From IMG/VR virus record IMGVR_UViG_3300031669_005140: a stretch of 64,000 nucleotides of DNA. One strand, given 5' to 3'. Made by a program: the position numbers and the translations under genes. This document shows positions 1 to 64,000 of this stretch, piece after piece; within the stretch, counting starts at the first letter, position 1, and each line of letters opens with the position of its first letter. The DNA comes from a virus. The notes beneath the pieces are model-generated. The model was given only the letters and a program-made list of their open reading frames with translations. It was not told where the DNA came from and did no database searches.

Positions 1-82
1 AAACAATACATCATTATGATGATACCTATGTATCACATATCGAGATTACCGTAGTTGTTGGTAAAAGACAAAATAATGTAAT

Positions 83-259
83 ATGAGCAAGAATGCTGGA
101 TATTTAGTTATTACTAAATCAGGTAAAGAGGGAAGAACATACCATCGTGAAAGTTTAATTAATAAAAAAACTGTGGTTCATATAACTAATGATGATGGCA
201 AAGAAACTAAAATGCTTTGTGATACTAAAACACTAAAAATTATAGGATATGTAGATTAA
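83..259 (+). CDS. small hypothetical protein (58 aa)
   Basis: ATG at 83, TAA at 257-259, read manually (MSKNAGYLVITKSGKEG...); followed by a hairpin terminator. Confidence 0.6.
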   Translation: MSKNAGYLVITKSGKEGRTYHRESLINKKTVVHITNDDGKETKMLCDTKTLKIIGYVD

Positions 260-284
260 ACATAACCTATTTGACTAATATGAT

Positions 285-312
285 CTGATGATATCAATGT
301 CATCAGGTTTTT
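285..312. terminator. intrinsic terminator between convergent genes
   Basis: CTGATGA-N8-TCATCAG hairpin followed by a T-run. Confidence 0.6.
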
Positions 313-372
313 TATAAAACGGTGCTTAAAACCCATCCCATCAGTTTTGCTGTGGGTGGGTAGTTCACTTAA

Positions 373-642
373 CTACTCGGCAAATATCTGCACAAAATAT
401 ATTTCCCTATCAATTGCCTTAGTTACTGTCATACTTATATCCATACCCCAAATAAACTTATACTTTATAAGTAACCATAGCATTCTATACGTTATTTTAA
501 AAAAATGCCTAGCCGTAGCGTTATTAATCCAAATTCCCATAATTAGTATCGGCTTCTGTACTGGTGCTACAACATACAACTTCTCAATATTCGATTCGAT
601 ATCATCAGTATCTACTACAAATAATTTTTTATCGTTCTTCAT
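373..642 (-). CDS. hypothetical protein
   Basis: ORF track; protein-like composition; same strand as 686..988. Confidence 0.6.
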   Translation of the reverse strand: MKNDKKLFVVDTDDIESNIEKLYVVAPVQKPILIMGIWINNATARHFFKITYRMLWLLIKYKFIWGMDISMTVTKAIDREIYFVQIFAE

Positions 643-685
643 ACATTTAATTTTTTACCTATTATACGAAATTCGAAAAAGATTG

Positions 686-988
686 TTACAATTTTTTAAG
701 CTCAATATCAAAAAATCTTTTATCTATGCATTTATAGTTCAGCTGCTCAACAATCTTTACATCATACCTGCTGTCAATACAGAAAAATAATACGCCAATA
801 CTCTCAGGCAAATTATCTGGATACGTCGTCGATATCTTAAAACACATTCTACCATTCTTAATCGTAGTAGTTTCCAACTCAAAATTATCTTCTGGCATTA
901 ATTCTAACGCCAATATAATATGCTGATACAGCTGAATATCCTGCTGCGCTTTTCTATATAAACTATCATTAATTTGCGTGTCTATCAC
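686..988 (-). CDS. hypothetical protein
   Basis: ORF track; Bacteroidota-like promoter motif upstream on the minus strand. Confidence 0.65.
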   Translation of the reverse strand: MIDTQINDSLYRKAQQDIQLYQHIILALELMPEDNFELETTTIKNGRMCFKISTTYPDNLPESIGVLFFCIDSRYDVKIVEQLNYKCIDKRFFDIELKKL

Positions 989-1032
989 AATCTGTCAATA
1001 TTTATACCATAAATATAAACATAATTTATCTA

Positions 1033-1120
1033 ATTTGCAAGATAAATAAATAATATCTATAACAAAAATTAATGCAGATTTGCAAGATAAATAAATAATA
1101 TCTATAACAAAAATTAATGC
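1033..1120. repeat. 43-bp direct repeat, two copies (45-bp period)
   Basis: ATTTGCAAGATAAATAAATAATATCTATAACAAAAATTAATGC at 1033-1075 and 1078-1120. Confidence 0.9.
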
Positions 1121-1363
1121 CGAACCGTATTAATTTAGTATTCTTTACTATGCAAGGACATATCTTTGAAAATTGTGCCAATTGTTGTTAAAGGTAATGC
1201 CTGACGATAATTTTTTTTTGGGAAATTTTTTAAAAACCTAGATTTTTATATAAGTTTCTATATTTCAGGAATTTAGGTAAATTATTTATGGTGGTAAAAT
1301 TTTTTTGGGAAAATTTTTTAGCACATTTGTAAGTACCTCGTGTAGCACCCCCACCGTATGAGA

Positions 1364-1407
1364 GGGGGGGGCGGGGGTGGTCTATAAGGGGGGGATACGG
1401 TAGGGGG
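1364..1407 (+). other. G-run tract (G8, G5, G7, G5), potential G-quadruplex
   Basis: Four G-runs of at least 5 within 44 nt in an otherwise AT-rich intergenic region. Confidence 0.7.
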
Positions 1408-1499
1408 TGTACTATGGTGCAAAATCGTGGCATTGCTTTAATTAAATGGTTTAGTTGGTGTAATGCTATTACTTTATACTTGGGTGCTTTAAATCAAAG

Positions 1500-1528
1500 A
1501 AAAAAGGGGTAAAATCCACCCCTTTTAA
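1500..1528. terminator. intrinsic terminator of the minus-strand gene 1553..2164
   Basis: A-run, GGGG-N9-CCCC, T-run. Confidence 0.5.
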
Positions 1529-1552
1529 ATTTTTATTCAATTGTAATAAAAG

Positions 1553-2164
1553 TTATGCAACTATGTAGGTCGTTTTTCTGAATTTAATTTTGCGTATGTT
1601 CTCAATTTTGAGTGTGCGGGGTAAAATTTCCCTACCTTCATTTACACCTTGGTTTGTTGGCTTGCTGCTATAAAAGTAGGGGCGTAACAGTTCAACAGGG
1701 ATAAAATTTAACGCAGAATCGAAGTGCAATGCTTTTAGACTTCTTTGGTACTTGTAGGCAATATACATAGCACCAGTTTCAACATGTTCAATTAATCGGC
1801 GGTTAACGTGTACGCCCTTACCGTTCCAAAGTGGTTGGACCTGAAAATTGGCCTCTTTGCCTTCCTTTTTTAGCTCGGTGTTAACTGCTTTTTGGAAATC
1901 AAAATCGATTATGCAGTTAACTGCACCCAATTTTGTTATATTGCCAAATTTTTGTTTGCCTTCCTTATTGATCTTAGGTTCACTTACATACTGAACTGTT
2001 GCAGGTTGCGCTCCAAAATTCCACGTCATAAGCATTTCAACAAGTTGTTGCCTAGAGATTTTTACGGTTGTGTTTGCTTTCATGTTGTTGGTTTTTAGTG
2101 TTAGTTTGTGTTGCGTTTTCTTAATTATACTCAGATATGTATAAAAGGTTTGTTTTTTTATCAT
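1553..2164 (-). CDS. phage hypothetical protein (probable start 2083, MKANTT)
   Basis: ORF track; no motif recognised. Confidence 0.75.
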   Translation of the reverse strand: MIKKQTFYTYLSIIKKTQHKLTLKTNNMKANTTVKISRQQLVEMLMTWNFGAQPATVQYVSEPKINKEGKQKFGNITKLGAVNCIIDFDFQKAVNTELKKEGKEANFQVQPLWNGKGVHVNRRLIEHVETGAMYIAYKYQRSLKALHFDSALNFIPVELLRPYFYSSKPTNQGVNEGREILPRTLKIENIRKIKFRKTTYIVA

Positions 2165-2348
2165 TTATTTTTGTTGGTATTGACGAACACATATAAATTG
2201 GTGATGAATGTAAAAATGGTATTATTGTAAGTAATTGATAATGAATCAAAAGTAAAATAATTTAAAAATAGTTGTAATAAAACGTAACAAAAAAAAATCT
2301 ATTCAGTAAACACAAGAAACGAAACGACAAACCAAAAAAATTACTACC

Positions 2349-3035
2349 ATGAAAGCAAATTACAACAAGTCGGAAATATTAAAAAGAGCGTGGTCCTTTT
2401 ATAAGGCAATTGACAACGAGTTAACATTTGCCGACTGTTTAAGAAAAAGTTGGCATATTGCTAAAAATGGCAATAACACAGAAACGTTCAATGAGATATA
2501 TAATAAATTTAATGGTATTATATATAGGCATATCTTGAATAAGATACATAAGTATGAAATTGCTGAAGAACTAACAACCGAGGTTTTTTTGAGGTTGGAT
2601 AAGCATTTAAAAAATTACGATGTTTACAGGGCAAAAATTAGTACATGGTTGTTTACCATTGCTAATAATATTGTGATTGATTACTATAGGGCAAATCATT
2701 CTAATATGTTTGTGAGTGTAGATAATTTTGTTGATGAAGAAGGTAGGGAATTTTTTCAAATTGCTGCACCAAGTTCATACGAAATTGAAGAAACTATGCA
2801 AACGAATGAAAATGGTAAACGTATTGCTCTGGCATTGGAAAATTTAAAGCCAATGCAAAAAAGAATTGCAGAGCTGTTTTTTCTTGATGACAGGCAATAC
2901 AATGAAATTGCCGAAATTTTAAGTATACCTATTGGAACCGTTAAGGGTAACATTAATAGGATTAGAGAAAAATTACAAGCAGAATTAAAAGAGCTGCATA
3001 CAAGCCGTATGCGTAAGCCAATTACAACCGAGTAA
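2349..3035 (+). CDS. ECF-type sigma-70 factor with an extra ~45-aa N-terminal domain
   Basis: Region 2 (AEELTTEVFLRL...ISTWLFTIANNIVIDYYR) and region 4 HTH (LKPMQKRIAELFFLDDRQYNEIAEILSIPIGTVKGNINRIREKL). Confidence 0.93.
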   Translation: MKANYNKSEILKRAWSFYKAIDNELTFADCLRKSWHIAKNGNNTETFNEIYNKFNGIIYRHILNKIHKYEIAEELTTEVFLRLDKHLKNYDVYRAKISTWLFTIANNIVIDYYRANHSNMFVSVDNFVDEEGREFFQIAAPSSYEIEETMQTNENGKRIALALENLKPMQKRIAELFFLDDRQYNEIAEILSIPIGTVKGNINRIREKLQAELKELHTSRMRKPITTE

Positions 3036-3125
3036 AAAATAATTGGACAATGTTACCATAAAATGTAACATTGTCCCTATTGTTTACGTTATAATAATAT
3101 ACAATGTTCACTAAAAATTATTACC

Positions 3126-3374
3126 ATGACAAGCAAGGAACTAAATAGGGACGTATTAAGGCTAAATAAGCAGCTTAAAGTATATTTAGCAGACAATGAT
3201 AACAATTATACTCAATATATTGAGAACGTGGCAAAAAAAGAGTTTTTTAGGCTATACCTTGCCGATGAAAAGTTTGAGTATATGAGTAAAAAAAGTGTGT
3301 TAATTATGTTAAGGTTGAATCTACGATATAGGTTTATGGCGTTGCATAGCTTTGGCATACATATTCAACTTTAA
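3126..3374 (+). CDS. hypothetical protein
   Basis: ORF track; directly after promoter 3064. Confidence 0.75.
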   Translation: MTSKELNRDVLRLNKQLKVYLADNDNNYTQYIENVAKKEFFRLYLADEKFEYMSKKSVLIMLRLNLRYRFMALHSFGIHIQL

Positions 3375-3432
3375 TCAAATTTGCATTATTTTGGCATAAT
3401 AGTTATACAATGTTCACTAAAAATTACTGACT

Positions 3433-3771
3433 ATGATTATAGGAACCGATATTAGTATAGCCGTTTGTAAAGCAGAAGGCTATTTGATGCTAAAGTTTGA
3501 CGGGCGCAAAAAGTTTACAAAGAAAAGCCGTGTTAATGTTTTTGCATACTACCCACACTATTGTAATTTGCCTAATGAATTAATCTTGGATACAATAGTA
3601 ACCTTTGCAGAATTGGAAGAAATTTACAACGCTAAAAAGGCTGAACTTGATAGATTTGCAGAAACAAACGAGGCAGTAAATTTTGAAAATCCTACAATTT
3701 ACGACTTGCTGAACCTTGCAAGCGATATTAATGCTTATTGCGGATTAGAACAAAACATTAACCTTATCTAA
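3433..3771 (+). CDS. hypothetical protein
   Basis: ORF track; leader TACAATGTTCACTAAAAATTA shared with other genes. Confidence 0.75.
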   Translation: MIIGTDISIAVCKAEGYLMLKFDGRKKFTKKSRVNVFAYYPHYCNLPNELILDTIVTFAELEEIYNAKKAELDRFAETNEAVNFENPTIYDLLNLASDINAYCGLEQNINLI

Positions 3772-3782
3772 AAATTACTACC

Positions 3783-4046
3783 ATGACAGCAACAAAAAAG
3801 AACGTAGCAACAGTAAGGCCACTATTTGAAATTGCAAACGAAATTAGTTTGGATTGGAAAAATGTATATTTTGGGGCGGTTCCTTATTTGGATGCAATGT
3901 TTATGCTAAACAGTATTAACGACAAATATGGTTTTGACAGTGCAAAAAGTATCGTATTATACTTTTTATCTAATGCAATGACTTGGAGGGGTGAAACTGC
4001 CAAAAAAATAAAGTTAGAACTAAAAAGTTTGGCAGGAATAAAGTAA
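3783..4046 (+). CDS. phage hypothetical protein
   Basis: ORF track; in operon context. Confidence 0.75.
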   Translation: MTATKKNVATVRPLFEIANEISLDWKNVYFGAVPYLDAMFMLNSINDKYGFDSAKSIVLYFLSNAMTWRGETAKKIKLELKSLAGIK

Positions 4047-4132
4047 AAATAATTGGACAATGTTGCTATAAAATGTAACATTGTTCTTATTTTTTACGTA
4101 AAATATGTATAAACCAACAAACAATAACCGTC

Positions 4133-4618
4133 ATGAAACTAGAGAGAAAAATACACGCGCTTAACGAGGTTAATAGGACAGCTAAAATCGTTTTAGACAA
4201 TGTTTTGCCTCAACTTGAAAAGTATTTAGGTCAAAAAATTTATTTGGCTGGTGGTGGTCAAGCAAGCAAGTTTACAATTACCTTTCCAGAGGTTGAATTA
4301 AACAAGTTTGAGGGCAAGGACTATGCACAAGTACATAGGTGCTATTTAGAAAAGTCATGGCATAGCATTTACCTGAGTTTTTCAGGATGTTTTAAAAATG
4401 ATGACGTAACATGTTTTTATGAAGACGTTAAAATTTGGTTAGGTGATTTAGACAATACTGGTCAGGTTTTAACAAAGGTTAGGACTGAAGCATACGAATT
4501 TGAAAACTATGAGATAGTTACAGTTCGCAGCCAAATTAAGAAAAAAGCAGAACTTGAAAACCAGTTGAGTAATTTGAAAAGTCAACTCAGAAGTTTTTCA
4601 GACGGCTACTACGAGTAA
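4133..4618 (+). CDS. hypothetical protein
   Basis: ORF track; after promoter 4074; followed by hairpin terminator 4639-4672. Confidence 0.8.
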   Translation: MKLERKIHALNEVNRTAKIVLDNVLPQLEKYLGQKIYLAGGGQASKFTITFPEVELNKFEGKDYAQVHRCYLEKSWHSIYLSFSGCFKNDDVTCFYEDVKIWLGDLDNTGQVLTKVRTEAYEFENYEIVTVRSQIKKKAELENQLSNLKSQLRSFSDGYYE

Positions 4619-4735
4619 TAAAAATGATAATATAATTAAATGCGTTTAGGTTTACTTAAGTGCATTTTTTTATGTTATATAGAACAATTTGGTTTTGGTT
4701 ACGTATTATAGGTATAACCCATTAATTATTTTGCC

Positions 4736-5068
4736 ATGAAATATTATCAAAACAATGTAACGGATGAAATTATTGGTGTTGAAAATATGCGTGAATTAAT
4801 ATCATTTCCCACGGATAGTTCAATAAATGCTGGTTATGTTGGTTATTCATATACCGTTATTTATGATATGATTTGCCCAAATAAAATACTTGGTAATGGT
4901 ATTAAAACCTATTGTATTACTTGGGCGTATTTAAAAAAGTATTATAGGAGAATTAATGCAAAAATTGCATTACAAAAATATCCAGAATTTAAACAATATC
5001 GTTTTGCTGACTTACCAATGGTTCCACAAGAAGAAAGGTTGGAAATAATGGGGCAGCAAACATTTTAA
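4736..5068 (+). CDS. hypothetical protein
   Basis: ORF track. Confidence 0.75.
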   Translation: MKYYQNNVTDEIIGVENMRELISFPTDSSINAGYVGYSYTVIYDMICPNKILGNGIKTYCITWAYLKKYYRRINAKIALQKYPEFKQYRFADLPMVPQEERLEIMGQQTF

Positions 5069-5125
5069 TTAAAATATAAACCAGAATGTAACAATGTCCT
5101 ATTAGTTTCGTATAATAGTTATACA

Positions 5126-5422
5126 ATGTTCACAAATTTTACTGCTATGAAAAATATTGATCTGAGCCAATTATCGTTAGACGAATTAAGAGAACTGAAT
5201 CATCAGGTGATGGAAGTATATTCGCTAAAGGTAAAAATGAACAGTTTGTTTAACAAAAATGCTTTGAATGTTGGCATGACTGTCAGGTATGTCGGCGGCA
5301 AAAATAAAATACAAAATGAAACATTTGTGATTGAAAAAATAATGAATGTTAATGCACGTTGCAAGAGTAATGTAACTGGAGTTAAGTGGAATATTAAATT
5401 AGCGAATCTTGAACCATGCTAA
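5126..5422 (+). CDS. hypothetical protein (probable start 5147)
   Basis: ORF track; after promoter 5087. Confidence 0.7.
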   Translation: MFTNFTAMKNIDLSQLSLDELRELNHQVMEVYSLKVKMNSLFNKNALNVGMTVRYVGGKNKIQNETFVIEKIMNVNARCKSNVTGVKWNIKLANLEPC

Positions 5423-5476
5423 TTGTAACAATGTCCTATTAGTTACGTATAATAAGCATAACCAACACTAATAGCA

Positions 5477-5872
5477 ATGGAAAATATTCGTATTGATGGC
5501 ATTGATGGTGAATTAACGCAGCAGGATATTAATGACCTTATTTCAACAGCGTTGGAAGGTGGCATTAATTATTGGTGTGGAAATGCAGAAATAAAGTATA
5601 ATGCTGATTGCACAATGTTCGGAGTTAGTGCTGAAGATGAGAGTAAAGTTGAGTTTATTTCTGATGTTGTTGGCTATGGTGGTGTGCTGATATTATTTGA
5701 TGGTGAAAGCAATGCCGAATGGGAATTGGATTTGAATAAAATGGTTAATGGAATTACAAAACACTGTAATGAAAATGGTTTAAGTATTGTCGAACTAATG
5801 GATAATTTTGATGCTGATGATGCTGATTGTATTGTACAGTATGCTGTGATGAATGAACTTGTTTTTGGATAG
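5477..5872 (+). CDS. acidic phage hypothetical protein
   Basis: ORF track; after promoter 5424. Confidence 0.8.
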   Translation: MENIRIDGIDGELTQQDINDLISTALEGGINYWCGNAEIKYNADCTMFGVSAEDESKVEFISDVVGYGGVLILFDGESNAEWELDLNKMVNGITKHCNENGLSIVELMDNFDADDADCIVQYAVMNELVFG

Positions 5873-5912
5873 TATGCTATTTAGTATTGTAAGCACATAA
5901 AATTACTGCAAA

Positions 5913-6191
5913 ATGACACAAAAGATATTAATAGTAGGTGCGGGAGATGCAAAAGACGCATTGTTACATGCCAAGTTCAAAGAAGAATATGGTAATGATA
6001 TTATTTTAGTTACCCCTGAACAAGCAAAGGAACAGGGATTGGAATTAAATGATTTTGCAAATATACCTACCATGAAGTTAACAGCACCACCAATTATTCC
6101 TATGGTGGAATTTGATGAGTATGAAACAGGCAAGGAGAAGCGTAGGAAAAGGCGTAAAGAAGAACGAAAAATAAATAAGCGTAGACAATAG
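5913..6191 (+). CDS. hypothetical protein with basic C-terminus
   Basis: ORF track. Confidence 0.7.
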   Translation: MTQKILIVGAGDAKDALLHAKFKEEYGNDIILVTPEQAKEQGLELNDFANIPTMKLTAPPIIPMVEFDEYETGKEKRRKRRKEERKINKRRQ

Positions 6192-6378
6192 TATTGTAAT
6201 AATGTCCTATTAGTTACGTATATATAACTATAATGGTTATTGGGAAAAACCACCTTATGATGAAAAGGGTAAATTAGGTTATGTGAGATAGTTCTCACAT
6301 AACTTTTTTTATTGATAATTGATTGTAACAATGTCCTATTAGTTACGTATAATAGTTATACAATGTTCACTAAAAATT

Positions 6379-6600
6379 ATGGATATGGCAAAGTATTCTA
6401 GCGCAATGAAAAAAATTGTGGATTCCAACATAGGCATTATTAGTAACATGCTAACGGCACAGTGTGAAGATTTCGCAGTAGGCTTAGGTTCTAGCGTAAT
6501 GACTGAAGAGGAGTTTGCTAACGTGGCGATTGCTAAGATAAGGCAAGTAATGCTAAAGAGGCTAATTGAGCTAAACAATTTTGGAAACCATTATGACTGA
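6379..6600 (+). CDS. hypothetical protein; 3' part tandemly duplicated
   Basis: ORF track; after promoter 6324. Confidence 0.6.
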   Translation: MDMAKYSSAMKKIVDSNIGIISNMLTAQCEDFAVGLGSSVMTEEEFANVAIAKIRQVMLKRLIELNNFGNHYD

Positions 6601-6685
6601 AGAGGAGTTTGCTAACGTGGCGATTGCTAAGATAAGGCAAGTAATGCTAAAGAGGCTAATTGAGCTAAACAGTTTTGGAAACTAT
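6499..6685 (+). repeat. 94-bp tandem duplication
   Basis: ATGACTGAAGAGGAGTTTGCTAACG... starts at 6499 and again at 6593; copy 2 has a 1-nt deletion and a few substitutions. Confidence 0.9.
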
Positions 6686-6880
6686 TACATTGAATAGATA
6701 AAGCGAAAATAAATGGACAATGTTACTGTAAAATGTAACATTGTCCCATTAGTTTTCGTTATAATAATATACAATGTTCACTAAAATAGGTTTAATTAAA
6801 ATATTATAAAAACAAAATTTGACAATTAATGTAACAAAACCAAAATAATTACGTATAAGTAAATAGAAATCACAACAGCA

Positions 6881-7093
6881 ATGTTTTATATTTGTTATTA
6901 TAAACTTTTAAAATTAAACGATATGAAACCACAGATGTTATTAAAGATGAGAATTTCCGTTGATTCATCACAGAAACAAAGATATACGGAAGAAGAAATA
7001 AATTTGGAATTTACTAAAGACAACATAGAAATTGAACGGAAATTGGTTATTAGAAAAACTGATGGTGCTGTTATGGGTGAAATCTTAGTTTAA
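6881..7093 (+). CDS. cassette-borne hypothetical protein (probable start 6923)
   Basis: ORF track. Confidence 0.6.
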   Translation: MFYICYYKLLKLNDMKPQMLLKMRISVDSSQKQRYTEEEINLEFTKDNIEIERKLVIRKTDGAVMGEILV

Positions 7094-7126
7094 TTTTATT
7101 GCTTATAACGGTTTGGCTAAAGTGCG

Positions 7127-7459
7127 TTGCCATTAAAATGCACTCAACTATCAAATTATTATGACATGAGTAAAAAGAAAAAGACTTCCGAACAAGCCGA
7201 AACTGGCAATGCAACTTTAGGTGTTGTTACCCACAGTGGTTTTGATAATCCTAAAGAAAAAGCAAAATCAATGGTGAATGACATTCAATTAAAACTTGGA
7301 TTATCGAAGGATGATGCAGTGAATGTTGCCATATACGCAATTCAGACAATGATAACCTACAATCCAATATCCACAACCACTGATGATAGAGAAAGGGAAT
7401 ATCACAAGTATTGGAAAGATGTTGAAATAGAGTTGAACGTTGCTTACCATTGTGGGTAA
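7127..7459 (+). CDS. cassette-borne hypothetical protein; start lies in the attC-like loop
   Basis: ORF track; stop TAA is the TAA of the next TAAC box. Confidence 0.7.
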   Translation: MPLKCTQLSNYYDMSKKKKTSEQAETGNATLGVVTHSGFDNPKEKAKSMVNDIQLKLGLSKDDAVNVAIYAIQTMITYNPISTTTDDREREYHKYWKDVEIELNVAYHCG

Positions 7460-7477
7460 CGGTATTGATAAACGCAG

Positions 7478-7771
7478 TTGAACACTAAATTTAATTATAT
7501 GACAGAACAACAAATAACAGATGAAGCGATAAAATACAGAACTATACAATGGAGTCCAAATAAAGACGATGATATATACTTAGACTGTGAAAACTGTGAA
7601 GAAGATTTTATTGCTGGTGCTAAATGGATGCAAGAACAATTGCGTTTATCTAATGTTAGCCAGCGAAGCGAACTGTTGTTTGCTTTTATCAAAGACTGGA
7701 AAGAGGAATTTAAAGATGAAAACTGGGATTACCTTGATTTTATGGCAGAACGTTTCTTAGGCAAACAATAG
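7478..7771 (+). CDS. cassette-borne hypothetical protein
   Basis: ORF track; spans junction GTTAGC at 7655. Confidence 0.7.
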   Translation: MNTKFNYMTEQQITDEAIKYRTIQWSPNKDDDIYLDCENCEEDFIAGAKWMQEQLRLSNVSQRSELLFAFIKDWKEEFKDENWDYLDFMAERFLGKQ

Positions 7772-7821
7772 TTGCTAACGGTCGCAGATATATTCAGTTG
7801 TTTACTTAAATTGAAACACAA

Positions 7822-8028
7822 ATGATACAAAAAGAAGATTACTTAAAAGCAAAGCAGATTGTTCAAAAATATGAAAAACAATTGAATATATCTGTTGTTA
7901 GCCACCGTTCTTGGGAATGTAATTCATGTGGCTTTAAAGATTATACAGATGCTATTAGCGAAGATGAAATTCATAGCGGATTACTTGCCTGTTCAAACTG
8001 TGGTGGTGATGAATTTCATCTTGTTTGA
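7822..8028 (+). CDS. cassette-borne small Zn-ribbon-like protein
   Basis: CxxC...CxxC (CNSC, CSNC); spans junction 7897. Confidence 0.7.
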   Translation: MIQKEDYLKAKQIVQKYEKQLNISVVSHRSWECNSCGFKDYTDAISEDEIHSGLLACSNCGGDEFHLV

Positions 8029-8147
8029 ATGGTGGCTAACGGTTGGGTATATGTGTTGTACGCCTGACCACAAACTTTAAAATAAAGTACAACACTTCAT
8101 TGGCGTATAACATATATACCTTGTTATATGCAGTTAAATAATACAGT

Positions 8148-8417
8148 ATGAAAGAATTAGTTAAAAAAGTAGATTTATTTGAAAGTATGATGTTGAAATT
8201 TGCACAAGGTAAAATGAATGAAGCAAATGATGCTTTTGCAGAACGACATGGTTACGATTTAAGAGAAACAAAAAATAATGACCATCTTAAATTTTGCCGA
8301 TGGGAAATAGAGGACGAAACTCTAATTCTTTCATACTGTGAAGTAACGCCTCACGATTGTCCTTATGGAATAGACCTTGAATATAAGTTAAGTGATTTGT
8401 CGATTAATTGCATATAA
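8148..8417 (+). CDS. cassette-borne hypothetical protein
   Basis: ORF track; stop lies in the terminal TAAC box. Confidence 0.7.
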   Translation: MKELVKKVDLFESMMLKFAQGKMNEANDAFAERHGYDLRETKNNDHLKFCRWEIEDETLILSYCEVTPHDCPYGIDLEYKLSDLSINCI

Positions 8418-8551
8418 CTCGTTTATATATACACCTTTACTTAGGAACAATGATCTGAGTATCAGTAGATTATGCCATAAAATATTTAATTGTTTTATGG
8501 TAACAATGTTCTATTAGTTTCGTATAATAGGTATAACCAACACAAACTATC

Positions 8552-8827
8552 ATGACAAAAAAGCGGGTTAAAACAGAATCAAACCAGCAAACTTATGTGG
8601 GTTGGAATGGTCATAGGATTAGAATCAATGCATTCTTTTTTGACTATAAGCAAGGGTGTGGCTATAAGTATATGCTTGCTGCAAATGTAAACGATATGAG
8701 CAAAGCAGATTTGTTTAACTTGTTTTACGATTGGGTTAGTGGTAAGACAGAGAAATTGCCTTGGTTTGTTAAAAGTAGAATTGCTGAAACCGATGAAAAG
8801 CGGTTTAAAATTTCACTTAGCATGTAA
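8552..8827 (+). CDS. hypothetical protein
   Basis: ORF track; after promoter 8499. Confidence 0.75.
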   Translation: MTKKRVKTESNQQTYVGWNGHRIRINAFFFDYKQGCGYKYMLAANVNDMSKADLFNLFYDWVSGKTEKLPWFVKSRIAETDEKRFKISLSM

Positions 8828-9092
8828 CAATTAGGTCTAGTTTTCGTATTATAAGTATGTTTAATTAATAGCAATCACGATGTATGAAGTTCATGTAAAT
8901 GGTTTTATCTGGTATGCAGATGTGCGCAACAGAGTTCTTTACGAAGATAGAGAAAAAACCAGAGGCACTCCCTTTTCTTATTTAACAAAAAATGATTTGG
9001 AACAGGTTGAAAATGAACTGAGATTTCCAAGAAGTAAAAAAGAGGATGAAGTCTAAAATAGTAACCCTAGGTCGTAACTAATCTAGGGTTAT

Positions 9093-9166
9093 TTCGTATA
9101 ATGAAATAACTTTTGTCTTATATCGCTGTCGTTGTAGTTAACCAGACTGCCGACAGCGAATTTTTT
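9093..9166 (+). repeat. 74-bp block (promoter -10, short leader, terminator hairpin), copy 1
   Basis: Identical to 10239-10312; hairpin TCGCTGTCG...CGACAGCGA followed by a T-run. Confidence 0.85.
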
Positions 9167-9226
9167 ATTTAGTTGTAACATTTTCCACGTATTTTCGTAT
9201 AATAGGTATAACCAATATTTACTACA

Positions 9227-9427
9227 ATGGGAAATGAATTTAGTGGTGCTGAACTGCAACTCCGTCGTGAAATAATGGAAGCATATACTTTTTTGAGAGA
9301 GAAAAATATGACAATTCCAAGTGAAACGCTTGACTTCATTAAAGATGCTGCACTTGAAAAACTTGAGGTTGCAATTGAAAATCGAAAAAGATGCGAGGAA
9401 TATTTAGAACTTGAAGATAATAATTAA
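9227..9427 (+). CDS. hypothetical protein
   Basis: ORF track; after promoter 9174. Confidence 0.7.
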   Translation: MGNEFSGAELQLRREIMEAYTFLREKNMTIPSETLDFIKDAALEKLEVAIENRKRCEEYLELEDNN

Positions 9428-9689
9428 TACCTTAACTAAATGGAAACCGATTTATTTGACTTAATTAAAAAAAGTTCGGACAAAATTGACACCTACTTGG
9501 GTGATGTATCAACTACGGATTTTGTTGCTGATGTAAAGAGATTAGTAACACAAAACATATCTAAAACTGCCATTGAGGATACGATTAAAAGTTTACAGTC
9601 ACTAATCTCTTAATTTAAAATAACCCTAGGTTGTAACAAATCTAGGGTTATTTCGTATCATAAATATAACCAATAAACACACAACCGTT

Positions 9690-9926
9690 ATGGATGCATA
9701 CTATTATCAAATTGTCGAATTCAATGAACTTTCTCAAAGAGAAGGTGAAATTGTTGATGAAGGTATTATTAGAAGTTCTGAAGATACCATTTATCCTGGG
9801 CAAAATGCCAACAACAGCGATTTGCCTTATGAGTGTGAAGCGCACCATTTTAAGGCTGTCGGATATAGATTAAACCTTTATTCGTTTAGTATTTCGAGAG
9901 AAGAAATTTTAGACAGAGCACTTTAA
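9690..9926 (+). CDS. hypothetical protein
   Basis: ORF track; after promoter 9632. Confidence 0.7.
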   Translation: MDAYYYQIVEFNELSQREGEIVDEGIIRSSEDTIYPGQNANNSDLPYECEAHHFKAVGYRLNLYSFSISREEILDRAL

Positions 9927-10238
9927 ATTGTAACATTTTCCACGTATTTTCGTATAATAAGTATTACAAGAAAAACTTAGAACTTAAACGATTTACAATG
10001 AAAAAAATGGCTAGTATTAGAGGTTCCCCCAAGGAGTAAAACATTTAATTTATAATTTAACTTAGCCGTATATAAAAACTATGAACGCCATGCACAGAAT
10101 TAGAGATCGAACCAACTAAGCAAACTACAAATAAGAACGAAATTTAATATAGACAATTAATAATAAGACTAATCGCCAACCCCAAGATAATTATATAGTG
10201 GGTTGGCGATTAAAGTTTTGTAACAAATTATAATTTTT

Positions 10239-10312
10239 TTCGTATAATGAAATAACTTTTGTCTTATATCGCTGTCGTTGTAGTTAACCAGACTGCCGAC
10301 AGCGAATTTTTT
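10239..10312 (+). repeat. 74-bp block, copy 2
   Basis: Identical to 9093-9166. Confidence 0.85.
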
Positions 10313-10430
10313 TATTTAGTGTAACAAATTCTAATTTTTTTCGTATATTTGTATATCTATTTGTATTATTATTCTAATCGTTGTTGTGGCGTTATGAACC
10401 ACAGCAACGATTTCTTAACACAATTTTATT

Positions 10431-10640
10431 ATGGATATCGAAAGCGAACCCGAATTATCAGAATCTTTAATTGGAAAAAAGGTTAAAATGCTGGATAAGG
10501 AAGGCATTATAGTAATGACTGAAGGACTTAATGTTTATATTCATAAAGATTTTGAACTAGCAAGTAAATCACCTTGGATAACGCATAAATATGTTTATAC
10601 AATATGTGTTAGAATTGAGGATGTGGTTTTTATTGACTAG
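10431..10640 (+). CDS. hypothetical protein
   Basis: ORF track. Confidence 0.7.
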   Translation: MDIESEPELSESLIGKKVKMLDKEGIIVMTEGLNVYIHKDFELASKSPWITHKYVYTICVRIEDVVFID

Positions 10641-10686
10641 TGTAACATTATCCAATACTTTTCGTATAATATAAAAAACATAAGCC

Positions 10687-11076
10687 ATGAGAATTGAAAA
10701 TTCTAAGATAACGCTACGAATTGATTCAGATCAAACAGTAATTGAAATTTTTGATTCTGATGCGTCAACCACAATTGCAAAAGCAATATTAACACCACAG
10801 CAACTATCACAGGTATTGTCTAGGCTTGCCTATGTTGATTGTGAATGTATGGTGGGTGACTTTTCCAGAATTGGTAAGAAAATGGAAAATCAAACGTTTG
10901 AATTTGAAATAACTGGTTCAAAATCGAGCATTGATTTGAATAATGATTGCATTGATGCTTTGTTTCGTGAAGGCATGTCTGACTGGATACCAGATAACTA
11001 CTATCAATCACAGAATTCGTTTTTTAATAAAGACGACAAGCAGTATGCAAGGGTAACAATACGTAGATGGGTTTAA
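10687..11076 (+). CDS. hypothetical protein
   Basis: ORF track; after promoter 10641. Confidence 0.8.
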   Translation: MRIENSKITLRIDSDQTVIEIFDSDASTTIAKAILTPQQLSQVLSRLAYVDCECMVGDFSRIGKKMENQTFEFEITGSKSSIDLNNDCIDALFREGMSDWIPDNYYQSQNSFFNKDDKQYARVTIRRWV

Positions 11077-11091
11077 TTAAAAACTACAGTT

Positions 11092-11280
11092 ATGGCAACG
11101 TTAAGACAATTTATTGCAGAAATTGGCAATACTAAAGAGGAATTGCTTGATAAGGAAATTTTTGTTCGTGCAGAAAACGGATTATTGGTTGAACCAAAAT
11201 TACAATTCCTAGTTAAAGAATTAAGCAATTTTGACTTAGATGCAGATAACGTTGAAAAAATTATTATTGGTTATTTTTAG
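11092..11280 (+). CDS. hypothetical protein
   Basis: ORF track. Confidence 0.65.
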   Translation: MATLRQFIAEIGNTKEELLDKEIFVRAENGLLVEPKLQFLVKELSNFDLDADNVEKIIIGYF

Positions 11281-11319
11281 CGTAACCCTTTTAATTAAGA
11301 TACGTATAATAAGCATAAC

Positions 11320-11495
11320 CAAGTTGGATGCAAAAGCCAAATTTGACGTGTGGATTCTTGTTTTAACCTGCGGACTAATTGAGCAATAGACAAACGAGGA
11401 ATGTAACGAATTAAGAAATGAACGTGGTCTTGGTCTGTTTCCATTACCTCAATATCAAAATCAGAACCATCAGCAATAGATTGAAAAATTTTCAA
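11320..11495 (-). pseudogene. tnpA: internal fragment of an IS200/IS605-family Y1 transposase
   Basis: FDIEVMETDQDHVHFLIRYIPRLSIAQLVRRLKQESTRQIW carries the HUH motif and downstream helix of IS200 TnpA; both ends are missing. Confidence 0.85.
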
Positions 11496-11506
11496 ATTAC
11501 AACAAA

Positions 11507-11722
11507 ATGAAAAACGAAGCAGAAGAGATTGATAACCAACAAGGCAATGGAGTTTTACCGTGTGTTAGCGTGAGTGATGTTCATTCATTTTTAGAATGGT
11601 TAAATAATCAACAACATGATTATATGGGTGGTGAATTTCTATATGATGTGAAAGGATATTACAAACGCTTAAAACAAGGTGAAATGTTTGATTATTGGTT
11701 AGAACGTGTTCATTCACGCTAA
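11507..11722 (+). CDS. cassette-borne hypothetical protein
   Basis: ORF track; stop lies in the TAAC box. Confidence 0.7.
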   Translation: MKNEAEEIDNQQGNGVLPCVSVSDVHSFLEWLNNQQHDYMGGEFLYDVKGYYKRLKQGEMFDYWLERVHSR

Positions 11723-12046
11723 CGGCTGCGGGTTTGTTGTGAAATTTTACGAGTAAATAACTAATAATTTACGATAATGGAAAACTTAAAATATGAAATA
11801 AAAGAGGTGCTTGAGAGCTCAATGATTAAAAGCGAGGTTGCTACAAATTGTGTGCTGCTAACCAAAAGCGTTAATGAAATTGCAGAAGAAATAGTAAAAT
11901 TATGCAATAAACCCGCTGTTAGCAAACGTTTAATCCTCGAAAACTTACTTGAAAGGATGCAAGCAGTTTATCCAGAATATTACTTAGAAATAATACAAGA
12001 TGAGTTAGATGGATTAAATGGATGCTAACTCGTTTATATGTGCACC
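11543..12046 (+). mobile_element. integron-like cassette array 2 (2 cassettes; first site lacks its left arm)
   Basis: Junctions GTTAGCGTGAGTG 11564 / CATTCACGCTAAC 11711-11723 and GTTAGCA 11918 / TGCTAAC 12023-12029; terminal motif 12026-12046. Confidence 0.8.
11777..12028 (+). CDS. cassette-borne hypothetical protein
   Basis: ORF track; start in the hairpin loop, stop in the terminal TAAC box. Confidence 0.7.
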   Translation: MENLKYEIKEVLESSMIKSEVATNCVLLTKSVNEIAEEIVKLCNKPAVSKRLILENLLERMQAVYPEYYLEIIQDELDGLNGC

Positions 12047-12161
12047 TTTACCAAATGTTAACTATCACGTTATCAATTAATAGGCATATTGAAATGATAA
12101 TAGTGTAACAATTTTAAATAAAACTCGTATCATAAGTATAACCAACACAAACACACACACA

Positions 12162-12452
12162 ATGGCAAATTTCTGGTCAATTAAGGAAGAAGAGATTTTA
12201 GCAAGTCTCGTTAGCAGTTCAGCAGATGCGTACGAAGCATTTAGAATTGCATCAAAACAGTTTAACAGAACCTATGTTGCATGTCAAGCACACTGGTCGT
12301 TCATGCTGAAGCGAACAAAAAGAAAGGGTGTAATGATTGTTTGCTATCGTAAGATAATTGCAGACGGCCTCAGCAAAAAAATGATAACGGCCTACAAGTC
12401 AAAAAAACCCACTGGACTTGGAAGTAAAATGGTTCAACTTGCTTTCGGTTAA
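12162..12452 (+). CDS. hypothetical protein (possible Myb/HTH-like N-terminus)
   Basis: WSIKEEEILASLV...IASKQFNRTYVACQAHW resembles a Myb-like helix pattern; after promoter 12104. Confidence 0.6.
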   Translation: MANFWSIKEEEILASLVSSSADAYEAFRIASKQFNRTYVACQAHWSFMLKRTKRKGVMIVCYRKIIADGLSKKMITAYKSKKPTGLGSKMVQLAFG

Positions 12453-12554
12453 AACCTAACAATTAAAATGAAAATCCTGTAAGAAATTACAGGATTTTTT
12501 TGTAACAATACTATTCTAATTTCGTATAATAAGTATAACCAATAAGTATTCAAA

Positions 12555-12815
12555 ATGAAAATACTTGAATTAGATGGACTTATGTACTCTAGGGATAGTT
12601 TTGAAAACTATAGATTTAGAGCCAAGGTAATGATTGAAACATCAAATGACACATTTTTCTTGGACGTGTATACAACAGATACGAATAGAGAAAATGTTGA
12701 AAAGGTGCTGCTGGATAGAAAATCGATTATTGTTAAATCTTTAGCAATTATTTACTGGTCGTCAAAGGAGCAAGATGATGCTACAACAGAATTTATCAAT
12801 GATACTCTAAAATAG
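12555..12815 (+). CDS. hypothetical protein
   Basis: ORF track; after terminator 12471-12500 and promoter 12501. Confidence 0.75.
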   Translation: MKILELDGLMYSRDSFENYRFRAKVMIETSNDTFFLDVYTTDTNRENVEKVLLDRKSIIVKSLAIIYWSSKEQDDATTEFINDTLK

Positions 12816-12818
12816 GAA

Positions 12819-13007
12819 TTGACGATGAAAAACAAATACGATTTACTTGCTGAGATTTCAATTGCAATTTTTCTTTTTGTAATATTTGCTTGTGTAATAA
12901 CAATTACCGTAGCACTAACTCACCAAGATCAATCCGCTTTAGTAATTTTAGGCAGTATTTCATTGGGCGCATATATTGCATTCAGAATAATGAGATATGT
13001 TGAATGA
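12819..13007 (+). CDS. small membrane protein (2 TM)
   Basis: Two hydrophobic stretches; terminator 13041-13070 follows. Confidence 0.7.
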   Translation: MTMKNKYDLLAEISIAIFLFVIFACVITITVALTHQDQSALVILGSISLGAYIAFRIMRYVE

Positions 13008-13166
13008 AAAATAATATTTGGTTGTTGTTTGGTTTGCTTTTACCCCCTGCTGGTTACAGGGGGTTTTTTATTTTAAATTAGTGTAACAAATTTGAAAATT
13101 AAACGTATAATATAATTGAAATACTATAGCAATGTTTTATATTTGTTGTTATAAACAGTTTTTATT

Positions 13167-13379
13167 ATGATGATAATTTCGCAGGGAGCAACTGCTCAAT
13201 ATAATGAAAGTGGTGAAGAAGTATCTTACTGGTGCTATAAAAGAGGTGCGTGGATTACTCACAAAAGATATGAGCAGTTTTATCCATTTACCACTGAACT
13301 GCCACAACCGTATAAAAACAAACAACACCATCAAGAATCAAATCCAAAATGGCAAAATGAAAGGAAGATGTTTCTTTAA
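13167..13379 (+). CDS. cassette-borne hypothetical protein
   Basis: ORF track. Confidence 0.55.
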   Translation: MMIISQGATAQYNESGEEVSYWCYKRGAWITHKRYEQFYPFTTELPQPYKNKQHHQESNPKWQNERKMFL

Positions 13380-13504
13380 TATGTTTGCTAACGTTTTGTG
13401 TATGAGCAGTGGCACTTGTACACACTTTCAAATTAGCTACACCGCTTGTGTGCCATTGCTTATACACGGTGTTAGGCACAGGTTTTTAATTAATAATTCA
13501 AAAT

Positions 13505-13951
13505 ATGAGAAAAATACACATAAACAACGATGACAATTACGCTACACCACCCGAATTTTATAAGGCATTGGATAAGCGTTTTAAATTTGATTTTGACCCA
13601 TGCCCATATTGCGAGGGCGAAGTTATTGATGGGTTAAGCATTGAATGGGGAAGCTCAAACTTTATAAACCCGCCTTACAGCCAAAAACTAAAGGAAGAGT
13701 TTGTAAAGAAAGGAATTGAAGAAATGCAAAAAGGGAAAGTTTGTGTTTTTTTGATACCTGTAAGCACTTCGACAAAACTATTTCATAAATACATTAAGCC
13801 AAATGCAACCGAAATAGAATTTATTGAAGGCAGAATAAAGTTTGGGAAACTGGATGAAAAAGGCAACTTTTATTTACCATTAAACGCAAAAGGTAAAACC
13901 CAAAGCGGAACAAAAGATAGTATGGTAGTAGTTTTCGATGGGCGATCTTAA
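13505..13951 (+). CDS. phage Dam-like DNA N6-adenine methyltransferase (cassette-borne)
   Basis: YATPPEF...FDFDPC...FINPPYS...VFLIPVST...IEFIEGRIKF pattern of small phage N6-MTases. Confidence 0.85.
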   Translation: MRKIHINNDDNYATPPEFYKALDKRFKFDFDPCPYCEGEVIDGLSIEWGSSNFINPPYSQKLKEEFVKKGIEEMQKGKVCVFLIPVSTSTKLFHKYIKPNATEIEFIEGRIKFGKLDEKGNFYLPLNAKGKTQSGTKDSMVVVFDGRS

Positions 13952-14068
13952 ACTTGTGCCTAACGGTCGAGGCTATGAACTGAAAGCCGACACCACAAAA
14001 GATAATTAATAGTAATAACCTTAATAAAGGCTTTTTGTTTATAGCCTTTGTTAGCAACTTTTAAAATT

Positions 14069-14215
14069 ATGGAACGATTAGCAGATAAGACAGTAGAAGA
14101 ATTGAAACAAATTAGAGAAGATTATGTTAAAAAGTACATTGGTGACTTTGATAAACCAATAGATTATGCACGAACTTTATTACACTTGGATAGGTTAATA
14201 ATGGCGAAAGGGTAA
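14069..14215 (+). CDS. cassette-borne 48-aa protein
   Basis: Read manually (MERLADKTVEELKQIRE...); fills the cassette between GTTAGCAAC and GTTGCTAAC. Confidence 0.6.
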   Translation: MERLADKTVEELKQIREDYVKKYIGDFDKPIDYARTLLHLDRLIMAKG

Positions 14216-14290
14216 TAATTTTTATTGTTGCTAACGGTTGCAGGTATATTTTGATTTTTTACGGATTTGAAACACTAAAACTAAATAACA

Positions 14291-14524
14291 ATGATTAGAA
14301 CACCAGAAGAACAACATTTGCACGAACTTATAGAAAGTTACGTTGCTCCATTGCGAAGTGAAATAAAAGAACTACGCAAAGAATTAGCAGAACAGCAAGT
14401 AAAAAATTTGAATATACCTGCTGTTATGGGTGAGTTAACTTGCGATAGTTGCGGTTGCCATCCAAATGTGATATACACAACAGGTAAGGGTAGATTTTGC
14501 GAAAGGTGTATACCAGCAAGTTAA
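14291..14524 (+). CDS. cassette-borne coiled-coil plus Zn-finger protein
   Basis: CDSC...CERC after the junction at 14423. Confidence 0.7.
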   Translation: MIRTPEEQHLHELIESYVAPLRSEIKELRKELAEQQVKNLNIPAVMGELTCDSCGCHPNVIYTTGKGRFCERCIPAS

Positions 14525-14795
14525 TTACCCATAACTCGTTTATATGTGCACCTATTTACTAGGTAAGCATCTGATAATCATTAAATAAATTAGTAATGAC
14601 TATAATCAAAATGTAACAATTCTGGTTATATTTCGTATAATAGGTATAGGCTGGGTAAAACTAGGGTGCAGTAATCCATACCTGCCTTATATTCTGATTA
14701 TTTAGAATCTATTTAGATAATCGTTTTATTTAAAATATTGTAACCTTTTTAATTAAGATACGTATAATAAGTATTATTAACTAACAACAACTATT

Positions 14796-15674
14796 ATGAA
14801 AGCAAAAGTAGGAACAACACTTTGCAGCCTGAATGACCTTACATTTCCTGTTGAATTGCGTGATAACGAGCGCAAAACCAATAGAGAATATTCAAAGGTA
14901 GTTACAGGTGTTATTGATGGTGAAGAAATAGATTTGAACTATTGCTCACCTGTTTATGAACTTGTGCCAAATGCAGATATTTTTCCAAAGGTTGAGCAAA
15001 TTTTCAACCAAAACGGTATTGCATTTAGTTCACAGTACTCGCATACAAACAACGCTCGTTTTTACGGTAATTTTATCGTTGAAGACCCACGTTTTGCCTA
15101 CAAAATGGATGGCACTTCAGATGTGATTAAGTTCATTTGGAACTTTCAGCATTCCTACAATGGCCTGACTAAGTATAAGGGTATTGCTGGTTTTTACCGC
15201 TTGGTTTGCACCAATGGCTTAACCGTACCAGTTCAGGAAATGAAGCAGTACAATCTTGTAATTGAGGGCAAGCATACCAGCACGATAATTCACTCGCTTA
15301 AGGAATTTGGTGCAATACTCGAAAGAGTTGCAAACAATCTTGACGTGGTAAAAACCTCAATTACTGATAAGTATGAACTGCTTGGTGGTCGCATGGTTAC
15401 TAAGGTTGAGGACAGAATTATTGAGGTATTGGGTGCTAGTAAAATAATCGTTGTTGAGAACTCAAAATTCAATACCGTTAACGATATTCTTAACAGGATT
15501 AACAAAGAAGCAAAAGACAGTTCTTTGGGGTATAACGGTAGGGTAAACGACTGGTTAATTTACAACGGTATTAACCAGTACATTCACGATGATCAGCGCA
15601 ATATTGCAGCACCTGAAAAGCGCAGGGAAACCGATTCAAAGGTGCTTGAGTATATGCTAGAGTTTTCTGCATAA
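14796..15674 (+). CDS. DUF932-family protein
   Basis: HSYNG...GFYRLVCTNGL motif typical of DUF932 phage/plasmid proteins. Confidence 0.75.
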   Translation: MKAKVGTTLCSLNDLTFPVELRDNERKTNREYSKVVTGVIDGEEIDLNYCSPVYELVPNADIFPKVEQIFNQNGIAFSSQYSHTNNARFYGNFIVEDPRFAYKMDGTSDVIKFIWNFQHSYNGLTKYKGIAGFYRLVCTNGLTVPVQEMKQYNLVIEGKHTSTIIHSLKEFGAILERVANNLDVVKTSITDKYELLGGRMVTKVEDRIIEVLGASKIIVVENSKFNTVNDILNRINKEAKDSSLGYNGRVNDWLIYNGINQYIHDDQRNIAAPEKRRETDSKVLEYMLEFSA

Positions 15675-15758
15675 TATTAAATAATGACAACCCTAAGATG
15701 TAACATTCTTAGGGTTGTTTTCGTATAATAGGTATAAACCAACACAAACACAACTACC

Positions 15759-16088
15759 ATGAACGAAATGACAATTGAACGCATAACAGAACTGCAAGCC
15801 GATTATGGCTTGACAAAAGCACAGCAAATGCTAAATTCTGGTCAACTTTGGAAATTTGAGGGTTCTATTGGTCGTACAACAATGGATATGCTTGAAGCAG
15901 GTATTTTAGTATTGCCCGAAGAACGTACTGACGATTACTATGGTAATACTATTCCAGCAAGAACCGAATTAAAAGAAGGAACCAAGGGAACATTAGGAAA
16001 CTCTGAGAGGTTTTGGAAACTCGTTGAAAACGGTGATGACGGCGCACAGGAATTCGTTGACCAATACAGAGACTTTATGAACATTTGA
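15759..16088 (+). CDS. phage hypothetical protein
   Basis: ORF track; after promoter 15699. Confidence 0.8.
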   Translation: MNEMTIERITELQADYGLTKAQQMLNSGQLWKFEGSIGRTTMDMLEAGILVLPEERTDDYYGNTIPARTELKEGTKGTLGNSERFWKLVENGDDGAQEFVDQYRDFMNI

Positions 16089-16115
16089 TGTGTTTTAATT
16101 AAAAATAATGTAACA

Positions 16116-16379
16116 TTGTTCTATTGTTTTCGTATATATAGATATAAACCAAACACAACGACAATGAAAACTTACTACTATAAACTAAGAGTTCGCTACA
16201 TAGGTGGGTTCTACTTTGTTGGAGTAATGATTTTAGCATGTATCACTCCAACTGACAATAAAATTCTGTTACATGCCGTCGAATCGAATGTTATTGATTG
16301 CGATGATGCAATGTTAACTGACCAGATAATTTCAATTGATGACAATGAATATCAAGTTTTAATTAAAAATAATTTGTAA
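16116..16379 (+). CDS. hypothetical protein (probable start 16164)
   Basis: ORF track. Confidence 0.65.
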   Translation: MFYCFRIYRYKPNTTTMKTYYYKLRVRYIGGFYFVGVMILACITPTDNKILLHAVESNVIDCDDAMLTDQIISIDDNEYQVLIKNNL

Positions 16380-16426
16380 CATTGTTCATTAACTTTCGTA
16401 TAATTACAAACTAAGATTACAATACT

Positions 16427-16690
16427 ATGGGAAAAATCACAACACCTGAAGAAATGCTTCAAAATACTTCAGAGAAAATTGATAAAGCAATTGAGAGGTT
16501 TGAAAAAACACTTAGTTGTAAGCCAAAAAATCAATTTCATTATGCTGTAATAATTTTTGGTACATGTGAGCCAATGATATGTGAAGGCGTTAAAAATGCA
16601 TATACAAAGGCTGGTTGGATTGATGTTAATTGCTACCAGCAGTCACCAAGTAAAGTTTTACTTACTCTGAAAAGTCCACATCTTTTGTAA
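16427..16690 (+). CDS. hypothetical protein
   Basis: ORF track. Confidence 0.7.
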   Translation: MGKITTPEEMLQNTSEKIDKAIERFEKTLSCKPKNQFHYAVIIFGTCEPMICEGVKNAYTKAGWIDVNCYQQSPSKVLLTLKSPHLL

Positions 16691-16743
16691 CATTGTTCAC
16701 TAATTTTCGTATAACAAGTATTAACTAACAAATCATAAAAACA

Positions 16744-17457
16744 ATGAAAATTACAACAGATTATCTTCTGGCAATTAATGCTTGTGATGAAGCAATTGCT
16801 ATCTTTAATAATACAACAGAACTTCATTCTGTTGATATTACCAACCCATCTGAAATTATTACGGGTGATGAATCACTATTTAGTCATATTGACTGGCTGG
16901 TTAATAAATTAAAAGGTAAATTACCTGTTAGTAAGTTAACTTTTAAGAATTCAAGTGGTTATACTGTGGAGTATACCTATGATGAAAAAGGTAATAGGTT
17001 AACAACTAAGAATTCTAATGGTTATTCAGAAGAATCTACCTATGATGAAAAAGGAAATAAGTTAACTTATATGGATTCAACTGGTTATTCAGAAGAGTAT
17101 ACCTATGATGAAAAAGGAAATATGTTAACCTATAAGAATTCTGATGGTAATTCATATGAGTATACCTATGATGAAAAAGGAAATAGGTTAACTTATATGG
17201 ATTCAAATGGTAATACTAAAGAGTATACCTATGATGAAAAAGGTAATATGTTAACTTTTAAGAATTCAACAGGTTATTCAGAAGAGAGAACCTATGATGA
17301 AAGAGGAAAGGTATTAACTTATAAGGATTCAAGTGGTTATACATATGAGTATACCTATGATGAAAAAGGGAATGAGTTAACTTATAAGAATTCAAATGGT
17401 AATATTACCGATTATACACAAATGAAGTATGATTTAACTAATTTTGAGATAAAGTAG
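16744..17457 (+). CDS. YD-like 21-aa repeat protein, paralog 1 (7 repeats)
   Basis: N-domain MKITTDYL..., units xLTYKxSxGxxxEYTYDEKGN, C-tail MKYDLTNFEIK. Confidence 0.9.
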   Translation: MKITTDYLLAINACDEAIAIFNNTTELHSVDITNPSEIITGDESLFSHIDWLVNKLKGKLPVSKLTFKNSSGYTVEYTYDEKGNRLTTKNSNGYSEESTYDEKGNKLTYMDSTGYSEEYTYDEKGNMLTYKNSDGNSYEYTYDEKGNRLTYMDSNGNTKEYTYDEKGNMLTFKNSTGYSEERTYDERGKVLTYKDSSGYTYEYTYDEKGNELTYKNSNGNITDYTQMKYDLTNFEIK

Positions 17458-17524
17458 TTTGTAACATTGTTCACTAATTTTCGTATAACAAGTATTAACT
17501 AACAAACCATAAAACATTTTAACT

Positions 17525-17749
17525 ATGTTAACAATTTCTTTTGAGTCAGGAAGAGTTCGTGATTGGCATGTTGGTGAAAAATCACCTGTTGAATATGGTG
17601 AAGTAAGTTTTGTTGAAGAAATTCAAATTGATGGTGATGAACTTGAACATGTGAAAAATATCTTTCCCAATTCAGGATTTATACCCAATATTCAAGTTGT
17701 TAGAATTTTTGGTGATATGGCCAAATTAATCATTGCAAACATTTTTTAA
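17525..17749 (+). CDS. hypothetical protein
   Basis: ORF track; after promoter 17460. Confidence 0.7.
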   Translation: MLTISFESGRVRDWHVGEKSPVEYGEVSFVEEIQIDGDELEHVKNIFPNSGFIPNIQVVRIFGDMAKLIIANIF

Positions 17750-17758
17750 AATACTGTC

Positions 17759-18085
17759 ATGGATTTAAAAGCATTCAAATTTCCAAAACTAACCCCTGTT
17801 GACATGGCGATTTCTACGCTTGAAACAGATAAAAAGTTGTTGGCTGAAGCAACTGAAAGGGGTTTTTATAATGGCAATACGCCCTATAATGACTTATTTA
17901 GCCAAGCATTCTTTAGTGGTGGACAAGTTGTGTTCAAAGAAGGTCTTGATGACGAATTTAAGCAGGATGCTTGGAATTACTGTAGGGCATTAATGCGTAG
18001 TTTTCAACCTAAGCATGAAGAAAAGGAAGCAGTTTGCGCAATGTTAATGAGTGAATTGCTTGAACCTAAAATGGCTGGTGAGTAA
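17759..18085 (+). CDS. phage hypothetical protein
   Basis: ORF track. Confidence 0.75.
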   Translation: MDLKAFKFPKLTPVDMAISTLETDKKLLAEATERGFYNGNTPYNDLFSQAFFSGGQVVFKEGLDDEFKQDAWNYCRALMRSFQPKHEEKEAVCAMLMSELLEPKMAGE

Positions 18086-18224
18086 TGTACACTAAATTAA
18101 TCAGAATGAAAAGACTATTTTAATCGTGAGAAATTAAAACAATTACTAACCTAGATTGTAACATATCTAGGTTTTTTTCGTATAATGTACTACAACTAAT
18201 ATCTAATACTTTAAACTAATCAAA

Positions 18225-18464
18225 ATGAAAAAATTTATTATTGCTCAACTTATTATTTACATTGTCGGATTACTGATTTGGTTTTTCAGCATTGTACTAC
18301 CAATTGGAAAACTAATCTTTACTCACATTCAAGATGTGGTAAATAAGCATGTTAATCTTGACATGTTCTACATTGGTAAAGAAATCCTATACCTCATTGG
18401 TTGGAGCATTCTTTTAAGCATATGTATGTTTATAATACAGATAATCGTATTGCCAAAATCTTAA
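18225..18464 (+). CDS. small membrane protein
   Basis: Two hydrophobic segments. Confidence 0.7.
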   Translation: MKKFIIAQLIIYIVGLLIWFFSIVLPIGKLIFTHIQDVVNKHVNLDMFYIGKEILYLIGWSILLSICMFIIQIIVLPKS

Positions 18465-18679
18465 CTAAAAAACACTTTGCTATGAATAAATTTTTGTTTA
18501 TCTTTACATTCATTTTTGGTGTTATTTCTTTAACGACATACACCAAGGTATTTGATAGAAACATTGCTGGATTTTTTGACACGCTATGGCCAACAGATAC
18601 AACACCACTTTTGAAATGGCTTGACCTAATAATTTTTGTGCTATCGTTAGCATATCAAATTAATTACTGGTTACTGTAA
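18401..18679 (+). CDS. small membrane protein (probable start 18482)
   Basis: Hydrophobic segments after MNKFLFIFTFIFG. Confidence 0.6.
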   Translation: MEHSFKHMYVYNTDNRIAKILTKKHFAMNKFLFIFTFIFGVISLTTYTKVFDRNIAGFFDTLWPTDTTPLLKWLDLIIFVLSLAYQINYWLL

Positions 18680-18732
18680 CAAATTAATTATTCTTACGTA
18701 TAATAAGTATAACAACGTTCTTTGAAGATATT

Positions 18733-19493
18733 GTGAGTGGTAAAATAGATAGATGCTACCGAATTTCAAGGGAAACGGAATCTAGGCATAACCCGTTATA
18801 ACATGTCGTGCGACTGACATAAAAGGCCAAAAGTTATGCTACCACTTACTTTTAAAATTGTAGTGAACTCTTCTACTGAATACAGACAGTGATTAAGGAT
18901 TCTCTGGGCGATGCAACTAAACCTTTAGTCTATGTTATTCATAGCCTACATAGGAATATGCCAGATATTGAGGGATAATATCATAATTCTAAGCTAATAG
19001 GATGTTGTTTGGGGTAAGATAACAGAAGTAAAATAGTTATTGCAACTATACAGAAATTAAGGAGTAATTACCTGAAATCGTAGGCTAATTCATATTAGTA
19101 ATATTGAATGTTATTCCACCTTAGCATTGTGGATAGAAGAGTTTCCTTTTAAAATATTGAAACAAGTAATGCAGAGATGAGTTGAAGCAATTAGAAATAT
19201 CAAAGTTTACTATTGGTAAATATTACTCATTAACTACAGTCGAGTAATAAGATTGTTCAAAATTGTGGATCGGAGTATTACTTGTTTCCCTTATTGAAAT
19301 GCTTATAATAGGTGACTCAAGTAGATGTCAGTAAGCACCTCTTATTAATAGTCTGACAAGTAAGTATTTCTTTAATTTGAAAGTGTTTTGGTGATAAATA
19401 TAAGACACTGAGCTTGGGGAGCCGCTATGAAGTGTTCTGGATATGACAGAAGTCCTCGGATTATAAGTAGTCAGATTATCACCAAACACTTTC
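18733..19493 (+). ncRNA. cluster of five stem-closed structured RNA domains (or one large multidomain RNA)
   Basis: No + ORF after promoter 18675; long closing stems 18733/18849, 18866/19143, 19159/19288, 19296/19370, 19379/19493. Confidence 0.65.
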
Positions 19494-19506
19494 TTTAAAA
19501 CATTAA

Positions 19507-19580
19507 GGGCAATGTTACCGTGGTTGTGAAACAGCGATTGCGGGAATGAGGGGAACACGGTTCGAGTCCGTCATTGTCCA
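19507..19580 (+). ncRNA. tRNA-like RNA with Ala identity elements and no canonical anticodon arm
   Basis: Acceptor GGGCAAT/ATTGTCC-A (G3.U70, A73); T arm ACGG-TTCGAGT-CCGT. Confidence 0.6.
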
Positions 19581-19656
19581 CTAATTAACAATTAAAAACA
19601 TTATCGTCGGAAGGCGATAGTAGCAACAGAAATAATTACGTAATAAACCTGTTGCT

Positions 19657-19728
19657 TGCGATATGGAGTAGGGGTTAACTTGCCCTCAGTACAGGGGGGA
19701 GACATTGGTTCGAGTCCAATTATCGCAA
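19657..19728 (+). tRNA. tRNA-Val(TAC)-like with a non-canonical anticodon loop
   Basis: Acceptor TGCGATA/TATCGCA, D stem GAGT/ACTT, anticodon stem CCCTC/GGGGG, loop AGTACAG, T arm ATTGG-TTCGAGT-CCAAT; no encoded CCA. Confidence 0.75.
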
Positions 19729-19753
19729 CTAATATTAATTAAAACCAATTAAC

Positions 19754-20047
19754 ATGAAAAGCAAGGAATACATTGCAGTAAAGAATTTCATTCATAACGA
19801 TTTGAAATTAACTAAAACTGAACTTCATAGTATTATTGTTGAAGCGGTTAAGGATGAAGCAAAGGCACAAGTTAAACTGCATATGCAGCAAGACCCTAAT
19901 TTAAACCAGACTGTAAGAGAACAACTTTTTAAAGAAATTACAAACGCTGTTAGTGGAAGATCGTTCGATAGTAGCAGAAACGAATTCTTTAGAAAAATTG
20001 GCGAAGAACTAGTAAAGCAATTAAACGTATCAATTAAAACTCAGTAA
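19754..20047 (+). CDS. hypothetical protein
   Basis: ORF track. Confidence 0.75.
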   Translation: MKSKEYIAVKNFIHNDLKLTKTELHSIIVEAVKDEAKAQVKLHMQQDPNLNQTVREQLFKEITNAVSGRSFDSSRNEFFRKIGEELVKQLNVSIKTQ

Positions 20048-20049
20048 TT

Positions 20050-20379
20050 ATGCCATATATTATAGTATCAATTGCAGTGATATTGCTATATTTAGCAATA
20101 AGTCCAAAAAAATCAAAATTCATTAATGAGAAAGAATATAATAAATATGGTTATGGAATATCTATTTTATGCGTTACTCTCATGATATTATCATCACTTA
20201 TTTTTAATGATGGGTATAAAAGAGGGCAAATTGACGCAATTAAAGGTAAGTATCAATATCGCTATGTAGTTATCACAACATTTGTAGGTTCTGCTATTAC
20301 TAGCAAAGATACAATCTATGTTAGAAAAAAGCCAAATGCAACATATACTTATCAAGGTATTACTACTAAACTTAATTAA
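20050..20379 (+). CDS. membrane protein
   Basis: Two hydrophobic segments. Confidence 0.7.
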   Translation: MPYIIVSIAVILLYLAISPKKSKFINEKEYNKYGYGISILCVTLMILSSLIFNDGYKRGQIDAIKGKYQYRYVVITTFVGSAITSKDTIYVRKKPNATYTYQGITTKLN

Positions 20380-20707
20380 AAATACTATGAACAGCCTTAG
20401 AGAAGATGCAATTGAGTGGTGGAAAGAATTAGAAGGGTTAGAGCAAAGACATATATTTCTAAAATATTACAACCCTTTTGAAAGAACACAGTCATCACTT
20501 ACTGGCAGTGAAATTGAAAAAATGTTTATAAATGAAGCACTTTGCATACAAAGCATCCAAAAAATTAATCCAATAGCATTAAATCAAAAGCAAAGTGAAA
20601 TAGTTGACTTGCTCAGTAAGTTTGTTAAGGATTTTCCACTTCATCGTGGAATGCAAATAATGGATTTTGATATTAAACGTTGGGTCGAGAAAAATGTTTC
20701 TGAATAG
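20318..20707 (+). CDS. hypothetical protein (probable start 20387)
   Basis: ORF track. Confidence 0.7.
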   Translation: MLEKSQMQHILIKVLLLNLIKNTMNSLREDAIEWWKELEGLEQRHIFLKYYNPFERTQSSLTGSEIEKMFINEALCIQSIQKINPIALNQKQSEIVDLLSKFVKDFPLHRGMQIMDFDIKRWVEKNVSE

Positions 20708-20767
20708 TTATTTGAAACATTTAGGAATTATTTTCGTATATATAGACATAACATAAATTTTACTGCA

Positions 20768-21103
20768 ATGGAAGAAGAATTTTTTGATGACGAAAATATG
20801 TTCAGTATATCTGAAATTGAAAATGTGGTTGGACGTGAATATCACGATCAATACATAAAAGAAATTGGCGACAGAGTTAGCGTTGAGGATTATTCTAGCA
20901 TGACGCATGAAAATGGCATGGAGTTAGATTTTCCAGATTTCGACGAATTATTTGATGTTAAGTATTTTATTGTAATTGCAGTAAGACAAAAAATAGTATT
21001 TACTAGTAAATATGCTGACTATAAGCAAGACCTACTTATTGTTAACTCAAAAACCAACAAGCAATACAGAATAATTTCAGGTCATTGCAAGCATTTTAAT
21101 TAA
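20768..21103 (+). CDS. hypothetical protein
   Basis: ORF track; after TGAAAC-variant promoter 20713. Confidence 0.75.
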   Translation: MEEEFFDDENMFSISEIENVVGREYHDQYIKEIGDRVSVEDYSSMTHENGMELDFPDFDELFDVKYFIVIAVRQKIVFTSKYADYKQDLLIVNSKTNKQYRIISGHCKHFN

Positions 21104-21419
21104 AATTAGTTACAAAATATCATAATTTTTCTAATTTTTCCTAATTTTTGTAACATTACCAATCAATTTACGTATAATATGTATAGAATGCAAGGGTTGG
21201 TTATCTATTGGTAACCGAGAGAGTAGACTCCAGCATGCTTTATACTCTGGTTATTTATAATCTTTTTAAATAATCATTTTATTTAAAAAGTTGTAACTAT
21301 TTTGATTAAGACTCGTATTACATGTAGGTAAAACATTTTTATCTTATCGACAATTTTTACATTATTTGTAACCATTATCGTTTTATTTCGTATTATAACT
21401 ATAACCAACACACACACCT

Positions 21420-22250
21420 ATGGAATTTACAACTATTTCTAACGCAGTAAAAGAAACTGGTTTATCCTATTTAGGTGGTATTACTTTAAGTGCAAAAATG
21501 GAACACAGCAAAAAGTATAGCCATCAATACACCTATCTTATTTACCTTGCACCTGCAAGCGAAAGTGGTTACAACGTTTGCTCACATTCAACTGTTGAAT
21601 GCCGTTTAGGTTGCTTATCTACAAGCGGTCACGCAGGTATGGAAATTAGTGCGGGTAATACATCACGCATTAAAGATAGCAGAATTAAAAAAACTAAATT
21701 GTTTTATGAAAATCCTGCATACTTTATGGCTTGGCTTATTGCTGAAATTAAAAAGTATAGAGCCAAAGCAGAAAAAGATGGTTACTATTTTAGCGTTCGC
21801 TTAAACGGTACTTCAGATATTGATTGGGAAAATGTTAAAATTAACGGTCAAACCATTTTTGAAATTTTTCCAGATGTTCAATTTTACGATTATACAAAAA
21901 ATATGAATAAGTTCTTTTTCTTAGCACCCAACTATCATTTAACCTATTCATATACTGGTCGTAACTGGTCACAATGTGAAGTATTACTTAAACGAGGCCA
22001 CAACGTAGCAATGGTATTTAATGTAAAGAATGAAAAGTCATTGCCTACCATGTATAAGGGGTATAAAGTAATAAATGGTGATTTGACGGATTATAGAATT
22101 GCTGACGGAAAGGGTATTATTGTAGGCTTAAAATTTAAGCATATTGCCAACAAAGTAAATGAAAAGGCTGTATTAAATTCATGCTTTGTCGTTCTGCAAA
22201 ACGATGTTAATTGTTCCTATGTAAATGCAAATGAACTGACTGCAGTATAA
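21420..22250 (+). CDS. Gp88-like phage protein
   Basis: C-x7-CxxxC, VRLNGTSDIDWE, VQFYDYTK, YHLTYS, NGDLTDYR, VGLKFK motifs characteristic of the GP88 family. Confidence 0.75.
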   Translation: MEFTTISNAVKETGLSYLGGITLSAKMEHSKKYSHQYTYLIYLAPASESGYNVCSHSTVECRLGCLSTSGHAGMEISAGNTSRIKDSRIKKTKLFYENPAYFMAWLIAEIKKYRAKAEKDGYYFSVRLNGTSDIDWENVKINGQTIFEIFPDVQFYDYTKNMNKFFFLAPNYHLTYSYTGRNWSQCEVLLKRGHNVAMVFNVKNEKSLPTMYKGYKVINGDLTDYRIADGKGIIVGLKFKHIANKVNEKAVLNSCFVVLQNDVNCSYVNANELTAV

Positions 22251-22360
22251 CAGTTAGTTTATTGTAACAATGTTCACTAATTTTCGTATAATGAATAACA
22301 ACTAATATGCTAATTCTAAATATGCATTGTGATTGTTATCTTAAATAAAAAATAAATGCT

Positions 22361-22582
22361 ATGGAAACAATTAAAACTATTTGGTTAGAAATTCGTAACG
22401 ACTTTGAAATGGATAATTTTATCCATATCGATGGATGGCAAACAGAGGACGATTGTGAAAATGGACAAACAATTGCCAAGGTCAATGTACTAACAAAAGA
22501 GGTGGAATATATAGATGAAAGAGCCAAAACAGATAGTTTGGCACAAACGGCAATACTTGATGCGATAAAAAGTTTATCGTAA
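22361..22582 (+). CDS. hypothetical protein
   Basis: ORF track. Confidence 0.7.
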   Translation: METIKTIWLEIRNDFEMDNFIHIDGWQTEDDCENGQTIAKVNVLTKEVEYIDERAKTDSLAQTAILDAIKSLS

Positions 22583-22631
22583 CAATGTTCACTAATTTTC
22601 GTATAATTAACATAAGTAATAAACACATACC

Positions 22632-23009
22632 ATGAAAAATCTAAAGCGTAAAATAAAGCATTTTATTCATTGGCATATTGCTGGTAAACCAGTATCTGCT
22701 CGAAATATTAATAAATTAAAAACGAGTTTTCGTGGGTATTTTGAAGGTTATTTTGGTACGGACGTACCAGAATGTCCACATAGACTAACCGATTTTGGCA
22801 TTACCAACTTAATGTTTAGAGATAGAAAAACGTTTGTTGAAATTGAGGTTACGCTTGAACGCCCAGGACTATTAATCGGTAAGGGTGGTACAGTTATTGA
22901 TGGTTTACAAGCTTATCTTACATTATTTCATAATAAAACCGTTAAGATACATATTGTAGAATCAAAACTTTGGAGACACACCAAAAAAAATAGTTGGGAT
23001 ATATTTTGA
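22632..23009 (+). CDS. KH-domain protein (ribosomal protein S3-like type II KH)
   Basis: VTLERPGLLIGKGGTVIDGLQAYL...VKIHIVE resembles the S3 KH (GxxG) segment. Confidence 0.75.
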   Translation: MKNLKRKIKHFIHWHIAGKPVSARNINKLKTSFRGYFEGYFGTDVPECPHRLTDFGITNLMFRDRKTFVEIEVTLERPGLLIGKGGTVIDGLQAYLTLFHNKTVKIHIVESKLWRHTKKNSWDIF

Positions 23010-23066
23010 TTGTAACAAAGTACGACTAATTTTCGTATAATAAGTATTAACTAACAAACACATGTA

Positions 23067-23309
23067 ATGGAAAATCCAATAATTAATATTGATTATGCTG
23101 CACTGCAAACGCAGAAACAAAGTTTAATGCTTGCAATTAAATATTTTGAAAAGAATCGTGTGCCTGAAATACCAACACATCTTGAAGGTATTTTAAATCT
23201 AATTGATAGCATACAGGATTATGCAGTTGATGAAATTGGCATAGATCAGAATATTGTATTTAGTTTTGATGGTGACGACGAAGACGCACCTGTTGTTGCA
23301 CCAATTTAA
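23067..23309 (+). CDS. hypothetical protein
   Basis: ORF track. Confidence 0.7.
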   Translation: MENPIINIDYAALQTQKQSLMLAIKYFEKNRVPEIPTHLEGILNLIDSIQDYAVDEIGIDQNIVFSFDGDDEDAPVVAPI

Positions 23310-23372
23310 TTTTTACATTGTTCGATAAAAAACTCAAACGCATTGTATATATAAGTATAATGCGTTTTTGTT

Positions 23373-23738
23373 ATGGAATTAAACCAGAATGTACTTGATG
23401 AATTCACATCTTATTTAAAAAAGAATAAGTATAAAAACAAGATTCAGGAACTTCAACTTGAGTATTGTAATGATAGCGATGGCAACTACATTTATTTGCT
23501 ATCCATAAAAATTAAAAATTCACAGCAAAGAAAAGGCTATGGTAATGCTGTATTAGATGAGATTGTTAACTTAGCAGATAACTACAATGTTCGAGTTAGA
23601 CTATGGGCAACCAATATATTTGGTGTTAACGTAAAAGTATTGTACGAGTTCTACAAGAAGCATGGATTTGTTTTAATTAAAAAAGAAAATGATGGCCATA
23701 TGATTTATTATCCAGATAGACGAAACAAAATAAAATAG
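23373..23738 (+). CDS. GNAT-family acetyltransferase
   Basis: QQRKGYGNAVL (acetyl-CoA loop) and LYEFYKKHGF. Confidence 0.8.
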   Translation: MELNQNVLDEFTSYLKKNKYKNKIQELQLEYCNDSDGNYIYLLSIKIKNSQQRKGYGNAVLDEIVNLADNYNVRVRLWATNIFGVNVKVLYEFYKKHGFVLIKKENDGHMIYYPDRRNKIK

Positions 23739-23792
23739 TTTTCGTATAACAAGTAAATGTTTAGTAGATAATACAATAAAAATTAATTAACT

Positions 23793-24140
23793 ATGGAAAA
23801 ACAATTTGCTACATATTCAATTTCATTAGAACTTAAAGAATTGGGTTTTGATGAAAAGTGTGATGCTGTTTATAATCCACGATTTTTTATTGATGGGTGT
23901 TGGGAAACAAAAAATTCATTAATTACTGAAATGAATATTAATTCAGATATTGTATGTTCAGCACCACTTTGGCAGCAAGCACAGGATTGGTTTTGGAAAA
24001 ATCATAACATACTAATTTCACCATATATTTCACAAGATCAACCCAATACTATTTTGTGGCAAGTAGGTTATGATATTTACCCAAAAAAAGAGGATGCATT
24101 TTTAAAAGCAATTGAAATTGTTAAAGAAAAATTGAAATGA
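23793..24140 (+). CDS. phage hypothetical protein (homolog of 61542..61943)
   Basis: Shared pattern: LELKELGF...SAPLWQQ..WF vs AKLAKEKG...SAPTQS..KWL. Confidence 0.75.
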   Translation: MEKQFATYSISLELKELGFDEKCDAVYNPRFFIDGCWETKNSLITEMNINSDIVCSAPLWQQAQDWFWKNHNILISPYISQDQPNTILWQVGYDIYPKKEDAFLKAIEIVKEKLK

Positions 24141-24409
24141 TTGATTCTGAATATATTCTTTGTGCAGCAATTTGCAATCCTGAAGAAAAAGACTTAGCTG
24201 GATTTCCATTAATTCTCTGCGGTCATAGGCACAATAACATTTTATGGCAAGCAAAGGGAATTTCACAAAGGAGAAACCATCAAGGATTTTTAACCAGCAC
24301 AGGTAGATTTGTTGATCGGGTTGAAGCGTTAAAAATTGCAAAACAAGCTAACCAGTTAATAAGAAAAACTGGAAGTCAAGATGAGTTATATAGTGATGAT
24401 TTATACTAA
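24137..24409 (+). CDS. phage hypothetical protein
   Basis: ILCAAI...GHRH...QGFLTSTGRFVDRVEA. Confidence 0.75.
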   Translation: MIDSEYILCAAICNPEEKDLAGFPLILCGHRHNNILWQAKGISQRRNHQGFLTSTGRFVDRVEALKIAKQANQLIRKTGSQDELYSDDLY

Positions 24410-24480
24410 AAATAATAACGAGTAATCTGTAACATTTACGATAATATTACGTATAATAACTATAATCAAAAACAAATATT

Positions 24481-24684
24481 ATGGCACTAACTTATGACAT
24501 ACACTTCAATGATTCTGAAAACTCTAACAATAAAGGTTTCAAGAAATCATTATTATTTTGTCTTAACTATGTTGAGGAAAATAATGGAACCAATAATAGT
24601 TACTTTGCCGATTATAAAGGTGGCAATGTTTCTGTAGTCTGTAATGAAACTGGAAGGGTTGCATTTACCACAGAAGTAATTTAG
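24481..24684 (+). CDS. hypothetical protein
   Basis: ORF track; after promoter 24428. Confidence 0.7.
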   Translation: MALTYDIHFNDSENSNNKGFKKSLLFCLNYVEENNGTNNSYFADYKGGNVSVVCNETGRVAFTTEVI

Positions 24685-24928
24685 AAACTACTTGTTATGG
24701 AACTTACAGATAGTGAATTGGCAATTAGGTGGTGGAAAAGAAAATCTTCCGAAGAAAAGGTAGAACTTTTAAAACTAGTAAAAATCCAAAACTATAATTT
24801 TGATTCATTAACAAATAATCAAATAGAATGGATTTGGCGCAATCAACCTTACAATAAATTGTAGAAATGCCGTAACAAATTACAATCATTTTCGTATAAC
24901 TAGCATTAACTAAAAAATCATAAAAACA

Positions 24929-25768
24929 ATGAAAATTACAACTGATTATCTAAAAGCAATTAAGGCTTGTGATGAAGCAATTGCTATGTTTAATAATACA
25001 CCTGAACTTCATTTAGTTGATATTACCAACATCTCTGAAATTATTACGGGTGATGAATCACTGTTTAATCATATTAATTGGCTGGTTAATAAGTTAAAAG
25101 GTAAATTACCTGTTAGTAAATTAACTTATAAAGATTTTAAAGGTAATTCATATGAGTATACCTATGATGAAAAAGGGAATAAGTTAACTAATAAAGATTT
25201 TAAAGGTAATTCATATGAGTATACCTATGATGAAAAAGGAAAAGTATTAACTTATAAGAATTCTGATGGTTATTCAGAAGAGTATACCTATGATGAAAGA
25301 GGAAATAGGTTAACTTATAAGAATTCTGATGGTTATTGGTATGAGCATACCTATGATGAAAAAGGAAATGCATTAACTTATAAGGATTCAAATGGTAATA
25401 CTAAAGAGTATACCTATGATGAAAAAGGAAATATGTTAACTTATAAGGATTCAAATGGTTATACTGAAGAGTATACCTATGATGAAAAAGGAAATGCATT
25501 AACTTATAAGGATTCAAATGGTAATACTAAAGAGTATACCTATGATGAAAAAGGAAATGTGTTAACATATAAAGATTCAAAAGGTTATACTAAAGAGTAT
25601 ACCTATGATGAAAAAGGAAATAGGTTAACTGTTAAGGATTCAACTGGTTATTCAGAAGAGAGAACCTATGATGAAAATGGAAATGTATTAACTTATAATG
25701 ATTCTGATGGTAATATTACCGATTATACACAAATGAAATATGATTTAACTCTTTTTGAGATAAAGTAG
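24929..25768 (+). CDS. YD-like 21-aa repeat protein, paralog 2 (9 repeats)
   Basis: Same N-domain and C-tail as 16744; 42 aa longer, equal to 2 units. Confidence 0.9.
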   Translation: MKITTDYLKAIKACDEAIAMFNNTPELHLVDITNISEIITGDESLFNHINWLVNKLKGKLPVSKLTYKDFKGNSYEYTYDEKGNKLTNKDFKGNSYEYTYDEKGKVLTYKNSDGYSEEYTYDERGNRLTYKNSDGYWYEHTYDEKGNALTYKDSNGNTKEYTYDEKGNMLTYKDSNGYTEEYTYDEKGNALTYKDSNGNTKEYTYDEKGNVLTYKDSKGYTKEYTYDEKGNRLTVKDSTGYSEERTYDENGNVLTYNDSDGNITDYTQMKYDLTLFEIK

Positions 25769-26178
25769 TTTGTAACAATGTTCACTAATTTTCGTATAAT
25801 AAGGACTTCTATAATGAAGTAATTAAACCAAATCCACAAATTACCCAAGAAATTATCATTAAGCAGTCCAAATATTAAAAATATTTCCCGCTACGTTAGT
25901 AGCAACATTGTTGTGTTTTTGGTTAGTGCCCCAGAGAGTTGTGACCTCTGGGGTTTTTTGTTTTTATATCTTGTCCTGAGAAGATAATTCATAATATCTA
26001 TTTTAAATAAGATATGTTGTAACAATTATTCTTTACATTCGTATAAGAAATATCTTTTAATTAAAACTGTTACAGAAATAAAAACACAATAATTTTAATT
26101 AAGAAAAAAATGCGTTGTATATTTGTAACAAAATTGTTTTTATCTCGTAATATAGATATAAACCAAAAATTTTAAACA

Positions 26179-28452
26179 ATGGAAATTAATCTAAAGCAAT
26201 TAGGCACACAAGCCGTTGAAGCAAGTACTGGCACAAAGAAAATGCGTTTGTCAGAAAACGCTACCAGCATGGTATTTCAACTTTTTACGAAAAACATATA
26301 CTCCAATCCAATTGGAACAGTTGTTCGTGAAATTACATCAAACTGTTTTGATAGCCATGTTGAAGCAGGAATTAACGCACCTGTGTTAATTAAAAAAATG
26401 GTTGACAACCAAACCAATACAACATACATATCATTTATTGATTATGGTGTTGGTATGTCACCCGATAGGGTTGAAAACATCTATGGTGTTTATTTTGAAA
26501 GCACGAAAAGAACCGACAACACCCAAATCGGTGGTTTTGGCATTGGTGGCAAAACGCCACTTGCATACAAACGCAGCACAGGTCGTGGTGAAGGTGAATA
26601 TGATAATAGTTTTTATCTCATCACAAATTTTGATGGTATGAAATACTTTTATTGCATCTTTGAAGGCACTGAGAGTCCTGTTATTAGCCTACTACATAGC
26701 GAACCAACAAAAGAGCATAATGGTAGTGAAGTTCGCATACCTGTGCTTGAAAAAGACGTGTTTACCTTTGCTAAGGAAATGGTAAGACAACTATACTATT
26801 TCGAAAATATTATCTTTGATGGTTTTGAAGATTCCTCCTTTACTGAAACTCTTTCAAACGAGTATCAAATTCTTAGAGGCAAAACCTTTCTATATCGAGG
26901 CAGTGAGTATGATAATCATATTCATGTCTGCTTAGGTAGGGTTGCATATCCAATCGACTACAATGTACTTGGTTTAAATTCAAGCGATTATCTACTACCA
27001 ATTGCATTAAAACTTGAAGTGGGTGAAATCGGTGTAACTGCAAGTAGGGAAACTTTGGATTATAGCGAAGGCACGATTAAGACTTTGAAGAAAAAGTTGG
27101 AAGAAACGAAGGATGAAATTAAGAAATTGCTTAACAAGCAGTATGAGAATATTGTTACGCTGAAGGATTATTTTAGTGTAAAGAATGAGTTTGGTGTGCT
27201 GAAATTTCCAAATGGAATGTCCATTAAAGCAGTAAACTTAGTTTCTATTAAGGATGTTGACTTTTCAAATTTCAGGTATTCGTTTATGAAAATGCCAAAT
27301 GATAAGCAACTATTCAATTTCTTTTTCGATGCAAAAATGTATGGTAATAAGCGTTACAGCCGTCGTTATAGCAGAGACTACAATTTTACTGGTGGGTATG
27401 ATGAATTGATTGCTAAGAAAAACCTACTGTATGTTGAGAATGATTTTGTGCGCAAAGTAGTAAAGCAAGGGTATTTAAAAGAATTGCACGATACCTACCA
27501 TATTATTACCAGACGTAACTTGACTTCAAGTTTAATGAGGCAGGAAATTTCAGAACTGTTCAATGTCCATATGACTAACATGGTTGATGACAATGGTAAA
27601 CCTGTTGCCTACCTGCAAACATTAATTGATATGCAGGAAGAATATTTCAGCATTGTACGTGAAAATGCTGAAGATTATGATTTGATTGAAATCCCAGCAG
27701 AATTTTTAGTTAGAAGAAAGCGTAATGTATTGTCAGAGGACGTTCGTAACACAACAATACCAATTAGATTTTTTGGCAATTATGGCAAACACAGAGTTAA
27801 GTTAGATTCGCTATTCAAGTTCAAAGAGCCAATTTTTTATGGCACAACTGATGACGAAAACAAGTTACAAAATGCATACAGCATATACAACATGCTGTTT
27901 GATAAAGAAACAGTTGTTAGCAGGTATGCTCAACATGATAATACTTTTAGCAGAACAGGTAAGAAGGGCATAATGTTCATTATGGTGGCAAAGTCATATG
28001 AAAAATACATGAAATTCTGCTCGAATGTATATCATATTGATGGGTTCTATCATAGAATGCTCTATCGTAAGGAAAATAGTGTTCAAGAATATTTTAAGAC
28101 TTACAGCATTATTGACAAATATGATGAACTAAAAAATTTGTTCAGAACCAATGTACTAGAAAAAATTAATCCCAAATATGGTGATATATTAAAGAAGGTC
28201 AAGAAACATATCCACACATTACCTAATAGATCTTCAAGTCTTTGTAGTTATGAAGAAGAGTTAAAGAAATATTTTGACCTATCCAATTTAGAATTAAGTC
28301 CAGAACAAGTAATGTGTGATAAAATGATTGACGAACTGCTTGATTTACAGACAAGAAACGAAAAAATTTTGAAATATATTGATCTACCATATTACATGGA
28401 TGGAATAGATGATGACCTAATTGAGATACTAAAGAAAGTTATGGTTTTTTAA
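26179..28452 (+). CDS. rIIA: rIIA-like protein (GHKL/Hsp90-type ATPase N-domain)
   Basis: YSNPIGTVVREITSNCFDSH, DYGVGM, YFESTK, IGGFGIGGK; adjacent to an rIIB-like gene. Confidence 0.85.
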   Translation: MEINLKQLGTQAVEASTGTKKMRLSENATSMVFQLFTKNIYSNPIGTVVREITSNCFDSHVEAGINAPVLIKKMVDNQTNTTYISFIDYGVGMSPDRVENIYGVYFESTKRTDNTQIGGFGIGGKTPLAYKRSTGRGEGEYDNSFYLITNFDGMKYFYCIFEGTESPVISLLHSEPTKEHNGSEVRIPVLEKDVFTFAKEMVRQLYYFENIIFDGFEDSSFTETLSNEYQILRGKTFLYRGSEYDNHIHVCLGRVAYPIDYNVLGLNSSDYLLPIALKLEVGEIGVTASRETLDYSEGTIKTLKKKLEETKDEIKKLLNKQYENIVTLKDYFSVKNEFGVLKFPNGMSIKAVNLVSIKDVDFSNFRYSFMKMPNDKQLFNFFFDAKMYGNKRYSRRYSRDYNFTGGYDELIAKKNLLYVENDFVRKVVKQGYLKELHDTYHIITRRNLTSSLMRQEISELFNVHMTNMVDDNGKPVAYLQTLIDMQEEYFSIVRENAEDYDLIEIPAEFLVRRKRNVLSEDVRNTTIPIRFFGNYGKHRVKLDSLFKFKEPIFYGTTDDENKLQNAYSIYNMLFDKETVVSRYAQHDNTFSRTGKKGIMFIMVAKSYEKYMKFCSNVYHIDGFYHRMLYRKENSVQEYFKTYSIIDKYDELKNLFRTNVLEKINPKYGDILKKVKKHIHTLPNRSSSLCSYEEELKKYFDLSNLELSPEQVMCDKMIDELLDLQTRNEKILKYIDLPYYMDGIDDDLIEILKKVMVF

Positions 28453-28552
28453 ACCATAACTTTGTAACATTCTTGTTTTTATTTCGTATATTGTACTGTT
28501 AATATAATTTTGTATCATTGCACAAAAACACAAATCTAAAAAATCGTTAAAA

Positions 28553-29743
28553 ATGAAAAACATTCAAGCAATTAAGATTGGAAATACTGTAAATGTTTCT
28601 ATTAATGGCAAACTTCACAAAAAGAATTGTGGTAGTGCAGCAGAAGCAAATGATCTCTATCGTTTGGTGTTGATCGCTAGGGAAAATCCTAGTGATGAAA
28701 ACATTAAAAAAGTACAGGCATACTTAAATGAGAAGATTAGAATTGCTTTGCTTGCAGGTATTGATGCCGATCCAGAAACAGGAAATGCATATATTTCAGG
28801 TTTCAATACTCCAATCCCACAAACACTGTTGGAAGTCATTAAGGAATATCACGAAAATGGTTATCCACTTGATGCAATCATTAACTTTTGGAAACTCCTT
28901 ATGGTTAACCCAGATGTAAGGGTGCGTGACAGTCTTTTTGACTTCATTACCACCCATGACTTTGTGCTAACCGATATGGGTTACATGGTGGTATATAAAG
29001 CAGTATACTACAAGGAAAAACCAAAGACAGATATTTCATTTGAAGAATTTGTTTCCAACATGTACTTGCATGTAAAGAAAAATTGGAAGTGCAGTCCAAA
29101 TAAGTATGTGGTATACAAGAATTTTGAGGACAACACTTTTGCAATCACAAAGATTGAAACTGCTGAAAAGTGGGATGAAAAGGAAATGAATGTTGAAGTA
29201 TTGGGTAAACTTGGAGAACTATATTCTGCCATTGTTGATTCTGAAAATAAGTCAGAAACAAGTGTAGAATATACCGATATGCACAGCAGAACAATGACCA
29301 TCAAACTAGGTGTGCCAACAGTAATGGACCGCAAAGAATGTGATAGTGATCCTGCCGTTGATTGTAGCTATGGCTTGCATGTTGGAGCAACAAAATATGT
29401 TGAGCGTTTTGCAAATAGAAATCGTGTTATTCTCGTATGCCTTGTTAATCCTGCACATGTGGTTGCTGTTCCAGATTATGACCATTCAAAAATGAGAGTA
29501 AGTGAATATTTTCCATATGCAGTTGCTACCTACGATAATGGAAAAATTGATATTGTTGAAGAACCATATTTGGAAGAAGATTATTGCGCATATGAACTTG
29601 CTGAATTGGAAAAACAAATTGCCAAAGTTAAGGCAAATGAAATTCCAATTGAAACTGCAAAACTGGCTGAACCTGAAACTCGTTCAATGTCCGAGTTAAT
29701 GAAAATGCTAGAAGCCAGATTGTTTGACCTAGAACTAGAATAA
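28553..29743 (+). CDS. rIIB: rIIB-like protein
   Basis: INFWKLLMVNP, CSYGLHVG, CLVNPAHVVAVPDYDHSKMRVSEY. Confidence 0.85.
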   Translation: MKNIQAIKIGNTVNVSINGKLHKKNCGSAAEANDLYRLVLIARENPSDENIKKVQAYLNEKIRIALLAGIDADPETGNAYISGFNTPIPQTLLEVIKEYHENGYPLDAIINFWKLLMVNPDVRVRDSLFDFITTHDFVLTDMGYMVVYKAVYYKEKPKTDISFEEFVSNMYLHVKKNWKCSPNKYVVYKNFEDNTFAITKIETAEKWDEKEMNVEVLGKLGELYSAIVDSENKSETSVEYTDMHSRTMTIKLGVPTVMDRKECDSDPAVDCSYGLHVGATKYVERFANRNRVILVCLVNPAHVVAVPDYDHSKMRVSEYFPYAVATYDNGKIDIVEEPYLEEDYCAYELAELEKQIAKVKANEIPIETAKLAEPETRSMSELMKMLEARLFDLELE

Positions 29744-29757
29744 TATATTGTGTGTTA

Positions 29758-29793
29758 AAAAATCCCTTGTATGCAATGTACAAGGGATTTTTT
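29758..29793 (+). terminator. intrinsic terminator after rIIB
   Basis: AATCCCTTGTA-TGCAA-TGTACAAGGGATT followed by a T-run. Confidence 0.8.
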
Positions 29794-29847
29794 GTATCTT
29801 ATTGTAACAAACTAGAATGATTATCGTATAACTAATAAAACATTACT

Positions 29848-30144
29848 ATGGTTAAGAAAACTGCTCAAGAATATAAGAAGGAAATGAATGACCTTCTAAT
29901 CCAAACCGAAAGAATTAATCAACTTGTTAGTGATAGATTGTTCACTCTATGCACACACTATCCAGATGCACCAATTGATAATACTAAAGGTCAATATAAT
30001 ACCATAATTAAGGCACGTTCTCTTTCATATAGTAAATCCTATATGAAAGACCTGTCTTTCGATGATAGAATTATATATATTAGTGCCATTGAAAAATGGA
30101 TTGCAAGTCAAGAAACTTTTGTTCAATCAGAATTCGAATTTTAA
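29848..30144 (+). CDS. hypothetical protein
   Basis: ORF track; after promoter 29803. Confidence 0.75.
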   Translation: MVKKTAQEYKKEMNDLLIQTERINQLVSDRLFTLCTHYPDAPIDNTKGQYNTIIKARSLSYSKSYMKDLSFDDRIIYISAIEKWIASQETFVQSEFEF

Positions 30145-30153
30145 TTAAAAACT

Positions 30154-30348
30154 ATGTATAGAGTATCCAAAAATAAAAGAAAATACAGTCCAACACCAAT
30201 TGTTAAAATTACTATAGATAAAAATGGTAATGAGACCGAAGACATGGTTTGCTGCTGTGTTAATATACCCAAAAATGAAGGGAATAAACTTTCTGAACTT
30301 ATTGTTGAACTCTTAAATAACTACAAACATGTGGAAGAAAATTCTTGA
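30154..30348 (+). CDS. hypothetical protein
   Basis: ORF track. Confidence 0.6.
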   Translation: MYRVSKNKRKYSPTPIVKITIDKNGNETEDMVCCCVNIPKNEGNKLSELIVELLNNYKHVEENS

Positions 30349-30413
30349 AGAACTAGAAGAACAAAGACCAAATTCTGACATTCAACCAAATACTAACTTT
30401 TAATTAAAAACCT

Positions 30414-30776
30414 ATGAAAATTAGACTAACATACGTGGAAAAGGTTGTTCTTGAAAAGAACTGCAATTCATTGCTAATGTCAAGGATTAGGAAAATTTTT
30501 ACCTATACTGATTTGGTGTTTAAAGAAGAAGAAATACCAATAAAAAACTTTTTCGGAATAGCAACAGGTAAAACTAAAAAAATCATATATTTAGTATCTG
30601 GAGCAGTGAATACCTATAGCAAAGCAGGTGAATTTGTAGGCGAACTTACTGATGATGCAGCAGAAAATTTCTTTCGCACATATAATACAAATGCCTTGAG
30701 AAAAAATTGGATTGAATTTAAAACAGAACTTGAGGCATTTGGTTTTACTGTTGAACGCACTAACCCCCCAAACTAA
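30414..30776 (+). CDS. hypothetical protein
   Basis: ORF track. Confidence 0.75.
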   Translation: MKIRLTYVEKVVLEKNCNSLLMSRIRKIFTYTDLVFKEEEIPIKNFFGIATGKTKKIIYLVSGAVNTYSKAGEFVGELTDDAAENFFRTYNTNALRKNWIEFKTELEAFGFTVERTNPPN

Positions 30777-30912
30777 CGATAATCAAGTTTCAGATACTGC
30801 AACTGACTTTGCTAAAGTTGGTGCTGTTGCATTCAATAATATTAAATAATAATGTTAAGTAATAACACTTAACTATCTGTAACATTGTAACATAAATCTT
30901 AATTAAAAACTT

Positions 30913-31275
30913 ATGAGAGTATGTAATCACGTATTACTTCCAAACCATATAGGAATGTCCATCTTAGAAGTGGATGATGCTACTGCTGTAGAGAAATTAA
31001 AGAATAGGTTTTTACTTGTTCTGGAAGTTAATGGTAAAAAAATATTACCAAAAACAAAGAAAAAATTTTATAGTGTCAATACTAATCATTATCTTTACCC
31101 CTTTAAATCCGAAATATCAGATGGATTTATTGTTGTAGATAGACAGACCTATCTTGAACTACAACTCTGTGACAGAAAGTTGGAAGATTGTACGACCGAA
31201 TTAATGGAATATCTTTCCCTAAGTAATAAAGGAGAGAACATAATGAAAATACTTAAAAAGAAATTTAGACTTTAA
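30913..31275 (+). CDS. hypothetical protein
   Basis: ORF track. Confidence 0.7.
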   Translation: MRVCNHVLLPNHIGMSILEVDDATAVEKLKNRFLLVLEVNGKKILPKTKKKFYSVNTNHYLYPFKSEISDGFIVVDRQTYLELQLCDRKLEDCTTELMEYLSLSNKGENIMKILKKKFRL

Positions 31276-31280
31276 TTAAT

Positions 31281-31763
31281 ATGATATTAAACTGTAATAC
31301 CAAACCAGAAATTAAATATGTGGTTGGTGATGCTACATATCCTAAAAGCGATGGTAATGTGATTCTATGCCATATCTGTAACGATATTGGTGCATGGGGT
31401 GCTGGGTTCGTCCTTGCAGTAAGTAAGCGTTGGAAACACCCTGAAATTGCCTATAGAGCAAATATGAAAATAGGATACAACCTAGGTGATGTTGGATTTA
31501 TTAGGGTGGAAAACAATATCATTGTCGCCAATATGATTGCACAGCATGGAATAGGATATGATTCTGCTAATAATAAGCCACTAATTAACTATCCTGCATT
31601 ACGCATCTGCTTGGCTAAAGCAAATGATATGGCTTTTAGAATGCAAGCCGAATTACACATGCCTAGAATTGGATGTGGATTGGCTGGAGGTGATTGGAAC
31701 AAAATCGAAAAAATTATCAAGGAAGTAATGTCCGTTGATGTAGTTGTTTATGATTTTAAATAA
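31281..31763 (+). CDS. macrodomain protein (TARG1/DarG-like ADP-ribosyl hydrolase)
   Basis: YVVGDAT, HICNDIGAWGAGF, HMPRIGCGLAGGDWNKI. Confidence 0.88.
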   Translation: MILNCNTKPEIKYVVGDATYPKSDGNVILCHICNDIGAWGAGFVLAVSKRWKHPEIAYRANMKIGYNLGDVGFIRVENNIIVANMIAQHGIGYDSANNKPLINYPALRICLAKANDMAFRMQAELHMPRIGCGLAGGDWNKIEKIIKEVMSVDVVVYDFK

Positions 31764-31773
31764 AAACTAATAT

Positions 31774-32145
31774 ATGAAAAACGTAATGCAAATTAATGGC
31801 AAGTCCTTTAACGTTGAAGGCAACAATATTGTCGTGAAAAACAATATGCTTATTGTTGATGACAAAATTATTATTGAAAATATTGTGCCTGAAGCAGCTA
31901 ACAATGAAATTAAAATTACTTTTATTGGTAGTTTAGCCAACCTAAAATCAGATAAAAACGTTATTGTTAATGGTGACGTTCAAGGTGATGTAGATTGTAC
32001 TAATCTAACCTGTAATGACATTCATGGCGATGTAGATTGCACTAATTTAAGATGCAATGACATTAAAGGTGATGTAGATTGTACTAATCTAACCTGTAAA
32101 AGTATTGCTGGTGATGTTAATGCTACAACGGTAAACGTAATATAA
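31774..32145 (+). CDS. beta-helical repeat protein (bactofilin-like)
   Basis: Three GDVDCTNLxC repeats. Confidence 0.65.
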   Translation: MKNVMQINGKSFNVEGNNIVVKNNMLIVDDKIIIENIVPEAANNEIKITFIGSLANLKSDKNVIVNGDVQGDVDCTNLTCNDIHGDVDCTNLRCNDIKGDVDCTNLTCKSIAGDVNATTVNVI

Positions 32146-32161
32146 TTTCAATACATACCAT

Positions 32162-32572
32162 ATGACAAAAGAATTCATTCTACATGATTTCAATTTACCT
32201 AACCATAGCAATGAACTTAGCAAGGCTAACGATGTTATTGAAAAACAAAAAAAAGCCGTAGATAAATGCATGAAATTCCAAACAATTGATGACGATACTT
32301 TCATAGCATTGTACGAGGAAATTGTTAGAGCACTTGACTATGTAGGTAGATTGTCCATGCCTGTCTTTGCAATCGAAAACGAAATGGAAGAAATGTATAT
32401 TAAACTACATCCTCACTCCCCTGAACTCGCTAAAAGATTATGGCTTGACAATTATTCGAAAATCCATCACCCGTATTCACTCCTAAAAAATAGATGCTTC
32501 ACCCTTCTCGATAACCTCGATGAACTCTATATCAATATCCATAAGAAAAATCCACCTAACTGGAATATATAA
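32162..32572 (+). CDS. hypothetical protein
   Basis: ORF track. Confidence 0.75.
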   Translation: MTKEFILHDFNLPNHSNELSKANDVIEKQKKAVDKCMKFQTIDDDTFIALYEEIVRALDYVGRLSMPVFAIENEMEEMYIKLHPHSPELAKRLWLDNYSKIHHPYSLLKNRCFTLLDNLDELYINIHKKNPPNWNI

Positions 32573-32686
32573 TGTCCAGATAATGTCCATATTTTATCCA
32601 ACTAATTTATATATAACTAGTTGGCAATGTCCAGATAATGTCCCGATAACTCAGGACATTTTTTTATAATATAATTGTTATAAAAT

Positions 32687-32953
32687 TTAATTAAATCTTT
32701 TATATATATCCTTGAAATGTCCTGTTCTATCCAACTCATCAACATATTCTTCCTTCCCATCATCCATTAACCGTGATAGCACTACCATTATTTCTATCTC
32801 AATACCATTGTCCAATTCTATACAGTTCTGCTTTGAATCCCCTACCATTGTACGCAATTCCAAAACACGATTGTCCAACTCCTCTGCTGTCATGGAATAT
32901 ATCTTTATCCCAATGTCCATAATATTCTGAACTAAATTTTTTTCTCCCAACAT
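32687..32953 (-). CDS. hypothetical protein
   Basis: ORF track; local C-rich + strand supports minus-strand coding. Confidence 0.65.
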   Translation of the reverse strand: MLGEKNLVQNIMDIGIKIYSMTAEELDNRVLELRTMVGDSKQNCIELDNGIEIEIMVVLSRLMDDGKEEYVDELDRTGHFKDIYKRFN

Positions 32954-32997
32954 AATAATCTTATTTAATATACCTTTATCTCAACTTGATTTAAATC

Positions 32998-33213
32998 CTA
33001 AAACAACCCACGTGCTATTCTACTTACCATCCTACCAACAAACCTCTCAGGATTAAACCCCCAGATAATTATCACTGCAAATATTTCTAAATAAAACTTA
33101 TAATGTCCACCATACTTCCTGATAAATACTAGCGCAGCAAACATTAACCCTAACTTAATCCAGTACGCTGGACTTCTAAAATACTTTCTCATTGACATAT
33201 ATTTTTTATTCAT
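32998..33213 (-). CDS. small membrane protein
   Basis: ORF track; hydrophobic segments. Confidence 0.55.
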   Translation of the reverse strand: MNKKYMSMRKYFRSPAYWIKLGLMFAALVFIRKYGGHYKFYLEIFAVIIIWGFNPERFVGRMVSRIARGLF

Positions 33214-33878
33214 TATACGAAATATCTAATATATTGTTACAAATTATAATTTTTTATAAAATCGTATTTGTGAAAAAAATTATTGGGGTCAGAGGATTGA
33301 CGTGTGGGGACACCTTTTTTCATAATTATCTCCCATTTTCCTCCACATCTTCCCACTTTTTCCCACTTAATATATTCACATTATCTTTGTCAGTGTATAA
33401 GTTATTGATTATCAATCATCCATAAATAATTATTTATTACAATATTTTATATAAAAATCGCTAATAATAGTACGTATAAGTATGGTTATGGTACAGTTAA
33501 ATAAGCATAAAAAATATAACTGATTATTGCTCATATTGCTATGGCGTTTATGAAAAGAATTTGTTTAGAATAGAGCAATAAATTATTACCTATTGATAAA
33601 TTATTCGCTACCACTAAAAATAGTTATGTAATTTTGTAACATATTAATCAATGACATCGTATTTGTTATAAGCAATGATAATAATATTGCCAGTACTGAA
33701 AATAAACGGTGTATTTACATTAAAATGATAAACTTATTTATCATTAAACTACCAGACAGCTAATTATGTGCTACATATATTTGCAATGGTTACGGATTTT
33801 GGTGGGAAAGGGAATTAAATACCTTTCATAAAAATAATTTATCTCGAAAGAGATATCAATAATTAAATAACTTATATT

Positions 33879-34229
33879 ATGATACATCATAAAAGTGAGG
33901 TTAATAAAATTAGTTGCATTAATTTAAACGTATACGTTGATTCAACTGATTCAACAAAGAAAGGGCAGATTTTATTTGAAGATCAATGCACATTAACAAT
34001 AACAACTAACTATAGTATTACTGAAACAAAAGATGGTGATGTTAGGTGTGATAATAGTAAATCATTTACTGTAGGGATAAACAACCCAAATGGGAATTTA
34101 TACTTAGAATTAAGTGGTAATATGGTGAATCTTACATTTGAAGATGGTAACAATAAATATTCTGCAAATGCTCTAATGGTAAATCAATATTTATTTCATG
34201 GAACGGGTAAATTAAATATTGAAAGTTAA
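33879..34229 (+). CDS. hypothetical protein
   Basis: ORF track. Confidence 0.65.
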   Translation: MIHHKSEVNKISCINLNVYVDSTDSTKKGQILFEDQCTLTITTNYSITETKDGDVRCDNSKSFTVGINNPNGNLYLELSGNMVNLTFEDGNNKYSANALMVNQYLFHGTGKLNIES

Positions 34230-34573
34230 TTCCGTTATTCTCTTCTTTATAAAAAGATTATATGCTGTTGTTAAAATAGTATATAATTTTTTTTACTATA
34301 GCAAATTTAGGTTATTTTTGTATATTTGCATGCTGGTATAAATAATTAAATATTACAATATTTTGCATAAAATCTGGTGGTAAAATTACATATGGGTTAG
34401 AAATATTTTTTTGAAGGAAGGTGGTAAATAATGTAATCACATATATAATATATACTATGTTATAATTAGCATATTAAAAATTATATTCTGCCCACACCAA
34501 ATTATTTTAGAATAGTTTATTTCAATGTAACAAGTTAGATTTTTTTTCGTATAAGTAATAAAAATATAAATTA

Positions 34574-36517
34574 ATGAAAACTGGAGGAATGACAATGGTA
34601 GAAATGACAAAAGAAACGATTATGAATAAACTTAATGAGTTAGAGGTGGTAAAAATTAAGTTAAAGGAGGATTTTATTGGAATTGATGATGCAATTGATC
34701 AGTTTATTGAAAGCATTAAGGTATGGCATGTAGCACCAGAACTTCAGCTCAGGCCATTAATTGTTAATTTATGGGGAATGACAGGTGTAGGTAAAACAGA
34801 ATTGGTTAGAAAATTTGTAAAGTTGATTAATTTTCAGGAAAATTATGTTGAGGTAGAAATGAATACGCTAAAAAAAGGTATTTTGCCATCTTATTCTGAT
34901 ACTAGACTAGGTGCTGTTGATGGAATACAATTTCAGCTGGAATCTAATTTAAATGGGGATGGCTATGGAATTTTATTATTAGATGAGATACAAAAATTTA
35001 GAACAATAGATGGGTATGGAAATGAAATACCTAGTAATAATTTAAATGGTTATTCTGATATATGGACTTTATTGGGTGATGGTAAATTCACTCCCAATCT
35101 GGCGATTAAAGAAACAATTAATAGCTATCTACATAGTATTAAGAAAAAATTTGATCTGAAGAAAAGAGATAATAGTCCGATTGTTGGTGCTGATTTTTAT
35201 TATGACTATGTTACTGCTAAAAGAATTAAATATGCATTTGGATTAAAATCTAGTATAGATGAAATCATGACACTAGATTCAGAAAAAATTCTTACAGATT
35301 TAATGGATGCGCAAAAAAATCCAAAAACATATGAAAATAAAACATATTCTAAGTTGCTAATCATAATATCTGGAAATCTTGATGAAGCATTTGAAATGTC
35401 AAAAGAAACTGATGATATTGATGTTGATGCGGATATTCTCTATGAGCATTCTAGGAAAATAACATTAATTAATATAAAGAGAGCATTGCGCTCTAGGTTT
35501 AGGCCAGAACAAATTGCCAGATTTGGTAATAATCATATAATATATCCATCATTAAGTAGAGATAGCTATAATAAAATAATAAGGTCTAAGTGTGATACAA
35601 TTGTTAGCAATATTAAAGAAATTACTAATATTAGCATTACATTAGATGATGAAATATATGATATTATTTATCGAAACGGGGTATTTCCTAGTCAAGGTGT
35701 TAGGCCAGTTTTAAGCACAATTTCATCAACCATTGAAACTTCAATGCCATTTTTTATATATAATTGCATGCTCTATAATGTAAACAATATACATATTTCA
35801 TATAAAGATGGTCAACTATGTTCCAATATTTCTGGAAATAAGGTAACATATAAAATAGCAACAGTAATTGATAATATAAAAAATTCAAAAAATATTGACA
35901 TTGAATCATTGGTTGCGATTCACGAGGTAGGGCATACTATTGCATATATTAGTTTAATGAAATTAGTTCCAAAGCAATTGGTTTGTACTACAGCATCATT
36001 GATAACAAATGGATTTATTATGACACACGAAACTTTTGACTCAAAGGAGATGCTAAAAAACAAAATAATTATTGCATTAAGTGGACAGGTCGCAGAAGAA
36101 GTAATATTTGGTGAAAACATGAAAACTACTGGTTCGGCATCGGATATTTCAATTGCCACAAGTTATGCATCCAGCTATGTTAGAAAATATGGAATGGATG
36201 GATTTGTGGGTGACATTATTTGTGGAGCAAACGCAAACAATTTATCTTATGGTATTGTTGACTATGAAAACTCAAATGATTCTATTAATGTAATACTTAA
36301 TGAGTGTAAAATTGAAGCCACAAATATACTCAACAAAAATTTATCGTTAATGAAAAAATTGACAATAAAATTACTTGATAAAAAGGTAATGAAGGATATA
36401 GAAATTGCTGAAATCGTAAAAGAATATTATCCTGACCTAAATACTGGGAAGTTTTCACATACGATTAGTGAAAACTACAATAAAATGCTTAAGGATAAAT
36501 TTCTATCAATTAGTTAG
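34574..36517 (+). CDS. soluble AAA+ ATPase fused to a peptidase M41 (FtsH-type) domain
   Basis: Walker A GMTGVGKT, Walker B LLLDEIQK, HEVGH zinc motif, ALSGQVAEEVIFG..TTGSASDI; no N-terminal TM. Confidence 0.85.
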   Translation: MKTGGMTMVEMTKETIMNKLNELEVVKIKLKEDFIGIDDAIDQFIESIKVWHVAPELQLRPLIVNLWGMTGVGKTELVRKFVKLINFQENYVEVEMNTLKKGILPSYSDTRLGAVDGIQFQLESNLNGDGYGILLLDEIQKFRTIDGYGNEIPSNNLNGYSDIWTLLGDGKFTPNLAIKETINSYLHSIKKKFDLKKRDNSPIVGADFYYDYVTAKRIKYAFGLKSSIDEIMTLDSEKILTDLMDAQKNPKTYENKTYSKLLIIISGNLDEAFEMSKETDDIDVDADILYEHSRKITLINIKRALRSRFRPEQIARFGNNHIIYPSLSRDSYNKIIRSKCDTIVSNIKEITNISITLDDEIYDIIYRNGVFPSQGVRPVLSTISSTIETSMPFFIYNCMLYNVNNIHISYKDGQLCSNISGNKVTYKIATVIDNIKNSKNIDIESLVAIHEVGHTIAYISLMKLVPKQLVCTTASLITNGFIMTHETFDSKEMLKNKIIIALSGQVAEEVIFGENMKTTGSASDISIATSYASSYVRKYGMDGFVGDIICGANANNLSYGIVDYENSNDSINVILNECKIEATNILNKNLSLMKKLTIKLLDKKVMKDIEIAEIVKEYYPDLNTGKFSHTISENYNKMLKDKFLSIS

Positions 36518-36647
36518 TGTTGGAGATGATACTACACATTAATATTATGATATTATTCTATTTTAATATTTTGTTACAATATTATTCTATACGATATGTA
36601 ACAAATTTAAACTATTTTCGTATAGACAATAAACACATAAATTAGTT

Positions 36648-37343
36648 ATGAAAGTATACACGATTAAGTTTTATTTCTTTGGTAGTAAAGAAGTGGTTCC
36701 CATTGACTATTGGGATAAGGTATTAAGTTTTTTGCATGGGGAGATTCTGGGTAAAAATAATGAGTATCACGACAGTATTAGCCAATACTCCATTAGTCCT
36801 TTATTTAATAGTAGGACGGTTGAAAACGGTTTATTATTTGATAGGGGAGCAATTTGGTTGGTTAGGACACCCAGCATTAAAGTATTTAAGGATTTTTATC
36901 TTAGGGGAAAAAATGCAATTACAAAAGAGTTGGGGTATGGGTTGGTATTGAAGTCTGTTGATTTTAGTGTTAAAGAGTTTAGTAATATTACTGAGCTTAG
37001 TGTTGGCACGTCTCCAATATATCTGGGTCAAAATAAGAATTCTAGCAATCCAGATCATATAACCTATAAGCATGGTAATGATATATGTTCTACCTTACTT
37101 AAGCAAACACTATTAACCAAAGCAAGTATGTTAGGTTATGAATTAAATCCTGATAGTATTGATATTGAATTCGACTTAGCACTACCAATAAAAACGAAGA
37201 TGGTAAAGATTAGTAATGTTGCTAATATTGCCACGCAAGGTAGCGTTAAAATTGTGGGTAATTCAGATGCTATTGGTTTATGCTATGGGTTGGGACTTGG
37301 TGTTTCAACAGGTTGTGGTTTTGGTTTTATTTATAATGTTTAA
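36648..37343 (+). CDS. cas6: CRISPR-associated endoribonuclease Cas6
   Basis: C-terminal glycine-rich loop YGLGLGVSTGCGFG; first gene of the cas operon; promoter 36597. Confidence 0.9.
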   Translation: MKVYTIKFYFFGSKEVVPIDYWDKVLSFLHGEILGKNNEYHDSISQYSISPLFNSRTVENGLLFDRGAIWLVRTPSIKVFKDFYLRGKNAITKELGYGLVLKSVDFSVKEFSNITELSVGTSPIYLGQNKNSSNPDHITYKHGNDICSTLLKQTLLTKASMLGYELNPDSIDIEFDLALPIKTKMVKISNVANIATQGSVKIVGNSDAIGLCYGLGLGVSTGCGFGFIYNV

Positions 37344-37352
37344 CTGATTGAT

Positions 37353-39125
37353 ATGGACAGTACGTTTATTAAAATAGGTGAAGTAGTTAGAAAAGAAAGT
37401 TGGTCAAGATGTAAGCATCATCCAATGCTAAGATCGGTAAGTATTCAGAAGAAAAAAAATGATAAAAATGGTAGTGCTAAATATATACAAGATGATAGTA
37501 TTGCCATTCAAGAAATTAATATTGATTTAGATAAGAATATAATTGAATTTGGAGATAGTGATACTGTTTATAGTGAGGTTGAGGAAATTGTATTTAAGTT
37601 GGGAACAACTTCAAATAATGGTTTAATTCATTTAATTGGTAACTATCTTGTCAGTCTTTCTGAGGGAAAAATTAAAAAGGGATTATCGTTATCGCAGGAA
37701 GTTAGTAATCAGTTCTCATTTTCTACTTTCAATAAAAAATATGTAAAGATATATTCCAAAGTTTTAACGCCAACATCGTTTATATATAGGTATCGAAAAC
37801 TGCTAGATGATAATCTTGACCTGGTTATTGAGCAAATAGAAAAGTATGATAAGGACGATAAGATAGCAAAAATTCTATTTGTTATAACCATAACCTATAA
37901 AGGTGAAACCAGTCCTGCTTATGAGCATGCTGAATGTCTTGATGAAATAGATGAGATGTTTTTGCAATCCAACTATGTTGAAGGTAGGGGTTATATCTTT
38001 ATAAATGCATTTTATTCAATGTTTAACTATGGTAAGTACACCACGAATGGGTATAGCATGATGTATGATGATTCAATACCATACTATGATAAGGATGCAT
38101 TTCTTAACCTATACTATGCACGTAAAATTTATTCATGGGAGAGTTTAAATATTGATAATAACTATTCTGTATCAATATTTCCGAACTATAACAATCTAAC
38201 AATGAAAGATATTGAAGACCTTACATTTAAAGATGTGGATATTTTTAACTTTGATTTGGTTTGTAATAGAATTAAAACTTTTATTAACAGTAAAGTTGAG
38301 AGAGATTCTATTGAAAAAAGGTTAATTCCGTTATTGTTAAGATTTGATGTTTACTACAGGTATGAAAGTAAGGCAGGTAATCAGAATATGCTACGGCTTA
38401 GTGGTATAAGGTATATGCAACTACTAAGCATTAGGGATAGGGTAAATAATAAATATTATCCTAAATACTATGATAAGAATAGTAATAGCGAGAAAAAATA
38501 TTCACTTTACAAAGCATTAACCGAATTATACCAAGATTATAACGGTAAATCTGATAAGTATATGACAACTATTATACATACACTTCAGAACATTTATCAG
38601 GAAAAGTATGAAGTGCCTGAGCAAGCATTGTATTGCTTAATTAGTAAAATTGAGTATCTTGCAAGAAATAATAATATTAATGGTAGTGATTTTAAGAATG
38701 ACTGGAATAAACTTTTTAATATATATAAATTTTTAAAAACTATGGAATTGGAAAACTTTGTTTCTGAGTTAACTCGGCATTCATCCTATCGGTTAGGCAT
38801 TGAATTGTCTAAATTTGAATCGGGATGGAAAGATGGTAGAGAAAATCTAAGCAATACTATTAAGAAATTTGCTGGAAATATTAGTAAAACAGTTAATGGT
38901 ATTGATGATATTAGAGAATACTATCAAGACATTATGGAGCGTATGATACGCAATCAAATTGAATATGGCAATCATAATAAATTGCTGGAGTTGCTACATA
39001 CTATTACTGACAACGAATTTGATAAAAGCAAATTTGCTATGGGTTATTTCACTGAAAAATGTGAATACAAGCAATCAAAAGCAGTTGATTCTGCAACTAA
39101 TGAAAACAGTAACAATTTAAACTAA
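37353..39125 (+). CDS. cas8b: type I-B large subunit Cas8b (divergent)
   Basis: 590 aa between cas6 and cas7; helical C-terminus ending FAMGYF; assigned mainly by position. Confidence 0.7.
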   Translation: MDSTFIKIGEVVRKESWSRCKHHPMLRSVSIQKKKNDKNGSAKYIQDDSIAIQEINIDLDKNIIEFGDSDTVYSEVEEIVFKLGTTSNNGLIHLIGNYLVSLSEGKIKKGLSLSQEVSNQFSFSTFNKKYVKIYSKVLTPTSFIYRYRKLLDDNLDLVIEQIEKYDKDDKIAKILFVITITYKGETSPAYEHAECLDEIDEMFLQSNYVEGRGYIFINAFYSMFNYGKYTTNGYSMMYDDSIPYYDKDAFLNLYYARKIYSWESLNIDNNYSVSIFPNYNNLTMKDIEDLTFKDVDIFNFDLVCNRIKTFINSKVERDSIEKRLIPLLLRFDVYYRYESKAGNQNMLRLSGIRYMQLLSIRDRVNNKYYPKYYDKNSNSEKKYSLYKALTELYQDYNGKSDKYMTTIIHTLQNIYQEKYEVPEQALYCLISKIEYLARNNNINGSDFKNDWNKLFNIYKFLKTMELENFVSELTRHSSYRLGIELSKFESGWKDGRENLSNTIKKFAGNISKTVNGIDDIREYYQDIMERMIRNQIEYGNHNKLLELLHTITDNEFDKSKFAMGYFTEKCEYKQSKAVDSATNENSNNLN

Positions 39126-39133
39126 AAATAGCT

Positions 39134-40147
39134 ATGAAAAACAAGAGTGTTTATTTTATTTATGATGCAGTTAATTGCACACCAAATGGCGATCCAGATA
39201 CTGGTGAGCAAAGGTATAATGAAAACAGCAAAAAGGCTGTGGTAAGTGATTTACGTATTAAGCGTTTTGGCAGGGACAAGTTAAACGATATTGGTGAAAA
39301 CGTTTACTACTTTTATGATTGGGATAGGATTTCGTCCAACAAAAAAAGTGCTAGTTCAAAAAAGAGCGATTCGGATGATACTGATTCAAAAACGAAGGAT
39401 AAAAACACTGGTTCTGGTGCAGCAATTAGATTTAACCTATTTTGCAAAGAAAATGGTATTAAGGATAATGACAGTAAGAAAATTTTACTTCAGCATTTTG
39501 TGGATGTTAGGGTTTTTGGTGGTATTTTAACTGCTAAAAATAAGGCACAAGTTACAGGTGCATTACAATTTGATGCAGAAACTGATAGCGTTAATGAAGT
39601 GGTAATAGGTAAAAATTTTATTAATCGTGGAATTACCACTGTTTTTCCTAGCGGTGGTGAAAAAGGTCAGGGTGGCATGGGTAGAGATTCATACTTACGG
39701 TATGGTTTATTTTGTGTTAAGGGTAGGGTTAGTGCTACAACAGCAAAACACAATACCATGACCGATAATGATTTGAAGCTAGTTTTATCTGCAATATGGG
39801 ATGGAATGAAAACAATTAATACTCGTAGTAAGTATGGGCATCAACCAATTGCTTGTATTGTTGTTGAGCATCCAACACAAGAAACAAAAAATGGTTATTT
39901 GGGTAAAACATTTTCTAAATCATTTACTCCCTTTGAAATTAAAACTGATAAGAAAATGTCTGAACTCTATTCCAGAGCAGACTATGAGTTTGATTTTTCT
40001 CCACTTATCAGTAAGTTTGGTGATGCTGATGTAGATAGTGTAACCATTTACTGTGATGACAATAACTTCATTCAGAAGTATTTTGCAAACCTACCCAAGA
40101 ATTGTGAGGTATTGAATCCGTTTGATACGTTAGTTACACTGATTTAA
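39134..40147 (+). CDS. cas7: type I-B Cas7 (Csh2-like)
   Basis: NCTPNGDPDTG, VSDLRIKRFGRD, FVDVRVFGG, YGLF motifs. Confidence 0.92.
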   Translation: MKNKSVYFIYDAVNCTPNGDPDTGEQRYNENSKKAVVSDLRIKRFGRDKLNDIGENVYYFYDWDRISSNKKSASSKKSDSDDTDSKTKDKNTGSGAAIRFNLFCKENGIKDNDSKKILLQHFVDVRVFGGILTAKNKAQVTGALQFDAETDSVNEVVIGKNFINRGITTVFPSGGEKGQGGMGRDSYLRYGLFCVKGRVSATTAKHNTMTDNDLKLVLSAIWDGMKTINTRSKYGHQPIACIVVEHPTQETKNGYLGKTFSKSFTPFEIKTDKKMSELYSRADYEFDFSPLISKFGDADVDSVTIYCDDNNFIQKYFANLPKNCEVLNPFDTLVTLI

Positions 40148-40156
40148 CCAATTAAT

Positions 40157-40870
40157 ATGGAAAAGGTAGTTGCGTTTAACATAAAAAGTGCTTTGGGGTC
40201 ATTTTTACGACCTCAAAGCAATAACAATCCAAGCACTTTTCATATTATACCTAAATCAGCAGTTGTTGGTATTATAGGTGCAGTAATTGGATTGGAAAGA
40301 GATGTTATGAGAGATAATAATATGTATAAATTTTTCACAGAAAAGTTGAAATATTCTGTTATTCCTCGCTCCAACTTTCAAATAAAGTATTGGTCAGAAT
40401 ATAGTTATATTCATGGAAATGTATTTCAGGGTGGTGACATTCCAATACATACGCCAAGAAAATCTGAAAAGTTGGTAAATATATCCTATGATATTTATAT
40501 CAAGTATTCGGATGAGGATGCTGATGTTAAATCATTTTTACAAAATTTTACTAGCAACATAAAGGAAAATAGTTTTGTTTTTCCACCATATATGGGAATG
40601 GCTAATTTTCCTGCCGATATTACCTATATTGGAGAGTATGTTCCTGAAATACGTAATGGTAAGTTTACAACAAATGGTATTTGCACTACGCTAGATATTG
40701 ATGATATGGATAAATTTAGAGATATTGGCATTGATGATATACCAACGCAAAGTATTTCCTATCTTGCTCATCATATCTATAAAACCATATATTTTCATAA
40801 AAATTGTGGTAGCCTTCAAGCCGAAGGCAATTACTATGCAGTTAATGAAGAAGCACTTGAATTTATTTAG
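40157..40870 (+). CDS. cas5: type I-B Cas5
   Basis: GSFLRPQSN..PSTFHIIPKSAVVGIIGAVIG and PYMGMANF. Confidence 0.9.
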   Translation: MEKVVAFNIKSALGSFLRPQSNNNPSTFHIIPKSAVVGIIGAVIGLERDVMRDNNMYKFFTEKLKYSVIPRSNFQIKYWSEYSYIHGNVFQGGDIPIHTPRKSEKLVNISYDIYIKYSDEDADVKSFLQNFTSNIKENSFVFPPYMGMANFPADITYIGEYVPEIRNGKFTTNGICTTLDIDDMDKFRDIGIDDIPTQSISYLAHHIYKTIYFHKNCGSLQAEGNYYAVNEEALEFI

Positions 40871-40977
40871 GATGTTAAAAACAATGCAATTCAATCGTTT
40901 TTTTCTAAATATTTTAGATTTTTTTAATCGTATTTACAATATAATTATTTGTATGTCAATGAGTTTATTGTAGGTAG

Positions 40978-42133
40978 GGTGTTTACTATACTAATACTTA
41001 AGGTAATTACAACGAACTGTTCTGAATTTGGTCTTAACTGATGGGTGTTTACTATACTAATACTTAAGGTAATTACAACAAATACGTTACGAAAGGCAAG
41101 GCTGTTTCTGGTGTTTACTATACTAATACTTAAGGTAATTACAACACCTTGTTTATATATTCAGGCATCAATACTGGTGTTTACTATACTAATACTTAAG
41201 GTAATTACAACAGAGTAAGGTAAATGAGTGGATTAACGATAGGTGTTTACTATACTAATACTTAAGGTAATTACAACCTTCAACCGTATTTGGTGCATTA
41301 ACTGGTGGTGTTTACTATACTAATACTTAAGGTAATTACAACTCTTTTAATTTATCAAATTCAATTAATGCTGGTGTTTACTATACTAATACTTAAGGTA
41401 ATTACAACACTGATTTAGAAAATCCAAAATATAATTATGGTGTTTACTATACTAATACTTAAGGTAATTACAACAGAGTAAGGTAAATGAGTGGATTAAC
41501 GATAGGTGTTTACTATACTAATACTTAAGGTAATTACAACACAATGGGTGAAGTATGTGAGTTGCTCAAGGGTGTTTACTATACTAATACTTAAGGTAAT
41601 TACAACACGTTGTGCGTAATTGTGCTTTTGATTTTGGATGTTTACTATACTAATACTTAAGGTAATTACAACGTTCACCGAATAGTTGGGTATGTGCTTA
41701 TGATGTTTACTATACTAATACTTAAGGTAATTACAACGTTGCAAATTAATAGCGGTGATTTATCACGATGTTTACTATACTAATACTTAAGGTAATTACA
41801 ACCAATTGTTTATAATTGAGATTAATCCAGAAGATGTTTACTATACTAATACTTAAGGTAATTACAACTTTTCAGCTAAAAGAAAAAGGGAGCTCGATGA
41901 TGTTTACTATACTAATACTTAAGGTAATTACAACAAGTAAATACCAATACCACCTACATAGAGGGATGTTTACTATACTAATACTTAAGGTAATTACAAC
42001 CCAGTGCCCTCAAAGGGAGTTCTAAATATCTGATGTTTACTATACTAATACTTAAGGTAATTACAACTTATGTAGCTGCATCAAGTATTGATGATGGGGT
42101 GTTTACTATACTAATACTTAAGGTAATTACAAC
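40978..42133 (+). CRISPR. CRISPR array: 18 repeats of 36 bp, 17 spacers of 29-31 bp
   Basis: Repeat G(G/A)TGTTTACTATACTAATACTTAAGGTAATTACAAC; spacers 13x30, 3x29, 1x31; spacer 4 = spacer 8. Confidence 0.99.
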
Positions 42134-42196
42134 TAAGCACCCCCAAATAATCGGGTATTTACAATGTTAAAATTTAAAGTAGTTAACAATTTTACT

Positions 42197-42227
42197 TGCA
42201 ATGTTAAGGAATAATGCCTAGATTTGT
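42197..42227 (+). promoter_or_regulatory. Bacteroidota housekeeping-type promoter (TTG-N20-TAGATTTG)
   Basis: TTGCAATGTTAAGGAATAATGCCTAGATTTG; near-identical block at ~45833-45857; both precede YD paralogs. Confidence 0.7.
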
Positions 42228-42328
42228 AATCAATTAATTAGCAGCCACTTTTTTATAAATCAAAACATGATGACCCAGAAGCTAGTTAATAACTAAATAA
42301 CAATTAATAACTAATTTAAAATTTTTTT

Positions 42329-42787
42329 ATGAAAATAACAACTGATTATCTCAAATCAATTGATGCATCATCAAGTATGATTGCTCGATTTAGTTATACA
42401 CCCGAACTACACGATATCGATATGTTATCGGAAGTTACAACTGGTGATAAATCATTATTTAACGATATTAATTGGTTGATTAATAAGTTAAAAGGTAAAT
42501 TACCTGTTAGTAAGTTAACTTTTAAGAATTCAAGTGGTTATACTATGGAGTATACCTATGATGAAAGAGGAAATAAGTTAACTTTTAAGAATTCAACTGG
42601 TTATGCTGAAGAATATACCTATGATGAAAGAGGAAATAAGTTAACATTTAAGAATTCAAATGGTTATTCATCTGAATATACTTATGATGAAAGAGGAAAT
42701 AAGTTAACTTATAAGAACTCAGATGGTAATATTATTGCTGATTATACACAAATGAAGTATGATTTAACTGATTTTGAGATAAGATAA
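42329..42787 (+). CDS. YD-like repeat protein, paralog 3 (3 repeats)
   Basis: Same N-domain and C-tail; lies between the array and cas3. Confidence 0.88.
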   Translation: MKITTDYLKSIDASSSMIARFSYTPELHDIDMLSEVTTGDKSLFNDINWLINKLKGKLPVSKLTFKNSSGYTMEYTYDERGNKLTFKNSTGYAEEYTYDERGNKLTFKNSNGYSSEYTYDERGNKLTYKNSDGNIIADYTQMKYDLTDFEIR

Positions 42788-42937
42788 TAATAAAATATAA
42801 TTAAGATAAAGTCATATACACCCATAATGTATATGACTTTATCATTTATAGTAATCCAAGCAATATAATAAAAATTGCTACTATTGCGTAACATATATTA
42901 ATAGTCTGCGTATAATTAAGAAAAAATAGTAAAAAAT

Positions 42938-45304
42938 ATGGCAACCTATAATCCTAAATCCCATCCAACTAAGTTACTTATTGACCATAAGAAAGGCATT
43001 CTAAACCTTTCTGATGTTACGGATTTGCTATTACTGGCAGTTTCATTTCACGATGTTGGAAAGATGAATGATAACTTTCAAAAGTATATTGTTGGTGATT
43101 CATATTCTGGATATAAAAACCATGCATATATTTCGGCGTACTATCTCATAAATGGGTTTGTTAACAATAAAGAAGCAATTAAGAAAAGATTTTCTTTTAT
43201 TACTGAATATAATTTTGAAATGATACTGCTATTGTTAGGAAATGTTGTTATCGGCCATCACGGTTATCTTCGAAATATTGATGAAATATTTAGTAATGAT
43301 AAGGAATGGGATGACATGATTAACTATCTTAAGTCAATAAATATGACTGAGCATGTCAATACTTTCTTTAAGGATAATATTGATCTTTTGGGGTGTGAGT
43401 TAACATTTATTGATGATATTGAAAAATGTGATTACTATCGCACATTCGGTAGAATTTTGGATAAACCTAGTTGGAATGTATCTGCGTTAGATTATTACTT
43501 TGATACTATTATGACGTTTGCTGAACTAGTAACTGGTGATAGGAGAGATGCATCTGGAAATGTTGCATCATATAGGGAAAAAACAAAAAAAAGATATGCC
43601 TATTCATTAGAAAATAATTTGGAGTGGATGTTTAATAGCTTAACAAGTAAAAGTGACTTAAATACTGTTCGTAATAAGATTAGAAAAATGGCAGTTAGTG
43701 AGTTATCAACACAACTTAACAGCAGTAAAGACAAGAGAGTATTTACCTTAACAGCACCAACTGGTAGTGGAAAAACATTAATGATGTTACAACTTGCTAC
43801 TGAAATTTTAAAAAGGAAGGGTTATGATCACGATATAATTTATTCGCTTCCATATCTTTCAATTATTGATCAAACTACGAAGATATTGAATAAAGATTTA
43901 AGAATAGAAACTCTAAACTATACCTCTGCTTCAGATACAAGTATGAAACTTAAAAGTATGATGGAAAAGGAAAGCGGGTCGAAGGATTTGATTGAGTATG
44001 CCTTTTCTGAAAATTGCTTTGATCATTCGTTTATTGTTACAACGTTTAATCAGCTATTTGAAACATTACTTAGTAACAGCACAAGTAAGTTAATAAGGCT
44101 GAAAAATTTCAAAAAGCGCATATTCTTAATTGATGAGTTTCAAGCAGCAAGTCCAATGCAGTATTATACGCTTATGAACCTTCTGAATGAGTTTTGTGTG
44201 AGATATGATAGCTATGCCATTATTAGTACTGCAACAATGCCAAATTTTGGTATAGATTGGAATGCAATGAAAAACAAAAACATTAAAAATCTGTTTAAAA
44301 AGCAGTTTTACAATACAGAATTACTACCAGATAAGGTATTTGAGAATAGCGTTTTTAATCGATATAGAATTAACTTTAGTGGTGAAGTAGATCAAAATTC
44401 TTTGTATAAAATGGTAAATGACGCAGATAAAAGTGCGTTATTGATTGTAAATACAATACGAACTTCACAAATAATGTATTCAAAGTTTGCGGAAGTCAAC
44501 AATGCGAAAGTCAACAATTTTGATAAGTTATATTTATTAAATGCTCATATTAGTCCAGCAGATAGACTAAAATTGATTAGTAATATTTTTGACGATTTAA
44601 AAAATAATATAAAAATTCTTGTAATAAGTACACAGGTAATTGAAGCAGGAGTTGATATTAGTTTTCCTATAGTATATCGGGATGCTGCTCCACCTTCAAG
44701 CGTTGTTCAAGCATGTGGTCGTGGTAATCGCAATGGCGAATTTGGCATAATTGATATTTACCTATTTTTATTTAAAGATGGTGGGAATGCAAATTATGAT
44801 TGCAACATGGTTTATCATGGCACAATGACAAATAACTTTAGAAATGACATAAAAAATAAGATATCATCCCTAACTGAAATTGAATTTCATAAAAGATGCC
44901 AAAAATATTTTGCAGGATTATCCATAAATGCTGAGCATGGCAAGGTGAGTGAAAACCAAAATATTGTTGATGACATTCTTGACGGTAAATTTTATGATAT
45001 TGGTAATTATAGATTCATTCAAGGTGATCCAGATACACACACAATATATGTGGGTAAAGATGATGATACTTGGAACGCATATATTAACTCATTGCAACAA
45101 ATAAAATCAGCAAATAATTATCAGGAACGTGATATTGCAAATATCGAATTTAAGCGTATAAGAGGAGTGGTTCTTCAAAATTGCATAAACATACGCACCA
45201 AGGTTTTTGAATCGATTAGTGTTGAAGAAAATGATGTTTTTGGTGTGTATAGGTTGCTTGATGTTGATAAATATGATTCAAAAATTGGACTGATTGAATT
45301 TTAA
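42938..45304 (+). CDS. cas3: Cas3 (HD nuclease plus SF2 helicase)
   Basis: LIDH, FHDVGK, HHG; TAPTGSGKT, DEFQ, STAT, TQVIEAGVDISF, QACGRGNRNG; own promoter 42887. Confidence 0.95.
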   Translation: MATYNPKSHPTKLLIDHKKGILNLSDVTDLLLLAVSFHDVGKMNDNFQKYIVGDSYSGYKNHAYISAYYLINGFVNNKEAIKKRFSFITEYNFEMILLLLGNVVIGHHGYLRNIDEIFSNDKEWDDMINYLKSINMTEHVNTFFKDNIDLLGCELTFIDDIEKCDYYRTFGRILDKPSWNVSALDYYFDTIMTFAELVTGDRRDASGNVASYREKTKKRYAYSLENNLEWMFNSLTSKSDLNTVRNKIRKMAVSELSTQLNSSKDKRVFTLTAPTGSGKTLMMLQLATEILKRKGYDHDIIYSLPYLSIIDQTTKILNKDLRIETLNYTSASDTSMKLKSMMEKESGSKDLIEYAFSENCFDHSFIVTTFNQLFETLLSNSTSKLIRLKNFKKRIFLIDEFQAASPMQYYTLMNLLNEFCVRYDSYAIISTATMPNFGIDWNAMKNKNIKNLFKKQFYNTELLPDKVFENSVFNRYRINFSGEVDQNSLYKMVNDADKSALLIVNTIRTSQIMYSKFAEVNNAKVNNFDKLYLLNAHISPADRLKLISNIFDDLKNNIKILVISTQVIEAGVDISFPIVYRDAAPPSSVVQACGRGNRNGEFGIIDIYLFLFKDGGNANYDCNMVYHGTMTNNFRNDIKNKISSLTEIEFHKRCQKYFAGLSINAEHGKVSENQNIVDDILDGKFYDIGNYRFIQGDPDTHTIYVGKDDDTWNAYINSLQQIKSANNYQERDIANIEFKRIRGVVLQNCINIRTKVFESISVEENDVFGVYRLLDVDKYDSKIGLIEF

Positions 45305-45406
45305 TATCGTGCATTGATTTTTTACCATTGCAAATTTAAATTATTGTCGTATATTTGCCTATTGATAAAATTGCAATACCGTTTCGTATTGTAAAAGAAT
45401 AGCATT

Positions 45407-45829
45407 ATGAATAATATAGGTATTACATCAAATCAGCAATTAAATATGAATGGTATTGCTAACGCTACCATAAAAAAGGTACGGCAATATTGCGAAGACT
45501 GCTATGGAGTTGGAGAAGTTTCAAGTTGTTGTAATAGCGATTGCGAAAATGGTAGGTGTTTGCTCTGTGGTAGGTATTGTAAGGAAGTGCCATGTGATAA
45601 TTGCTGGGGACAGGGATATATTGACTATGAGGTAGGTGATGAGGTAGAAATATTTGTTTGTGCATATTCTGATGAATATTTATGGAACTCACTACATAAA
45701 CCCAAGCATATTGAAGATAGTAAAACATTTACTGGTAAAATAAAATCATTTATTGATGATAAAAATGCGGTGGTTCGAATAGGAAGAAAAGAAGTAAATA
45801 TAGAGATTAAAGATTTAAGTATAAGGTAG
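45407..45829 (+). CDS. Cys-rich Zn-finger protein (DnaJ-like CxxCxGxG)
   Basis: CEDCYGVG and CDNCWGQG. Confidence 0.7.
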   Translation: MNNIGITSNQQLNMNGIANATIKKVRQYCEDCYGVGEVSSCCNSDCENGRCLLCGRYCKEVPCDNCWGQGYIDYEVGDEVEIFVCAYSDEYLWNSLHKPKHIEDSKTFTGKIKSFIDDKNAVVRIGRKEVNIEIKDLSIR

Positions 45830-45909
45830 CATTGTTAAGGAATAATGCCTAGATTTGTATTGATTAATTACGAGTTAATAACTAAATAACAATTAATAAT
45901 AAATATTTT

Positions 45910-46242
45910 ATGAAAATTACGACAGATTATCTCAAATCAATTAACGCACCAGTAAGAATGATAAAATCATTTGAAAGTATTTCTGAACTACATGGTATTG
46001 ATTTTAACAAATCAACTGAAATCACTGTTGGTGATAGTACGCTATATAACGACATACATTGGCTTATTATTGAATCAAAAGGTATGTTGCTTATAAATAA
46101 TTTAACTTATAAAGATTCTTCAGGTTTTTCAGAAAAAATAACTTATGATGAAAAAGGAAATGCTTTAGCTAAAACTAGAATACGTGCTAATGATAAAGAA
46201 TATACATATGATTTAACTCTTTTTGAAGTAAACCAGTTTTAA
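45910..46242 (+). CDS. YD-like repeat protein, paralog 4 (1 repeat, diverged)
   Basis: MKITTDYLKSI...YDLTLFEV. Confidence 0.82.
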   Translation: MKITTDYLKSINAPVRMIKSFESISELHGIDFNKSTEITVGDSTLYNDIHWLIIESKGMLLINNLTYKDSSGFSEKITYDEKGNALAKTRIRANDKEYTYDLTLFEVNQF

Positions 46243-46255
46243 TAATAAAAATTTT

Positions 46256-46960
46256 ATGAAAATTACGATTCATTATCTCAAGTCAATTAATGCGTCTTCA
46301 GAAATGATTACTAAATTTAAGAACACGCCAGAACTTCATAATATCGATATATTATCGGAAGTTACAACTGGTGATGAATCATTATTTAACGATATTCAAT
46401 GGATAATTGGTAGGTTAAAGGGTGAACTACCAGTTAAAAAATTAACTTTTATTGATGTAGATAAATATTCTGAAGAATATACTTATAATGAAAAGGGTAA
46501 GGTTTTAACCTATACAGATTCTGATAATAATTCTGAAAAATATACTTATGATGAAAAAGGGAATATCCTAACCTATAAAAATTCTGATGGTTATTTTGAA
46601 AAATATGTGTATGATGTAAATGGAAATATGCTAACATATACAAATTCAAGTGGTTATTGGTCAGAAAATACGTATAATGAAAAAAATATGCAATTAACAT
46701 ATAAAGATTCTAATAATAATTCTGAAGAATATACTTACGATGAAAAGGGATGGATTTTAACCTATAAAAATTCTGACAATAGTTCATATGAAAATACCTA
46801 TGATGAGGATGGTAAAATGATAACCCATAAAAATTCTAATGGTTATTTACTTCAATATGTCTACGATGAAAATGGTTATTTAATGATGACTAATGATTTA
46901 AGCGAGAATGCTGATATTCCTATATTAAAATATGATTTAACTCTTTTTGAAACAAAGTAA
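46256..46960 (+). CDS. YD-like repeat protein, paralog 5 (7 diverged repeats)
   Basis: MKITIHYLKSI...LKYDLTLFETK. Confidence 0.88.
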   Translation: MKITIHYLKSINASSEMITKFKNTPELHNIDILSEVTTGDESLFNDIQWIIGRLKGELPVKKLTFIDVDKYSEEYTYNEKGKVLTYTDSDNNSEKYTYDEKGNILTYKNSDGYFEKYVYDVNGNMLTYTNSSGYWSENTYNEKNMQLTYKDSNNNSEEYTYDEKGWILTYKNSDNSSYENTYDEDGKMITHKNSNGYLLQYVYDENGYLMMTNDLSENADIPILKYDLTLFETK

Positions 46961-47072
46961 TTGCAAAATATATTTAAGATAAAGCCATATACATTATAAG
47001 CGTATATGGCTTTATTATTTTTAATTGTGATGATAATAAAAATAGTCATATGATTTTGTAACATATTAATCA

Positions 47073-47534
47073 ATGGCATCGTATATAGGTTATGATAAAA
47101 AATATATACCAACTAATTTTTTAAAATTTAAAACTATGGTAATATTAACGATTTTAAACACATTGGCAATAGCCTATTTGATTATATCAAAAAAATCAAA
47201 ATACTATTTAAGGTTTAAAAGGGAAGATACAAGTTTTAACCATACATTACTCGGTTATAGACTTAGTTTATGGAAAAAATTGAGTGAATATTCTGCAGGT
47301 TCAAATTTTTCTGTTTATTTTAAAATTAGAAATAGAAAGAAAACGGAAATGAAGGAAGATGCGCAGAGGATGATTAAACTATACTCACAACAAAATAAAT
47401 TACAGTCATTAACTGCCAAATTTTCGTGGTTAAAAACTTGGGATGAAGTAAGAGAGTTTCAAAAGTATTATACATGTGTTGATCAAAGGATAGTTGAAAA
47501 TTTGGTGGCAGGATTTATACCGAAAAATTCATAG
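47073..47534 (+). CDS. hypothetical protein with N-terminal TM (probable start 47136)
   Basis: ORF track; promoter 47057. Confidence 0.7.
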   Translation: MASYIGYDKKYIPTNFLKFKTMVILTILNTLAIAYLIISKKSKYYLRFKREDTSFNHTLLGYRLSLWKKLSEYSAGSNFSVYFKIRNRKKTEMKEDAQRMIKLYSQQNKLQSLTAKFSWLKTWDEVREFQKYYTCVDQRIVENLVAGFIPKNS

Positions 47535-47557
47535 AATATTAATTAAAACCAATAAAA

Positions 47558-47917
47558 ATGGTAATGGAAATACAAGAAATTGTTGAAAGGCAAATGTATG
47601 ATGCAAGAGTATTTAATGCAATACAAGACGCAAAAAAGAATGATACTTCATTTACTGATAGAGGACTACTTGGGATGTTCCCCCCGAAATACTCACAAAC
47701 AGAAGTTAGAAAAATTTGGTTTGATGCTATGGGTTTGGGTATGCAAGAAGGATTAAGAATGGCAAGTATTGAAGGACAAATTATTGATCTTACAAACAAC
47801 CGTAATAATCCTAAGCATAGAGAGTTTTTAGATAAATTATATAAACTTATGGGAGAATATAATTGTGCAATTCAATATCATTCGTTATATGGAATGTTGG
47901 TTGTTGATCGTGGCTAG
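47558..47917 (+). CDS. hypothetical protein
   Basis: ORF track. Confidence 0.75.
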   Translation: MVMEIQEIVERQMYDARVFNAIQDAKKNDTSFTDRGLLGMFPPKYSQTEVRKIWFDAMGLGMQEGLRMASIEGQIIDLTNNRNNPKHREFLDKLYKLMGEYNCAIQYHSLYGMLVVDRG

Positions 47918-48095
47918 GCATTATTTTCATTTATTTGTAGTAATGAAATTATTGCTTATATTTGTGGATATATTTTAGTAATTATGTGCTTTAATGATGA
48001 TGTAATTTTAAGAAATTGTTTTCCTATTCTTAATTTAAATGAAAATGAGGTTAAAATTATATATGATTTTCATGAAAGACTAAATCTCATAGAAT

Positions 48096-48290
48096 ATGAA
48101 TAAAATATGGAAAAATAGATTTATTATCATGATTGTAATTGGACAGATTTTAGTGTGGTTTAATATTACAGGCCAATGGCATAATAGCATTAAATTTGTT
48201 TTGTGGGGAATTGGAATGTTAATTTCGTGTATTGGGATATTCTTGCAAATAATTATTGCACCAAGCAATTCTAAAAGTAATATAAAGTGA
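48096..48290 (+). CDS. small membrane protein
   Basis: Two hydrophobic segments. Confidence 0.6.
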   Translation: MNKIWKNRFIIMIVIGQILVWFNITGQWHNSIKFVLWGIGMLISCIGIFLQIIIAPSNSKSNIK

Positions 48291-48321
48291 TCTAATTATT
48301 GTATAAATAAAATTAATTAAC

Positions 48322-48576
48322 ATGAAAACTTACTTAGTGAGAATAAAAGAAAAACGAGTTAATGGTAAAATAATATATCAACCACAATTAAAGAAAAAGA
48401 TATTGTTGTTTTTTTTATTTAATTGGCAACCATTATGTATGCTAATTATTTATGCGGATGAAAATCCACAACGTTCTGAAATAAAATGGTGGACTGAAAA
48501 TAAAAAAGAAGCAGAACTAGAATTAGATAAATTTGCTTTTAATCATAAGGAAGTTAAATTAGAACAACATTTATGA
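48322..48576 (+). CDS. hypothetical protein
   Basis: ORF track. Confidence 0.65.
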   Translation: MKTYLVRIKEKRVNGKIIYQPQLKKKILLFFLFNWQPLCMLIIYADENPQRSEIKWWTENKKEAELELDKFAFNHKEVKLEQHL

Positions 48577-48851
48577 TAAAAAGATTGAAAACAGGAAGAT
48601 TTAGATTCACATTTGTTTTTAGGCACAAATGGGATAGTAGGGACGAATTAATGGATAGTTCTGAATTTAGGGATTATAGAATAGGTTTATGGTTCAAAAT
48701 AAATAAAATTGTTGGAAGTAAAAACTTTAACAATCCTAAAGAGTGGAAAAATAATCTAGTAAATGATTATATGATTGGTGTGAATTTAATTATCTGTAAG
48801 GCTTGGATTACTTTTAATTATGGTGGTAAGTCATTTAATGTTTTATATTAA
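48573..48851 (+). CDS. hypothetical protein
   Basis: ORF track; ATGA overlap with the previous gene. Confidence 0.7.
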   Translation: MIKRLKTGRFRFTFVFRHKWDSRDELMDSSEFRDYRIGLWFKINKIVGSKNFNNPKEWKNNLVNDYMIGVNLIICKAWITFNYGGKSFNVLY

Positions 48852-48950
48852 GTTAATGCTGGGATTACCTAGCAATAATAATGTTATATTGAGTTAATGC
48901 TAGGATTACCCAGCAAAAAAATAACAAGAAAAACTAAATAAAGTTATTGC

Positions 48951-49667
48951 ATGAAAAAATTAAAAAGAAAGTTTGAAAAAATGTTCGACGGTAAAATTGA
49001 AAATATCCGAATTGCCCCCGTATATATTCACGACAATGAATGCGGTGGTGTGAATGAGTTGAGCTGCACAATTACATTTATAACAGATGTGAAGAATGCT
49101 GGGAAATTAATTGAAATGATTGAGCCAGAGGATGAAATGTTAATGGATAAAGAAAGCATTGATAATGTTATTAATGAGTTAGCACAAGATATAGTAAATA
49201 AGGATTTGTCTTTAAATGAGGCTTGGAAAAGATATATTGAAATATATAGAACTGCCTATAATGATGGTGGCACTATAATTAATCCAATATATTTAATTAA
49301 TCTAATTAGGATAAAATATAGAAAAGATTTTTATTGGGGATTATATTCAAATTTTTTTGATTATAATATTGAAAAAAGAAATGATTTCATTTTTACTTAC
49401 ATTAAAAATAGTGTTTCTAGCAAGAAGGTTATTAATAAGCCGATAAATGAATTAAAGGACAATATTGCTTACCTTCAGGAAATAAATGCCAAGGAACAAA
49501 ATAAAATGCCAGAATTTAATGTTAGTACCTGTTATATTATGAAAAGACTTGATGATGGTCATGTATTTGTAACGACTAATGAGCAATATGCGAATAAAAT
49601 ATATGGTAGAGGTGGTTTTGAAATGCTAATTGTCAACCAAATTAATCCTGAAGAGTATGGATACTAA
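48951..49667 (+). CDS. hypothetical protein
   Basis: ORF track. Confidence 0.75.
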   Translation: MKKLKRKFEKMFDGKIENIRIAPVYIHDNECGGVNELSCTITFITDVKNAGKLIEMIEPEDEMLMDKESIDNVINELAQDIVNKDLSLNEAWKRYIEIYRTAYNDGGTIINPIYLINLIRIKYRKDFYWGLYSNFFDYNIEKRNDFIFTYIKNSVSSKKVINKPINELKDNIAYLQEINAKEQNKMPEFNVSTCYIMKRLDDGHVFVTTNEQYANKIYGRGGFEMLIVNQINPEEYGY

Positions 49668-49986
49668 AAATTTAACACCAGCACAAATTGAGGCAGTTGT
49701 TGATTGGATGAATACTTGGGAACAGTTGAAAGATACTGCAATTCCTTTACGTTTCAAGGAAGATTTTACCAAGCATGTTACTAGTTATTATCGTCCAAAA
49801 ACAATTGGTGAACTTTATGATGCGCTACTTCAGAATATAAAGTGTGAAGTTGCAGCAGCTAATATTGAGAATACATTATTTCTATTGCAAGAATTAATTA
49901 ATGTTGATGGTAGGAATTTTGAATTTAAGATATGTCCATCCATTCAAAATGAATGGATAATTTGTGAAGCAATTCATTTAGACTAG
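49630..49986 (+). CDS. hypothetical protein (probable start 49657)
   Basis: ORF track. Confidence 0.7.
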   Translation: MSTKLILKSMDTKNLTPAQIEAVVDWMNTWEQLKDTAIPLRFKEDFTKHVTSYYRPKTIGELYDALLQNIKCEVAAANIENTLFLLQELINVDGRNFEFKICPSIQNEWIICEAIHLD

Positions 49987-50144
49987 TTTTGTTCTTGTGA
50001 TATTACTCATAGGGATTTGTCTGAGTTAAAAAGTGGTAGATGCATGGGTGCAACTGATAACTAATGTAACAAAACTAAGTTATATACGTATAACACAATA
50101 AATATGTAATTTACTCCCAGATTTAAAAATAATTAATTGACTTA

Positions 50145-50549
50145 ATGCCAAAAAACATGGAAAAGGAACAGAATTTACAAACAGCAGAAACACAGTCATT
50201 AAATATACCAGTTACTATGCCACGTATTTCTCATTTTATTGATGAGAATGGCAATAATGTAGATATAAATGCTGGCGGTGTGAATGTGATATTGAAACGA
50301 GATGGAACTCACGAATATTTTATAAGTTATGGGTTTGCAGGTAGAATGCAACTCACTCCAATATATGTTACCAACAAACGTTGTATTGAATTAAAGCGTA
50401 GTGATTTGCAGAAAGACAAAAATAATTTACCAATTGATATGATAACACTATATGATTTTAAGGGAAGTGTGATGAGTAGGAATGAAATAAATATGGCAGA
50501 ACAAATTATTTTTGTTGATGGTGAACAGATAAAAGAACTTAAGAACTAA
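50145..50549 (+). CDS. hypothetical protein with a cassette-junction-like N-terminus
   Basis: ETQSLNIPVTMPR resembles NLNIPAVMG and NLTIPRVVG of the cassette genes. Confidence 0.7.
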   Translation: MPKNMEKEQNLQTAETQSLNIPVTMPRISHFIDENGNNVDINAGGVNVILKRDGTHEYFISYGFAGRMQLTPIYVTNKRCIELKRSDLQKDKNNLPIDMITLYDFKGSVMSRNEINMAEQIIFVDGEQIKELKN

Positions 50550-50682
50550 TATGCTACTTGGTAATATGAAAAAAAGAATGAAATTATAAATGCAACATTA
50601 AAAGCATATCAATCATAAATTAATTGTAACACATTATTATAATTTTCGTATAATATGTATTAGTAACATAAAAATTAATGTC

Positions 50683-51054
50683 ATGTCAAAACTCAAAGAA
50701 TATTTAGAGCAGAAAAGAATTCGTGAATTGGAATTGCCTAAATTATACGTAGTTAAATCTACAAAAGAAGGCGTTGAAAAACCAATGGAAATGCAAGTCA
50801 TTCAAATTAAAAAGAATGTAGGTATTTCACATACTCAAGAAGGCAAAGTTAGCATTCATAGATATTTTGTCAATAACTCGCCTTTTGAAATTGATATTTT
50901 AGAAGGAAAAACAAATGCAATTGATATGCAATATGGTAGTGGGTGTGGTGATTTATGGGGATATACATACTTTTCTTCTTTATTACCGAATGAAGCGGAT
51001 GAGTTTTATGACAAGGAATTGGAGAGAGTTAATCAAAAATATAAAACTAAATAA
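50683..51054 (+). CDS. hypothetical protein
   Basis: ORF track; promoter 50625. Confidence 0.75.
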   Translation: MSKLKEYLEQKRIRELELPKLYVVKSTKEGVEKPMEMQVIQIKKNVGISHTQEGKVSIHRYFVNNSPFEIDILEGKTNAIDMQYGSGCGDLWGYTYFSSLLPNEADEFYDKELERVNQKYKTK

Positions 51055-51056
51055 AT

Positions 51057-51266
51057 ATGAGTTTAAATTCTGGTTCAAAACATTATGATGCTTACTATGA
51101 CCACGTTTTAGATAAGCAAAAAGCAACAGGTAATATTGCAAAAGTATATAATTTAATCTCTGATATATCTGATAGGCGTGGTCTAAGACAAGAATGGGAA
51201 GAAATTGATGGTGATATTCAAGATGAAATCATAGAAAAGTGGATTAAAATTATAGAAGGTTCTTAA
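51057..51266 (+). CDS. hypothetical protein
   Basis: ORF track. Confidence 0.7.
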   Translation: MSLNSGSKHYDAYYDHVLDKQKATGNIAKVYNLISDISDRRGLRQEWEEIDGDIQDEIIEKWIKIIEGS

Positions 51267-51283
51267 TTAAAAATAAATTAACT

Positions 51284-51697
51284 ATGGAAATGTTTAGTAG
51301 TTGTGCTGGTAGGTGTGATGATTGCGTAATTAGCTATATCGGAGGATGTATTGCTGGTCATGGTGATGATGATTTCTCACCTATCACTGAAGAAATTGCA
51401 AAGAAATTGGTTAAGGAAAATAGTGTAAAAGACTATAGGCTCAAAGCGTTGAAAAATAAATTTCCGTCATTAAATGATGTGGCAAAAGAATCACAAACAT
51501 CTGACATTAATATTACAAATTGCACTCAATGCAATTTTCATAAAATATTACCAGACCCTGATCCAGATGATTGGTTTTGTGATGATGATGTAAAGGTAAT
51601 GTGTACAAAAGAAAATAGAAATATTACTGTTGCATGTAGACCTCATCACGTAAAAAGGGAATGTAATGTGCCTAAATGGTGTCCACTCACTAAGTAA
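51284..51697 (+). CDS. Cys-rich hypothetical protein
   Basis: Several CxxC motifs; ends CPL. Confidence 0.75.
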   Translation: MEMFSSCAGRCDDCVISYIGGCIAGHGDDDFSPITEEIAKKLVKENSVKDYRLKALKNKFPSLNDVAKESQTSDINITNCTQCNFHKILPDPDPDDWFCDDDVKVMCTKENRNITVACRPHHVKRECNVPKWCPLTK

Positions 51698-51918
51698 TTA
51701 GAAAACATGTATGTAGAAAAAACCGATAAAGAGATTATTGAAGCACTTGAATTTGCTGACAACTATGAGGCAGCATCATTAATCAAATACCAAAAAAAAC
51801 TGATTGCTAATTTGAGGCGAGAACTTACAAAGTTAAAGAAAAAAAATAAGTCCAAGTAACAAATTTAAATTAATTTCGTATAATAAGTATTATTAGTTTT
51901 TTAAAGCATTAATTAGTT

Positions 51919-52146
51919 ATGGAAAAACTTTATTTTAAAACAACGGGAAGTGAACCAGATGTTTGTTGTGTTGAACCTTGTATCTATGAAGATAGACCAA
52001 GTGAAGGCACAATGATTGGAAGTTCAAATTGCCAAGATTGTAGAGCATGTTATGGTTGGGATAGTGAAGAAAATTGGATTAAATGTCTAAATCATTCCTT
52101 GGAAAAACAAGGTTTTCCTGTACGACTAGCCGATATTGAAAAATAA
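51919..52146 (+). CDS. Cys-rich hypothetical protein
   Basis: ORF track; promoter 51855. Confidence 0.7.
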   Translation: MEKLYFKTTGSEPDVCCVEPCIYEDRPSEGTMIGSSNCQDCRACYGWDSEENWIKCLNHSLEKQGFPVRLADIEK

Positions 52147-52170
52147 TTAATAGCAATTATATCATAGAAA

Positions 52171-52380
52171 ATGGAATATTTTTTAGGAAAAATAAGATTC
52201 TTGCTGAAAATTGAATATGATTTTGGGATGGAAGAAAATATTGAAGGCGAATTGTCTCACCTTGTAAAAGCGAGTGATAAAGACCTTGCAAGAATCGCAT
52301 TATTGGAGTATTGGGAAAAAGAAAATAATGGTGCGGTTTTACTTGAAGCACGAATATACGATACAATATTTGGTAAATAA
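52171..52380 (+). CDS. hypothetical protein
   Basis: ORF track. Confidence 0.65.
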   Translation: MEYFLGKIRFLLKIEYDFGMEENIEGELSHLVKASDKDLARIALLEYWEKENNGAVLLEARIYDTIFGK

Positions 52381-52426
52381 TACACATGTAACAAATTTAA
52401 ATTAATTTCGTATAACATAAAAAACT

Positions 52427-52612
52427 ATGGAAACATTTAGCGGTATATTTGAATTTCAAATTGATGAAAAATCAAATGGAATTGTTTTACGTCTTAATGA
52501 CGAGAGAGGTATTTGTGCACTAAGAATATGCAAAATACCTAAAGAATTGGTCTTTAATCAAGACGGTACAATAAAAGAATTTATTGATATTGCATACCCC
52601 AATAATCAATAA
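52427..52612 (+). CDS. hypothetical protein
   Basis: ORF track; promoter 52387. Confidence 0.65.
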   Translation: METFSGIFEFQIDEKSNGIVLRLNDERGICALRICKIPKELVFNQDGTIKEFIDIAYPNNQ

Positions 52613-52656
52613 CATAAGCAATTAAGTGTTACAAAAAATAAATTAAAATTAACTTC

Positions 52657-53061
52657 ATGAAACTATCTATAGAAAATATTATTGAGTTATTTATAAATGA
52701 TACGTATATATGTGCAGTACAGGCATTACAATTGATGAAATATCAAATGGAAAAATATGGCTGGACAAAGGAGCAATGGAATGAGTATTATTTTACATAT
52801 TATTCTAATAACATTTCTATCGTGCCAGTGATTACCCACAATCCGCTTGAAATAAATACTGTTTTACATACAAAAGATGGAAGATACATTGGTAACGCCA
52901 TAATTGTAGGTAAAGATGGCAATTACAATATTATTAAAACTGATTATGGTAATATATGTAAATTTACTGATAGTGAAATTAGAACACATTTTTATATTGC
53001 ATATGCCGATTTAACTGATGAGGAAAAGCAATTCATAAAAAAACATAAATATTCAGTATAA
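52657..53061 (+). CDS. hypothetical protein
   Basis: ORF track. Confidence 0.7.
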   Translation: MKLSIENIIELFINDTYICAVQALQLMKYQMEKYGWTKEQWNEYYFTYYSNNISIVPVITHNPLEINTVLHTKDGRYIGNAIIVGKDGNYNIIKTDYGNICKFTDSEIRTHFYIAYADLTDEEKQFIKKHKYSV

Positions 53062-53065
53062 AAAT

Positions 53066-53488
53066 ATGATATATCCAGTAATTACACTTTATCAACCGTG
53101 GGCAACATGGATTATGAGAGGATGGAAAACAATTGAAACCAGAACTCATGATAGATTTGCATGTCTTGAAAATCAGAGAATATTAATTCATGCTGGGCAA
53201 ATAACAGACATGTCAGCATTTAATAATCCTTATCTTACAAATGAGCAACTTCAATATAAACCTAAAGAAATCATTAATGGATTTATATTGGGCAGTGCAT
53301 TTGTAAGCGATTTTAAAGAACTAACTACCAATGCTGCACAACATGCATTGATTGAATGTGAAACAAAAAGATATGGTTTATTTCTTGAAAAAATAGAGCA
53401 TTGGAGTGTTCCTATACAAGCCAAAGGAAGTATGGGAATTTGGTATTTTGATACTGAAACAATGAGTAAAATTAAAAAACCAATATAA
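53066..53488 (+). CDS. ASCH-domain protein
   Basis: ITLYQPWATWIMRGWKTIETR...ILIHAG. Confidence 0.88.
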   Translation: MIYPVITLYQPWATWIMRGWKTIETRTHDRFACLENQRILIHAGQITDMSAFNNPYLTNEQLQYKPKEIINGFILGSAFVSDFKELTTNAAQHALIECETKRYGLFLEKIEHWSVPIQAKGSMGIWYFDTETMSKIKKPI

Positions 53489-53499
53489 AATCTACTGAT

Positions 53500-53739
53500 A
53501 TGATACTTAATGATTTACTTAAGGGAAAATTGGTCAACATTATGACTGATGCAAAAGTAATGGTGCAACTAGAGATTGAAACTGTAACAGAAACTCATCA
53601 CAGTGAAGATTTAGCACCTGCAACAAGAGAAAATGATTGGTGGCCACCTTCAAGAGATTGGACGACCATAGATATTAAATTTACTAACGGATTTCATAAA
53701 TCATATCATAGTTTTTACGATATTGATATTGTTTCATAA
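53500..53739 (+). CDS. hypothetical protein
   Basis: ORF track. Confidence 0.7.
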   Translation: MILNDLLKGKLVNIMTDAKVMVQLEIETVTETHHSEDLAPATRENDWWPPSRDWTTIDIKFTNGFHKSYHSFYDIDIVS

Positions 53740-53747
53740 AATAAATT

Positions 53748-54242
53748 ATGATAAAAGTTTATCAAACAATCGTTGATAAAGGTAAAGGTAATTGTGCACA
53801 AGCAGCAATTGCTTCTTTACTTGAATTAGATTTAATGGATGTTCCCAACTTTATCATGCATGAAAATCGTGGATATGAATATACAATATTTGGATTTCTT
53901 AGGAGTCGGGGATATGATGTAACCTACATAGATAAAGGAAAAAATTCTACTGAGTTTTTAAAAAAGGTTGCAAAATTTGATAATGGCTTAAATGGTTATT
54001 TTTATGCCAGTGTAAACAGTCAAACATTTGAAGATACTACCCATGCAGTTATTGTTGATAGTGATTTAAATATTGTTCATGATCCCAATCCTAACCAACT
54101 TGCACTAAACCTTACGCCCAATGATATATTAAGCATAATTGCTATGCATGATATGATAATTGGAAAAACTGGTAAATTATTCACTTTGCAAGATTGGCAA
54201 GAAGCTGGCGATGAAGAAAAGAACTTAAATACTTATAGGTAG
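53748..54242 (+). CDS. hypothetical protein (possible papain-like C..H..D fold)
   Basis: GNCAQAAIASLL...HAVIV...HDPNP. Confidence 0.65.
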   Translation: MIKVYQTIVDKGKGNCAQAAIASLLELDLMDVPNFIMHENRGYEYTIFGFLRSRGYDVTYIDKGKNSTEFLKKVAKFDNGLNGYFYASVNSQTFEDTTHAVIVDSDLNIVHDPNPNQLALNLTPNDILSIIAMHDMIIGKTGKLFTLQDWQEAGDEEKNLNTYR

Positions 54243-54350
54243 TGATATAATTATAGGTAATTAGGTAATAATTGTTTATATTTGCTGCAATAATAAATAT
54301 TTGTAACATTTACACATTAATCTCGTATAATCAATTAAACGTTCTATAAT

Positions 54351-54665
54351 ATGAAGACAGGTTTAAAAAAATTCAATATATTCAGAAAAAAACACGATGT
54401 ATTAACTGCTAATGAAATTTATTCATATATTGATGAATTTATACCCATCTATAAAAATTACAATAAGGTTAATCCAATACCTGAAAGAATTAAAGTTACT
54501 GTCTGGTGTGAATCAGCATTAACAAATGGTTTTGTATGTAATGTTACTGCAGAAGAGATGCGTAGTGAAGTCAATCTTTTTCCAGTGAGTTGGATTTATG
54601 AAAGTAAACTTCAACGGCTTTATCGAAAAAATAATCAAAAATTATACAAAACACATAGAACATAA
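54351..54665 (+). CDS. hypothetical protein
   Basis: ORF track; promoter 54302. Confidence 0.7.
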   Translation: MKTGLKKFNIFRKKHDVLTANEIYSYIDEFIPIYKNYNKVNPIPERIKVTVWCESALTNGFVCNVTAEEMRSEVNLFPVSWIYESKLQRLYRKNNQKLYKTHRT

Positions 54666-54703
54666 CGAAAGAACAATCAATTAAACATTTAAATTTATAT
54701 TGT

Positions 54704-55042
54704 ATGAATGCAATTATTTTTGACCTATTGAAAAACAACTTTTCTGTTGAAATGTCATATGACAATGAAAAATCATTAATTGAATATAGGTTAACTGGTT
54801 TTTATAAAAGTAGTGGAGTGGTATTGACCGAATCAGGCGAGAAACTAATTGCTATTGCTAGGTATGATGAAACAACCGAAATAAATGACATTCGTGACTT
54901 AGTTGCATTAAATTATGAATGGTGGATTAGTAGTCGAGATAGAAGTGAAAGCTGGAAAAACCCTGAACAGGCTTGGATTCCATTATTGGAAAAATATGGT
55001 TTTATTAAGAAAAAAACTGAAACAATTACCACATATATTTAA
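54704..55042 (+). CDS. hypothetical protein
   Basis: ORF track. Confidence 0.75.
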   Translation: MNAIIFDLLKNNFSVEMSYDNEKSLIEYRLTGFYKSSGVVLTESGEKLIAIARYDETTEINDIRDLVALNYEWWISSRDRSESWKNPEQAWIPLLEKYGFIKKKTETITTYI

Positions 55043-55277
55043 ATCACATAAACTGAAATATCTTATGAAAATCGATGAACTACGTGCATATGCAGAAGAA
55101 AATGGATTTGATGACTTGGAATTCGAATTTACAAATCTATTGGGCGAAGTAAAGAAATGTAAATGGCTAGATGCCTATTTGGGTTTTTTTAAAATTGATG
55201 GTGGTACTGGATTTATTACAGTAGACCAATGGAAAAAAATTACTGGTGATGTATTTGAATTTAAATTAATATCTTAA
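54915..55277 (+). CDS. hypothetical protein (probable start 55066)
   Basis: ORF track. Confidence 0.65.
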   Translation: MNGGLVVEIEVKAGKTLNRLGFHYWKNMVLLRKKLKQLPHIFKSHKLKYLMKIDELRAYAEENGFDDLEFEFTNLLGEVKKCKWLDAYLGFFKIDGGTGFITVDQWKKITGDVFEFKLIS

Positions 55278-55390
55278 TTAATATATATGATTTATTCGAT
55301 TTTGTGTGCGTATGCAACTGGATATGTTATTTATCTTATGAGCATTTATAAATTGTATGGAAAGAAAGAAAAATATAAACCAATATTGGC

Positions 55391-55714
55391 TTGTATTTTT
55401 TGGCCTATCTTACTTATACTTTCAATATTATGAAAAACGGAAATATAGTTTACAAGAACTACGTGCTGGAGCCAGATTCTCCAACGTTCTACAACCTATA
55501 CAAAAATAGGATAATGACTAACCGCATGAAGGATGGCCACAAGTTACCCGATAAGGAGGTAAAAGACCTGCTTGGTTATTCCATGTCGGTTAGCCGAGCC
55601 ATACGGTTTATCATCTTGGACATGGCGCAGGATGGGTTAGCACCAGATACGCAGCTGTCTTCCTTCAGGAATGACATTCTTAGGATAGAGAAAGAGGTAA
55701 CATCCATTCTGTAA
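55391..55714 (+). CDS. hypothetical protein (probable start 55427)
   Basis: ORF track; start of the GC-richer block. Confidence 0.65.
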   Translation: MYFLAYLTYTFNIMKNGNIVYKNYVLEPDSPTFYNLYKNRIMTNRMKDGHKLPDKEVKDLLGYSMSVSRAIRFIILDMAQDGLAPDTQLSSFRNDILRIEKEVTSIL

Positions 55715-56613
55715 TGGCCATAAATATCTCTTCTTCTTTGATGGCTCACCTCTTCTTCAAGGGGGAGCCTTTACCTGTTTGCCCTCGCAACCTAAAGCGT
55801 ATATGGATAGATAAGGAGCAGCTGTCTGCACCTACCTTACCCATGCTTTATGGCCAGTATGGGGAGACGCTATGCCTGGGTGCTACGGCCTACAGCACCG
55901 TAGACGATTTGCCTAGGAAGGCACTATCTCCCAATCAGGAAAAGGAGAACAGGTATCGGCAAATAAAAGGACTTCCGCTTATACAGGGGGATAAGAGCCT
56001 AACACACCGAAGGATAGATGAGCAGGCCATGAGGTTCAAGCAGCTGGAGAAGGATGGCGTATTTGAGGTATACGGAACGCAGGTTAAGCTTCGGATGGAT
56101 ATGGGGGACGGCTTTGTCCTAGGGGGAGTGCTGGATATGTTTCCTTTCACCTATAACGATACGGCTGACGGAGAAAGCTACTTCGGGGTAGGAGACCTAA
56201 AGTTTAGCGAGACGCTAGATCAGTCCTACGTGATGGTCAAATACCCTTGGGGCGACTTTGGGGCCATGGATAAAACCCAAGCCTTCGTATACCTAAAGCT
56301 GGTTGAGAACATAGACAACGAGCTAAATGAAAGCGTGGTTAGCGGATTACCCGCTAGGATGATGGATATGCTAGGCGCTACGGTATTCGTGTATACGGTA
56401 TTCGAGTGGGGAAGCAAGATGCGCTGGAGACCTTACGTGGTTAAGCGAACGGACTCGGACGGTAAGGAGGTTATGGAGACCATCAGGCGAACTAAGGGCA
56501 TTTTAAGCCATTACAGGGATCAAGATTGGCCAGCCATGCCAGACGTTAGGTTGTGCGAGAGATGCCCCCTAACGGACTGTAATGAGCGTTTAACCACGGT
56601 TGTTTGGGAATAG
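55714..56613 (+). CDS. PD-(D/E)XK nuclease (RecB/Cas4-like)
   Basis: GGVLD...GDLKFS...QAFVY and C-terminal CERCPLTDC cysteine cluster. Confidence 0.75.
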   Translation: MAINISSSLMAHLFFKGEPLPVCPRNLKRIWIDKEQLSAPTLPMLYGQYGETLCLGATAYSTVDDLPRKALSPNQEKENRYRQIKGLPLIQGDKSLTHRRIDEQAMRFKQLEKDGVFEVYGTQVKLRMDMGDGFVLGGVLDMFPFTYNDTADGESYFGVGDLKFSETLDQSYVMVKYPWGDFGAMDKTQAFVYLKLVENIDNELNESVVSGLPARMMDMLGATVFVYTVFEWGSKMRWRPYVVKRTDSDGKEVMETIRRTKGILSHYRDQDWPAMPDVRLCERCPLTDCNERLTTVVWE

Positions 56614-56642
56614 AGAACTGAACTGTTTTACAATAATGGATT

Positions 56643-56906
56643 ATGATTGAATATATTGATAGATATAGTAGTACAGATTTACCTGATGACATAGGTAGAT
56701 GGGCAAGAGCTGCCGTTTATAAAAACATTAGAATTGCTTGGATTAGTAGACTTGAAGTAAAAGGTAAATTTATCTTTAGTGTTTCTTGCCATTTTCCTAC
56801 TATGCAAAATGATACAGCAAATGAACATAAAGTATGCTTTAGTTTAGAAGAAGCAAAAGACTTTGTAAAAGAGCGTTGGGAATGGTTTTTAACGGCCGTT
56901 TCTTAA
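56643..56906 (+). CDS. hypothetical protein
   Basis: ORF track. Confidence 0.7.
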   Translation: MIEYIDRYSSTDLPDDIGRWARAAVYKNIRIAWISRLEVKGKFIFSVSCHFPTMQNDTANEHKVCFSLEEAKDFVKERWEWFLTAVS

Positions 56907-56949
56907 ATGGCTGATAATGGATATTATAAACAACTAAAACTTAAACATT

Positions 56950-57150
56950 ATGATAAAAGTAAAGTTTCCAAAAGAGCAAGTAGCCATATTTAATAGTATG
57001 GGCACAATTGTAAATACGGCAAGTGGTAACGTATACAGATACTTCCCATATTGGGTTAGAGAAACCGAAGAAGAAGGTGTATTCGAGTTGTTTCTTCTTG
57101 GAAAATTGCCTGATGAATTGGTAAACATCATCATAGCTATGAGAGAGTAG
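56950..57150 (+). CDS. hypothetical protein
   Basis: ORF track. Confidence 0.65.
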   Translation: MIKVKFPKEQVAIFNSMGTIVNTASGNVYRYFPYWVRETEEEGVFELFLLGKLPDELVNIIIAMRE

Positions 57151-57181
57151 CCTTGTTGCTTACGTTAATAACTTCCAAAAA

Positions 57182-57595
57182 GTGATAACCATGGAGAATA
57201 ACTTGATACGGCCACCGTATATGTTGCTAGATGAAGACGGATACCCTACGGATGAATGGCTTGCATTTCTTAGAAACTATGATCCAGAAACATGCATACC
57301 TGTTCAAGAATTGGTCGTAGATTACCTACCTAATGGATGGAATCATAGGGACTGGGGATATAAGTTACACCGAAGGTATCGAGAAAAAAGAAGGCTAGAG
57401 TTGCATACCGGAGGCTGGAGCGGAAACGAGGAGGTAATAAGGGCTATTTTAGATAATTTCTGGCTTACTGATTTTAAGTTACGGTACGTTATGTGGAAGA
57501 CTGGAGGACACTACTACTTCGAGCTAGCTTGGTTAGACGATGAGTTGTTTGTTCACAATATATTAGCGTTCATTTTAAATGCACAGCGCGATTAA
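57182..57595 (+). CDS. phage hypothetical protein
   Basis: DEDGYPT...LHTGGWSGNEEVIRAI...GGHYYFE. Confidence 0.75.
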   Translation: MITMENNLIRPPYMLLDEDGYPTDEWLAFLRNYDPETCIPVQELVVDYLPNGWNHRDWGYKLHRRYREKRRLELHTGGWSGNEEVIRAILDNFWLTDFKLRYVMWKTGGHYYFELAWLDDELFVHNILAFILNAQRD

Positions 57596-57631
57596 CGGAA
57601 CAAGAAATATACAACTTGAAAATGAATAACT

Positions 57632-58165
57632 ATGGGAAGACCGCTAAAGATAAGGCCATATAAGGCAGAGGACGTGCTCACGCTTGTCTTCAACTTGGAC
57701 AAGATTACTATGGAGCATCACATCACCCGAAGGGATTTACGCCTACTGTTGGCCATAAAGACCGTAGAGTCTCATGGGCTTAGGGCTTCGTCGATTACGT
57801 TGGCCTACCTAGGAACCTACACACGTCCCCAGATATACAAGATTATTCGGATCATGTCATATAGGGGATATGTATACAGAACCGACATGGGGCACAACAA
57901 CGTAAACTACTTTCTAACTGAGAAGGGTGAAGACTTGCTATCACTCTTTGCTACCGAATACAAGAATGAGCAAACAAGAATTAGAGGAGTTGTCCGGAAA
58001 ACCGGAAAGTTCGGAACGTCTGAGAAAAATAGTTCACTACAACGCCTATACAAGGGGCTACAAGGCAGGACTATTAAAACTCCTAAGCATGGAGGTGTGT
58101 CCATACGGGTTAAGACCAAACGAAGGAAGGGACGTAAGAAGGTGGTTGTGGATCAAGGGATATAA
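57632..58165 (+). CDS. winged-helix (MarR-like) DNA-binding protein
   Basis: TRPQIYKIIRIMSYRGYVYR...YFLTEKGEDLL. Confidence 0.7.
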   Translation: MGRPLKIRPYKAEDVLTLVFNLDKITMEHHITRRDLRLLLAIKTVESHGLRASSITLAYLGTYTRPQIYKIIRIMSYRGYVYRTDMGHNNVNYFLTEKGEDLLSLFATEYKNEQTRIRGVVRKTGKFGTSEKNSSLQRLYKGLQGRTIKTPKHGGVSIRVKTKRRKGRKKVVVDQGI

Positions 58166-58179
58166 AGACGGAGAGGAAT

Positions 58180-58551
58180 ATGGAACGAGAAGAAAAGATG
58201 CAGCGGATAGCGCATCACTTGACGATGATTGGGTTGCTGGCGGAGATGGAGATTAAGTCTATTGGAGACCGGCTGGTGTTTATTAAGGACGGAGAGCACT
58301 TCGTTGTAGGGAGATATGGGCTAGAGCCATCGGTTAGGATAAACCTACAGCAAAGGGTAAAGGACTTGGAGGGCTCTCTCTTTAGGGCCAACGCCTCACT
58401 CAGCTCTGCCCAGCGAAGGCTAAGGGGCATGGTGGAGTCCAGGATGCTAGGAAAGAAGGAAACCCATAAGCTGATGTCCATACTCGATAGCAGCGAGTCC
58501 GACAGGGAAAAGGTTATTGAGATGAAGCGATACCTAAAGGCCAATGTATGA
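58180..58551 (+). CDS. coiled-coil hypothetical protein
   Basis: ORF track; ATGA overlap with the methyltransferase. Confidence 0.7.
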   Translation: MEREEKMQRIAHHLTMIGLLAEMEIKSIGDRLVFIKDGEHFVVGRYGLEPSVRINLQQRVKDLEGSLFRANASLSSAQRRLRGMVESRMLGKKETHKLMSILDSSESDREKVIEMKRYLKANV

Positions 58552-59597
58552 TTCATATAGGACTATTTGAAGGTACAGGAGGCTTCTCATTGGCCGCAGA
58601 ATGGGCAGGATGGGAGACACTTGCTACCTGCGAGATCAACCCATTCGGTCAGCGAGTATTGAAGCATTACTGGCCTAACGCATACCATCACGGAGACATA
58701 CATACACTTACCTATGAAACAATTAACGCTGAACTTACAAACAGATTTGGAACCCACTGGAGAGATGAAGATGTTATCATCACAGGAGGGTTTCCTTGCC
58801 AGCCATATTCTGTCGCGGGGAAAAGACTCGGAAAAGAGGATGAACGCCACCTCTGGCCAGAAATGCTGCGAGTCATACAGGAGGTTCAGCCAACCTACGT
58901 TGTGGGCGAAAACGTTCGTGGGCTACTTAGTTGGGATGGAGGGTTGGTATTCGACGAGGTGCAGGCTGACCTGGAGGCTGCTGGGTACGAAGTCATCCCG
59001 TTTATACTTCCAGCTGCGGGTGTTAACGCTCCCCACCGAAGGGATAGAATCTGGTTTATTGCCCACTCCAACAACTATGGATTACATGGACCCAAAAACA
59101 GACAAGGCAATACTGAAGGAGATGACAATAACTCGTCCTGGAAGAACGCAGCTGTCGAATTTTCGGGACGTGGTGGTAAGGCAACCAATGAGGTTACTGA
59201 AAACTCCATCAGCAATGGATGCATACAGCGAGAACCTATCCAAGAAGGAGCAGAAGTTTGGGAACAGCGGAACGTTGGCGCAGGAGGTGCAGAGCGGGTT
59301 CATATACCAGAGGGGGCTGCTTCCAACACCAACAGCCGACGACAATCCAGAAAAGAATACAGGCAAGAGAAACCAGAATGGATTGCAGAATATGGCATCC
59401 CAGGAAACTGGGACTACTTCCCAACTCAATCCCCTGTTCGTAACGGAGATGCAGGGTTATCCAATAGATTGGTTGGAATTACCTTTCCTAAGTGGAGAAA
59501 CGAAAGCATAAAGGCGATGGGTAACGCTATTGTTCCTCAGGTAGCCTTTCAGATATTTAAGGCCATTAACTTAATGATACACAGTGAAAGCAACTAG
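58548..59597 (+). CDS. C5-cytosine DNA methyltransferase (alpha-type polypeptide)
   Basis: Motif I LFEGTGG, motif IV GGFPCQPYS, motif VI ENVRG, motif VIII PHRRDRIWF, motif X MGNAIVPQV. Confidence 0.93.
   Translation: MIHIGLFEGTGGFSLAAEWAGWETLATCEINPFGQRVLKHYWPNAYHHGDIHTLTYETINAELTNRFGTHWRDEDVIITGGFPCQPYSVAGKRLGKEDERHLWPEMLRVIQEVQPTYVVGENVRGLLSWDGGLVFDEVQADLEAAGYEVIPFILPAAGVNAPHRRDRIWFIAHSNNYGLHGPKNRQGNTEGDDNNSSWKNAAVEFSGRGGKATNEVTENSISNGCIQREPIQEGAEVWEQRNVGAGGAERVHIPEGAASNTNSRRQSRKEYRQEKPEWIAEYGIPGNWDYFPTQSPVRNGDAGLSNRLVGITFPKWRNESIKAMGNAIVPQVAFQIFKAINLMIHSESN
58714..59511 (+). CDS. nested alternative-frame ORF, probable beta subunit of the C5 methyltransferase
   Basis: 265-codon stop-free frame inside the MTase gene; LLPTP repeats; ends LNPLFVTEMQGYPIDW (motif IX-like). 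Confidence 0.6.
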   Translation: MKQLTLNLQTDLEPTGEMKMLSSQEGFLASHILSRGKDSEKRMNATSGQKCCESYRRFSQPTLWAKTFVGYLVGMEGWYSTRCRLTWRLLGTKSSRLYFQLRVLTLPTEGIESGLLPTPTTMDYMDPKTDKAILKEMTITRPGRTQLSNFRDVVVRQPMRLLKTPSAMDAYSENLSKKEQKFGNSGTLAQEVQSGFIYQRGLLPTPTADDNPEKNTGKRNQNGLQNMASQETGTTSQLNPLFVTEMQGYPIDWLELPFLSGETKA

Positions 59598-59618
59598 TGA
59601 CTAAAAACAGTAAAGACA

Positions 59619-60215
59619 ATGACACAAATTCACAAAGATCAGGTAATGTTGGCTCACAGGATTAGGGCCAAGAAGAAACCTATTAAGTCCGACATGGTAA
59701 CTGGTGTATTCCCCAACGACTGCAAGTGGTTTGTAGGAATAGACCCAGGGGTAAGCAACGGCTGTATGGCTAGGCTATGCATCGAGGGTGGGGACATACT
59801 AGACCTAAAGATTATCCCCTTAAAGTTAAAGAATATGTCCTACGGGGATGTATACGATAAGGTATTTACGGCCTCCTACATATCCTACAATGCAATAACT
59901 TCCATAGAGGAGGTTAACCTACAGGGTAAGGCATCCCACAGCATCGATAAGCTAATGAAGCACGCAGGGGCCTGTTTGGCTGCGCTAGACAATACCAGAG
60001 CCACCTATCTTACTGCTGTACCATCTCACTGGAGATCGGTGATACACCTAACCGTAAAGGGATTTACTCCGGCAGAGAAGGCCGTCTATCTCTATGAACG
60101 TGCTAAGCTTTTAACTCAAAATAAATGGAAGTTTCCAAAATACGCCAGCGATGCAGTTCTACTGGCATTATACAGCAATTCGATCTGGTGGAAGTTGAGG
60201 ACAGTGGAAGAGTAG
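59619..60215 (+). CDS. RuvC-like Holliday junction resolvase
   Basis: VGIDPG, SIEEV, SDAVLLALY acidic triad pattern. Confidence 0.75.
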   Translation: MTQIHKDQVMLAHRIRAKKKPIKSDMVTGVFPNDCKWFVGIDPGVSNGCMARLCIEGGDILDLKIIPLKLKNMSYGDVYDKVFTASYISYNAITSIEEVNLQGKASHSIDKLMKHAGACLAALDNTRATYLTAVPSHWRSVIHLTVKGFTPAEKAVYLYERAKLLTQNKWKFPKYASDAVLLALYSNSIWWKLRTVEE

Positions 60216-60454
60216 TAGACACCCTGCCAGAAGAGGTTATGGCTGTTAGAGATTTCTACGACTTTATTATCTTTCCAGGCAACGACGTGCTCTATGAGTT
60301 ACAGAATGTAACGGTTTGGGTTATGCTTAAGAACGGAAGCTACTATGGTAAGGATGTGCTGAACGACTGCGGTAAGCCGAACATGGACTATGAGTCGCTG
60401 GAGCCGTTTATAAAGGAAGGGAAGTGCTGGATACAGAAAAAGGCAGGGGTTTAA
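60125..60454 (+). CDS. hypothetical protein (real start probably later)
   Basis: ORF track. Confidence 0.55.
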   Translation: MEVSKIRQRCSSTGIIQQFDLVEVEDSGRVVDTLPEEVMAVRDFYDFIIFPGNDVLYELQNVTVWVMLKNGSYYGKDVLNDCGKPNMDYESLEPFIKEGKCWIQKKAGV

Positions 60455-60470
60455 TTCCTGCCTTTTTTAT
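60437..60470. terminator. bidirectional terminator at the + to - strand switch
   Basis: AAAAAGGCAGG-GGTTTAATT-CCTGCCTTTTTT. Confidence 0.85.
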
Positions 60471-60484
60471 TTACTTAAACTATT

Positions 60485-61228
60485 TTATTGCTGCCTTATA
60501 AGCGTCAATATCTTTGTTAATAGGTCTCTCTTGTTCCAGCTACCAATAACACTTTCGTTTGGAATGACACTCTTTATCTGTTCAATTATTTCTTGGTATT
60601 TCTTCAGTTTGTCATTCTCTTCTGTTAACCCTTCATTTTCTTTAGCCAAGGAATCAAGTTCTTTCCTCAAGAAAGAATTGTCCCTTGAGAATGAGTTAAC
60701 TGTTTTTTGAAGAGATTTTATCTGTTCGCTGTCGGCTGCTTGTCTAGCCATTGCCGTATCGGCAAACTCCAGCTTCTTTATTGTAGTTTCATCTAGCTCT
60801 TTTTTTAGGGTAGCGGTTATTTCTGCCTTCACCTCATCTAATCCTTTCATCGTTACATTGCTATCCTCCTCTATCGTCTCAACACTTACCTTGTCAAAAA
60901 TCTGATTGATGTAATATTCAACTGCATCTACGTCTCTGTTTTCCCTGTATAGGCCCCTCATTGATTCTATCCTTTTCGCATATTCAATTAGCTGGTTTAT
61001 TAATTCACGAGCCATATCGGTCTTTGATGCCACATATCGTTGGGTAACCATACGCTTATTCTTTATAGTCACCTTCATTTTGTTGTTTTCTAGCAGGTCT
61101 ATTTTCTCCTGTTGTAGGCTATCCACCTTTCGGCTTAATTCCTTTTCTCTGCTTAAAGATTCTTCCAGATTAGCCTGCACCTTTAGTAGTGCATTGTATT
61201 CTGTAACGTCCATTCTAATTTGTGCCAT
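60485..61228 (-). CDS. coiled-coil hypothetical protein
   Basis: ORF track. Confidence 0.8.
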   Translation of the reverse strand: MAQIRMDVTEYNALLKVQANLEESLSREKELSRKVDSLQQEKIDLLENNKMKVTIKNKRMVTQRYVASKTDMARELINQLIEYAKRIESMRGLYRENRDVDAVEYYINQIFDKVSVETIEEDSNVTMKGLDEVKAEITATLKKELDETTIKKLEFADTAMARQAADSEQIKSLQKTVNSFSRDNSFLRKELDSLAKENEGLTEENDKLKKYQEIIEQIKSVIPNESVIGSWNKRDLLTKILTLIRQQ

Positions 61229-61245
61229 AGTCGTAGTTATTAATG

Positions 61246-61545
61246 TTAAAGTTCGTAAAAGTTTAATACATCTCGTGCGTTGAGGGAAAGTTTACCGAGT
61301 TCCCTATCTCTTTTAATACGTTTCCACCCCTTAAAGGCTGAGCTATCGCTGGAGTTAACGTGCTGGCCTATCTTGTTTAGCGTGTCCATCTCTAGCTCGT
61401 AGGCCACGTAGTAGAACATCTGCTTGGCATCCCGCACCCTATTCATGGTGAAGTTCTTAAACATGGTCGCCAGCGTTACATCCATCTTGACGGATATTTC
61501 GAAAAGCATCTCGTCTAGGTCGTGCTTGGTCTTGGTTCTTTTCAT
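61246..61545 (-). CDS. DnaA C-terminal-like HTH protein
   Basis: RVRDAKQMFYYVAYEL...LNKIGQHVN resembles DnaA domain IV. Confidence 0.6.
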   Translation of the reverse strand: MKRTKTKHDLDEMLFEISVKMDVTLATMFKNFTMNRVRDAKQMFYYVAYELEMDTLNKIGQHVNSSDSSAFKGWKRIKRDRELGKLSLNARDVLNFYEL

Positions 61546-61943
61546 TTTACGGTGTTAGATTTATCCTCAATTAGTAGTAATGCTTGATATAAACCCTCTT
61601 CAAGGGCTTCTTCGTATGTATCAAAGTTTCTAAATGTAAAGTTTTGCAATACGCCACCATCTCCTTCTTGATACTTCCCTGTTATTGTAAAAGAATATGC
61701 TTGAGACCAAGGCTTATGCTTTATATTTACATTAATACCATGTTCTTCTCTAAGCCATTTAGCTAGTAGGGATTGAGTAGGTGCACTGTATATAGAATCT
61801 AAAGATTTATTCCAGTTAATTTTGTTTATTCTATTACTGCTCCCTACACTTCCAGAGAAGTCATAGTAATAAGTAGTTGCAATAGATAATCCTTTCTCTT
61901 TAGCCAACTTGGCTGTTCTAAATGTGATTAATTGTTCATTCAT
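61542..61943 (-). CDS. phage hypothetical protein (homolog of 23793..24140)
   Basis: SAPTQSLLAKWLREEHGI. Confidence 0.75.
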   Translation of the reverse strand: MNEQLITFRTAKLAKEKGLSIATTYYYDFSGSVGSSNRINKINWNKSLDSIYSAPTQSLLAKWLREEHGINVNIKHKPWSQAYSFTITGKYQEGDGGVLQNFTFRNFDTYEEALEEGLYQALLLIEDKSNTVK

Positions 61944-61952
61944 GGTCTTCTA

Positions 61953-62147
61953 TTAGTTAGTTCCTTTTTTCGTGTAATTAATTTTTGATGCTCCAATTTC
62001 CTTATTCAGTTTTGTTTGCTCACGGGCTTTAAGTTTTGCTGCACTGACTACCCATACATCACCGTGTTCGTCTTGTATTTGTATTTTTTGTGTTCTCATC
62101 CATTCTGCAATATCTGCTAGAGCTATCGCCTTTACATTCCTTGCCAT
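61953..62147 (-). CDS. hypothetical protein
   Basis: ORF track. Confidence 0.6.
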   Translation of the reverse strand: MARNVKAIALADIAEWMRTQKIQIQDEHGDVWVVSAAKLKAREQTKLNKEIGASKINYTKKGTN

Positions 62148-62166
62148 TTGGTTTGTTGTTAGTTGG

Positions 62167-62403
62167 TTACTTTTCGTTTTTCAATCTGATAAATTCTACC
62201 AATCCAATCAAGACCTTTTCAGTCTTTTCGTCTAACTTGTCAGCAATGTAACACAGCTGCATATCTAAATCACTTTTCTGTGGTATAGAGTTGCTTAGTC
62301 CTTTACACAGTCCGTTTATCAAGTTAGCTTGTGTTACGTCATCGCTTGTGCCAATATCAAATCCTATTGTATCGGCAAGTTTTTCAATACTCCTTTTAAT
62401 CAT
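62167..62403 (-). CDS. hypothetical protein
   Basis: ORF track. Confidence 0.7.
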   Translation of the reverse strand: MIKRSIEKLADTIGFDIGTSDDVTQANLINGLCKGLSNSIPQKSDLDMQLCYIADKLDEKTEKVLIGLVEFIRLKNEK

Positions 62404-62422
62404 AATATTATATTTTTAAATG

Positions 62423-62809
62423 TTACCAAAACTTTAGTACTCCTTCTTCTGGTTTCCTTAGATTACAAAGTTCCTTTATTTCTCCTTTCTTCCACCTAGA
62501 AACTCTACGTTCTGCGGTCTCCCATTTAAGGGATTGGAAAAAGTAACATCTAGGATCAACTACAGACTTCTCCATTTCATAATCCACAGGGGTCAATACA
62601 CCACCCATCGGTACAATGTGAATGGTTTTACCCCTTCTTATTTCTACAGCCTCAATACGGTCAGTCATTGGGTTATAGCAGAATAGATTTAAGCCACGAG
62701 TTCTCAAGTAGGAGGTGAGATACTTATATTCCTGCTTTTCTTTTTCGACGTGCTCCTGCTTTGTTTTTTCAGTGGCTCTGTCGAGTGAATTTAATCCTGA
62801 TAAGTCCAT
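62423..62809 (-). CDS. hypothetical protein
   Basis: ORF track. Confidence 0.75.
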   Translation of the reverse strand: MDLSGLNSLDRATEKTKQEHVEKEKQEYKYLTSYLRTRGLNLFCYNPMTDRIEAVEIRRGKTIHIVPMGGVLTPVDYEMEKSVVDPRCYFFQSLKWETAERRVSRWKKGEIKELCNLRKPEEGVLKFW

Positions 62810-62832
62810 AACGTCTAAGATTTTTTGTTATA

Positions 62833-63267
62833 CTAACTCTTTAAATGTTTCTTCACCTTACGCCAGTATTTGGCCGTGCTCTTCTTGTCCATGCCCTTAT
62901 AGCCTCCGTTCCATACCCTAGCCCCATACTCTTGGTTCATGCCTGGGTTTATCTTCTGCTGAAGAAGAACGAACATCTGGATAGACTTTTTCTCATCAAA
63001 CCTATCCTCTAGCTTAAAGGATGTCCCGCATATGCGGTTAATCTCTGCCAGCATAATAGGCCGTATCTGAAGTATTCCGGCAGCGTTCTCCTTCCTGTTG
63101 AAGGCCAATGGATCACCTGCGCTTTCCACCTTTGCCACTGCGGCTGCCAGTGCGTAGATTCTTCCCATAGGCGATTGAACGAAATGGGTAGACGGTAAGG
63201 TACCCTCTCCGTTGCCCGTCTGCTGATGGACTAACAGAACTAGGAATACCATTATCAACTTTCTCAT
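62833..63267 (-). CDS. lytic transglycosylase (SLT-like) with N-terminal signal/TM
   Basis: AVAKVES...GILQI...WNGG. Confidence 0.8.
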   Translation of the reverse strand: MRKLIMVFLVLLVHQQTGNGEGTLPSTHFVQSPMGRIYALAAAVAKVESAGDPLAFNRKENAAGILQIRPIMLAEINRICGTSFKLEDRFDEKKSIQMFVLLQQKINPGMNQEYGARVWNGGYKGMDKKSTAKYWRKVKKHLKS

Positions 63268-63338
63268 CTGTTTCTATTTTTGGTTTACACTCTTGCATTT
63301 TGCTTAGACATTAAAAATGACAATTACTCTAGTTTAGT

Positions 63339-63689
63339 TCAGTTGCTATTGCATAATGGTTTAATTTTAGTCCACTCATTATCTACAAAATAATACTTAT
63401 AATATCTTCCTAGTTTCCATTCTGAAGGGACTCTTTTCCTTTTTAAGTCACATCTTTTACAGTAACAAATATTATCTATCTCCTCTCCCCAAAGATGATT
63501 TTCATAGATGTTATCTATTTTTTCTTTATACTTTGTTTTGGCTCTATTGTTGACACATTCTTTACACCAACCTTGATATCCACTAGGATCATATTCACTA
63601 ACAGAAAAAGCAATACTTAAGACTAATTTTCTTTTACAATGCGGACATATTTTTGTTTTCTGATTGGTTAAAGGGATTAAAGTTTTCAT
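63339..63689 (-). CDS. Zn-finger hypothetical protein
   Basis: CPHC...WCKEC...CKRC. Confidence 0.65.
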   Translation of the reverse strand: MKTLIPLTNQKTKICPHCKRKLVLSIAFSVSEYDPSGYQGWCKECVNNRAKTKYKEKIDNIYENHLWGEEIDNICYCKRCDLKRKRVPSEWKLGRYYKYYFVDNEWTKIKPLCNSN

Positions 63690-63760
63690 GGCTCAACTAT
63701 TTAGCGTTTTCAAAAAATGATAGCTTGGCTCCGTAGTATTTCATTGGTTCAATTTTTTGA

Positions 63761-64000
63761 AGTGTATATATAAACGAGTTGTAGGCAATTACCGCCTGAA
63801 ACGGTTGCTGTTATCTTTGGGGTAAAGTACTTTCATTAAGTTTTTGTGTTCTTTGTCAGTTATCGGATTAGGCGGTAACTGTTCGCTTCGCCCTACAACA
63901 CGTGGTATAGTTAAATTTTTAACCTTACTTTCTACGTGTTTTTCAAAATCCAATATCATTTCCATAATATTCATCGGAACTTCTGTTGTGCTGTATCCGT
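63761..64000 (-). mobile_element. 3' end of integron-like cassette array 4 (continues past the window end)
   Basis: Minus strand: junction GTTGTAGGG at 63899, cassette end GCCTACAAC, then terminal motif AACTCGTTTATATATACAC (63786 to 63761). Confidence 0.75.
63789..63974 (-). CDS. cassette-borne hypothetical protein
   Basis: VKNLTIPRV|VGRSEQL junction. Confidence 0.65.
   Translation of the reverse strand: MNIMEMILDFEKHVESKVKNLTIPRVVGRSEQLPPNPITDKEHKNLMKVLYPKDNSNRFRR

Follow-up and report, generated by a model that had tools for sequence, protein, structure and literature searches.

Bacterial integrons hold rows of promoterless open reading frames, each joined to an attC site and expressed from a Pc promoter, beside an integrase with an IntI-specific additional domain. 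Cassettes are inserted at attI, which lies at the end of the array adjoining the integrase gene and on the same side as Pc. The attC site is an imperfect hairpin with inverted R''/R' cores (RYYYAAC/GTTRRRY) and inner L boxes, and the Vibrio repeats measure roughly 123–126 nt. A folded single strand also forms the attP of CTX phage, which exploits Xer recombination, and Xer-exploiting elements insert as a whole at a single chromosomal dif site. Among phages, a two-site CALIN was reported with generic attC tools in Polaribacter phage P12002L (Qi et al. 2023; PMC9892861), where HattCI called as attC a site of the TAAC–hairpin–GTTA family treated here, and P12002L_attC1 was the only one of six sites that IntI1 did not recombine. 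The PeSLs of T4-type phages are conserved direct repeats thought to be recombined through homology (PMC2839356, PMC4122927). Here, we analyzed a 64,000-nt stretch of viral DNA (IMG/VR record IMGVR_UViG_3300031669_005140; the window), whose arrays are probably rows of mobile gene cassettes belonging to an integron-type, single-strand site-specific recombination system.

The window contains eight complete TAAC–hairpin–GTTA sites spread over three + strand arrays; the observation is confirmed as real and far above chance, and the arm-pairing scan recovered all eight at the places given by the initial annotation. Their anchored arm-pairing scores were 33–45, and the remaining + strand of the window reached at most 32, aside from two false positives, namely a promoter/terminator repeat pair at 9062–9650 (score 45) and the site at 8037 read with an alternative GTTA end (8037–8136; score 33). 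Composition shuffles gave 0–2 pairs scoring at least 33. A covariance model trained solely on recombinase-adjacent sites from other phages recovered the three short sites of the window, on the + strand only, with E values of 1e-13 to 8e-7. The arms are 20–27 nt long and variable in sequence with their pairing kept, and the TAAC/GTTA cores co-vary to CAAC/GTTG in some units. The imperfect hairpin, the inverted cores and the inner L boxes of attC are all present; the hairpin form first described stands, with the two to three extra left-arm bases replaced by a core-proximal inner loop that in most cases has 5 nt on its left side and 2 nt on its right. The rules, including the end pairing described below, are shared by four related contigs and by another 117 loci from IMG/VR. 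Site lengths cluster at ~87 and ~124 nt, the latter matching the Vibrio repeats.

Array 1 (6820–8492, +) begins with a truncated promoter-bearing site (6820–6900, +), in which the promoter TGTAACA..CGTATAAG precedes the right arm; its core is mutated to ATTA, its left arm and TAAC are missing, and it has 84–90% identity to complete sites of two related contigs over their loop and right arm (G002 190281–190394, G003 126196–126309). The first gene (6881–7093, +; 70 aa, without family match) starts inside this right arm. Site 1.1 (7106–7229, +, from TAAC to GTTA as for all sites below; 124 nt; score 33 on + and 21 on −) contains in its loop the start codon of the gene that follows (7166–7459, +; 97 aa), whose stop falls on the TAA of the TAAC at 7457 and whose cassette ends, GTTACCCACA and TGTGGGTAAC, pair. 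Site 1.2 (7457–7658, +; 202 nt; 34 on +, 30 on −) has a long coding loop and heads a gene of up to 97 aa (7478–7771, +), with poorly matched end boxes (2 perfect pairs). It is followed by site 1.3 (7776–7900, +; 125 nt; 42 on +, 34 on −) with a Cys-rich gene of 68 aa (7822–8028, +) bearing a weak zinc-finger match under the Pfam cut-off, and by the short-class site 1.4 (8037–8126, +; 90 nt; 44 on +, 32 on −), with covariance-model E values of 1.4e-13 on + and 0.011 on −. The last gene (8148–8417, +; 89 aa) takes its stop codon from the terminal, attI-like site (8415–8492, +), which consists of TAAC followed by TCGTTTATATATACACC plus a conserved flank, has 90% identity over 80 nt with the array end of another locus (L001), and shares the layout of terminal sites adjoining recombinase genes.

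Array 2 starts with a right half-site only (11543–11567, +), ending in GTTAGC at 11564; its first gene (11507–11722, +; 71 aa) stops on the TAA of the TAAC at 11720, where site 2.1 begins (11720–11921, +; 202 nt; 45 on +, 33 on −). The gene that follows (11777–12028, +; 83 aa) uses as its stop codon the TAA of the terminal site (12026–12055, +), TAAC followed by TCGTTTATATGTGCACC. Array 3 again starts with a truncated promoter-bearing site (13076–13151, +), in which the promoter lies in the former loop, ahead of the right arm and GTTA, and which has 90% identity to L002 3981–4061 and L003 9676–9757. The first unit of each array (at 6877, 11543 and 13128) holds only a right half-site, which corrects the initial annotation. 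After the first gene (13167–13379, +; 70 aa), the short-class site 3.1 (13389–13474, +; 86 nt; 44 on +, 31 on −; covariance-model E 9.1e-11 on +) heads a cassette with a Dam-type N6-adenine DNA methyltransferase (13505–13951, +; 148 aa; PF05869, E 5.6e-18), a match that bears out the methyltransferase noted earlier in one cassette; the ends of this cassette, GTTAGGCACA and TGTGCCTAAC, pair. Site 3.2, also of the short class (13961–14053, +; 93 nt; 39 on +, 28 on −; covariance-model E 7.8e-07), is followed by a 48-aa gene (14069–14215, +), and site 3.3 (14232–14426, +; 195 nt; 44 on +, 36 on −) by a 77-aa gene (14291–14524, +) with a weak zinc-ribbon match under the Pfam cut-off. The terminal site (14532–14602, +), TAAC followed by TCGTTTATATGTGCACC plus a conserved flank, has 90% identity over 82 nt with the array end of L002.

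The conserved hairpin-less terminal site, TAAC followed by TCGTTTATAT, closes each of the three + strand arrays. The three arrays of the initial annotation hold, as do its four genes stopping on the TAA of a TAAC (at 7457, 8415, 11720 and 12026); it had overlooked a fourth array on the − strand (63768–64000), of which the window contains the end and which continues beyond the window edge. There, the opener GTTGTAGGGC (63899) and the closer, CAAC followed by TCGTTTATAT (63781–63768), have a core co-varied to GTTG/CAAC.

We then considered which strand folds. Under a score treating G.T and A.C alike, the arm pairs comprised 967 Watson–Crick, 104 G.T and 12 A.C pairs, and since the mismatches on the coding (+) strand are G.T rather than A.C, it is this strand that folds and not the bottom strand, as had been assumed. 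G lies on the left arm in 94 of the G.T pairs, versus 10 reversed, and a G.T pair occupies stem position 7 past GTTA in 30 of 40 cassettes and, in a second set, in 158 of 202. Folding with DNA parameters favors + over − for all eight window sites. This strong asymmetry comes from the G.T wobbles and the 5x2 inner loop, with bulged bases in some sites only, whereas classical integrons are known to choose the strand by extrahelical bases of the folded bottom strand. Alternatively, the hairpins could chiefly be RNA structures of early transcripts, acting as processing sites, stabilizers or translational controls, in which each processed message pairs its 5' end with its 3' end and cassette exchange is a by-product. 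This account fits a folding strand that is the transcribed (mRNA) strand, G.U pairs that are normal in RNA, loops containing start codons and leaders, and arrays that are all promoter-driven; it nevertheless leaves unexplained why the wobbles place G on the left and T on the right and why each array finishes in a terminal site that has no hairpin, and we regard it as improbable.

In an integron, the opening bases of a cassette are complementary to the R'' box that closes the same cassette. The phage units share this feature: the bases following each GTTA are paired with those ahead of the next TAAC and not with the partner box of their own hairpin. The pairing has the form GTTA-N6-G.T-N4, with 6 perfect pairs, a conserved G.T wobble and ~4 more pairs; the same-cassette complementarity reported initially is thus upheld, at about 15 bp exceeding the boxes then listed. 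Counting perfect pairs beyond GTTA/TAAC in the window and three related contigs, same-cassette ends averaged 4.5 (n=53; median 6; at least 4 pairs in 74%), own-hairpin boxes 0.6 (n=56) and random pairs 0.8 (n=3671; at least 4 pairs in 4%), so that cassette ends clearly surpass random site pairs, as the initial annotation had expected. The pattern was replicated at 117 independent loci, in which 291 adjacent pairs averaged 4.4, versus 0.88 for the own hairpin and 0.79 at random, and the N4 boxes were fully paired in 114 of 132 pattern-only hits, versus 18% with shuffled partners. Joining the end of the same cassette to the site improved the folding energy by 3–12 kcal/mol in seven of the eight window sites (DNA parameters), and ends from other cassettes brought no gain. 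Such complementary ends are the mark of a circular intermediate in classical integrons, and here they would be accounted for by a stem completed in the excised circle.

The unit boundaries were delimited by comparing the flanks of 1528 pairs of similar hairpins (at least 80% alike), the moved pairs being distributed across 37 loci. The downstream flank alone was shared in 69 pairs, the upstream flank alone in 0 and both in 23. Identity was 0.90 after and 0.37 before the opening TAAC, and 0.86 before and 0.38 after the closing TAAC, with breakpoints at most 3 nt from TAAC in all 69 informative pairs. Because the downstream gene is the one shared (69:0) and homology breaks at TAAC, the unit consists of a site plus the gene that follows, with a putative cut between TAA and C rather than at the G/TT crossover proposed earlier, which lies on the other side of the hairpin; since each site belongs to the following gene, genes are not split between cassettes. 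A 297-nt unit flanked by TAAC at both sides occurs with 100% identity in two arrays of one relative (G001 3306–3602 and 14032–13736), one copy adjoining the terminal site. The supposed mobility is thus supported for relatives, by this duplicate and the 69 unit pairs, rather than directly for the present genome. In public runs, available as contigs whose joints have sides too short to be trusted, we saw no circles, empty sites or excision junctions. Site anatomy, end complementarity, strand bias, unit boundaries and movement among relatives can all be read from sequence comparison; we infer in addition a circular intermediate, the cut position within TAAC and present-day activity. Identical units in unrelated contexts that break exactly at TAAC are also left unexplained by structures acting in RNA.

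These exchanges recall PeSLs, in which small early genes of large virulent phages, bracketed by repeated motifs with a promoter within the repeated unit, are swapped as modules (PMC2839356, PMC4122927). On that precedent, similar hairpins or promoters of co-infecting phages might recombine by homology without a dedicated enzyme: hairpins form families (the 1528 pairs above), the phage promoter occurs dozens of times, and the array starts of the window are promoter-truncated sites resembling promoter-to-promoter recombination. However, the window sites are heterogeneous, breaks fall 0–3 nt from TAAC in 69/69 pairs instead of spreading through the hairpin, and homology gives no reason for complementary unit ends or strand-specific wobbles. 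Only the truncated array starts resemble products of promoter-mediated recombination, and we regard homologous recombination as an improbable source of the arrays.

The enzyme of the preferred cassette system is suggested by other phages. A PF00589 match was present in 17 of 50 site-bearing virus records, including 13 ORFs of ~264–277 aa (E 1e-33 to 1e-40), of which 12 had sites within ~1 kb upstream on the same strand, an arrangement that an RNA role again does not explain; on sequence grounds, the link between arrays and a recombinase in these phages is clear. The terminal site beside the recombinase gene, for example TAAC followed by TAGATTATATATG in L149, shares the window layout. The best family matches of the array-linked recombinases are XerA, XerD and integron integrase, with all catalytic motifs visible, and their two-piece alignment with VchIntIA leaves ~48 residues absent at the IntI-specific insert. 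In the window, no tyrosine recombinase was found, either when 20 large ORFs were searched with Pfam or when 12 array-linked recombinases served as tblastn queries, in agreement with the initial annotation; the three nearest relatives (G001–G003; 381 kb) yielded no array-type recombinase, and four of eight near-complete site-bearing phage genomes no PF00589 match. Given these absences, we assume an enzyme acting in trans, which would come from elsewhere in the genome, the host or a co-infecting phage, and the enzyme serving the present phage is presumably of this kind. The short Xer-type tyrosine recombinase, the folded single-strand site and the one-strand exchange would be shared with Xer/dif systems, which differ in building no rows of interchangeable one-gene units whose ends pair within each unit.

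A further candidate would be IS200/IS605 or REP/RAYT-type single-strand transposons, in which an HUH (Y1) endonuclease inserts 3' of a TAAC target and the element's own TAAC end recreates the target. Insertion after a tetranucleotide by a unit ending in the same one, the strand bias and the presence of a hairpin close to the cut are consistent with this, but the units have one hairpin rather than a subterminal hairpin at each end, the array-adjacent gene encodes a Xer/IntI-clade tyrosine recombinase, and the Y1 transposase (PF01797) is absent from G001–G003 at E up to 0.1; we hold this origin to be very unlikely.

In the integron-type system favored here, each cassette reads C-(5-nt spacer)-left arm-loop-right arm-(2 nt)-GTTA-N6-G-N4 ... 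gene ... N4-T-N6'-TAA, with the recombination site heading its own gene and the arms folding on the coding strand. Once the cassette is excised as a circle, its last bases, of which TAA are the final three, would pair with the GTTA box to complete a stem of ~15 bp, and a tyrosine recombinase of the Xer/IntI clade would cut between TAA and C and exchange one strand. Only the + strand would be a good substrate, through the conserved G.T wobbles and the 5x2 inner loop. New cassettes would enter at the array 3' end, at the conserved terminal site; these sites resemble those beside recombinase genes, and the G001 duplicate unit occupies such a position. Promoters lie at the far array end or within site loops. 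If no enzyme is supplied in trans, the arrays would be fossils. A large phage could thereby store small accessory genes, including a DNA methyltransferase, as swappable units that each begin with a folded DNA site.

The initial proposal of integron-type cassettes whose sites fold like attC is retained, with a different boundary and folding strand. Classical integrons share sites that are imperfect hairpins, have YAAC/GTTR cores and are read in single-stranded, folded form, the complementary ends within each cassette, a linked recombinase of the Xer/IntI clade and, along the folding strand, the order of site, body, simple terminal site and recombinase gene in sense; cassettes, terminal site and recombinase would correspond to the classical attC bottom strand, attI and intI. 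In contrast, the folding strand is the sense strand of the phage genes, the site precedes (69 to 0) and often overlaps the gene 5' end in place of a Pc-expressed promoterless ORF plus attC, no Pc promoter lies at the attI side, and the linked recombinase (~268 aa) has no insert of the kind by which classical integrases read folded attC. No integrase with the IntI-specific domain was found beside the arrays of the window or of G001–G003. IntegronFinder calls a CALIN where at least two attC sites are clustered and an integron integrase is lacking in the vicinity, and the window, with 3–4 site clusters and no integrase found, has a CALIN-like layout. On this reading, the system is related to the bacterial integron but in mirror image; it is common among Bacteroidota phages, and descriptions so far have been fragmentary. 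The initial statement that no description was known is qualified by the P12002L CALIN, which includes a site of this family (PMC9892861). Qi et al. (2023) treat the sites as ordinary attC; gene orientation, end rules, terminal site, strand bias, a Xer-like enzyme and a spread across Bacteroidota phages were not found in that paper (PMC9892861). P12002L_attC1 is a TAAC-GGCTA-stem-loop-stem-TT-GTTA site of the same family as the window sites, and the same-family array of P12002L surrounds methyltransferase genes, resembling the window in this cargo and in the lack of an adjoining integrase. As the only member of the family assayed in published work, P12002L_attC1 counts against the integron-type reading, since IntI1 did not recombine it. 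The P12002L attC2 corresponds to the terminal flank of the array, read in reverse.

Reading positions 6700-14700 of the window revealed the hairpin sites described in the initial annotation. Eight such sites, each consisting of a hairpin enclosed between TAAC and GTTA, occur with their genes in three + strand arrays (6877-8435, 11543-12046 and 13128-14552). For their detection, each TAAC was combined with each GTTA located 50-1000 nt downstream and the arms were aligned outward from the core, this anchored alignment replacing an earlier detector by free folding energy that was too unspecific. The eight sites scored 33-45, the remaining + strand of the window reached at most 32, and shuffled windows produced 0-2 pairs scoring at least 33. 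Two false positives were excepted, namely a promoter/terminator repeat pair at 9062-9650 (score 45) and site 8037 extended to another GTTA (8037-8136, score 33). Each array is opened by a right half-site alone and closed by TAAC|TCGTTTATAT (8415, 12026 and 14532), a conserved, hairpin-less and attI-like terminal site. Loose regular expressions for half-sites were uninformative, and an apparent minus-strand terminal motif at 48361 was spurious. A fourth array on the minus strand runs off the window end (63768-64000), and its last unit, in which the core has co-varied from GTTA/TAAC to GTTG/CAAC, ends in the same terminal motif.

The two ends of a cassette, which comprises a site and the gene following it, were found to be complementary. 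In the window and its three nearest related contigs (G001, G002 and G003), the bases after GTTA formed a mean of 4.5 perfect pairs beyond GTTA/TAAC (median 6, n = 53) with the bases preceding the next TAAC, compared with 0.6 for the closing bases of their own hairpin and 0.8 for random closing bases; the earlier claim that same-cassette ends match better than the hairpin's own boxes is thereby upheld. The pairing follows a fixed pattern of six Watson-Crick pairs, a G opposite T at position 7 (30/40) and about four further pairs. According to DNA energy parameters, joining its own cassette end to a site gained 3-12 kcal/mol in seven of the eight window sites, and the ends of other cassettes brought no gain.

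The strand that folds was the coding (+) strand, not the bottom strand that the initial annotation had suggested folding. In every window site the + strand score exceeded the - strand score by approximately 10 points. When arms were aligned with G.T and A.C scored alike, we counted 967 Watson-Crick pairs, 104 G.T pairs (G on the left arm in 94) and 12 A.C pairs. In half of the sites, the inner loop adjoining the core had a left side of 5 nt and a right side of 2 nt. This G.T excess, in combination with the asymmetric inner loop, indicates that a good hairpin forms on the + strand and not on its complement. The same hairpins may have a role at the RNA level.

The extent of the mobile unit was examined in 1528 pairs of similar hairpins by comparing 200 nt of upstream and downstream flanks. 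Neither flank was shared in 1436 pairs, both were shared in 23, the downstream flank only in 69 (from 37 loci) and the upstream flank only in none. Among the 69 downstream-only pairs, identity was 0.90 just after the opening TAAC and 0.37 just before it, with the perfect match extending merely 0-3 nt leftward; at the closing TAAC, identity was 0.86 before and 0.38 after. Furthermore, two oppositely oriented arrays of G001 each carry a copy of one 297-nt unit. The copies are 100% identical from TAAC through the next TAAC, and one of them directly abuts the terminal site. Together, these observations indicate that the unit comprises a site and the following gene, bounded at TAAC, and the breaks contradict the crossover at G|TT that had been proposed previously. 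A G|TT crossover within genes, swapping protein N- and C-termini, was likewise rejected, since the hairpin never co-travels with the upstream gene alone. In all six genes reading through the right arm (ORFs 7166, 7478, 7822, 11507, 11777 and 14291), the GTT of the core is read in frame as a valine codon. Because the crossover lies at TAAC, constraint on the coding sequence or common descent is a more likely explanation than a device for swapping protein halves.

In four public sequencing runs, contigs of other phages diverge from the window at 7457, 8413, 13389, 13475, 13961, 14057 and 14530, all of which are cassette or site edges. Among the public contigs of these runs on the region, no trustworthy excision or circle joint was found, the joint sides being shorter than 40 nt. 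We infer a circular intermediate, the exact cut position and any present-day activity of the window's own arrays.

The AT-rich window (G+C ~31%) represents a large phage's early region, with nearly all genes on the + strand and a repeated promoter, TGTAACA-N-CGTATAAT, preceding dozens of them. It encodes an ECF-type sigma factor, a DUF932 protein, a GP88-family protein, an FtsH-like protease, Cas6 and Cas3, and Dcm and Dam methylases. No close relative was detected among 50,697 phage records, and a search with the sequence of the region returned just three short matches. Rfam gave no relevant match for 6000-15000 at E values up to 1, and ten cassette proteins matched neither a PHROG nor, above the gathering cut-off, a Pfam family. 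The array start of the window corresponds, in G002 and G003, to a complete site within an array with a phage promoter in its loop, which thus represents a cassette carrying its own promoter. The window copies of this site end abruptly just upstream of the promoter, a truncation suggestive of ordinary recombination between copies of the repeated promoter.

The terminal and array-start motifs were each also found in IMG/VR contigs of 50, 129 and 203 kb, of which they are the sole sequence shared with the window; these three contigs bear arrays of the same construction with entirely different cassette genes. The window and its three nearest relatives together hold approximately 55 sites, and 117 IMG/VR loci contained 427 oriented sites in two length classes, ~85-90 nt and ~120-129 nt. 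In these loci the end pairing was replicated (291 adjacent pairs, mean 4.4 vs 0.88 and 0.79 in controls) and the G.T wobble at position 7 recurred. The consensus pattern of the short class matched at least 120 stretches in IMG/VR and 66 in species-representative genomes, the latter mostly of Flavobacteriaceae, Bacteroidales, Chitinophagales, Cyclobacteriaceae and other Bacteroidota, with some matches on short, probably mis-binned contigs. Pairing was not required by this pattern, and among pattern-only matches the N4 boxes were fully complementary in 114 of 132, compared with 18% for shuffled partners. The spread amounts to more than 100 viral contigs and dozens of Bacteroidota assemblies.

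A search of fifty site-bearing virus records with PF00589 gave matches in 17, of which 13 were ORFs of ~264-277 aa with E values of 1e-33 to 1e-40. For 12 of these 13 recombinase genes, sites were located within ~1 kb upstream on the same strand. A hairpin-less site lies between the last cassette and the recombinase gene, as in viral locus L149 (TAAC|TAGATTATATATG), with the layout of the window terminal site: TAAC, five bases, TATAT. The array-linked protein scored highest against XerA (184-207 bits, below the cut-off of 220), followed by XerD and XerC, and RHRY motifs are visible in its sequence. The integron-integrase model matched it in two pieces, with ~48 residues absent, relative to the integron integrase VchIntIA, at the position of the special insert. 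A covariance model with 12 recombinase-adjacent short sites as sole input recovered three short sites on the + strand of the window (E 1.4e-13, 9.1e-11 and 7.8e-07) and nothing else credible there.

Consistent with the initial annotation, which saw no tyrosine recombinase in the window, no XerA-like gene of the array-linked kind was found there or in G001-G003, and of the eight site-bearing phage genomes that are near-complete, four had no PF00589 match at all. The phage-specific promoter of the window is essentially missing from other site-bearing loci, so that none of the recombinase-bearing phages is closely related to it. No Y1 transposase was found in G001-G003. Small serine recombinases (~218-224 aa, PF00239 E ~1e-21) are encoded in G001 (7882-8298 and 27710-28123) and G003 (43699-44112), and were rejected as the cassette enzyme because they lie at least 4 kb from any array and are absent from G002. 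In a 464-kb contig (G037, 12145-16202; loci L161/L163), the Xer-like gene beside a site appears split into 178-aa and 43-aa pieces, a possible sign of integrase decay in this near-complete genome of a giant phage.

Integrons are the textbook bacterial device for gene capture and reshuffling, generally regarded as requiring a specialised integrase domain and as rare among Bacteroidota and phages. Read along the attC bottom strand, a classical integron presents sites and cassette bodies in alternation, a site first, followed by attI and finally by intI in sense orientation; cleavage takes place within the 5' ..AA|C box. The phage arrays match this reading on the + strand in both order and cut side, but differ in gene orientation, promoter placement, a wobble-based strand code and a short array-linked enzyme. 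With moderate confidence, we propose a separate integron class common in Bacteroidota and their phages, with a minimal XerA-like recombinase lacking the IntI insert, strand choice by G.T wobble, and sense cassettes, some of which bring a promoter of their own; in large virulent phages, including that of the window, orphan arrays would be served in trans by recombinases of the host or of co-infecting phages, and phages and hosts would share one pool of single-gene cassettes, anti-restriction methyltransferases among them. Integron logic here recurs in mirror image, with a far simpler enzyme. If active, the arrays would account for the turnover of small early and anti-defence genes in large virulent phages, open a direct route of phage-host gene traffic and offer a minimal natural model for an Xer-type enzyme reading folded single-stranded DNA. 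Such arrays would escape standard integron finders or be logged only as stray attC clusters.

Qi et al. (2023; PMC9892861) reported 17 phage CALINs, i.e., attC clusters without integrase. Polaribacter phage P12002L carries an array of window-type sites around methyltransferase genes, GTTG/CAAC units included; by the oligo list of that study, P12002L_attC1 is a site of the window's family and attC2 the terminal flank of the array, and P12002L_attC1 is the site that failed with IntI1 (PMC9892861). The arrangement had initially been considered undescribed, which is partly correct: the P12002L sites are published as a CALIN, but no description of the TAAC-hairpin-GTTA cassette family as such was found in the literature searched. 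The nearest phage analogue is the promoter-stem-loop (PeSL) module of T4-type phages (PMC2839356, PMC4122927), which differs in working by homology. More PeSL-like is a second kind of repeated junction between the small genes of the inter-array stretches, formed by repeated promoter/terminator modules (9057-9100, 9622-9660 and 10219-10310) that comprise AACCCTAGG..CTAGGGTT palindromes and a 70-nt repeat at 9089 and 10235.

Other site variants were also observed. In locus L003 (8680-9440; G003 125229-125998), a free-standing gene, which resembles that of a GIY-YIG homing endonuclease and has a promoter-like leader of its own, has expanded a site loop to 770 nt, and the two arms still pair. One hairpin type (TAACGGTTGGGTGTATGAGAAGG...) recurs beside recombinase genes and in the arrays of relatives (G001 2591-3309, G002 191402-192152, G003 61086-61782, and L150, L151, L154, L155, L157 and L161), often heading a gene that weakly matches the ART-PolyVal ADP-ribosyltransferase family (PF18760; E 8e-6, under the cut-off, for the related L003 10294-10842 product). 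Finally, window positions 47935-47975 hold a relic right arm, 89% identical to part of the G001 site at 2318-2432, in which the core has decayed and GTGGATA replaces GTTGTTA.

Follow-up and report, generated by a model that had tools for sequence, protein, structure and literature searches.

Genes and attC-like hairpins

Can recombination sites that contain the starts of genes exchange the N- and C-terminal parts of proteins, and at which arm of the site does the exchange take place? The question is raised by a 64,000-nucleotide stretch of viral DNA (the window), in which hairpins bounded by AAC and GTT precede or overlap a series of small genes.

The hairpins are real. When every AAC...GTT pair of the 64 kb is scored for duplex energy, the eight complete sites rank at the top on the plus strand (-14.7 to -18.6 kcal/mol), and the stems of related sites show compensatory changes, read by eye from the sequences. 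Each site runs from AAC through a 5-nt spacer into a ~19-bp stem closed by a loop of ~40-230 nt; 2-3 nt and GTT follow the second strand of the stem. The fold is that of an attC site: R''/R' and L''/L' boxes are present, the spacer is unpaired and the loop varies. The eight complete sites form three arrays on the plus strand, and a fourth array lies on the minus strand. The features are as follows.

7104-7232, plus strand: attC-like hairpin 1, in the order R'', L'', loop with start codon, L', R' (R'' TATAAC, AAC 7107-7109; R' GTTACC, GTT 7226; -16.8 kcal/mol in the duplex scan)
7166-7459, plus: loop-starting gene (ATG 7166 or, in the same frame, TTG 7127; phase-0 Val at 7226), stop TAA shared with the next R''
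7455-7661, plus: attC-like hairpin 2 (AAC 7458, GTT 7655; span 197 nt)
7499-7771, plus: gene with a 53-codon N-segment in the loop and a C-segment (SQRSELLFAFIKDW...)
7774-7903, plus: attC-like hairpin 3 (AAC 7777, GTT 7897)
7822-8028, plus: loop-starting gene, helix plus CxxC...CxxC C-segment
8035-8129, plus: short-loop attC-like hairpin 4 (AAC 8038, GTT 8123), loop without a start codon
8148-8417, plus: gene after hairpin 4, with its own ATG
8416-8436, plus: array end AAC|TCGTTTATATATACACCT, attI-like terminal motif abutting the last cassette's R''
11507-11722, plus: gene with Val GTT 11564 in an L'-R' half-site; upstream 5' arm absent, stop TAA within R''
11718-11924, plus: attC-like hairpin (AAC 11721, GTT 11918)
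11777-12028, plus: loop-starting gene, N- and C-segments each with other partners elsewhere
12027-12047, plus: array end, attI-like terminal motif
13387-13477, plus: short-loop attC-like hairpin (AAC 13390, GTT 13471)
13505-13951, plus: Dam-type DNA methyltransferase cassette gene, after the 13387 hairpin
13959-14056, plus: short-loop attC-like hairpin (AAC 13962, GTT 14050)
14230-14429, plus: attC-like hairpin carrying a 45-codon N-segment (AAC 14233, GTT 14423)
14291-14524, plus: gene with an N-terminal helix, an L'/R'-coded linker NLNIPAV and a Cys-rich C-segment MGELTCDSCGC...
14533-14553, plus: array end, attI-like terminal motif
63760-63974, minus: last cassette of the fourth array (ORF from 63974, Val GTT 63899-63897, terminal motif 63780-63760)

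Hairpin-promoter units also occur elsewhere in the window, at 9062, 9621 and 18146.

All seven ORFs named in the initial annotation have their start codon within, or shortly before, the loop of an attC-like hairpin, and in 7/7 the GTT of the hairpin is read as an in-frame Val. Sequence reading and scripts reproduced every offset and junction peptide given there: the GTTs at 7226, 7655, 7897, 11564, 11918, 14423 and, on the minus strand, 63899 lie 99 (ORF 7127), 177 (7478), 75 (7822), 57 (11507), 141 (11777), 132 (14291) and 75 nt (63974, minus) from the ORF starts, all divisible by 3, and the peptides are ATLGVV|TH, RLSNV|SQ, NISVV|SH, VLPCV|SV, KPAV|SK, NIPAV|MG and TIPRV|VG. The listed start of ORFs 7127 and 7478 is TTG; the in-frame ATGs at 7166 and 7499 are also internal to the loops. 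At the 11507 gene only the 3' half of the site (L'-R') is found, and the minus-strand site is truncated by the end of the window. As had been noted, the short-loop sites (AAC 8038, 13390 and 13962) precede genes with their own ATG, located at 8148, 13505 and 14069. Loop-ORF criteria were passed by ~37 of 56 long sites in phage arrays, but 10 of 41 long sites in bacterial-type arrays passed as well, a point against the reading proposed below.

Codon phase across the GTT

At the five complete long-loop sites, phase 0 is open for 87-183 nt upstream of GTT, versus only 1-71 nt for phases 1 and 2. The agreement of all seven window genes in one phase has P = 0.0005 at a probability of 1/3 per site, or P = 0.008 when two phases are allowed (GT-TAG is a stop). 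Among 37 distinct loop-starting genes of related phage arrays, phases 0, 1 and 2 were taken by 30, 5 and 2 genes, respectively (P = 3e-9 for 30/37 against 1/3). Phase is far from random in this larger sample, and the claim that it is always 0 holds for the window and as a strong bias, not as a law. The phase-1 class ('C|Y') reshuffles within itself and is rich in methyltransferases.

These open frames bear on whether the loop ORFs are translated at all. The true genes could start downstream, for example at the ATG that follows GTT in GTT-ATG-GGT, with the open frame as a by-product. The MGELTC body does open with an ATG right behind the Val, a 48-aa version of it exists (P0086), and gene callers and databases are biased towards long ORFs; our protein database, which holds called ORFs only, favours long open N-extensions. 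However, a number of bodies lack any start codon close to the 5' end (e.g. SQRSELLFAF... and SHRSWECNSCGF...), methyltransferase bodies open directly at the conserved domain, and a separate ATG always follows the short-loop sites. Moreover, 19-59 codons are kept open in DNA of 31% G+C, where the other two phases are shut within 1-71 nt, and dozens of unrelated N-segments are all open. Downstream starts are therefore a very improbable explanation. Translation from the loop ATGs is suggested by the open frames and by the absence of alternative start codons.

Main exchange at TAA|C

The main exchange takes place at TAA|C in R'', the other arm of the hairpin, just past the stop codon of the preceding gene. 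The relative G2 has two copies of a 297-bp cassette that are 100% identical and whose flanks switch exactly outside TAAC|...TAAC|, and a cassette common to G2 and a second relative, G1, has the same TAAC|-bounded pattern. The P0111 cassette is found in four contexts, and the 13962 site is 94% identical to a site in the variant strain L124, which there lies directly behind a different ...TATAAC|. A contig from run X4 joins 7105 to 8037, a three-cassette deletion from AAC to AAC. Other contigs diverge from the window at 7457, 8413, 14530, 13961, 7781 and 13389; one from run X1 departs upstream of 7457, and the same run has an alternative last cassette at the 14533 array end. All four window arrays end in ...YTAAC|TCGTTTATAT, a conserved, attI-like sequence, and not in a complete hairpin; this terminal motif is present in 4 copies versus 0.02 expected.

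Homology-block ends fall at AAC| in 52 of 166 cases (chance expectation 1.8%) and at GTT in 13 of 166 (1.5%), so that they are ~4-fold commoner at AAC| than at GTT, and both are far above chance. As recent mobility is bordered at TAA|C, the hairpin, the loop-encoded N-terminus and the C-terminal body normally travel as one unit. The arrays thus contain discrete mobile cassettes of the integron kind, with a crossover in a conserved triplet and complementary ends (10-11 of 12 positions in most cassettes).

The initial annotation had instead taken the in-frame GTT as the regular crossover. A cassette would then be a body plus the next hairpin, and each excision or insertion would fuse the upstream N-segment to the following body. 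It is true that near-identical N-segments part from unrelated bodies exactly at GTTA, and the strong phase bias would also fit. But no body is conserved together with the hairpin downstream of it: four different hairpins come after the C2 body, and either the attI-like motif or various hairpins after the MGELTC body. In identical copies, a hairpin and the body that it precedes stay joined. The borders of mobility at TAA|C, the arrays that end at R'' with the attI-like motif rather than past a full hairpin, the 52 block ends at AAC| against 13 at GTT, and the polarity of the bacterial sites relative to recombinase and attI-like motif, which places the crossover at AA|C, all contradict it. A regular crossover at GTT is largely refuted, and we consider it very improbable.

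N- and C-terminal exchange at the Val codon

GTT, the inverse core, is nevertheless a second and real exchange point, ~4-fold rarer than TAA|C. The N-segment of ORF 14291 (97% nucleotide identity) precedes 8 or more unrelated C-segments, the similarity breaking off at the Val, and its C-segment (MGELTC...) is preceded by dozens of unrelated N-segments. Window positions 14233-14426 are 97% identical to the P0111 cassette, and the identity ends at GTTA^. The N- and C-segments of ORFs 7499 and 11777 are likewise re-paired elsewhere; the body at 7655-7779 is 90-95% identical in L206, L207, L210 and L211 from GTT to AAC only, with unrelated arms upstream. The pairing is not constant among homologs, and one N-segment with differing C-segments, and the reverse, are found with an in-frame break at the Val for 14291, 7499 and 11777. 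Of the proposed combinatorial fusion, what stands is that swaps at the Val have occurred in nature; what falls is the Val as the main cut-and-paste point. In the AlphaFold2 model of the ORF 14291 product, a helix at residues 5-39 and a small C-domain flank a low-confidence linker (40-50).

Which process made these swaps is less certain. Gene bodies keep paired inverted arms after exchange, and mosaic breakpoints also lie inside loops, at start or stop codons and near 3' ends. The 7499 gene, which has a hybrid arm, appears recombined ~10-20 nt downstream of GTT, and its GTT-proximal arm pairs poorly with the gene's own 3' arm (7/13); therefore, homology-driven or copy-choice events must contribute. 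The reassortment could have proceeded altogether without a recombinase at GTT, through homologous recombination, replication slippage or copy-choice between short L'-R' arms of neighbouring or co-infecting arrays, or through 'cassette genesis', by which hairpins become attached to genes, with the phase bias reflecting descent from few leader-bearing hairpin lineages and selection against stops (GT-TAG) and hydrophobic readings. Besides the hybrid arm and the scattered breakpoints, this is favoured by many relatives sharing the C-segment whose similarity sets in where the L' arm begins (query residues 31-36) rather than at the Val, and by the stems of G1-889 and G2-3307, where compensatory changes alter the encoded peptide, so that DNA pairing, not the peptide, is conserved there. 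Hairpin families attached to unrelated genes are also normal in sedentary integrons. Against it, body-only blocks begin precisely at GTT where the upstream arms are dissimilar and only 4-5 nt are shared, the exchanged bodies retain their paired inverted arms, and the phase-1 class re-assorts within itself. We regard a process without recombinase at GTT as possible, but doubtful.

The 12-13-nt inverted arms that flank each body could also allow a shufflon-like inversion, in which GTTAG-x ... x'-CTAAC would flip the body and place an alternative C-terminus from the other strand in frame. A few bodies (11507, 11721 and G1-1900) are open when read inverted, but only 3-4 of 16 remain so almost to their end, and no inverted copies were seen among relatives (plus-strand matches only). 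The bodies do not qualify as invertible coding segments, and inversion is extremely unlikely.

Orientation of the arrays and the recombinase

In 4 of 5 Bacteroidota genomes, a tyrosine recombinase gene (372-383 aa) is followed ~70-150 nt further on by the motif ...CATATAAAC(N)|GTT and then by cassettes in gene-then-hairpin order, the classical orientation. The window has four copies of the motif and no recombinase gene. Relative to the motif, bacterial-array ORFs and phage genes occupy opposite strands. The phage genes point towards the attI-like motif, have the site at their 5' ends and depart from the classical order of a gene before its attC, transcribed away from attI. Phage genes begin in loops, unlike those of classical attC sites, because they are antisense to the bacterial cassette genes of the same system; each therefore has its own 5'-end hairpin. 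This orientation, with the bacterial genes on the other strand, accounts for the remark that gene starts are not normally found in classical attC loops.

No recombinase was found in the window, in a 202-kb relative or in a 50-kb relative; profile searches with PF00589 and TIGR02249 gave no match in G1 and G2, and tblastn with the bacterial recombinases found nothing in the window, G1 or G2. With none in the phage DNA searched, the enzyme is one that we infer. The bacterial recombinase beside the same sites resembles XerA/XerC/XerD and reaches 185-200 bits on TIGR02249, below the cut-off of 265; its alignment to the model is interrupted at positions 178-238. There is no IntI integrase beside the arrays, as a classical integron would have; with eight complete sites in three plus-strand arrays, the window agrees with the definition of a CALIN (at least two attC within a few kb, no integrase).

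Proposed mechanism

The window is probably early-region DNA of a giant phage of Bacteroidota, with rIIA/rIIB, a phage sigma factor and genes without Shine-Dalgarno sequences, and contains four recombinase-less, integron-like cassette arrays. On the gene strand, a cassette comprises C|spacer and the 5' arm L'', the loop, L' and R', the gene body, and then a complementary arm and R'' (...YTAA). The 3' arm R' is GTTAG or GTTAT plus ~8 cassette-specific nt, matched by the complementary cassette-specific arm after the body. In about two-thirds of long-loop sites, the loop contains the start codon and an N-terminal segment of 15-60 codons, often a helix, and the 3' arm would be translated as a flexible linker ending in Val. 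Hairpin, N-segment and body move jointly between arrays and into the attI-like AAC|TCGTTTATATRTGCACC. Bodies with 12-13-nt inverted arms have also been rejoined at GTT to other hairpins, giving one N-segment with many C-segments, and the reverse. A shared codon phase would keep these swaps productive, with phase 0 ('V|S/M') in ~80% of genes and phase 1 ('C|Y') in a minority. We lean, on balance, towards integron-like phage arrays with a main exchange at TAA|C and a second at GTT.

Most likely, the recombinase that serves TAA|C, probably encoded by the host, would also carry out the exchange at GTT, by working on the opposite folded strand or at the inverse core; that it is enzyme-made is itself inferred. 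Tentatively, the hairpin sites may double as an in-frame domain-shuffling device, in which the recombinase also acts at the inverse-core GTT on the opposite strand and the phase classes ('V|S' 0, 'C|Y' 1) are compatibility groups, yielding combinatorial two-part small proteins, probably for host takeover or counter-defence. Such proteins would consist of an N-terminal helix, an arm-encoded linker and a variable Cys-rich or enzymatic C-domain.

Comparison with known systems

The arrays resemble integrons, in particular sedentary chromosomal ones (IntI, attI, attC), in their imperfect hairpins with R''/R' (..YTAAC / GTTAR..) and L''/L' boxes, unpaired spacer and variable loop, in complementary cassette ends with a crossover inside a conserved AAC/GTT triplet, in families of similar sites on unrelated genes and, in the bacterial relatives, in a candidate primary attI-like site beside a tyrosine recombinase gene. 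They differ in that the associated recombinase is Xer/XerA-like and without the IntI-specific insertion, the R arms are 12-13 nt, the phage genes are antisense to site polarity with a partly coding site at the gene's 5' end, and no recombinase is seen in the phage DNA examined.

Some class 1 integron cassettes without their own start (aacA4/aac(6')-Ib variants) are translated from the upstream attI1 or the preceding cassette. As here, the ORF is open across the recombination junction and its N-terminus is set by upstream sequence. In those cassettes this happens now and then by chance, at the true crossover; in the phage arrays the loop itself supplies the start codon and a complete N-segment, and the triplet read in frame is the inverse core. 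The R64 shufflon (Rci) and phase-variable hsdS loci invert segments inside one locus; they share recombination sites in frame within coding sequence and reassorted N- and C-terminal parts, but inversion is not supported here. PeSL cassettes of T4-type phages, shuffled by homology between promoter/terminator elements, are similar in that large phages reshuffle small early genes of their hyperplastic regions at regulatory elements that are short and conserved, and the window has the hairpin-promoter units named above; but PeSL cassettes lack the attC-like R/L box architecture and the attI-like site, both present here. Xer/dif-type modules (IMEX, pdif) are bounded by 28-bp XerC-spacer-XerD sites and use the host's chromosome-dimer resolvase; a possible link to them is the resemblance of the bacterial recombinase to XerA/XerC/XerD.

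The parallels described in the searched passages of Qi et al. 2023 (Front Microbiol, PMC9892861) are CALINs in virulent phages, recombinase-less attC arrays with at least 2 predicted attC sites, including one in a Bacteroidota (Polaribacter) phage, often with DNA methyltransferases and assayed for IntI1 recombination. The window shares with them both recombinase-less attC arrays and DNA methyltransferases. The searched passages of PMC9892861 make no mention of loop-starting genes, translated arms or N/C exchange. What is new here is the in-frame exchange of N- and C-segments documented above.

Genomic context and hairpin sites

The window has a G+C content of 31%, its genes lack Shine-Dalgarno sequences, and promoters of the form TGTAACA-N16-CGTATAAT recur across it in many repeats. 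It encodes rIIA, rIIB, a phage sigma factor, a Holliday-junction resolvase and Cas6/8/7/5/3, and the protein database places its proteins on a 152,794 bp contig. Its nearest relatives are two IMG/VR contigs from the same metagenome, G1 (202.8 kb) and G2 (50.4 kb), and megablast found no match to the array region among GenBank phages. In the 'RNA?' sequencing runs, 5–7% of sampled words were present and no more. A small-ORF region carries a perfect-looking 94-nt tandem duplication (6499-6686, 98% identical). Stem-loops TAACCCTAGG...CTAGGGTTA at 9062-9105, 9621-9664 and 18146-18189, with a -35-like GTAACA inside the loop and TTTCGTATAAT directly after, are terminator-plus-promoter units that recall the PeSL elements of T4-type phages.

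For every AAC...GTT pair in the window we scored how well the 26 nt on either flank base-pair, and the top plus-strand scorers were eight complete sites:

7107/7226, plus strand, complete site (AAC/GTT positions, here and below)
7458/7655, plus strand, complete site
7777/7897, plus strand, complete site
8038/8123, plus strand, complete site
11721/11918, plus strand, complete site
13390/13471, plus strand, complete site
13962/14050, plus strand, complete site
14233/14423, plus strand, complete site

Each site consists of an outer arm x'-YTAAC (R''), a 5-nt spacer, a stem of about 19 nt (L''), the loop, the returning stem (L'), 2–3 nt and the other outer arm GTTAR-x (R'). Re-reading the sequence confirmed every coordinate, offset and junction peptide by which the initial annotation had placed GTT, as an in-frame Val codon, inside genes that begin in the loop. 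Upstream of GTT, the five complete long-loop sites keep the phase-0 frame open for 87–183 nt, while the other two phases are closed within 1–71 nt. Two of the annotated ORFs start at TTG, and the loops hold in-frame ATGs at 7166 and 7499; at the three short-loop sites, the next gene brings its own ATG. With identical criteria, loop-start ORFs were scored at about 37 of 56 long sites in phage arrays, as compared to 10 of 41 in bacterial-type arrays, and antisense openness could therefore be part of this signal. Translation from the loop ATGs at 7166, 7499, 7822, 11777 and 14291 is putative, and the protein database favours long called ORFs.

Most long loops, as well as those at window 8038, G1 190025, G1 191403 and G2 1037, share a motif ACAAACTT(T)AAAAT.., which is present with or without a start codon after it and may be a translation-initiation region for Shine-Dalgarno-less genes or a protein-binding site. 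The left ends of two arrays (6822-6905 and 13074-13161) are half-sites, in which an ECF-type promoter is followed by L'-R' (GCAATGTTTTATATTTGTTGTTATAAAC). Because G1 has the same promoter inside the loop of a complete hairpin (190282-190388; 3937-4045 in L002), these two array starts look like hairpins truncated at the promoter copy.

The main exchange point is AAC|

The initial annotation had taken GTT (G|TT, the gene-strand 3' end of the site) as the regular crossover, and our comparisons instead map the main exchange to the other arm, at AAC| (TAA|C), after the previous gene's stop. The attI-like motif is written AAC|TCGTTTATATGTGCACC, and TCGTTTATATRTRCAC occurs four times in the window (0.02 expected). 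Each of the four window arrays closes with a cassette-specific arm, YTAAC and then the conserved TCGTTTATATRTRCAC without a gap, which argues against a GTT crossover, since a complete hairpin should then precede the boundary.

Mobile units have the same borders. In G2, a 297-bp unit is present in two 100% identical copies (3306-3602 and, on the minus strand, 14032-13736), whose flanks differ precisely outside TAAC|...TAAC|; the unit contains a hairpin, a loop ATG and an entire gene of 80 codons, whose TAA is part of R''. A cassette common to G1 and G2 likewise has TAAC|...TAAC| borders. The hairpin at 13962 has a 94% identical copy in a strain variant (L124), where another ...TATAAC| immediately precedes it, and a cassette whose hairpin and N-segment (the loop-encoded protein start up to the Val) match the 14233 site is found in four contexts, each with AAC| on both sides.

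We compared the array region with public assemblies from four soil or wastewater runs. One contig joins 7105 to 8037, a three-cassette loss from AAC to AAC, and other contigs part from the window at 7457, 8413, 14530, 13961, 7781 and 13389, all of them AAC positions. A joint 7677->8405 (run X1) was rejected as a deletion; it is most likely the minus-strand array aligned in two pieces. Across 26 phage array loci, the ends of homology blocks (at least 85% identity and at least 60 nt) fall 52 times at AAC| (chance 1.8%), 13 times at GTT (chance 1.5%) and 101 times elsewhere. The reading that every cassette move makes a chimera is a tempting misreading.

In short-loop cassettes, exchange takes yet another form and breaks at the start codon and close to the stop codon: the hairpin, R', the 5′ UTR with ATG and the 3' end (TAATAATTTTTATTGTT..TAAC) are conserved, and the ORF between them is replaced:

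window 14069-14215, replaced ORF
L124, reverse complement, about 830-1080, replaced ORF
run X3, joints 14073->14212, replaced ORF

N- and C-segments are re-assorted at the Val codon

The prediction that one N-segment should occur with different C-segments (the part after GTT), with the break at the Val, was borne out for ORFs 14291, 7499 and 11777. ORF 14291 has 43 full-length relatives, and at least 15 others share its N-segment (residues 1-45, 79–96% identical) before continuing into different sequence, their similarity stopping at or just after Val45. This N-segment is joined to at least eight unrelated C-segments, most of them Cys-rich, and dozens of unrelated N-segments precede the C-segment MGELTCDSCGCHPNVIYTT.KGRFCERCKPAS. 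In an alignment of 24 ORF 14291 relatives, only M1, V45 and positions in the C-segment do not vary. Both N-sharing and C-sharing relatives were found for ORF 7499 (Val53) and ORF 11777 (Val48).

At the nucleotide level, 4 of the 135 nt between ATG and GTT distinguish the window from the cassette of database protein P0111, and after GTTA the two have nothing in common; with two synonymous and two nonsynonymous differences, the dN/dS of the N-segment is uninformative. The body at 7655-7779 has 90–95% identical copies, from GTT to AAC, behind hairpins with unrelated arms, and gene bodies are flanked by 12–13-nt inverted arms (10–11 of 12 positions complementary). Thus, gene bodies are a second exchange unit. 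Judged from these alignments, GTT is a real exchange point, used less than AAC|, and the chimera proposal is upheld in part: N- and C-terminal partners have been exchanged at the Val in natural relatives, but GTT is not the main crossover.

A stretch ..CGAAGCGAAC[T/A]GTT.., with peptide (Q/G)RSE(L/Q)L, directly follows the Val in different cassettes. It contains an AAC-N-GTT pair, may be the remnant of an earlier site or a second hinge, and is also found in proteins P0129, P0152 and P0156:

7655-7680, plus strand, stretch after Val
63899-63875, minus strand, stretch after Val

Codon phase was counted in 37 distinct genes with a loop start, drawn from the window, both relatives (G1 and G2) and 16 additional loci. 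GTT lies in phase 0 in 30 genes, phase 1 in five and phase 2 in two; therefore, the claim that it is always in phase 0 holds as a strong bias with classes, not as a law. Phase 1 is impossible for GTTAG because a TAG stop results, and the five genes in this phase all carry GTTAT, which they read as C|Y. Four of these five resemble DNA methyltransferases: three fall within gene calls of Pfam N6_N4_Mtase, and one has a PPY motif. Two phase-1 genes carry a similar N-segment on different bodies. Same-type arrays in other metagenomic phages (L194, L196 and L197) contain up to 3–4 consecutive DNA methyltransferase genes, with the first 17–27 codons in the hairpin loop and the conserved catalytic domain directly after the junction.

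The AlphaFold2 model of ORF 14291 (mean pLDDT 81) has a long helix (residues 5-39), a low-confidence region (40-50) that includes the L'/R'-coded residues NLNIPAV, and a small C-domain, a beta-hairpin with four Cys. The tolerance of swaps is explained by a flexible linker, encoded in the site, that joins two independent parts.

Two mechanisms could produce exchange at GTT. In one, the recombinase would act on the opposite strand or on the inverse core; the breaks are precise with only 4–5 nt in common, and arm pairing is kept. Alternatively, homology-driven or copy-choice events could join the segments, and here the similarity of many C-sharing relatives sets in where the L' arm begins, the window 7499 gene has a hybrid arm with only 7 of 13 positions paired with its partner, and there are mosaic breakpoints within loops, at start codons and at stop codons as well. 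We consider the enzymatic route somewhat more likely. Shufflon-type inversion of gene bodies was tested and rejected.

A bacterial counterpart and comparison with integrons

Genomes and metagenomes of Bacteroidota commonly contain the terminal motif; many metagenome matches to its 18 nt are chance matches in unrelated DNA, and only loci that also have hairpin sites were used. In four of five genomes examined, ...CATATAAAC(N)|GTT lies within about 70–150 nt after the tyrosine recombinase with the best match to the integron-integrase model, and the cassettes after it have the classical order, gene then hairpin. The recombinase (372–383 aa) scores 185–200 bits against TIGR02249 (cut-off 265), with the match interrupted at the IntI extra domain; among solved structures it is closest to XerA and next to IntI4 (in two pieces), and it has an extra N-terminal part of about 100 aa. 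Loci with this Xer/XerA-like recombinase, the attI-like motif and gene-hairpin cassettes are:

L185, Bacteroidales chromosome, G004:C1:410395-413922, 383-aa recombinase at L185:1177-2328
L189
L188
L184

The system is integron-like, without the IntI-specific domain, and we found no description of it in the literature searched. With the terminal motif as reference, the ORFs of bacterial cassettes and the genes of the phage are on opposite strands; therefore, site polarity fixes the crossover at AA|C then GGYT.. in phage and bacteria, and the phage cassettes are 'antisense' cassettes, with the hairpin ahead of the gene. Searches of the window, G1 and G2 found no recombinase. Qi et al. 2023 (PMC9892861) reported phage attC clusters that lack an integrase.

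These comparisons link the phage arrays with an Xer-like variant of the integron that occurs in Bacteroidota and has been little described, and they raise a testable question, whether or not the recombinase uses the inverse core. In natural relatives, site-encoded segments are re-assorted in frame with many different protein bodies, and the cassette system would give phages a way to build modular proteins. Integron sites are usually regarded as non-coding punctuation behind genes. Unlike those, the phage sites precede their genes and encode the start, the N-terminal segment and the linker.

Follow-up and report, generated by a model that had tools for sequence, protein, structure and literature searches.

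What marks the two ends of the rows of small genes in the virus IMGVR_UViG_3300031669_005140, and do these marks belong to an exchange system? The analysed stretch of 64,000 nucleotides (the window) carries four such rows, referred to as arrays. Integrons are generally seen as bacterial devices that rely on the specialised IntI enzyme. The original prediction was that both end motifs are platform sites of an integron-like system, with the 5' motif as the attI-like site under a Pc-like promoter and the 3' motif as a marker of the far end.

Anatomy of the arrays and their 3' site

The features of the window are as follows (YAAC junction denotes the point directly 3' of the final C).

6789-6813, plus strand: decayed left arm of the array 1 promoter hairpin (GGTTTAATT..), spaced as in the full hairpin, without a YAAC foot
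6830-6858, plus: ECF-type promoter TGTAAC-N16-CGTATAA in the hairpin loop at the head of array 1
6877-6905, plus: 5' motif of array 1, predicted right arm of an attC-like hairpin with (A/G)TTA core and the start of the cassette body
6906-8418, plus: array 1 with five cassettes of one ORF each; its YAAC junctions end at 7110, 7460, 7779, 8040 and 8418, GTTA cores lie at 7226, 7655, 7897 and 8123
8415-8434, plus: 3' motif of array 1, the TAAC of the last cassette and the invariant, putatively attI-type half-site
8419-8492, plus: variant 1 of the 3' module, about 75 nt, 88-100% conserved in the related contigs L001, L003 and L270; second box TATCAGT at 8460-8466
11281-11311, plus: variant promoter heading array 2, without 5' motif
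11316-11489, minus: dead IS200/IS605-type tnpA fragment, residues 46-103 of 139, 71% identical to a phage-borne copy
11507-12029, plus: array 2 with two cassettes, whose junctions end at 11723 and 12029, and a GTTA core at 11918
12026-12045, plus: 3' motif of array 2; second box TATCAAT at 12071-12077
13082-13110, plus: ECF-type promoter heading array 3, homologous to full promoter hairpins from about TGTAAC onwards; left arm absent
13128-13156, plus: 5' motif of array 3, predicted hairpin right arm with GTTA core
13157-14535, plus: array 3 with four cassettes, whose junctions end at 13392, 13964, 14235 and 14535
14532-14551, plus: 3' motif of array 3, followed by module variant 2, which is common to L002; second box AATCATT at 14576-14582
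63762-63781, minus: 3' motif of the fourth array, a CAAC variant; the array exceeds the window end, and module variant 3, common to L004, lies downstream

Each unit from one YAAC to the next corresponds to one whole ORF, and one array 3 cassette encodes a Dam-type methyltransferase (13505-13951). The ORFs of the arrays read towards the 3' site, their stop codons overlap YAAC, and start codons are located in the hairpin loops. Seven of the eight internal junctions were called as YAAC..GTTA hairpins, compared to 0-5 calls (mean about 1) in shuffled sequences. In 60 of 62 hairpins 2-4 extra bases occur on the YAAC side. Imperfect hairpins with AAC/GTT cores and polarity-setting unpaired bases are of the attC type, as recognised by our own hairpin finder; this finder is ungapped and accepts fixed core sequences only, so that all hairpin counts are minimum figures. 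Furthermore, a cassette begins with bases complementary to its own inverse core (window pairs I4, I13, I23 and I24, of the form GTTA x .. x' TAAC, 15-21 nt), and the same complementarity was found in the phage Freya_10 (pair I1).

The prediction that one motif closes every array was borne out by a scan of the window. The motif TAACTCGTTTATATRTRCAC is present at 8415, 12026 and 14532 on the plus strand and as the CAAC variant from 63781 to 63762 on the minus strand, and these four matches are far above chance (0.03 expected). It consists of YAAC followed by TCGTTTATATRTRCAC and, as had been noticed, lacks a partner arm: in the 400 nt downstream of it, complementary runs reach scores of 5-7.5 at best, which equals the level of shuffled sequence (mean 7), whereas internal left arms score 9.5-14.5. 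A second box (CTGAGTATCA / CTGATAATCA), described previously for arrays 1 and 3, was confirmed there and detected in array 2 as well, with the core (T/A)ATCA(A/G/T)T 41-42 nt past the junction. The 20-mer is kept in all four copies although both flanks differ, and the modules downstream of it occur in at least three versions.

No tyrosine recombinase encoded in the 64-kb window was found by tblastn with three queries, and the four 3' sites are orphans without a recombinase gene nearby. The contigs behind L002, L003 and L004 share this 3' motif, and PF00589 had no match in any of them. By structure alone, arrays of 2-5 hairpin junctions with no integrase in 64 kb are CALINs. In Logan contigs the modules and hairpins are branch points common to other contexts.

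Recombinase genes and cassette turnover at related sites

Related phages harbor a recombinase gene next to the corresponding site. In the phage locus L076 the array end (..cttaac followed by tattatatat..) is located 37 nt ahead of a gene for a 268-aa PF00589/PF13495 recombinase. By eye, YAAC followed by a T.TTATATAT-type sequence was identified 45-60 nt before the Xer-like recombinase gene in 25 of 25 homologous phage loci; a search for YAAC plus TATTATATAT with up to two mismatches recovered 23 of them, with 10 other matches in 364 kb. This counterpart, YAAC followed by TATTATATAT.., closes a co-directional hairpin-cassette array on its downstream side. Hairpin arrays in these loci lie upstream on the strand of the recombinase gene, and essentially none occur downstream or on the opposite strand. 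IntI models matched the integrases of these relatives in two pieces and below the cut-offs (TIGR02249: 137.9 and 219.5 versus 265), which is consistent with the absence of the IntI-specific insert, and their best relative of solved structure is XerA. An IntI-type integrase with the IntI-specific additional domain is found neither in the window, which has no integrase, nor among the relatives, which stay below the cut-offs. A site beside the integrase gene, as is typical for attI, is present in 23-25 of 25 phage loci, in 17 of 17 metagenome loci and in bacterial genomes.

Cassettes are gained and lost at the same point. In the phage loci L123 and L124 the sequences upstream of the junction are unrelated; from its AAC onwards they are 100% identical over 1229 nt, a stretch that takes in the recombinase gene. 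The near-identical Polaribacter phage isolates Freya_1 to Freya_10 differ by whole cassettes with breakpoints exactly at YAAC junctions: in Freya_1, 5, 6, 9 and 10 five different cassettes between identical flanks abut the same ACCCCTATAAC.. half-site, and in Freya_8 a block of 902 nt bounded exactly by two such junctions is absent. Because the invariant half-site adjoins the recombinase gene in these relatives and cassette gain and loss occurs there, the attI-like role passes to the 3' motif. Judged by its sequence and this comparison, the 3' motif is a primary site of the integron attI type. The motifs therefore do mark an integron-type platform, one of them being attI-like, but the proposed roles are nearly reversed.

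The contig L270 represents a strain variant from the same sample, with flanks 98.6-100% identical to the window; its array has other cassettes joined to the same 3' module and lies at a different place between promoters. This makes it plausible that the platform itself spreads, as was proposed. The route is not demonstrated; it looks like recombination at the repeated promoters, as the ends of the rearrangement are located in promoter sequence.

The 18-mer of the window was also found in 126 instances in metagenome contigs, 52 of which have a short partner arm. All 17 loci that extend far enough have a Xer/IntI-like integrase convergent to the 18-mer, with mostly 136-139 nt between integrase stop and 18-mer. 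Phage-type copies of the exact TCGTTTATAT site all originate from a single sampling campaign (Ga0307375/6). In Bacteroidota chromosomes a variant (..ATATAAACGA joined to GTTR at the junction) occurs 80-100 nt past the stop of such integrases, and 297 relatives of the enzyme were found in Flavobacterium, Kaistella, Chitinophaga, Saprospiraceae, Bacteroidales and Ignavibacteria. These "type B" elements, composed of an integrase like that of L181/L292, the site and ORF-hairpin cassettes, share the 18 bases of the crossover half-site and the hairpin polarity relative to the site with the phage arrays, and their recombinase clade is related to the phage enzyme (40-47% identity). They differ in the short partner arm of the site, which is absent at the window sites, in the integrase (345-376 aa, N-terminally extended and on the opposite strand relative to the site) and in their ORFs, which lead away from the site as in ordinary integrons.

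Proposed exchange reaction and alternative explanations

We consider it very probable that these rows are integron-like cassette arrays of Bacteroidota phages, with an attI-type 3' motif, a 5' motif that is a hairpin arm, and Xer-like exchange at the YAAC junction. The array anatomy, the association between site and recombinase gene and the cassette-exact breakpoints in relatives are all visible in the compared sequences; we infer that the window's own four sites are still in use. A cassette is the stretch between consecutive YAAC junctions and contains, in this order, a left hairpin arm (2-4 unpaired bases, GGT, first), a loop that usually harbors the start codon, a right arm, GTTR, the ORF body and a tail. 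The tail (ATT....YAAC) is complementary to the bases directly after GTTR, and in a free circular cassette all parts would close into one long imperfect hairpin similar to an integron attC. The right half of the 3' site (TCGTTTATATRTRCAC and the second box about 42 nt on) would form the fixed, double-stranded part of the platform, and the left half (..YAAC) would be the property of the most recently inserted cassette. Strand exchange at YAAC by a Xer-like tyrosine recombinase, with 8418, 12029, 14535 and 63778 as candidate points in the window, would let arrays grow and shrink at their 3' end. In phage arrays the ORFs read towards the attI-type site, opposite to the layout of bacterial integrons, so that a promoter cassette at the end away from this site would transcribe the row.

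Since no recombinase is encoded nearby, use of the window sites would require an enzyme in trans, supplied from elsewhere in this phage of more than 200 kb or by a host chromosomal element with the same 18-base site. Type B elements occur in the same metagenome as the phage. However, type B sites have a partner arm and the half-site of the phage Xer-like enzymes differs (TATTATATAT), so the cognate enzyme is uncertain, and servicing by the host integrase is a tentative suggestion that may well prove wrong. If it applies, virus and host would use one recombination machinery for two cassette pools on opposite strands, of which the phage pool could be expressed through mobile promoter cassettes.

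The orphan state of the four sites could also mean that they and their cassettes persist as inactive, CALIN-like leftovers of a platform whose recombinase was lost, and that the motif is conserved only because its copies are young. The lack of a recombinase in the window and in three related contigs agrees with this, as do the first hairpin, whose left arm has decayed in array 1 and is absent from array 3, and the dead tnpA fragment at the head of array 2. It is unlikely, however, given the constancy of the 20-mer between differing flanks and module versions, the intact internal hairpins and the different cassettes that L270 bears on the same module within near-identical flanks.

The dozens of near-identical promoters in the window and the promoter-bound ends of the L270 rearrangement would also be expected if homologous recombination between repeated promoters or stem-loops, without a site-specific enzyme, shuffled the genes. 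This leaves unexplained the self-complementary cassette ends amid unrelated sequence, the fixed YAAC/GTTR cores with their one-sided bulge, the base-exact breakpoints and the constant linkage to a recombinase gene, and is a very improbable sole cause. Even less support is given to hairpins and end motif as RNA-level elements that act in processing, termination or translational coupling. The arrays are all co-transcribed, and the overlapping stop codons and loop-borne start codons fit such a role, but Rfam contains no family matching the hairpins or end motif, the same sites occur in bacteria with ORFs on the opposite strand, and units are gained and lost at the sites on the DNA level. A secondary RNA role may exist beside the DNA role.

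The originally proposed layout, with the 5' motif as attI-like site under a fixed promoter and the 3' motif as far-end marker, is hardly tenable. As described, arrays 1 and 3 start with the 29-mer (6877 and 13128; two matches versus 0 expected in the window), and both copies lie about 20 nt past a TGTAAC-N16-CGTATAA promoter (-35 at 6830 and 13082), a promoter type with at least 34 occurrences in the window. Yet array 2 has no 5' motif, and cassette turnover in relatives occurs at the opposite end. In 14 of 17 distinct copies the motif has a complementary left arm with YAAC foot, completing a hairpin with another cassette ahead; this hairpin usually sits mid-array and can even be the last one, as in L270, about 230 nt before the 3' motif. 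On this pattern the 5' motif is no platform site but the right arm in a widespread attC-like hairpin family. The family has two loop variants, one of which carries the ECF-type promoter of the phage, and the promoter is often present in the loop; in the full promoter hairpins used for comparison the left arm GGTTGCAAATATRAAACGTT is located about 90 nt ahead of AATG. Because a promoter scan of the window detected no further promoter inside arrays 1 and 3, the promoter probably transcribes its array, as a Pc would. Its position in the loop of a cassette hairpin, and not beside attI, points to a mobile promoter cassette instead of a fixed Pc.

Single-strand transposition of the IS200/IS605 type, with insertion 3' of TAAC by a Y1 HUH transposase, is equally hard to credit: head-to-tail units do share a terminal tetranucleotide, but the tnpA at 11316-11489 is a 58-residue fragment lacking both ends, the intact copies in one related phage (G005) lie away from hairpin arrays, four other array-bearing contigs have no Y1_Tnp gene, the hairpins lack the compact left-end/right-end form, and the arrays are linked to a Xer-type tyrosine recombinase instead.

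Significance and relation to known systems

Surveys found integrons to be nearly absent from Bacteroidota, and we found no publication describing this integron-like system of phages. New are the identification of both boundary motifs and their connection with attI sites of the host type. The boundary motif connects phage cassette rows, phage-encoded Xer-like recombinases and a very widespread chromosomal element of Bacteroidota, which have one site type and one crossover point in common. It also defines a substrate, a 20-bp duplex half-site and a folded hairpin, on which the capacity of a plain Xer-like enzyme for integron chemistry can be examined, and the Freya isolates, in which cassette gain and loss is evidently recent, offer a cultured system. 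For this phage, the arrangement explains how its rows of small genes, which are probably anti-defence or takeover genes, one being a Dam methylase, could be exchanged one gene at a time.

Clusters of hairpin sites without a nearby integrase are known from virulent phages, including a Polaribacter phage, where such CALINs were treated as bacterial integron fragments that IntI1 recognises (Qi et al. 2023, PMC9892861). Methyltransferase cassettes occur in these phage CALINs as well as in the arrays described here; the passages of that report considered here describe no phage Xer-like enzyme, attI-type end site or reversed gene orientation.

Like classical integrons, the phage arrays have a single fixed site that is not a hairpin and adjoins the gene of a tyrosine recombinase. 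In both, imperfect hairpins with AAC/GTT cores and extra bases on one side bound the cassettes, the two ends of each cassette are complementary, and gain and loss occur at the fixed site with exchange directly after AAC (between G and TT on the other strand). The phage arrays differ in the short, Xer-like recombinase and in the longer complementary cassette ends (about 12 nt, ATT....YAAC). In addition, phage ORFs lie on the other strand, so that the hairpin heads the gene and the fixed site is downstream of the row, and transcription starts from a promoter within a cassette hairpin and not from a Pc in the platform.

In the PeSL modules of T4-type phages, small genes of hyperplastic regions are bracketed by repeated promoter/stem-loop units, which favour shuffling. 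To our knowledge this shuffling is homologous recombination and involves no conserved crossover core, self-complementary cassette ends or dedicated recombinase. Similar repeat-driven shuffling probably explains moves of whole arrays between promoters, as in L270. Xer-dependent dif modules of Acinetobacter plasmids are likewise discrete gene modules between Xer-type recombinase sites, which alternate in orientation and are fixed, dif-like duplexes of 28 bp. In the phage arrays, in contrast, the arm sequences vary and only pairing, cores and bulge are kept, which points to recognition of a folded strand.

Boundary motifs and array anatomy

Both motifs predicted to bound the cassette arrays are real. 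The 3' motif that closes the arrays matches four times in the window against 0.03 matches expected, and the 29-nt 5' motif was located at 6877 and 13128, at the heads of arrays 1 and 3, with none expected. Each 5' copy follows, after about 20 nt, a TGTAAC-N16-CGTATAA promoter, a type present in at least 34 copies in the window, which also harbors a gene for an ECF-type sigma factor.

Features of the window (position, strand, description)
8415, plus strand: 3' motif TAACTCGTTTATATRTRCAC
12026, plus strand: 3' motif
14532, plus strand: 3' motif
63781-63762, minus strand: 3' motif, CAAC variant
11316-11489, minus strand: IS200/IS605-type tnpA fragment (residues 46-103 of 139, HUH motif kept, without the catalytic tyrosine region)

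As originally noted, no partner arm accompanies the 3' motif: within 400 nt after it, complementary runs score 5-7.5 at best, level with shuffled sequence, against 9.5-14.5 for internal left arms. The second short motif expected after the array end was also recovered, as a (T/A)ATCA(A/G/T)T core 41-42 nt past the junction in arrays 1, 2 and 3. A weak match (CAACTAGTTATATAT, 32597-32623, minus strand) 3' of a minus-strand gene was rejected as a fifth 3' motif, as it belongs to a small, ordinary inverted repeat (CCAACTA..TAGTTGG) with no array around it. Complementarity between the 3' and the 5' motif is lacking (scores 5-6), and they thus cannot be regarded as halves of one hairpin split by whole-array integration.

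All gene boundaries between the motifs have the form x'-YAAC / left arm .. loop .. right arm / GTTA-x, with hairpins at, for example, 8037-8126 and 13389-13474, and two types of pairing alternate along the arrays. In the first, left and right arm pair across a loop of 30-300 nt that mostly contains the start codon of the next ORF. In the second, the 10-20 nt past GTTA pair with 10-20 nt that precede the following YAAC, which are opposite ends of one gene body (window pairs I4, I13, I23 and I24). Units differ in sequence and have in common only their pairing, their cores and a bulge on one side. Among 62 hairpins taken from the window and from 18 related loci, 60 have 2-4 additional bases, mostly GGT, on their YAAC side. 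Each YAAC-to-YAAC unit harbors exactly one ORF, on the plus strand; one cassette encodes a Dam-type methyltransferase (PF05869, E = 5.6e-18). This anatomy follows the logic of integron cassettes, in which a circle closed at YAAC would carry one long imperfect hairpin. A tandem duplication of about 93 nt (..gactgaagaggagtttgctaacgtggcg..), with GCTAACG in each copy, occurs at 6500-6680, at the end of the ORF at 6379-6600.

Half-sites beside recombinase genes

A phage locus with the same promoter hairpins as the window (L076) has an array end reading ..cttaac/tattatatat.., and 37 nt further on a gene for a 268-aa protein begins. This protein matches PF00589 (4e-38) and PF13495, as well as, with scores under the cut-offs, the NCBIfam models for Xer and IntI. 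A search with it yielded 25 phage loci from many samples with 46-100% identity, all of which carry a YAAC/T.TTATATAT-type sequence 45-60 nt 5' of the start codon. At up to two mismatches, YAAC+TATTATATAT was found in 23 of the 25 loci, compared to 10 other matches in 364 kb. Hairpin arrays are positioned upstream of the recombinase gene on the same strand, and essentially none was found downstream or on the opposite strand in these loci. The window's four 3' sites, together with the ATT....YAAC tail of the final cassette, align with the consensus of the phage loci, and their distal box aligns with the relatives' box CCAATAAAATCAAT at +37/38. Two loci from different samples (L123 and L124) are 100% identical over 1229 nt from the junction AAC and unrelated upstream of it. 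Of the platform sites (attI-like and end) originally predicted, it is the 3' motif that takes the attI-like role, as a half-site that is fixed beside a recombinase gene in relatives. In a further locus (L048:2700-3260), a Xer-like gene truncated at residue 121 immediately follows two tandem copies of ..tttataac/gattgcaaatatgag.., and it looks as if a hairpin left arm had recombined into the recombinase gene.

The window's 18-mer of this site was found 126 times in metagenome contigs, preceded by C or T in 108 cases and provided with a short partner arm (..TATATGCACC, loop, GGTGCATATAT..) in 52. A gene for a Xer/IntI-like integrase of about 370 aa, convergent to the site, is present in 17 of the 17 loci long enough to show it, with its stop codon mostly 136-139 nt after the motif. 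In these bacterial elements (type B) the ORFs lie on the other strand, and in gene direction the integrase is followed by the site and then by successive ORF-hairpin units, as in ordinary integrons. The integrase has 297 relatives in species genomes, from Flavobacterium, Schleiferia, Kaistella, Chitinophaga, Saprospiraceae, Bacteroidales and Ignavibacteria. For correctly picked genes, a ..ATATA(A/T)AC(G/A)A/GTTR site is located 80-100 nt past the stop codon, followed in Flavobacterium limicola by three hairpin-bounded cassettes. The integrase passes the XerA/integron-integrase model NF040815; IntI models match in two pieces only, below cut-offs, and among solved structures XerA is nearest and IntI4 third, split in two. 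The divided IntI and IntI4 matches are consistent with absence of the IntI-specific insert. Many Bacteroidota MAG contigs (L283-L362) stop 100-300 nt past integrase and site. These stops suggest that assemblies are broken after the integrase by the repeated hairpin arrays, and that type B elements are under-reported.

No tyrosine recombinase was detectable in the 64-kb window, nor in contigs of 202, 50 and 61 kb (66%, 15% and 62% complete) that carry the exact 3' motif. The window's half-site is of the bacterial and not the phage Xer type, and bacterial-type sites also occur in the same metagenome (L183, L188, L209 and L229). Because of this, supply of the enzyme by the host is a real, albeit tentatively held, possibility for these orphan sites. 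A fossil (CALIN-like) state of the window's arrays appears unlikely.

The 5' motif as a hairpin arm

The promoter and 5' motif module was compared by BLAST with loci fetched from viral contigs and is present in many unrelated phage contigs. A scan of viral contigs with a 17-mer of the motif gave mostly chance AT-rich matches, of which only those with similarity over at least 60 nt were kept. Fourteen of the 17 distinct copies of the motif serve as right arm of a complete hairpin, whose complementary left arm (GGTTGCAAATATRAAACGTT) is located about 90 nt upstream, immediately after the YAAC tail of the preceding cassette. The family has two loop versions, with and without the TGTAAC..CGTATAA promoter. 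Both window copies are exceptions to the complete form: array 1 has a decayed left arm at 6789-6813, correctly spaced and without YAAC, and array 3 shows homology to the promoter hairpin only from about the -35 hexamer on. In a strain variant (L270), the array closes with a hairpin of this family, and the 5' and 3' motifs, separated by about 230 nt, enclose a single 52-aa ORF. The complete hairpins and the arrangement in L270 indicate that the 5' motif is an ordinary cassette hairpin arm and not the platform site it had been taken for. The version with the promoter can best be called a mobile promoter cassette. The comparison with the integron Pc holds in that the far-end hairpin promoter would drive the row, but it fails in that this promoter sits in a cassette loop and not on a platform beside the fixed site. 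No other promoter of this type was found inside arrays 1 and 3.

Empty platforms with both motifs adjacent were not found, nor was the palindrome TATAAAC-TC-GTTTATA that would mark their junction; the nearest cases are L270 and a phage locus with a promoter cassette immediately before the site (L087). The standard 5' leader after many promoters reads ..CGTATAATAGGTATAACCAA.. (5440-5476, 8520-8550, 9200-9226 and others) and contains ATAAC, similar to a cassette tail.

Breakpoints, apparent movement and proposed mechanism

The cultured Polaribacter phages Freya_1 to Freya_10 (MT732463-MT732472) possess an integrase 35% identical to the L076 enzyme, and their flanks are 100% identical. Five different cassette tails (..acaac, ..accaac twice, ..gctaac, ..actaccaac) adjoin one half-site, ACCCCTATAAC.., located 50 nt upstream of the start of the integrase gene. 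Freya_1, 2, 5, 9 and 10 have arrays that form a nested series differing at the integrase-proximal end, in which the places of Freya_2, 5 and 9 derive partly from record-length arithmetic; Freya_6 has a different cassette at this end. Freya_8 lacks a 902-nt block bounded exactly by two YAAC/ points, with the left arm after the first lost and that after the second kept. This deletion and the tails adjoining a constant half-site locate the crossover at the YAAC foot, so that each cassette carries a whole gene. A crossover at G/TTA on the ORF strand, with junctions within genes, was rejected on the Freya_8 deletion and because the constant half-site begins right after YAAC. Cassettes gained or lost upstream of the integrase account for the range of isolate sizes (44.0-48.9 kb). 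The paper describing these phages read the integrase as a hint of a possible temperate lifestyle and left the cassettes unmentioned; they represent a ready-made cultured model of the cassette system.

Base-exact breakpoints, self-complementary cassette ends and the occurrence of one kind of site with genes in both orientations would be left unexplained by pure homologous shuffling, which is accordingly very unlikely, and equally by a role of the sites in RNA only, which is more doubtful still and for which Rfam returned no relevant family match. An IS200/IS605 mechanism is also very improbable: a 58-residue tnpA fragment does lie between the array-2 promoter and the first ORF, and a related array-bearing phage, the 93-kb contig behind L093, has two intact and one partial Y1 HUH transposase copies (L116, L117 and L118), but these are not next to its arrays and none occurs in four other array-bearing contigs.

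The 75-nt modules downstream of the arrays exist in at least three versions, each common to another contig of the same campaign whose cassettes and flanking genes are unrelated. L270, a 1.9-kb contig of this campaign, has flanks 98.6-100% identical to 5369-5454 and 6319-6527 of the window and harbors an array that carries module version 1 and occupies another position, between two promoters. Its left junction falls within a promoter -10 box (TTCGTATAAC/GG), the start of the array coinciding exactly with a promoter of the kind that has the leader described above. It thus seems that entire arrays relocate among the repeated promoters of the phage. The proposed spread of the platform fits this new position of an array with the same module, but the route of movement is not established. 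Contigs of four runs branch at 8413, 8434, 14530, 14602, 13961/14057, 13389/13475 and 7457; all these points are module and hairpin edges, indicating that pieces recur in other contexts and no more. None of these contigs bridges a cassette deletion in the window's phage.

How the recombination proceeds, and that the sites of the window itself are used, is inferred as follows. The 3' motif would be the fixed duplex half of an attI-type site, and the YAAC to its left would stem from the last inserted cassette. Strand exchange by a Xer-like tyrosine recombinase would occur at YAAC/, with this site and the hairpin into which a circular cassette folds as partners; excision would proceed by the same exchange between two hairpins. 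Phage genes are on the strand reading YAAC/GG, with a hairpin heading each gene and the fixed site at the downstream end. Because of that position, a platform promoter beside the fixed site could not drive the row, and the promoter-in-loop hairpin at the far end would do so.

Integrase-less attC clusters in virulent phages, including a Polaribacter phage, and the ability of IntI1 to use such sites are reported in Qi et al. 2023 (PMC9892861), and IntegronFinder 2.0 reported almost no complete integrons in Bacteroidetes. No description was found in the literature searched of a Xer-like recombinase platform in phages, of its attI-type site or reversed gene orientation, or of the chromosomal Bacteroidota counterpart. 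The array anatomy is directly observed, as are the linkage to recombinase genes and the breakpoints in relatives; new are the assignment of the two boundary motifs, evidence from cultured isolates that locates the crossover to the base, and the half-site common to phage arrays and host-type elements.

Follow-up and report, generated by a model that had tools for sequence, protein, structure and literature searches.

Small stable RNAs whose 5' and 3' ends pair with each other are known from several phages: species 1 and 2 of T4, the C4 RNA of P1 and P7, and the CI RNA of P4. They are co-transcribed with tRNAs or shaped like them, and tRNA-processing enzymes mature them. In the HIV-1 DIS hairpin, a loop of 9 nt has purines flanking a 6-nt palindrome (GUGCAC), which changes only to other palindromes. 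The phage RNAs ROOL and GOLLD lie near tRNA islands and form cages via kissing loops (doi 10.1101/2024.12.08.627333). In T4-type phages, short border elements named PeSL are associated with small units that close strains gain, lose or reshuffle (PMC2839356). Like ROOL and GOLLD, the RNA family that we define below is non-coding, encoded by phages beside tRNA islands, rich in helices and with no known protein partner. It differs from them in size (180-355 nt, versus about 580 and 800 nt), in having no sequence or covariance-model similarity to either, in its modular make-up with an optional insert and in being arrayed, at the present locus, with unrelated stem-closed RNAs; moreover, its multimerisation is a prediction from loop sequences. 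The analogy with GOLLD and ROOL drawn in the original prediction stands as regards the tRNA-side context and the kissing-loop signature, but does not extend to homology. T4 species 1 and 2, C4 and CI have no sequence relation to the family and are single genes of 75-140 nt, not cassette arrays. PeSL are promoter-terminator hairpins between protein genes, whereas here the unit itself is a conserved folded RNA.

The window, that is, the whole stretch of 64,000 nt analysed here, comes from a phage contig of 152 kb or more. It is AT-rich (~30% GC) and carries nearly all of its genes on the + strand, among them genes for Cas6, Cas7, Cas5 and Cas3, accompanied by an 18-repeat array, for DUF932, GP88-like and RHS-repeat proteins and, at 2349-3035, for an ECF sigma factor. 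The RNA region begins behind an ECF-type promoter (Table 1). The promoter motif TGTAACA-N16/17-CGTATAATA has 25-31 near-identical copies in the window, versus 3.4 expected, almost only on the + strand, and the block is also present in related phages; these repeated copies are consistent with a regulon under the phage's ECF sigma factor. The extended form TGTAACA-N16/17-CGTATAATA-(A/G)GTATAAC is found in 25 copies across 4000-26000 and 50000-52500, all on the + strand. No terminator-like site is seen downstream of the promoter before 20200, and no + strand ORF of at least 50 aa within 18680-19753, in agreement with the gap of about 1 kb originally reported. Other ORF-free gaps of the window (9962-10430, 25804-26178 and more) were considered as RNA arrays and proved to be terminator/promoter clusters instead.

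Five stem-closed units tile the region, followed by a tRNA-like element and a tRNA-Val. All five closing stems are present as originally described. The long-range pair AGCCTAC/GTAGGCT, also noticed at the outset, exists at 18943-49/19080-86; it lies, however, in a variable region, and its 3' strand is missing in one wastewater variant. In unit 4, an H-type pseudoknot combining 19310-14/19336-40 with 19326-31/19353-58 (TGTCAG/CTGACA) is topologically allowed and possible as judged from the letters of the unit, but to call it clear, as the original prediction did, goes too far. The tRNA-like genes that had been expected downstream comprise one real tRNA, Val-UAC, while the element at 19507-19580 is no more than tRNA-like and is called neither by ARAGORN nor by Rfam. 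In this element, one irregular arm replaces the D and anticodon arms, and wastewater relatives differ mainly in the 3' acceptor strand. Of the two tight hairpins that come next, the second runs right up to the first base of tRNA-Val; these hairpins could be an extra small RNA or a processing element.

Table 1. Positions of the promoter, RNA units and neighbouring elements in the window, with the members of the RNA family found in other phages
Feature	Position or loci	Strand	Description
ECF-type promoter	18676-18705	+	GTAACA-N17-CGTATAATA; 28 nt upstream of unit 1
Unit 1 (d1)	18733-18849	+	own 10-bp closing stem, 18733-42/18840-49; stand-alone insert module of the RNA family
Unit 1 conserved core	18770-18835	+	GGGAAACGGAAU ... 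UAACAUGUCGUGCGACUGACAUAAAAGGCC
Spacer, units 1/2	18850-18864	+	palindromic UUUUAAAA(UU) and 5' leader of unit 2
Unit 2 (d2)	18865-19146	+	282 nt; closing stem 18865-75/19134-44; short-form member of the RNA family
Unit 2, P1	18866-75/19134-43	+	closing helix
Unit 2, joining motif	18876-82	+	CUGAAUA, directly after P1 5' strand
Unit 2, P3	18883-89/19005-11	+	CAGACAG/UUGUUUG, 7/7 paired
Unit 2, hairpin Pb	18986-19003	+	loop AGCUAA
Unit 2, GGGGUAAGAUA	starts 19011	+	after Pb
Unit 2, 3' hairpin	19115-33	+	loop CUUAGCAUU; 11 nt from 3' end
Spacer after unit 2	19147-19158	+	UUUUAAAAUAUU
Unit 3 (d3)	19159-19288	+	orphan candidate; 14-bp closing stem, 19159-72/19275-88
Unit 4 (d4)	19296-19370	+	orphan 75-nt stem-closed candidate; closing stem 19296-306/19360-70
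Unit 5 (d5)	19379-19493	+	orphan candidate; 18-bp closing stem with one bulge, 19379-97/19476-93
tRNA-like element	19507-19580	+	acceptor stem GGGCAAU/AUUGUCC with G3-U70; discriminator A; standard T arm
Two tight hairpins	19600-19656	+	-19.1 kcal/mol, z = -5.5
tRNA-Val (UAC)	19657-19729	+	ARAGORN; Rfam tRNA 44.9 bits; no encoded CCA; last RNA of the operon
97-aa ORF	starts 19754		after tRNA-Val
Long forms	L048, L049, L050, L051, L053 (= L052), L055, L063, L064		288-354 nt
Short forms	L044 (= L047), L046, L067		183-212 nt; plus unit 2 of the window, 282 nt

The RNA family was defined from 11 further IMG/VR phage loci, gathered by exact-word scans with motifs of units 1 and 2. From 5' to 3', its members consist of P1, CUGAA(N), the P3 5' strand, Pb, the P3 3' strand, GGUAAG, variable hairpins, a 3' hairpin that lies 8-11 nt from the 3' end, and the P1 3' strand. 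The long forms alone carry, between the P3 5' strand and Pb, an insert module with AUGCUACC, GGGGAAACGGAAUUGG and UAACNNGUCGUGCGACUGACAUAAAAGGCC. The layout of unit 2 is identical to that of the short forms L044, L046 and L067 (Pb, GGGGUAAGAUA, 3' hairpin with loop CUUAGCAUU), and an nhmmer profile of these three, with the window left out, matches it end to end (18866-19139, E=7.7e-18). A profile of the eight long-form relatives, again leaving out the window sequences, matches unit 1 in the module only (E=2.6e-11); blast matches of this unit to L044 and L048-L053 are at 90-97%. All the characters of the family are found in unit 2: P1 with CUGAAUA, P3, Pb and the 3' hairpin, the profile match and a same-strand tRNA neighbourhood, the tRNA-like element and tRNA-Val lying 360-510 nt downstream in the same operon. 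Among the eight long forms, five adjoin a same-strand tRNA at a gap of 1-23 nt and the three others end at an intrinsic terminator; the four short forms are all followed by UUUUAAA(A)UAU, represented in the window by the UUUUAAAAUAUU spacer after P1. A complete 172-kb phage and two others possess the scaffold, with the insert module absent anywhere. Since the complete phage has the scaffold without the module, unit 1 is not needed by unit 2, and the two are probably not an obligate two-piece RNA. We conclude that unit 1 is the family's insert module, become a separate gene, that unit 2 is the family scaffold, and that the two represent a new and well-supported family of structured RNAs.

The surroundings of some relatives deserve mention. 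L046 has more stem-closed RNAs upstream, and two ORF-poor stretches located between the unit 2-like RNA and the tRNAs (L044:6775-7040 and L046:1100-1455) are packed with stem-closed hairpin units; arrays of small folded RNAs may thus be a common feature of this group of phages. In L051, L063 and L064, the long-form RNA is followed on its 3' side by a strong intrinsic terminator and then by a conserved gene whose product begins with MDILVDFDGTCT, which, by eye, looks like the DxDxT motif of a HAD-like protein.

In AT-rich DNA, folding energies and stems carry little weight. The z-scores of units 1 to 5 on the + strand are -2.7, -2.1, -4.3, -1.3 and -4.3, and all five fold better on this strand than on the other (for unit 3, -4.3 versus -2.5). 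However, shuffled sequences contain 11 stems of 10 bp, with G-U allowed, per 781 nt, and stem counts do not discriminate. The units are not recovered when the whole region is folded globally for minimum free energy (MFE), and the single-sequence MFE fold of unit 2 mispredicts the conserved P3. Because chance stems are so frequent, z-scores and stems are weak evidence by themselves, and the case rests on comparison. The unit borders coincide with break points of indels and rearrangements and with the ends of RNA contigs, as described below.

Covariation among homologs, which the original prediction had named as a check, was found for the relatives of units 1 and 2. It was counted over the eight long forms in three helices, P3, the CCAAU/AUUGG helix and Pb: 94.5% of the cells are paired, a share that drops to 77.8% in shuffles and to 29-40% with slid partners, both sides change in 15 of the 21 pairs, and none of 500 shuffles reached the observed values. 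Hand-made tables show that P1, P3, Pb and the 3' hairpin pair in 11 members out of 11, unit 2 included, with compensatory changes. The sequence of P1 differs between members and its pairing is kept in every one. All seven positions of P3 change on both sides among relatives (CAGACAG/UUGUUUG in unit 2, CAAACAG/UUGUUUG and CAGGCAG/UUGUCUG elsewhere), and the 3' hairpin pairs as UCCA/UGGA, GGCA/UGUC or GGUA/UACC. The wastewater variants of this unit show compensation in Pb, where the changes at two partner positions, 18991 A>G and 18998 U>C, go together in the same contigs. The presence of U-G as well as G-U pairs in P3, together with the better folding on the + strand, led us to assign the RNA to this strand.

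The loop of Pb differs between the two forms of the family. In seven of seven long forms it is an 8-nt loop made of a purine, a 6-nt palindrome and a purine; the palindrome is of three kinds (GUCGAC, AUGCAU and GUGCAC), self-complementarity being kept through the changes. This suggests that the long forms might assemble into multimers through kissing loops, as do ROOL and GOLLD. The loop plan, and GUGCAC itself, are shared with the HIV-1 DIS, from which the family differs in origin, context and loop length (8 nt here), so that the parallel concerns mechanism alone. The Pb loop of the four short forms, AGCUAA, has 5 nt complementary to the loop of the 3' hairpin (UUAGC), and both loops are invariant. 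The putative contact between them, which as a consequence of this invariance displays no covariation, could be intramolecular.

The units behave as cassettes. An ENA contig from a sister strain (L028) is 100% identical to the window over 17748-18871 and 99.7% over 18846-20100, and has, inserted between units 1 and 2, a sixth stem-closed unit of 119 nt with its own UUUUAAAAUAUU spacer. The joint of this indel falls within the ACTCT arm motif common to both units. The extra unit (L028:1118-1236) shares with unit 2 the outer arm GAACUCU/AGAGUUU, and the hairpin beside its 3' arm has a loop palindrome, UUGCAA, which recurs in unit 2 at 19040-45. Three other arrangements were read from contigs of four public runs compared with the window; in X6 and X7, the uncovered parts of the stretch do not count as absence, and small shares of matching words in the many further wastewater runs were given no weight. 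In one wastewater relative, 18860-19482 (units 2-5) is swapped for 156 other letters. A second has unit 2 directly behind the promoter leader, without unit 1, and then, past a loose end at 19162, a unit with the first 12 nt of unit 5 and another interior. Further contigs have only the 3' arm of unit 2 in common with the window, and one wastewater variant of unit 1 bears a 55-nt insertion at the variable-hairpin site of the RNA family. The break points at 18859/18860 (in X5 and X8) and at 19144-19162 are unit borders. Units 3-5 are 100% conserved between the two strains available. The closing-stem arms may double as recombination handles. Elsewhere in the window, at 14050-14421, two back-to-back protein-coding cassettes each have mutually pairing arms of 21-23 nt, with a 4-nt linker; the leader and start codon lie in the 5' arm and the stop in the 3' arm, following the same grammar as the RNA units.

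Unit 2 is also found by itself in RNA libraries. In two soil metatranscriptome runs from two studies, only this unit is present, out of 1.2 kb compared, with 0-1 mismatch: the contigs span 18876-19136 and 18867-19144, without flanks. The source sample and these runs probably belong to a single sampling campaign; k-mer depths in the assemblies are 3.7 and 9.3, and the contigs give neither strand nor true ends. Six studies have related words in their RNA-type libraries. The second contig, of 317 nt, begins and ends with the same 30 nt, which yields a closed 287-nt cycle consisting of unit 2 and 9 nt, ACCCAATGG, with 278 of 278 nt identical to phage DNA. Its junction keeps the cassette-specific AATGG, which precedes unit 2 as a leader in the DNA of the sister strain, and lacks the spacer. 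Excision at either side of the spacer, with subsequent joining of the ends, is consistent with this; the closed cycle could, instead, come from a third strain in which the unit stands twice in tandem. To read the junction as AC + CCA + ATGG, with CCA added before ligation, is pure speculation. In these metatranscriptomes, unit 2 is seen as a discrete RNA, possibly a circular one, and as such is a candidate circular RNA encoded by a DNA phage. Within the 64 kb, neither an RNA ligase nor RtcB or an RNase was found. For the closed-cycle form, a cut by RNase P at the foot of the helix was discarded in view of the retained 5' leader, as was an endless ORF of the DRT2 type on the cycle, which has stops in all frames and a length that is not a multiple of 3.

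That no known family could be assigned to the region has been borne out. Rfam 15 gives no match to the array or to its relatives, whether at the gathering score or at E<=10, and ribozyme models none at E<=10. There is no match either in 50,697 cultured-phage records, and no description of the family in the literature searched, beyond which other papers may hold one. Two 18-mers from unit 2 and the tRNA mimic, and one from unit 5, found no match in IMG/VR; in JGI metagenome contigs and GTDB genomes, 18-mers matched at chance only. No RNA array lies close to the relatives of either the GP88-like gene (64-79% aa identity) or the 97-aa gene downstream. For units 3-5, as for the sister strain's extra unit, the collections searched contain no relatives. 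Several identities were examined and rejected: a group I intron (no Rfam model match, flanks that are spacers or other RNAs, and a unit 2 that ends with UUU instead of a terminal G), a tRNA or tmRNA within 18733-19493 (nothing by ARAGORN or Rfam) and a hammerhead or other ribozyme spanning the spacers (spacers too short, no model match). The array has no antisense targets within the window and no similarity to the phage's CRISPR repeat.

The original prediction hesitated between one giant RNA and a polycistron of new motifs. The gain and loss of single units and the occurrence of unit 2 alone in RNA assemblies speak for the second: the ORF-free region is a polycistronic RNA-tRNA operon of independent modules. 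The best explanation as a whole, which we hold with moderate confidence, is a non-coding phage operon of separately folded RNA modules, in which units 1 and 2 belong to a conserved family of RNAs that may dock on one another. Transcription would proceed rightward from the phage's own ECF-sigma promoter, and the transcript would be a string of modules separated by AU-rich spacers and ending with the tRNA mimic and tRNA-Val, with the 5' and 3' ends of each module paired to close it. Cuts at the base of the closing helices would release the modules from the precursor; in those relatives where a tRNA lies 1-7 nt away, they would presumably be made by tRNA-processing enzymes, and in the window they would fall on both sides of the UUUUAAAAUAUU spacer. 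After excision, the closing helix might protect the ends, which would perhaps be ligated into a circle. Our best guess at a function, by analogy with ROOL and GOLLD, is an RNA-only assembly during infection, in which molecules would dock on each other through their loops in connection with the phage tRNA and translation programme. Units 3-5, like the additional unit in the sister strain, would be strain-variable accessory RNAs. A bolder version, which we regard as rather doubtful, would make the unit 2 family a third phage RNA-only self-assembling particle, excised from tRNA precursors and circularised, and the RNA cassettes a swappable accessory genome under a phage sigma factor; if true, such cassettes would be the RNA counterpart of anti-defence gene islands.

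Several features of the locus would also be expected if the inverted repeats were DNA-level cassette ends, shuffled in the manner of integrons or PeSL as folded single-stranded or recombining DNA, the units having no RNA function. Units are gained and lost as cassettes, the joint between sister strain and window lies in the shared arm motif ACTCT, the protein cassettes of 14050-14421 have self-complementary ends and a 4-nt linker, and the spacer contains the palindrome TTTTAAAA, with ACTTTTAAAATT also heading two protein cassette arrays. Integron attC sites measure 57-141 nt, lie beside an integrase and attI and have R''/R' boxes (..AAC / GTT..), to be compared with units of 75-282 nt; units 2 and 3 and the extra unit start with GAAC/GAAAC and end with GTTT, whereas units 1, 4 and 5 do not, and no integrase or recombinase was seen among 30 ORFs scanned in the window. 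We nevertheless judge this explanation unlikely. P3, Pb and the 3' hairpin, which are far from the ends, covary across distant phages, unit 2 occurs alone in RNA libraries with ends at P1, and relatives carry the RNA as a fixed gene 1-7 nt from tRNAs; the spacer, which would be kept in a site-specific DNA circle, is missing from the closed-cycle junction. A DNA role of the arms may, in any case, coexist with an RNA role. The same cassette-end view applied to units 3-5 only, as decayed cassettes or spacer DNA whose stems are remnants, is a possibility to be given some weight, even if we lean against it: these units have no relatives in any collection searched and are absent from the RNA contigs, a relative has 156 other letters in their place, and unit 4 has a z-score of -1.3. 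Yet units 3 and 5 fold far better than shuffles (z ~ -4.3), and the group is 100% conserved between two strains and shares its grammar with unit 2.

The reading of the region as separately folded modules must also be weighed against three explanations of another kind. That a gene has been split into units 1 and 2, which reassemble in trans as a long-form RNA, is attractive given that the long forms contain a module like unit 1 inside a scaffold like unit 2 and that the two units are adjacent and co-transcribed in the window. We find it quite improbable, as the module is missing from three phages with the scaffold, among them the 100%-complete 172-kb one, a wastewater relative has unit 2 behind the promoter leader without unit 1, and the two units form no significant duplex. 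No significant complementarity exists between any of the units, in fact, and this weighs against the 760 nt being one giant multi-domain RNA akin to GOLLD and ROOL, as do the separate or reordered units of relatives, the RNA contigs that end at the borders of unit 2 and the homologs of this unit that are complete within 183-212 nt in other phages. The single promoter, the lack of an internal terminator and the similar size and tRNA-adjacent position of GOLLD and ROOL leave such a giant RNA with a very small likelihood. Equally slight is the chance that unit 2 replicates autonomously as a viroid-like circular RNA, the phage having a DNA copy of it. The closed 287-nt cycle, seen once, in a metatranscriptome, and the related words in RNA-type libraries of six studies would suit it; on the other hand, 278 of 278 nt are identical to phage DNA, the junction leader is the DNA flank of the sister strain, homologs are fixed genes in many DNA phages, no ribozyme matches and all frames have stops.

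Few large structured phage RNA families beside tRNA genes exist for comparison, and a compact one of 180-355 nt is now added. Its clean covariation, its mutable docking loop and the natural existence of long, short and module-only forms make its structure and assembly testable in vitro. The locus also illustrates that structured phage RNAs can be arranged as exchangeable cassettes in a phage-controlled operon.

Other repeated or unusual segments were observed in the window. Four small genes (16932-17400, 25117-25714, 42511-42735 and 46460-46837), with 63-nt tandem repeats that encode RHS/YD repeats, are scattered in the early region. The CRISPR array, at 40978-42163, has 18 repeats of 36 nt, and its spacers at 41212-41241 and 41475-41504 are identical. 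Between 55000 and 60000, the GC content rises from ~30% to 42-49%, and a C5 cytosine methyltransferase is encoded at 58548-59597; this high-GC segment is probably a foreign insert.
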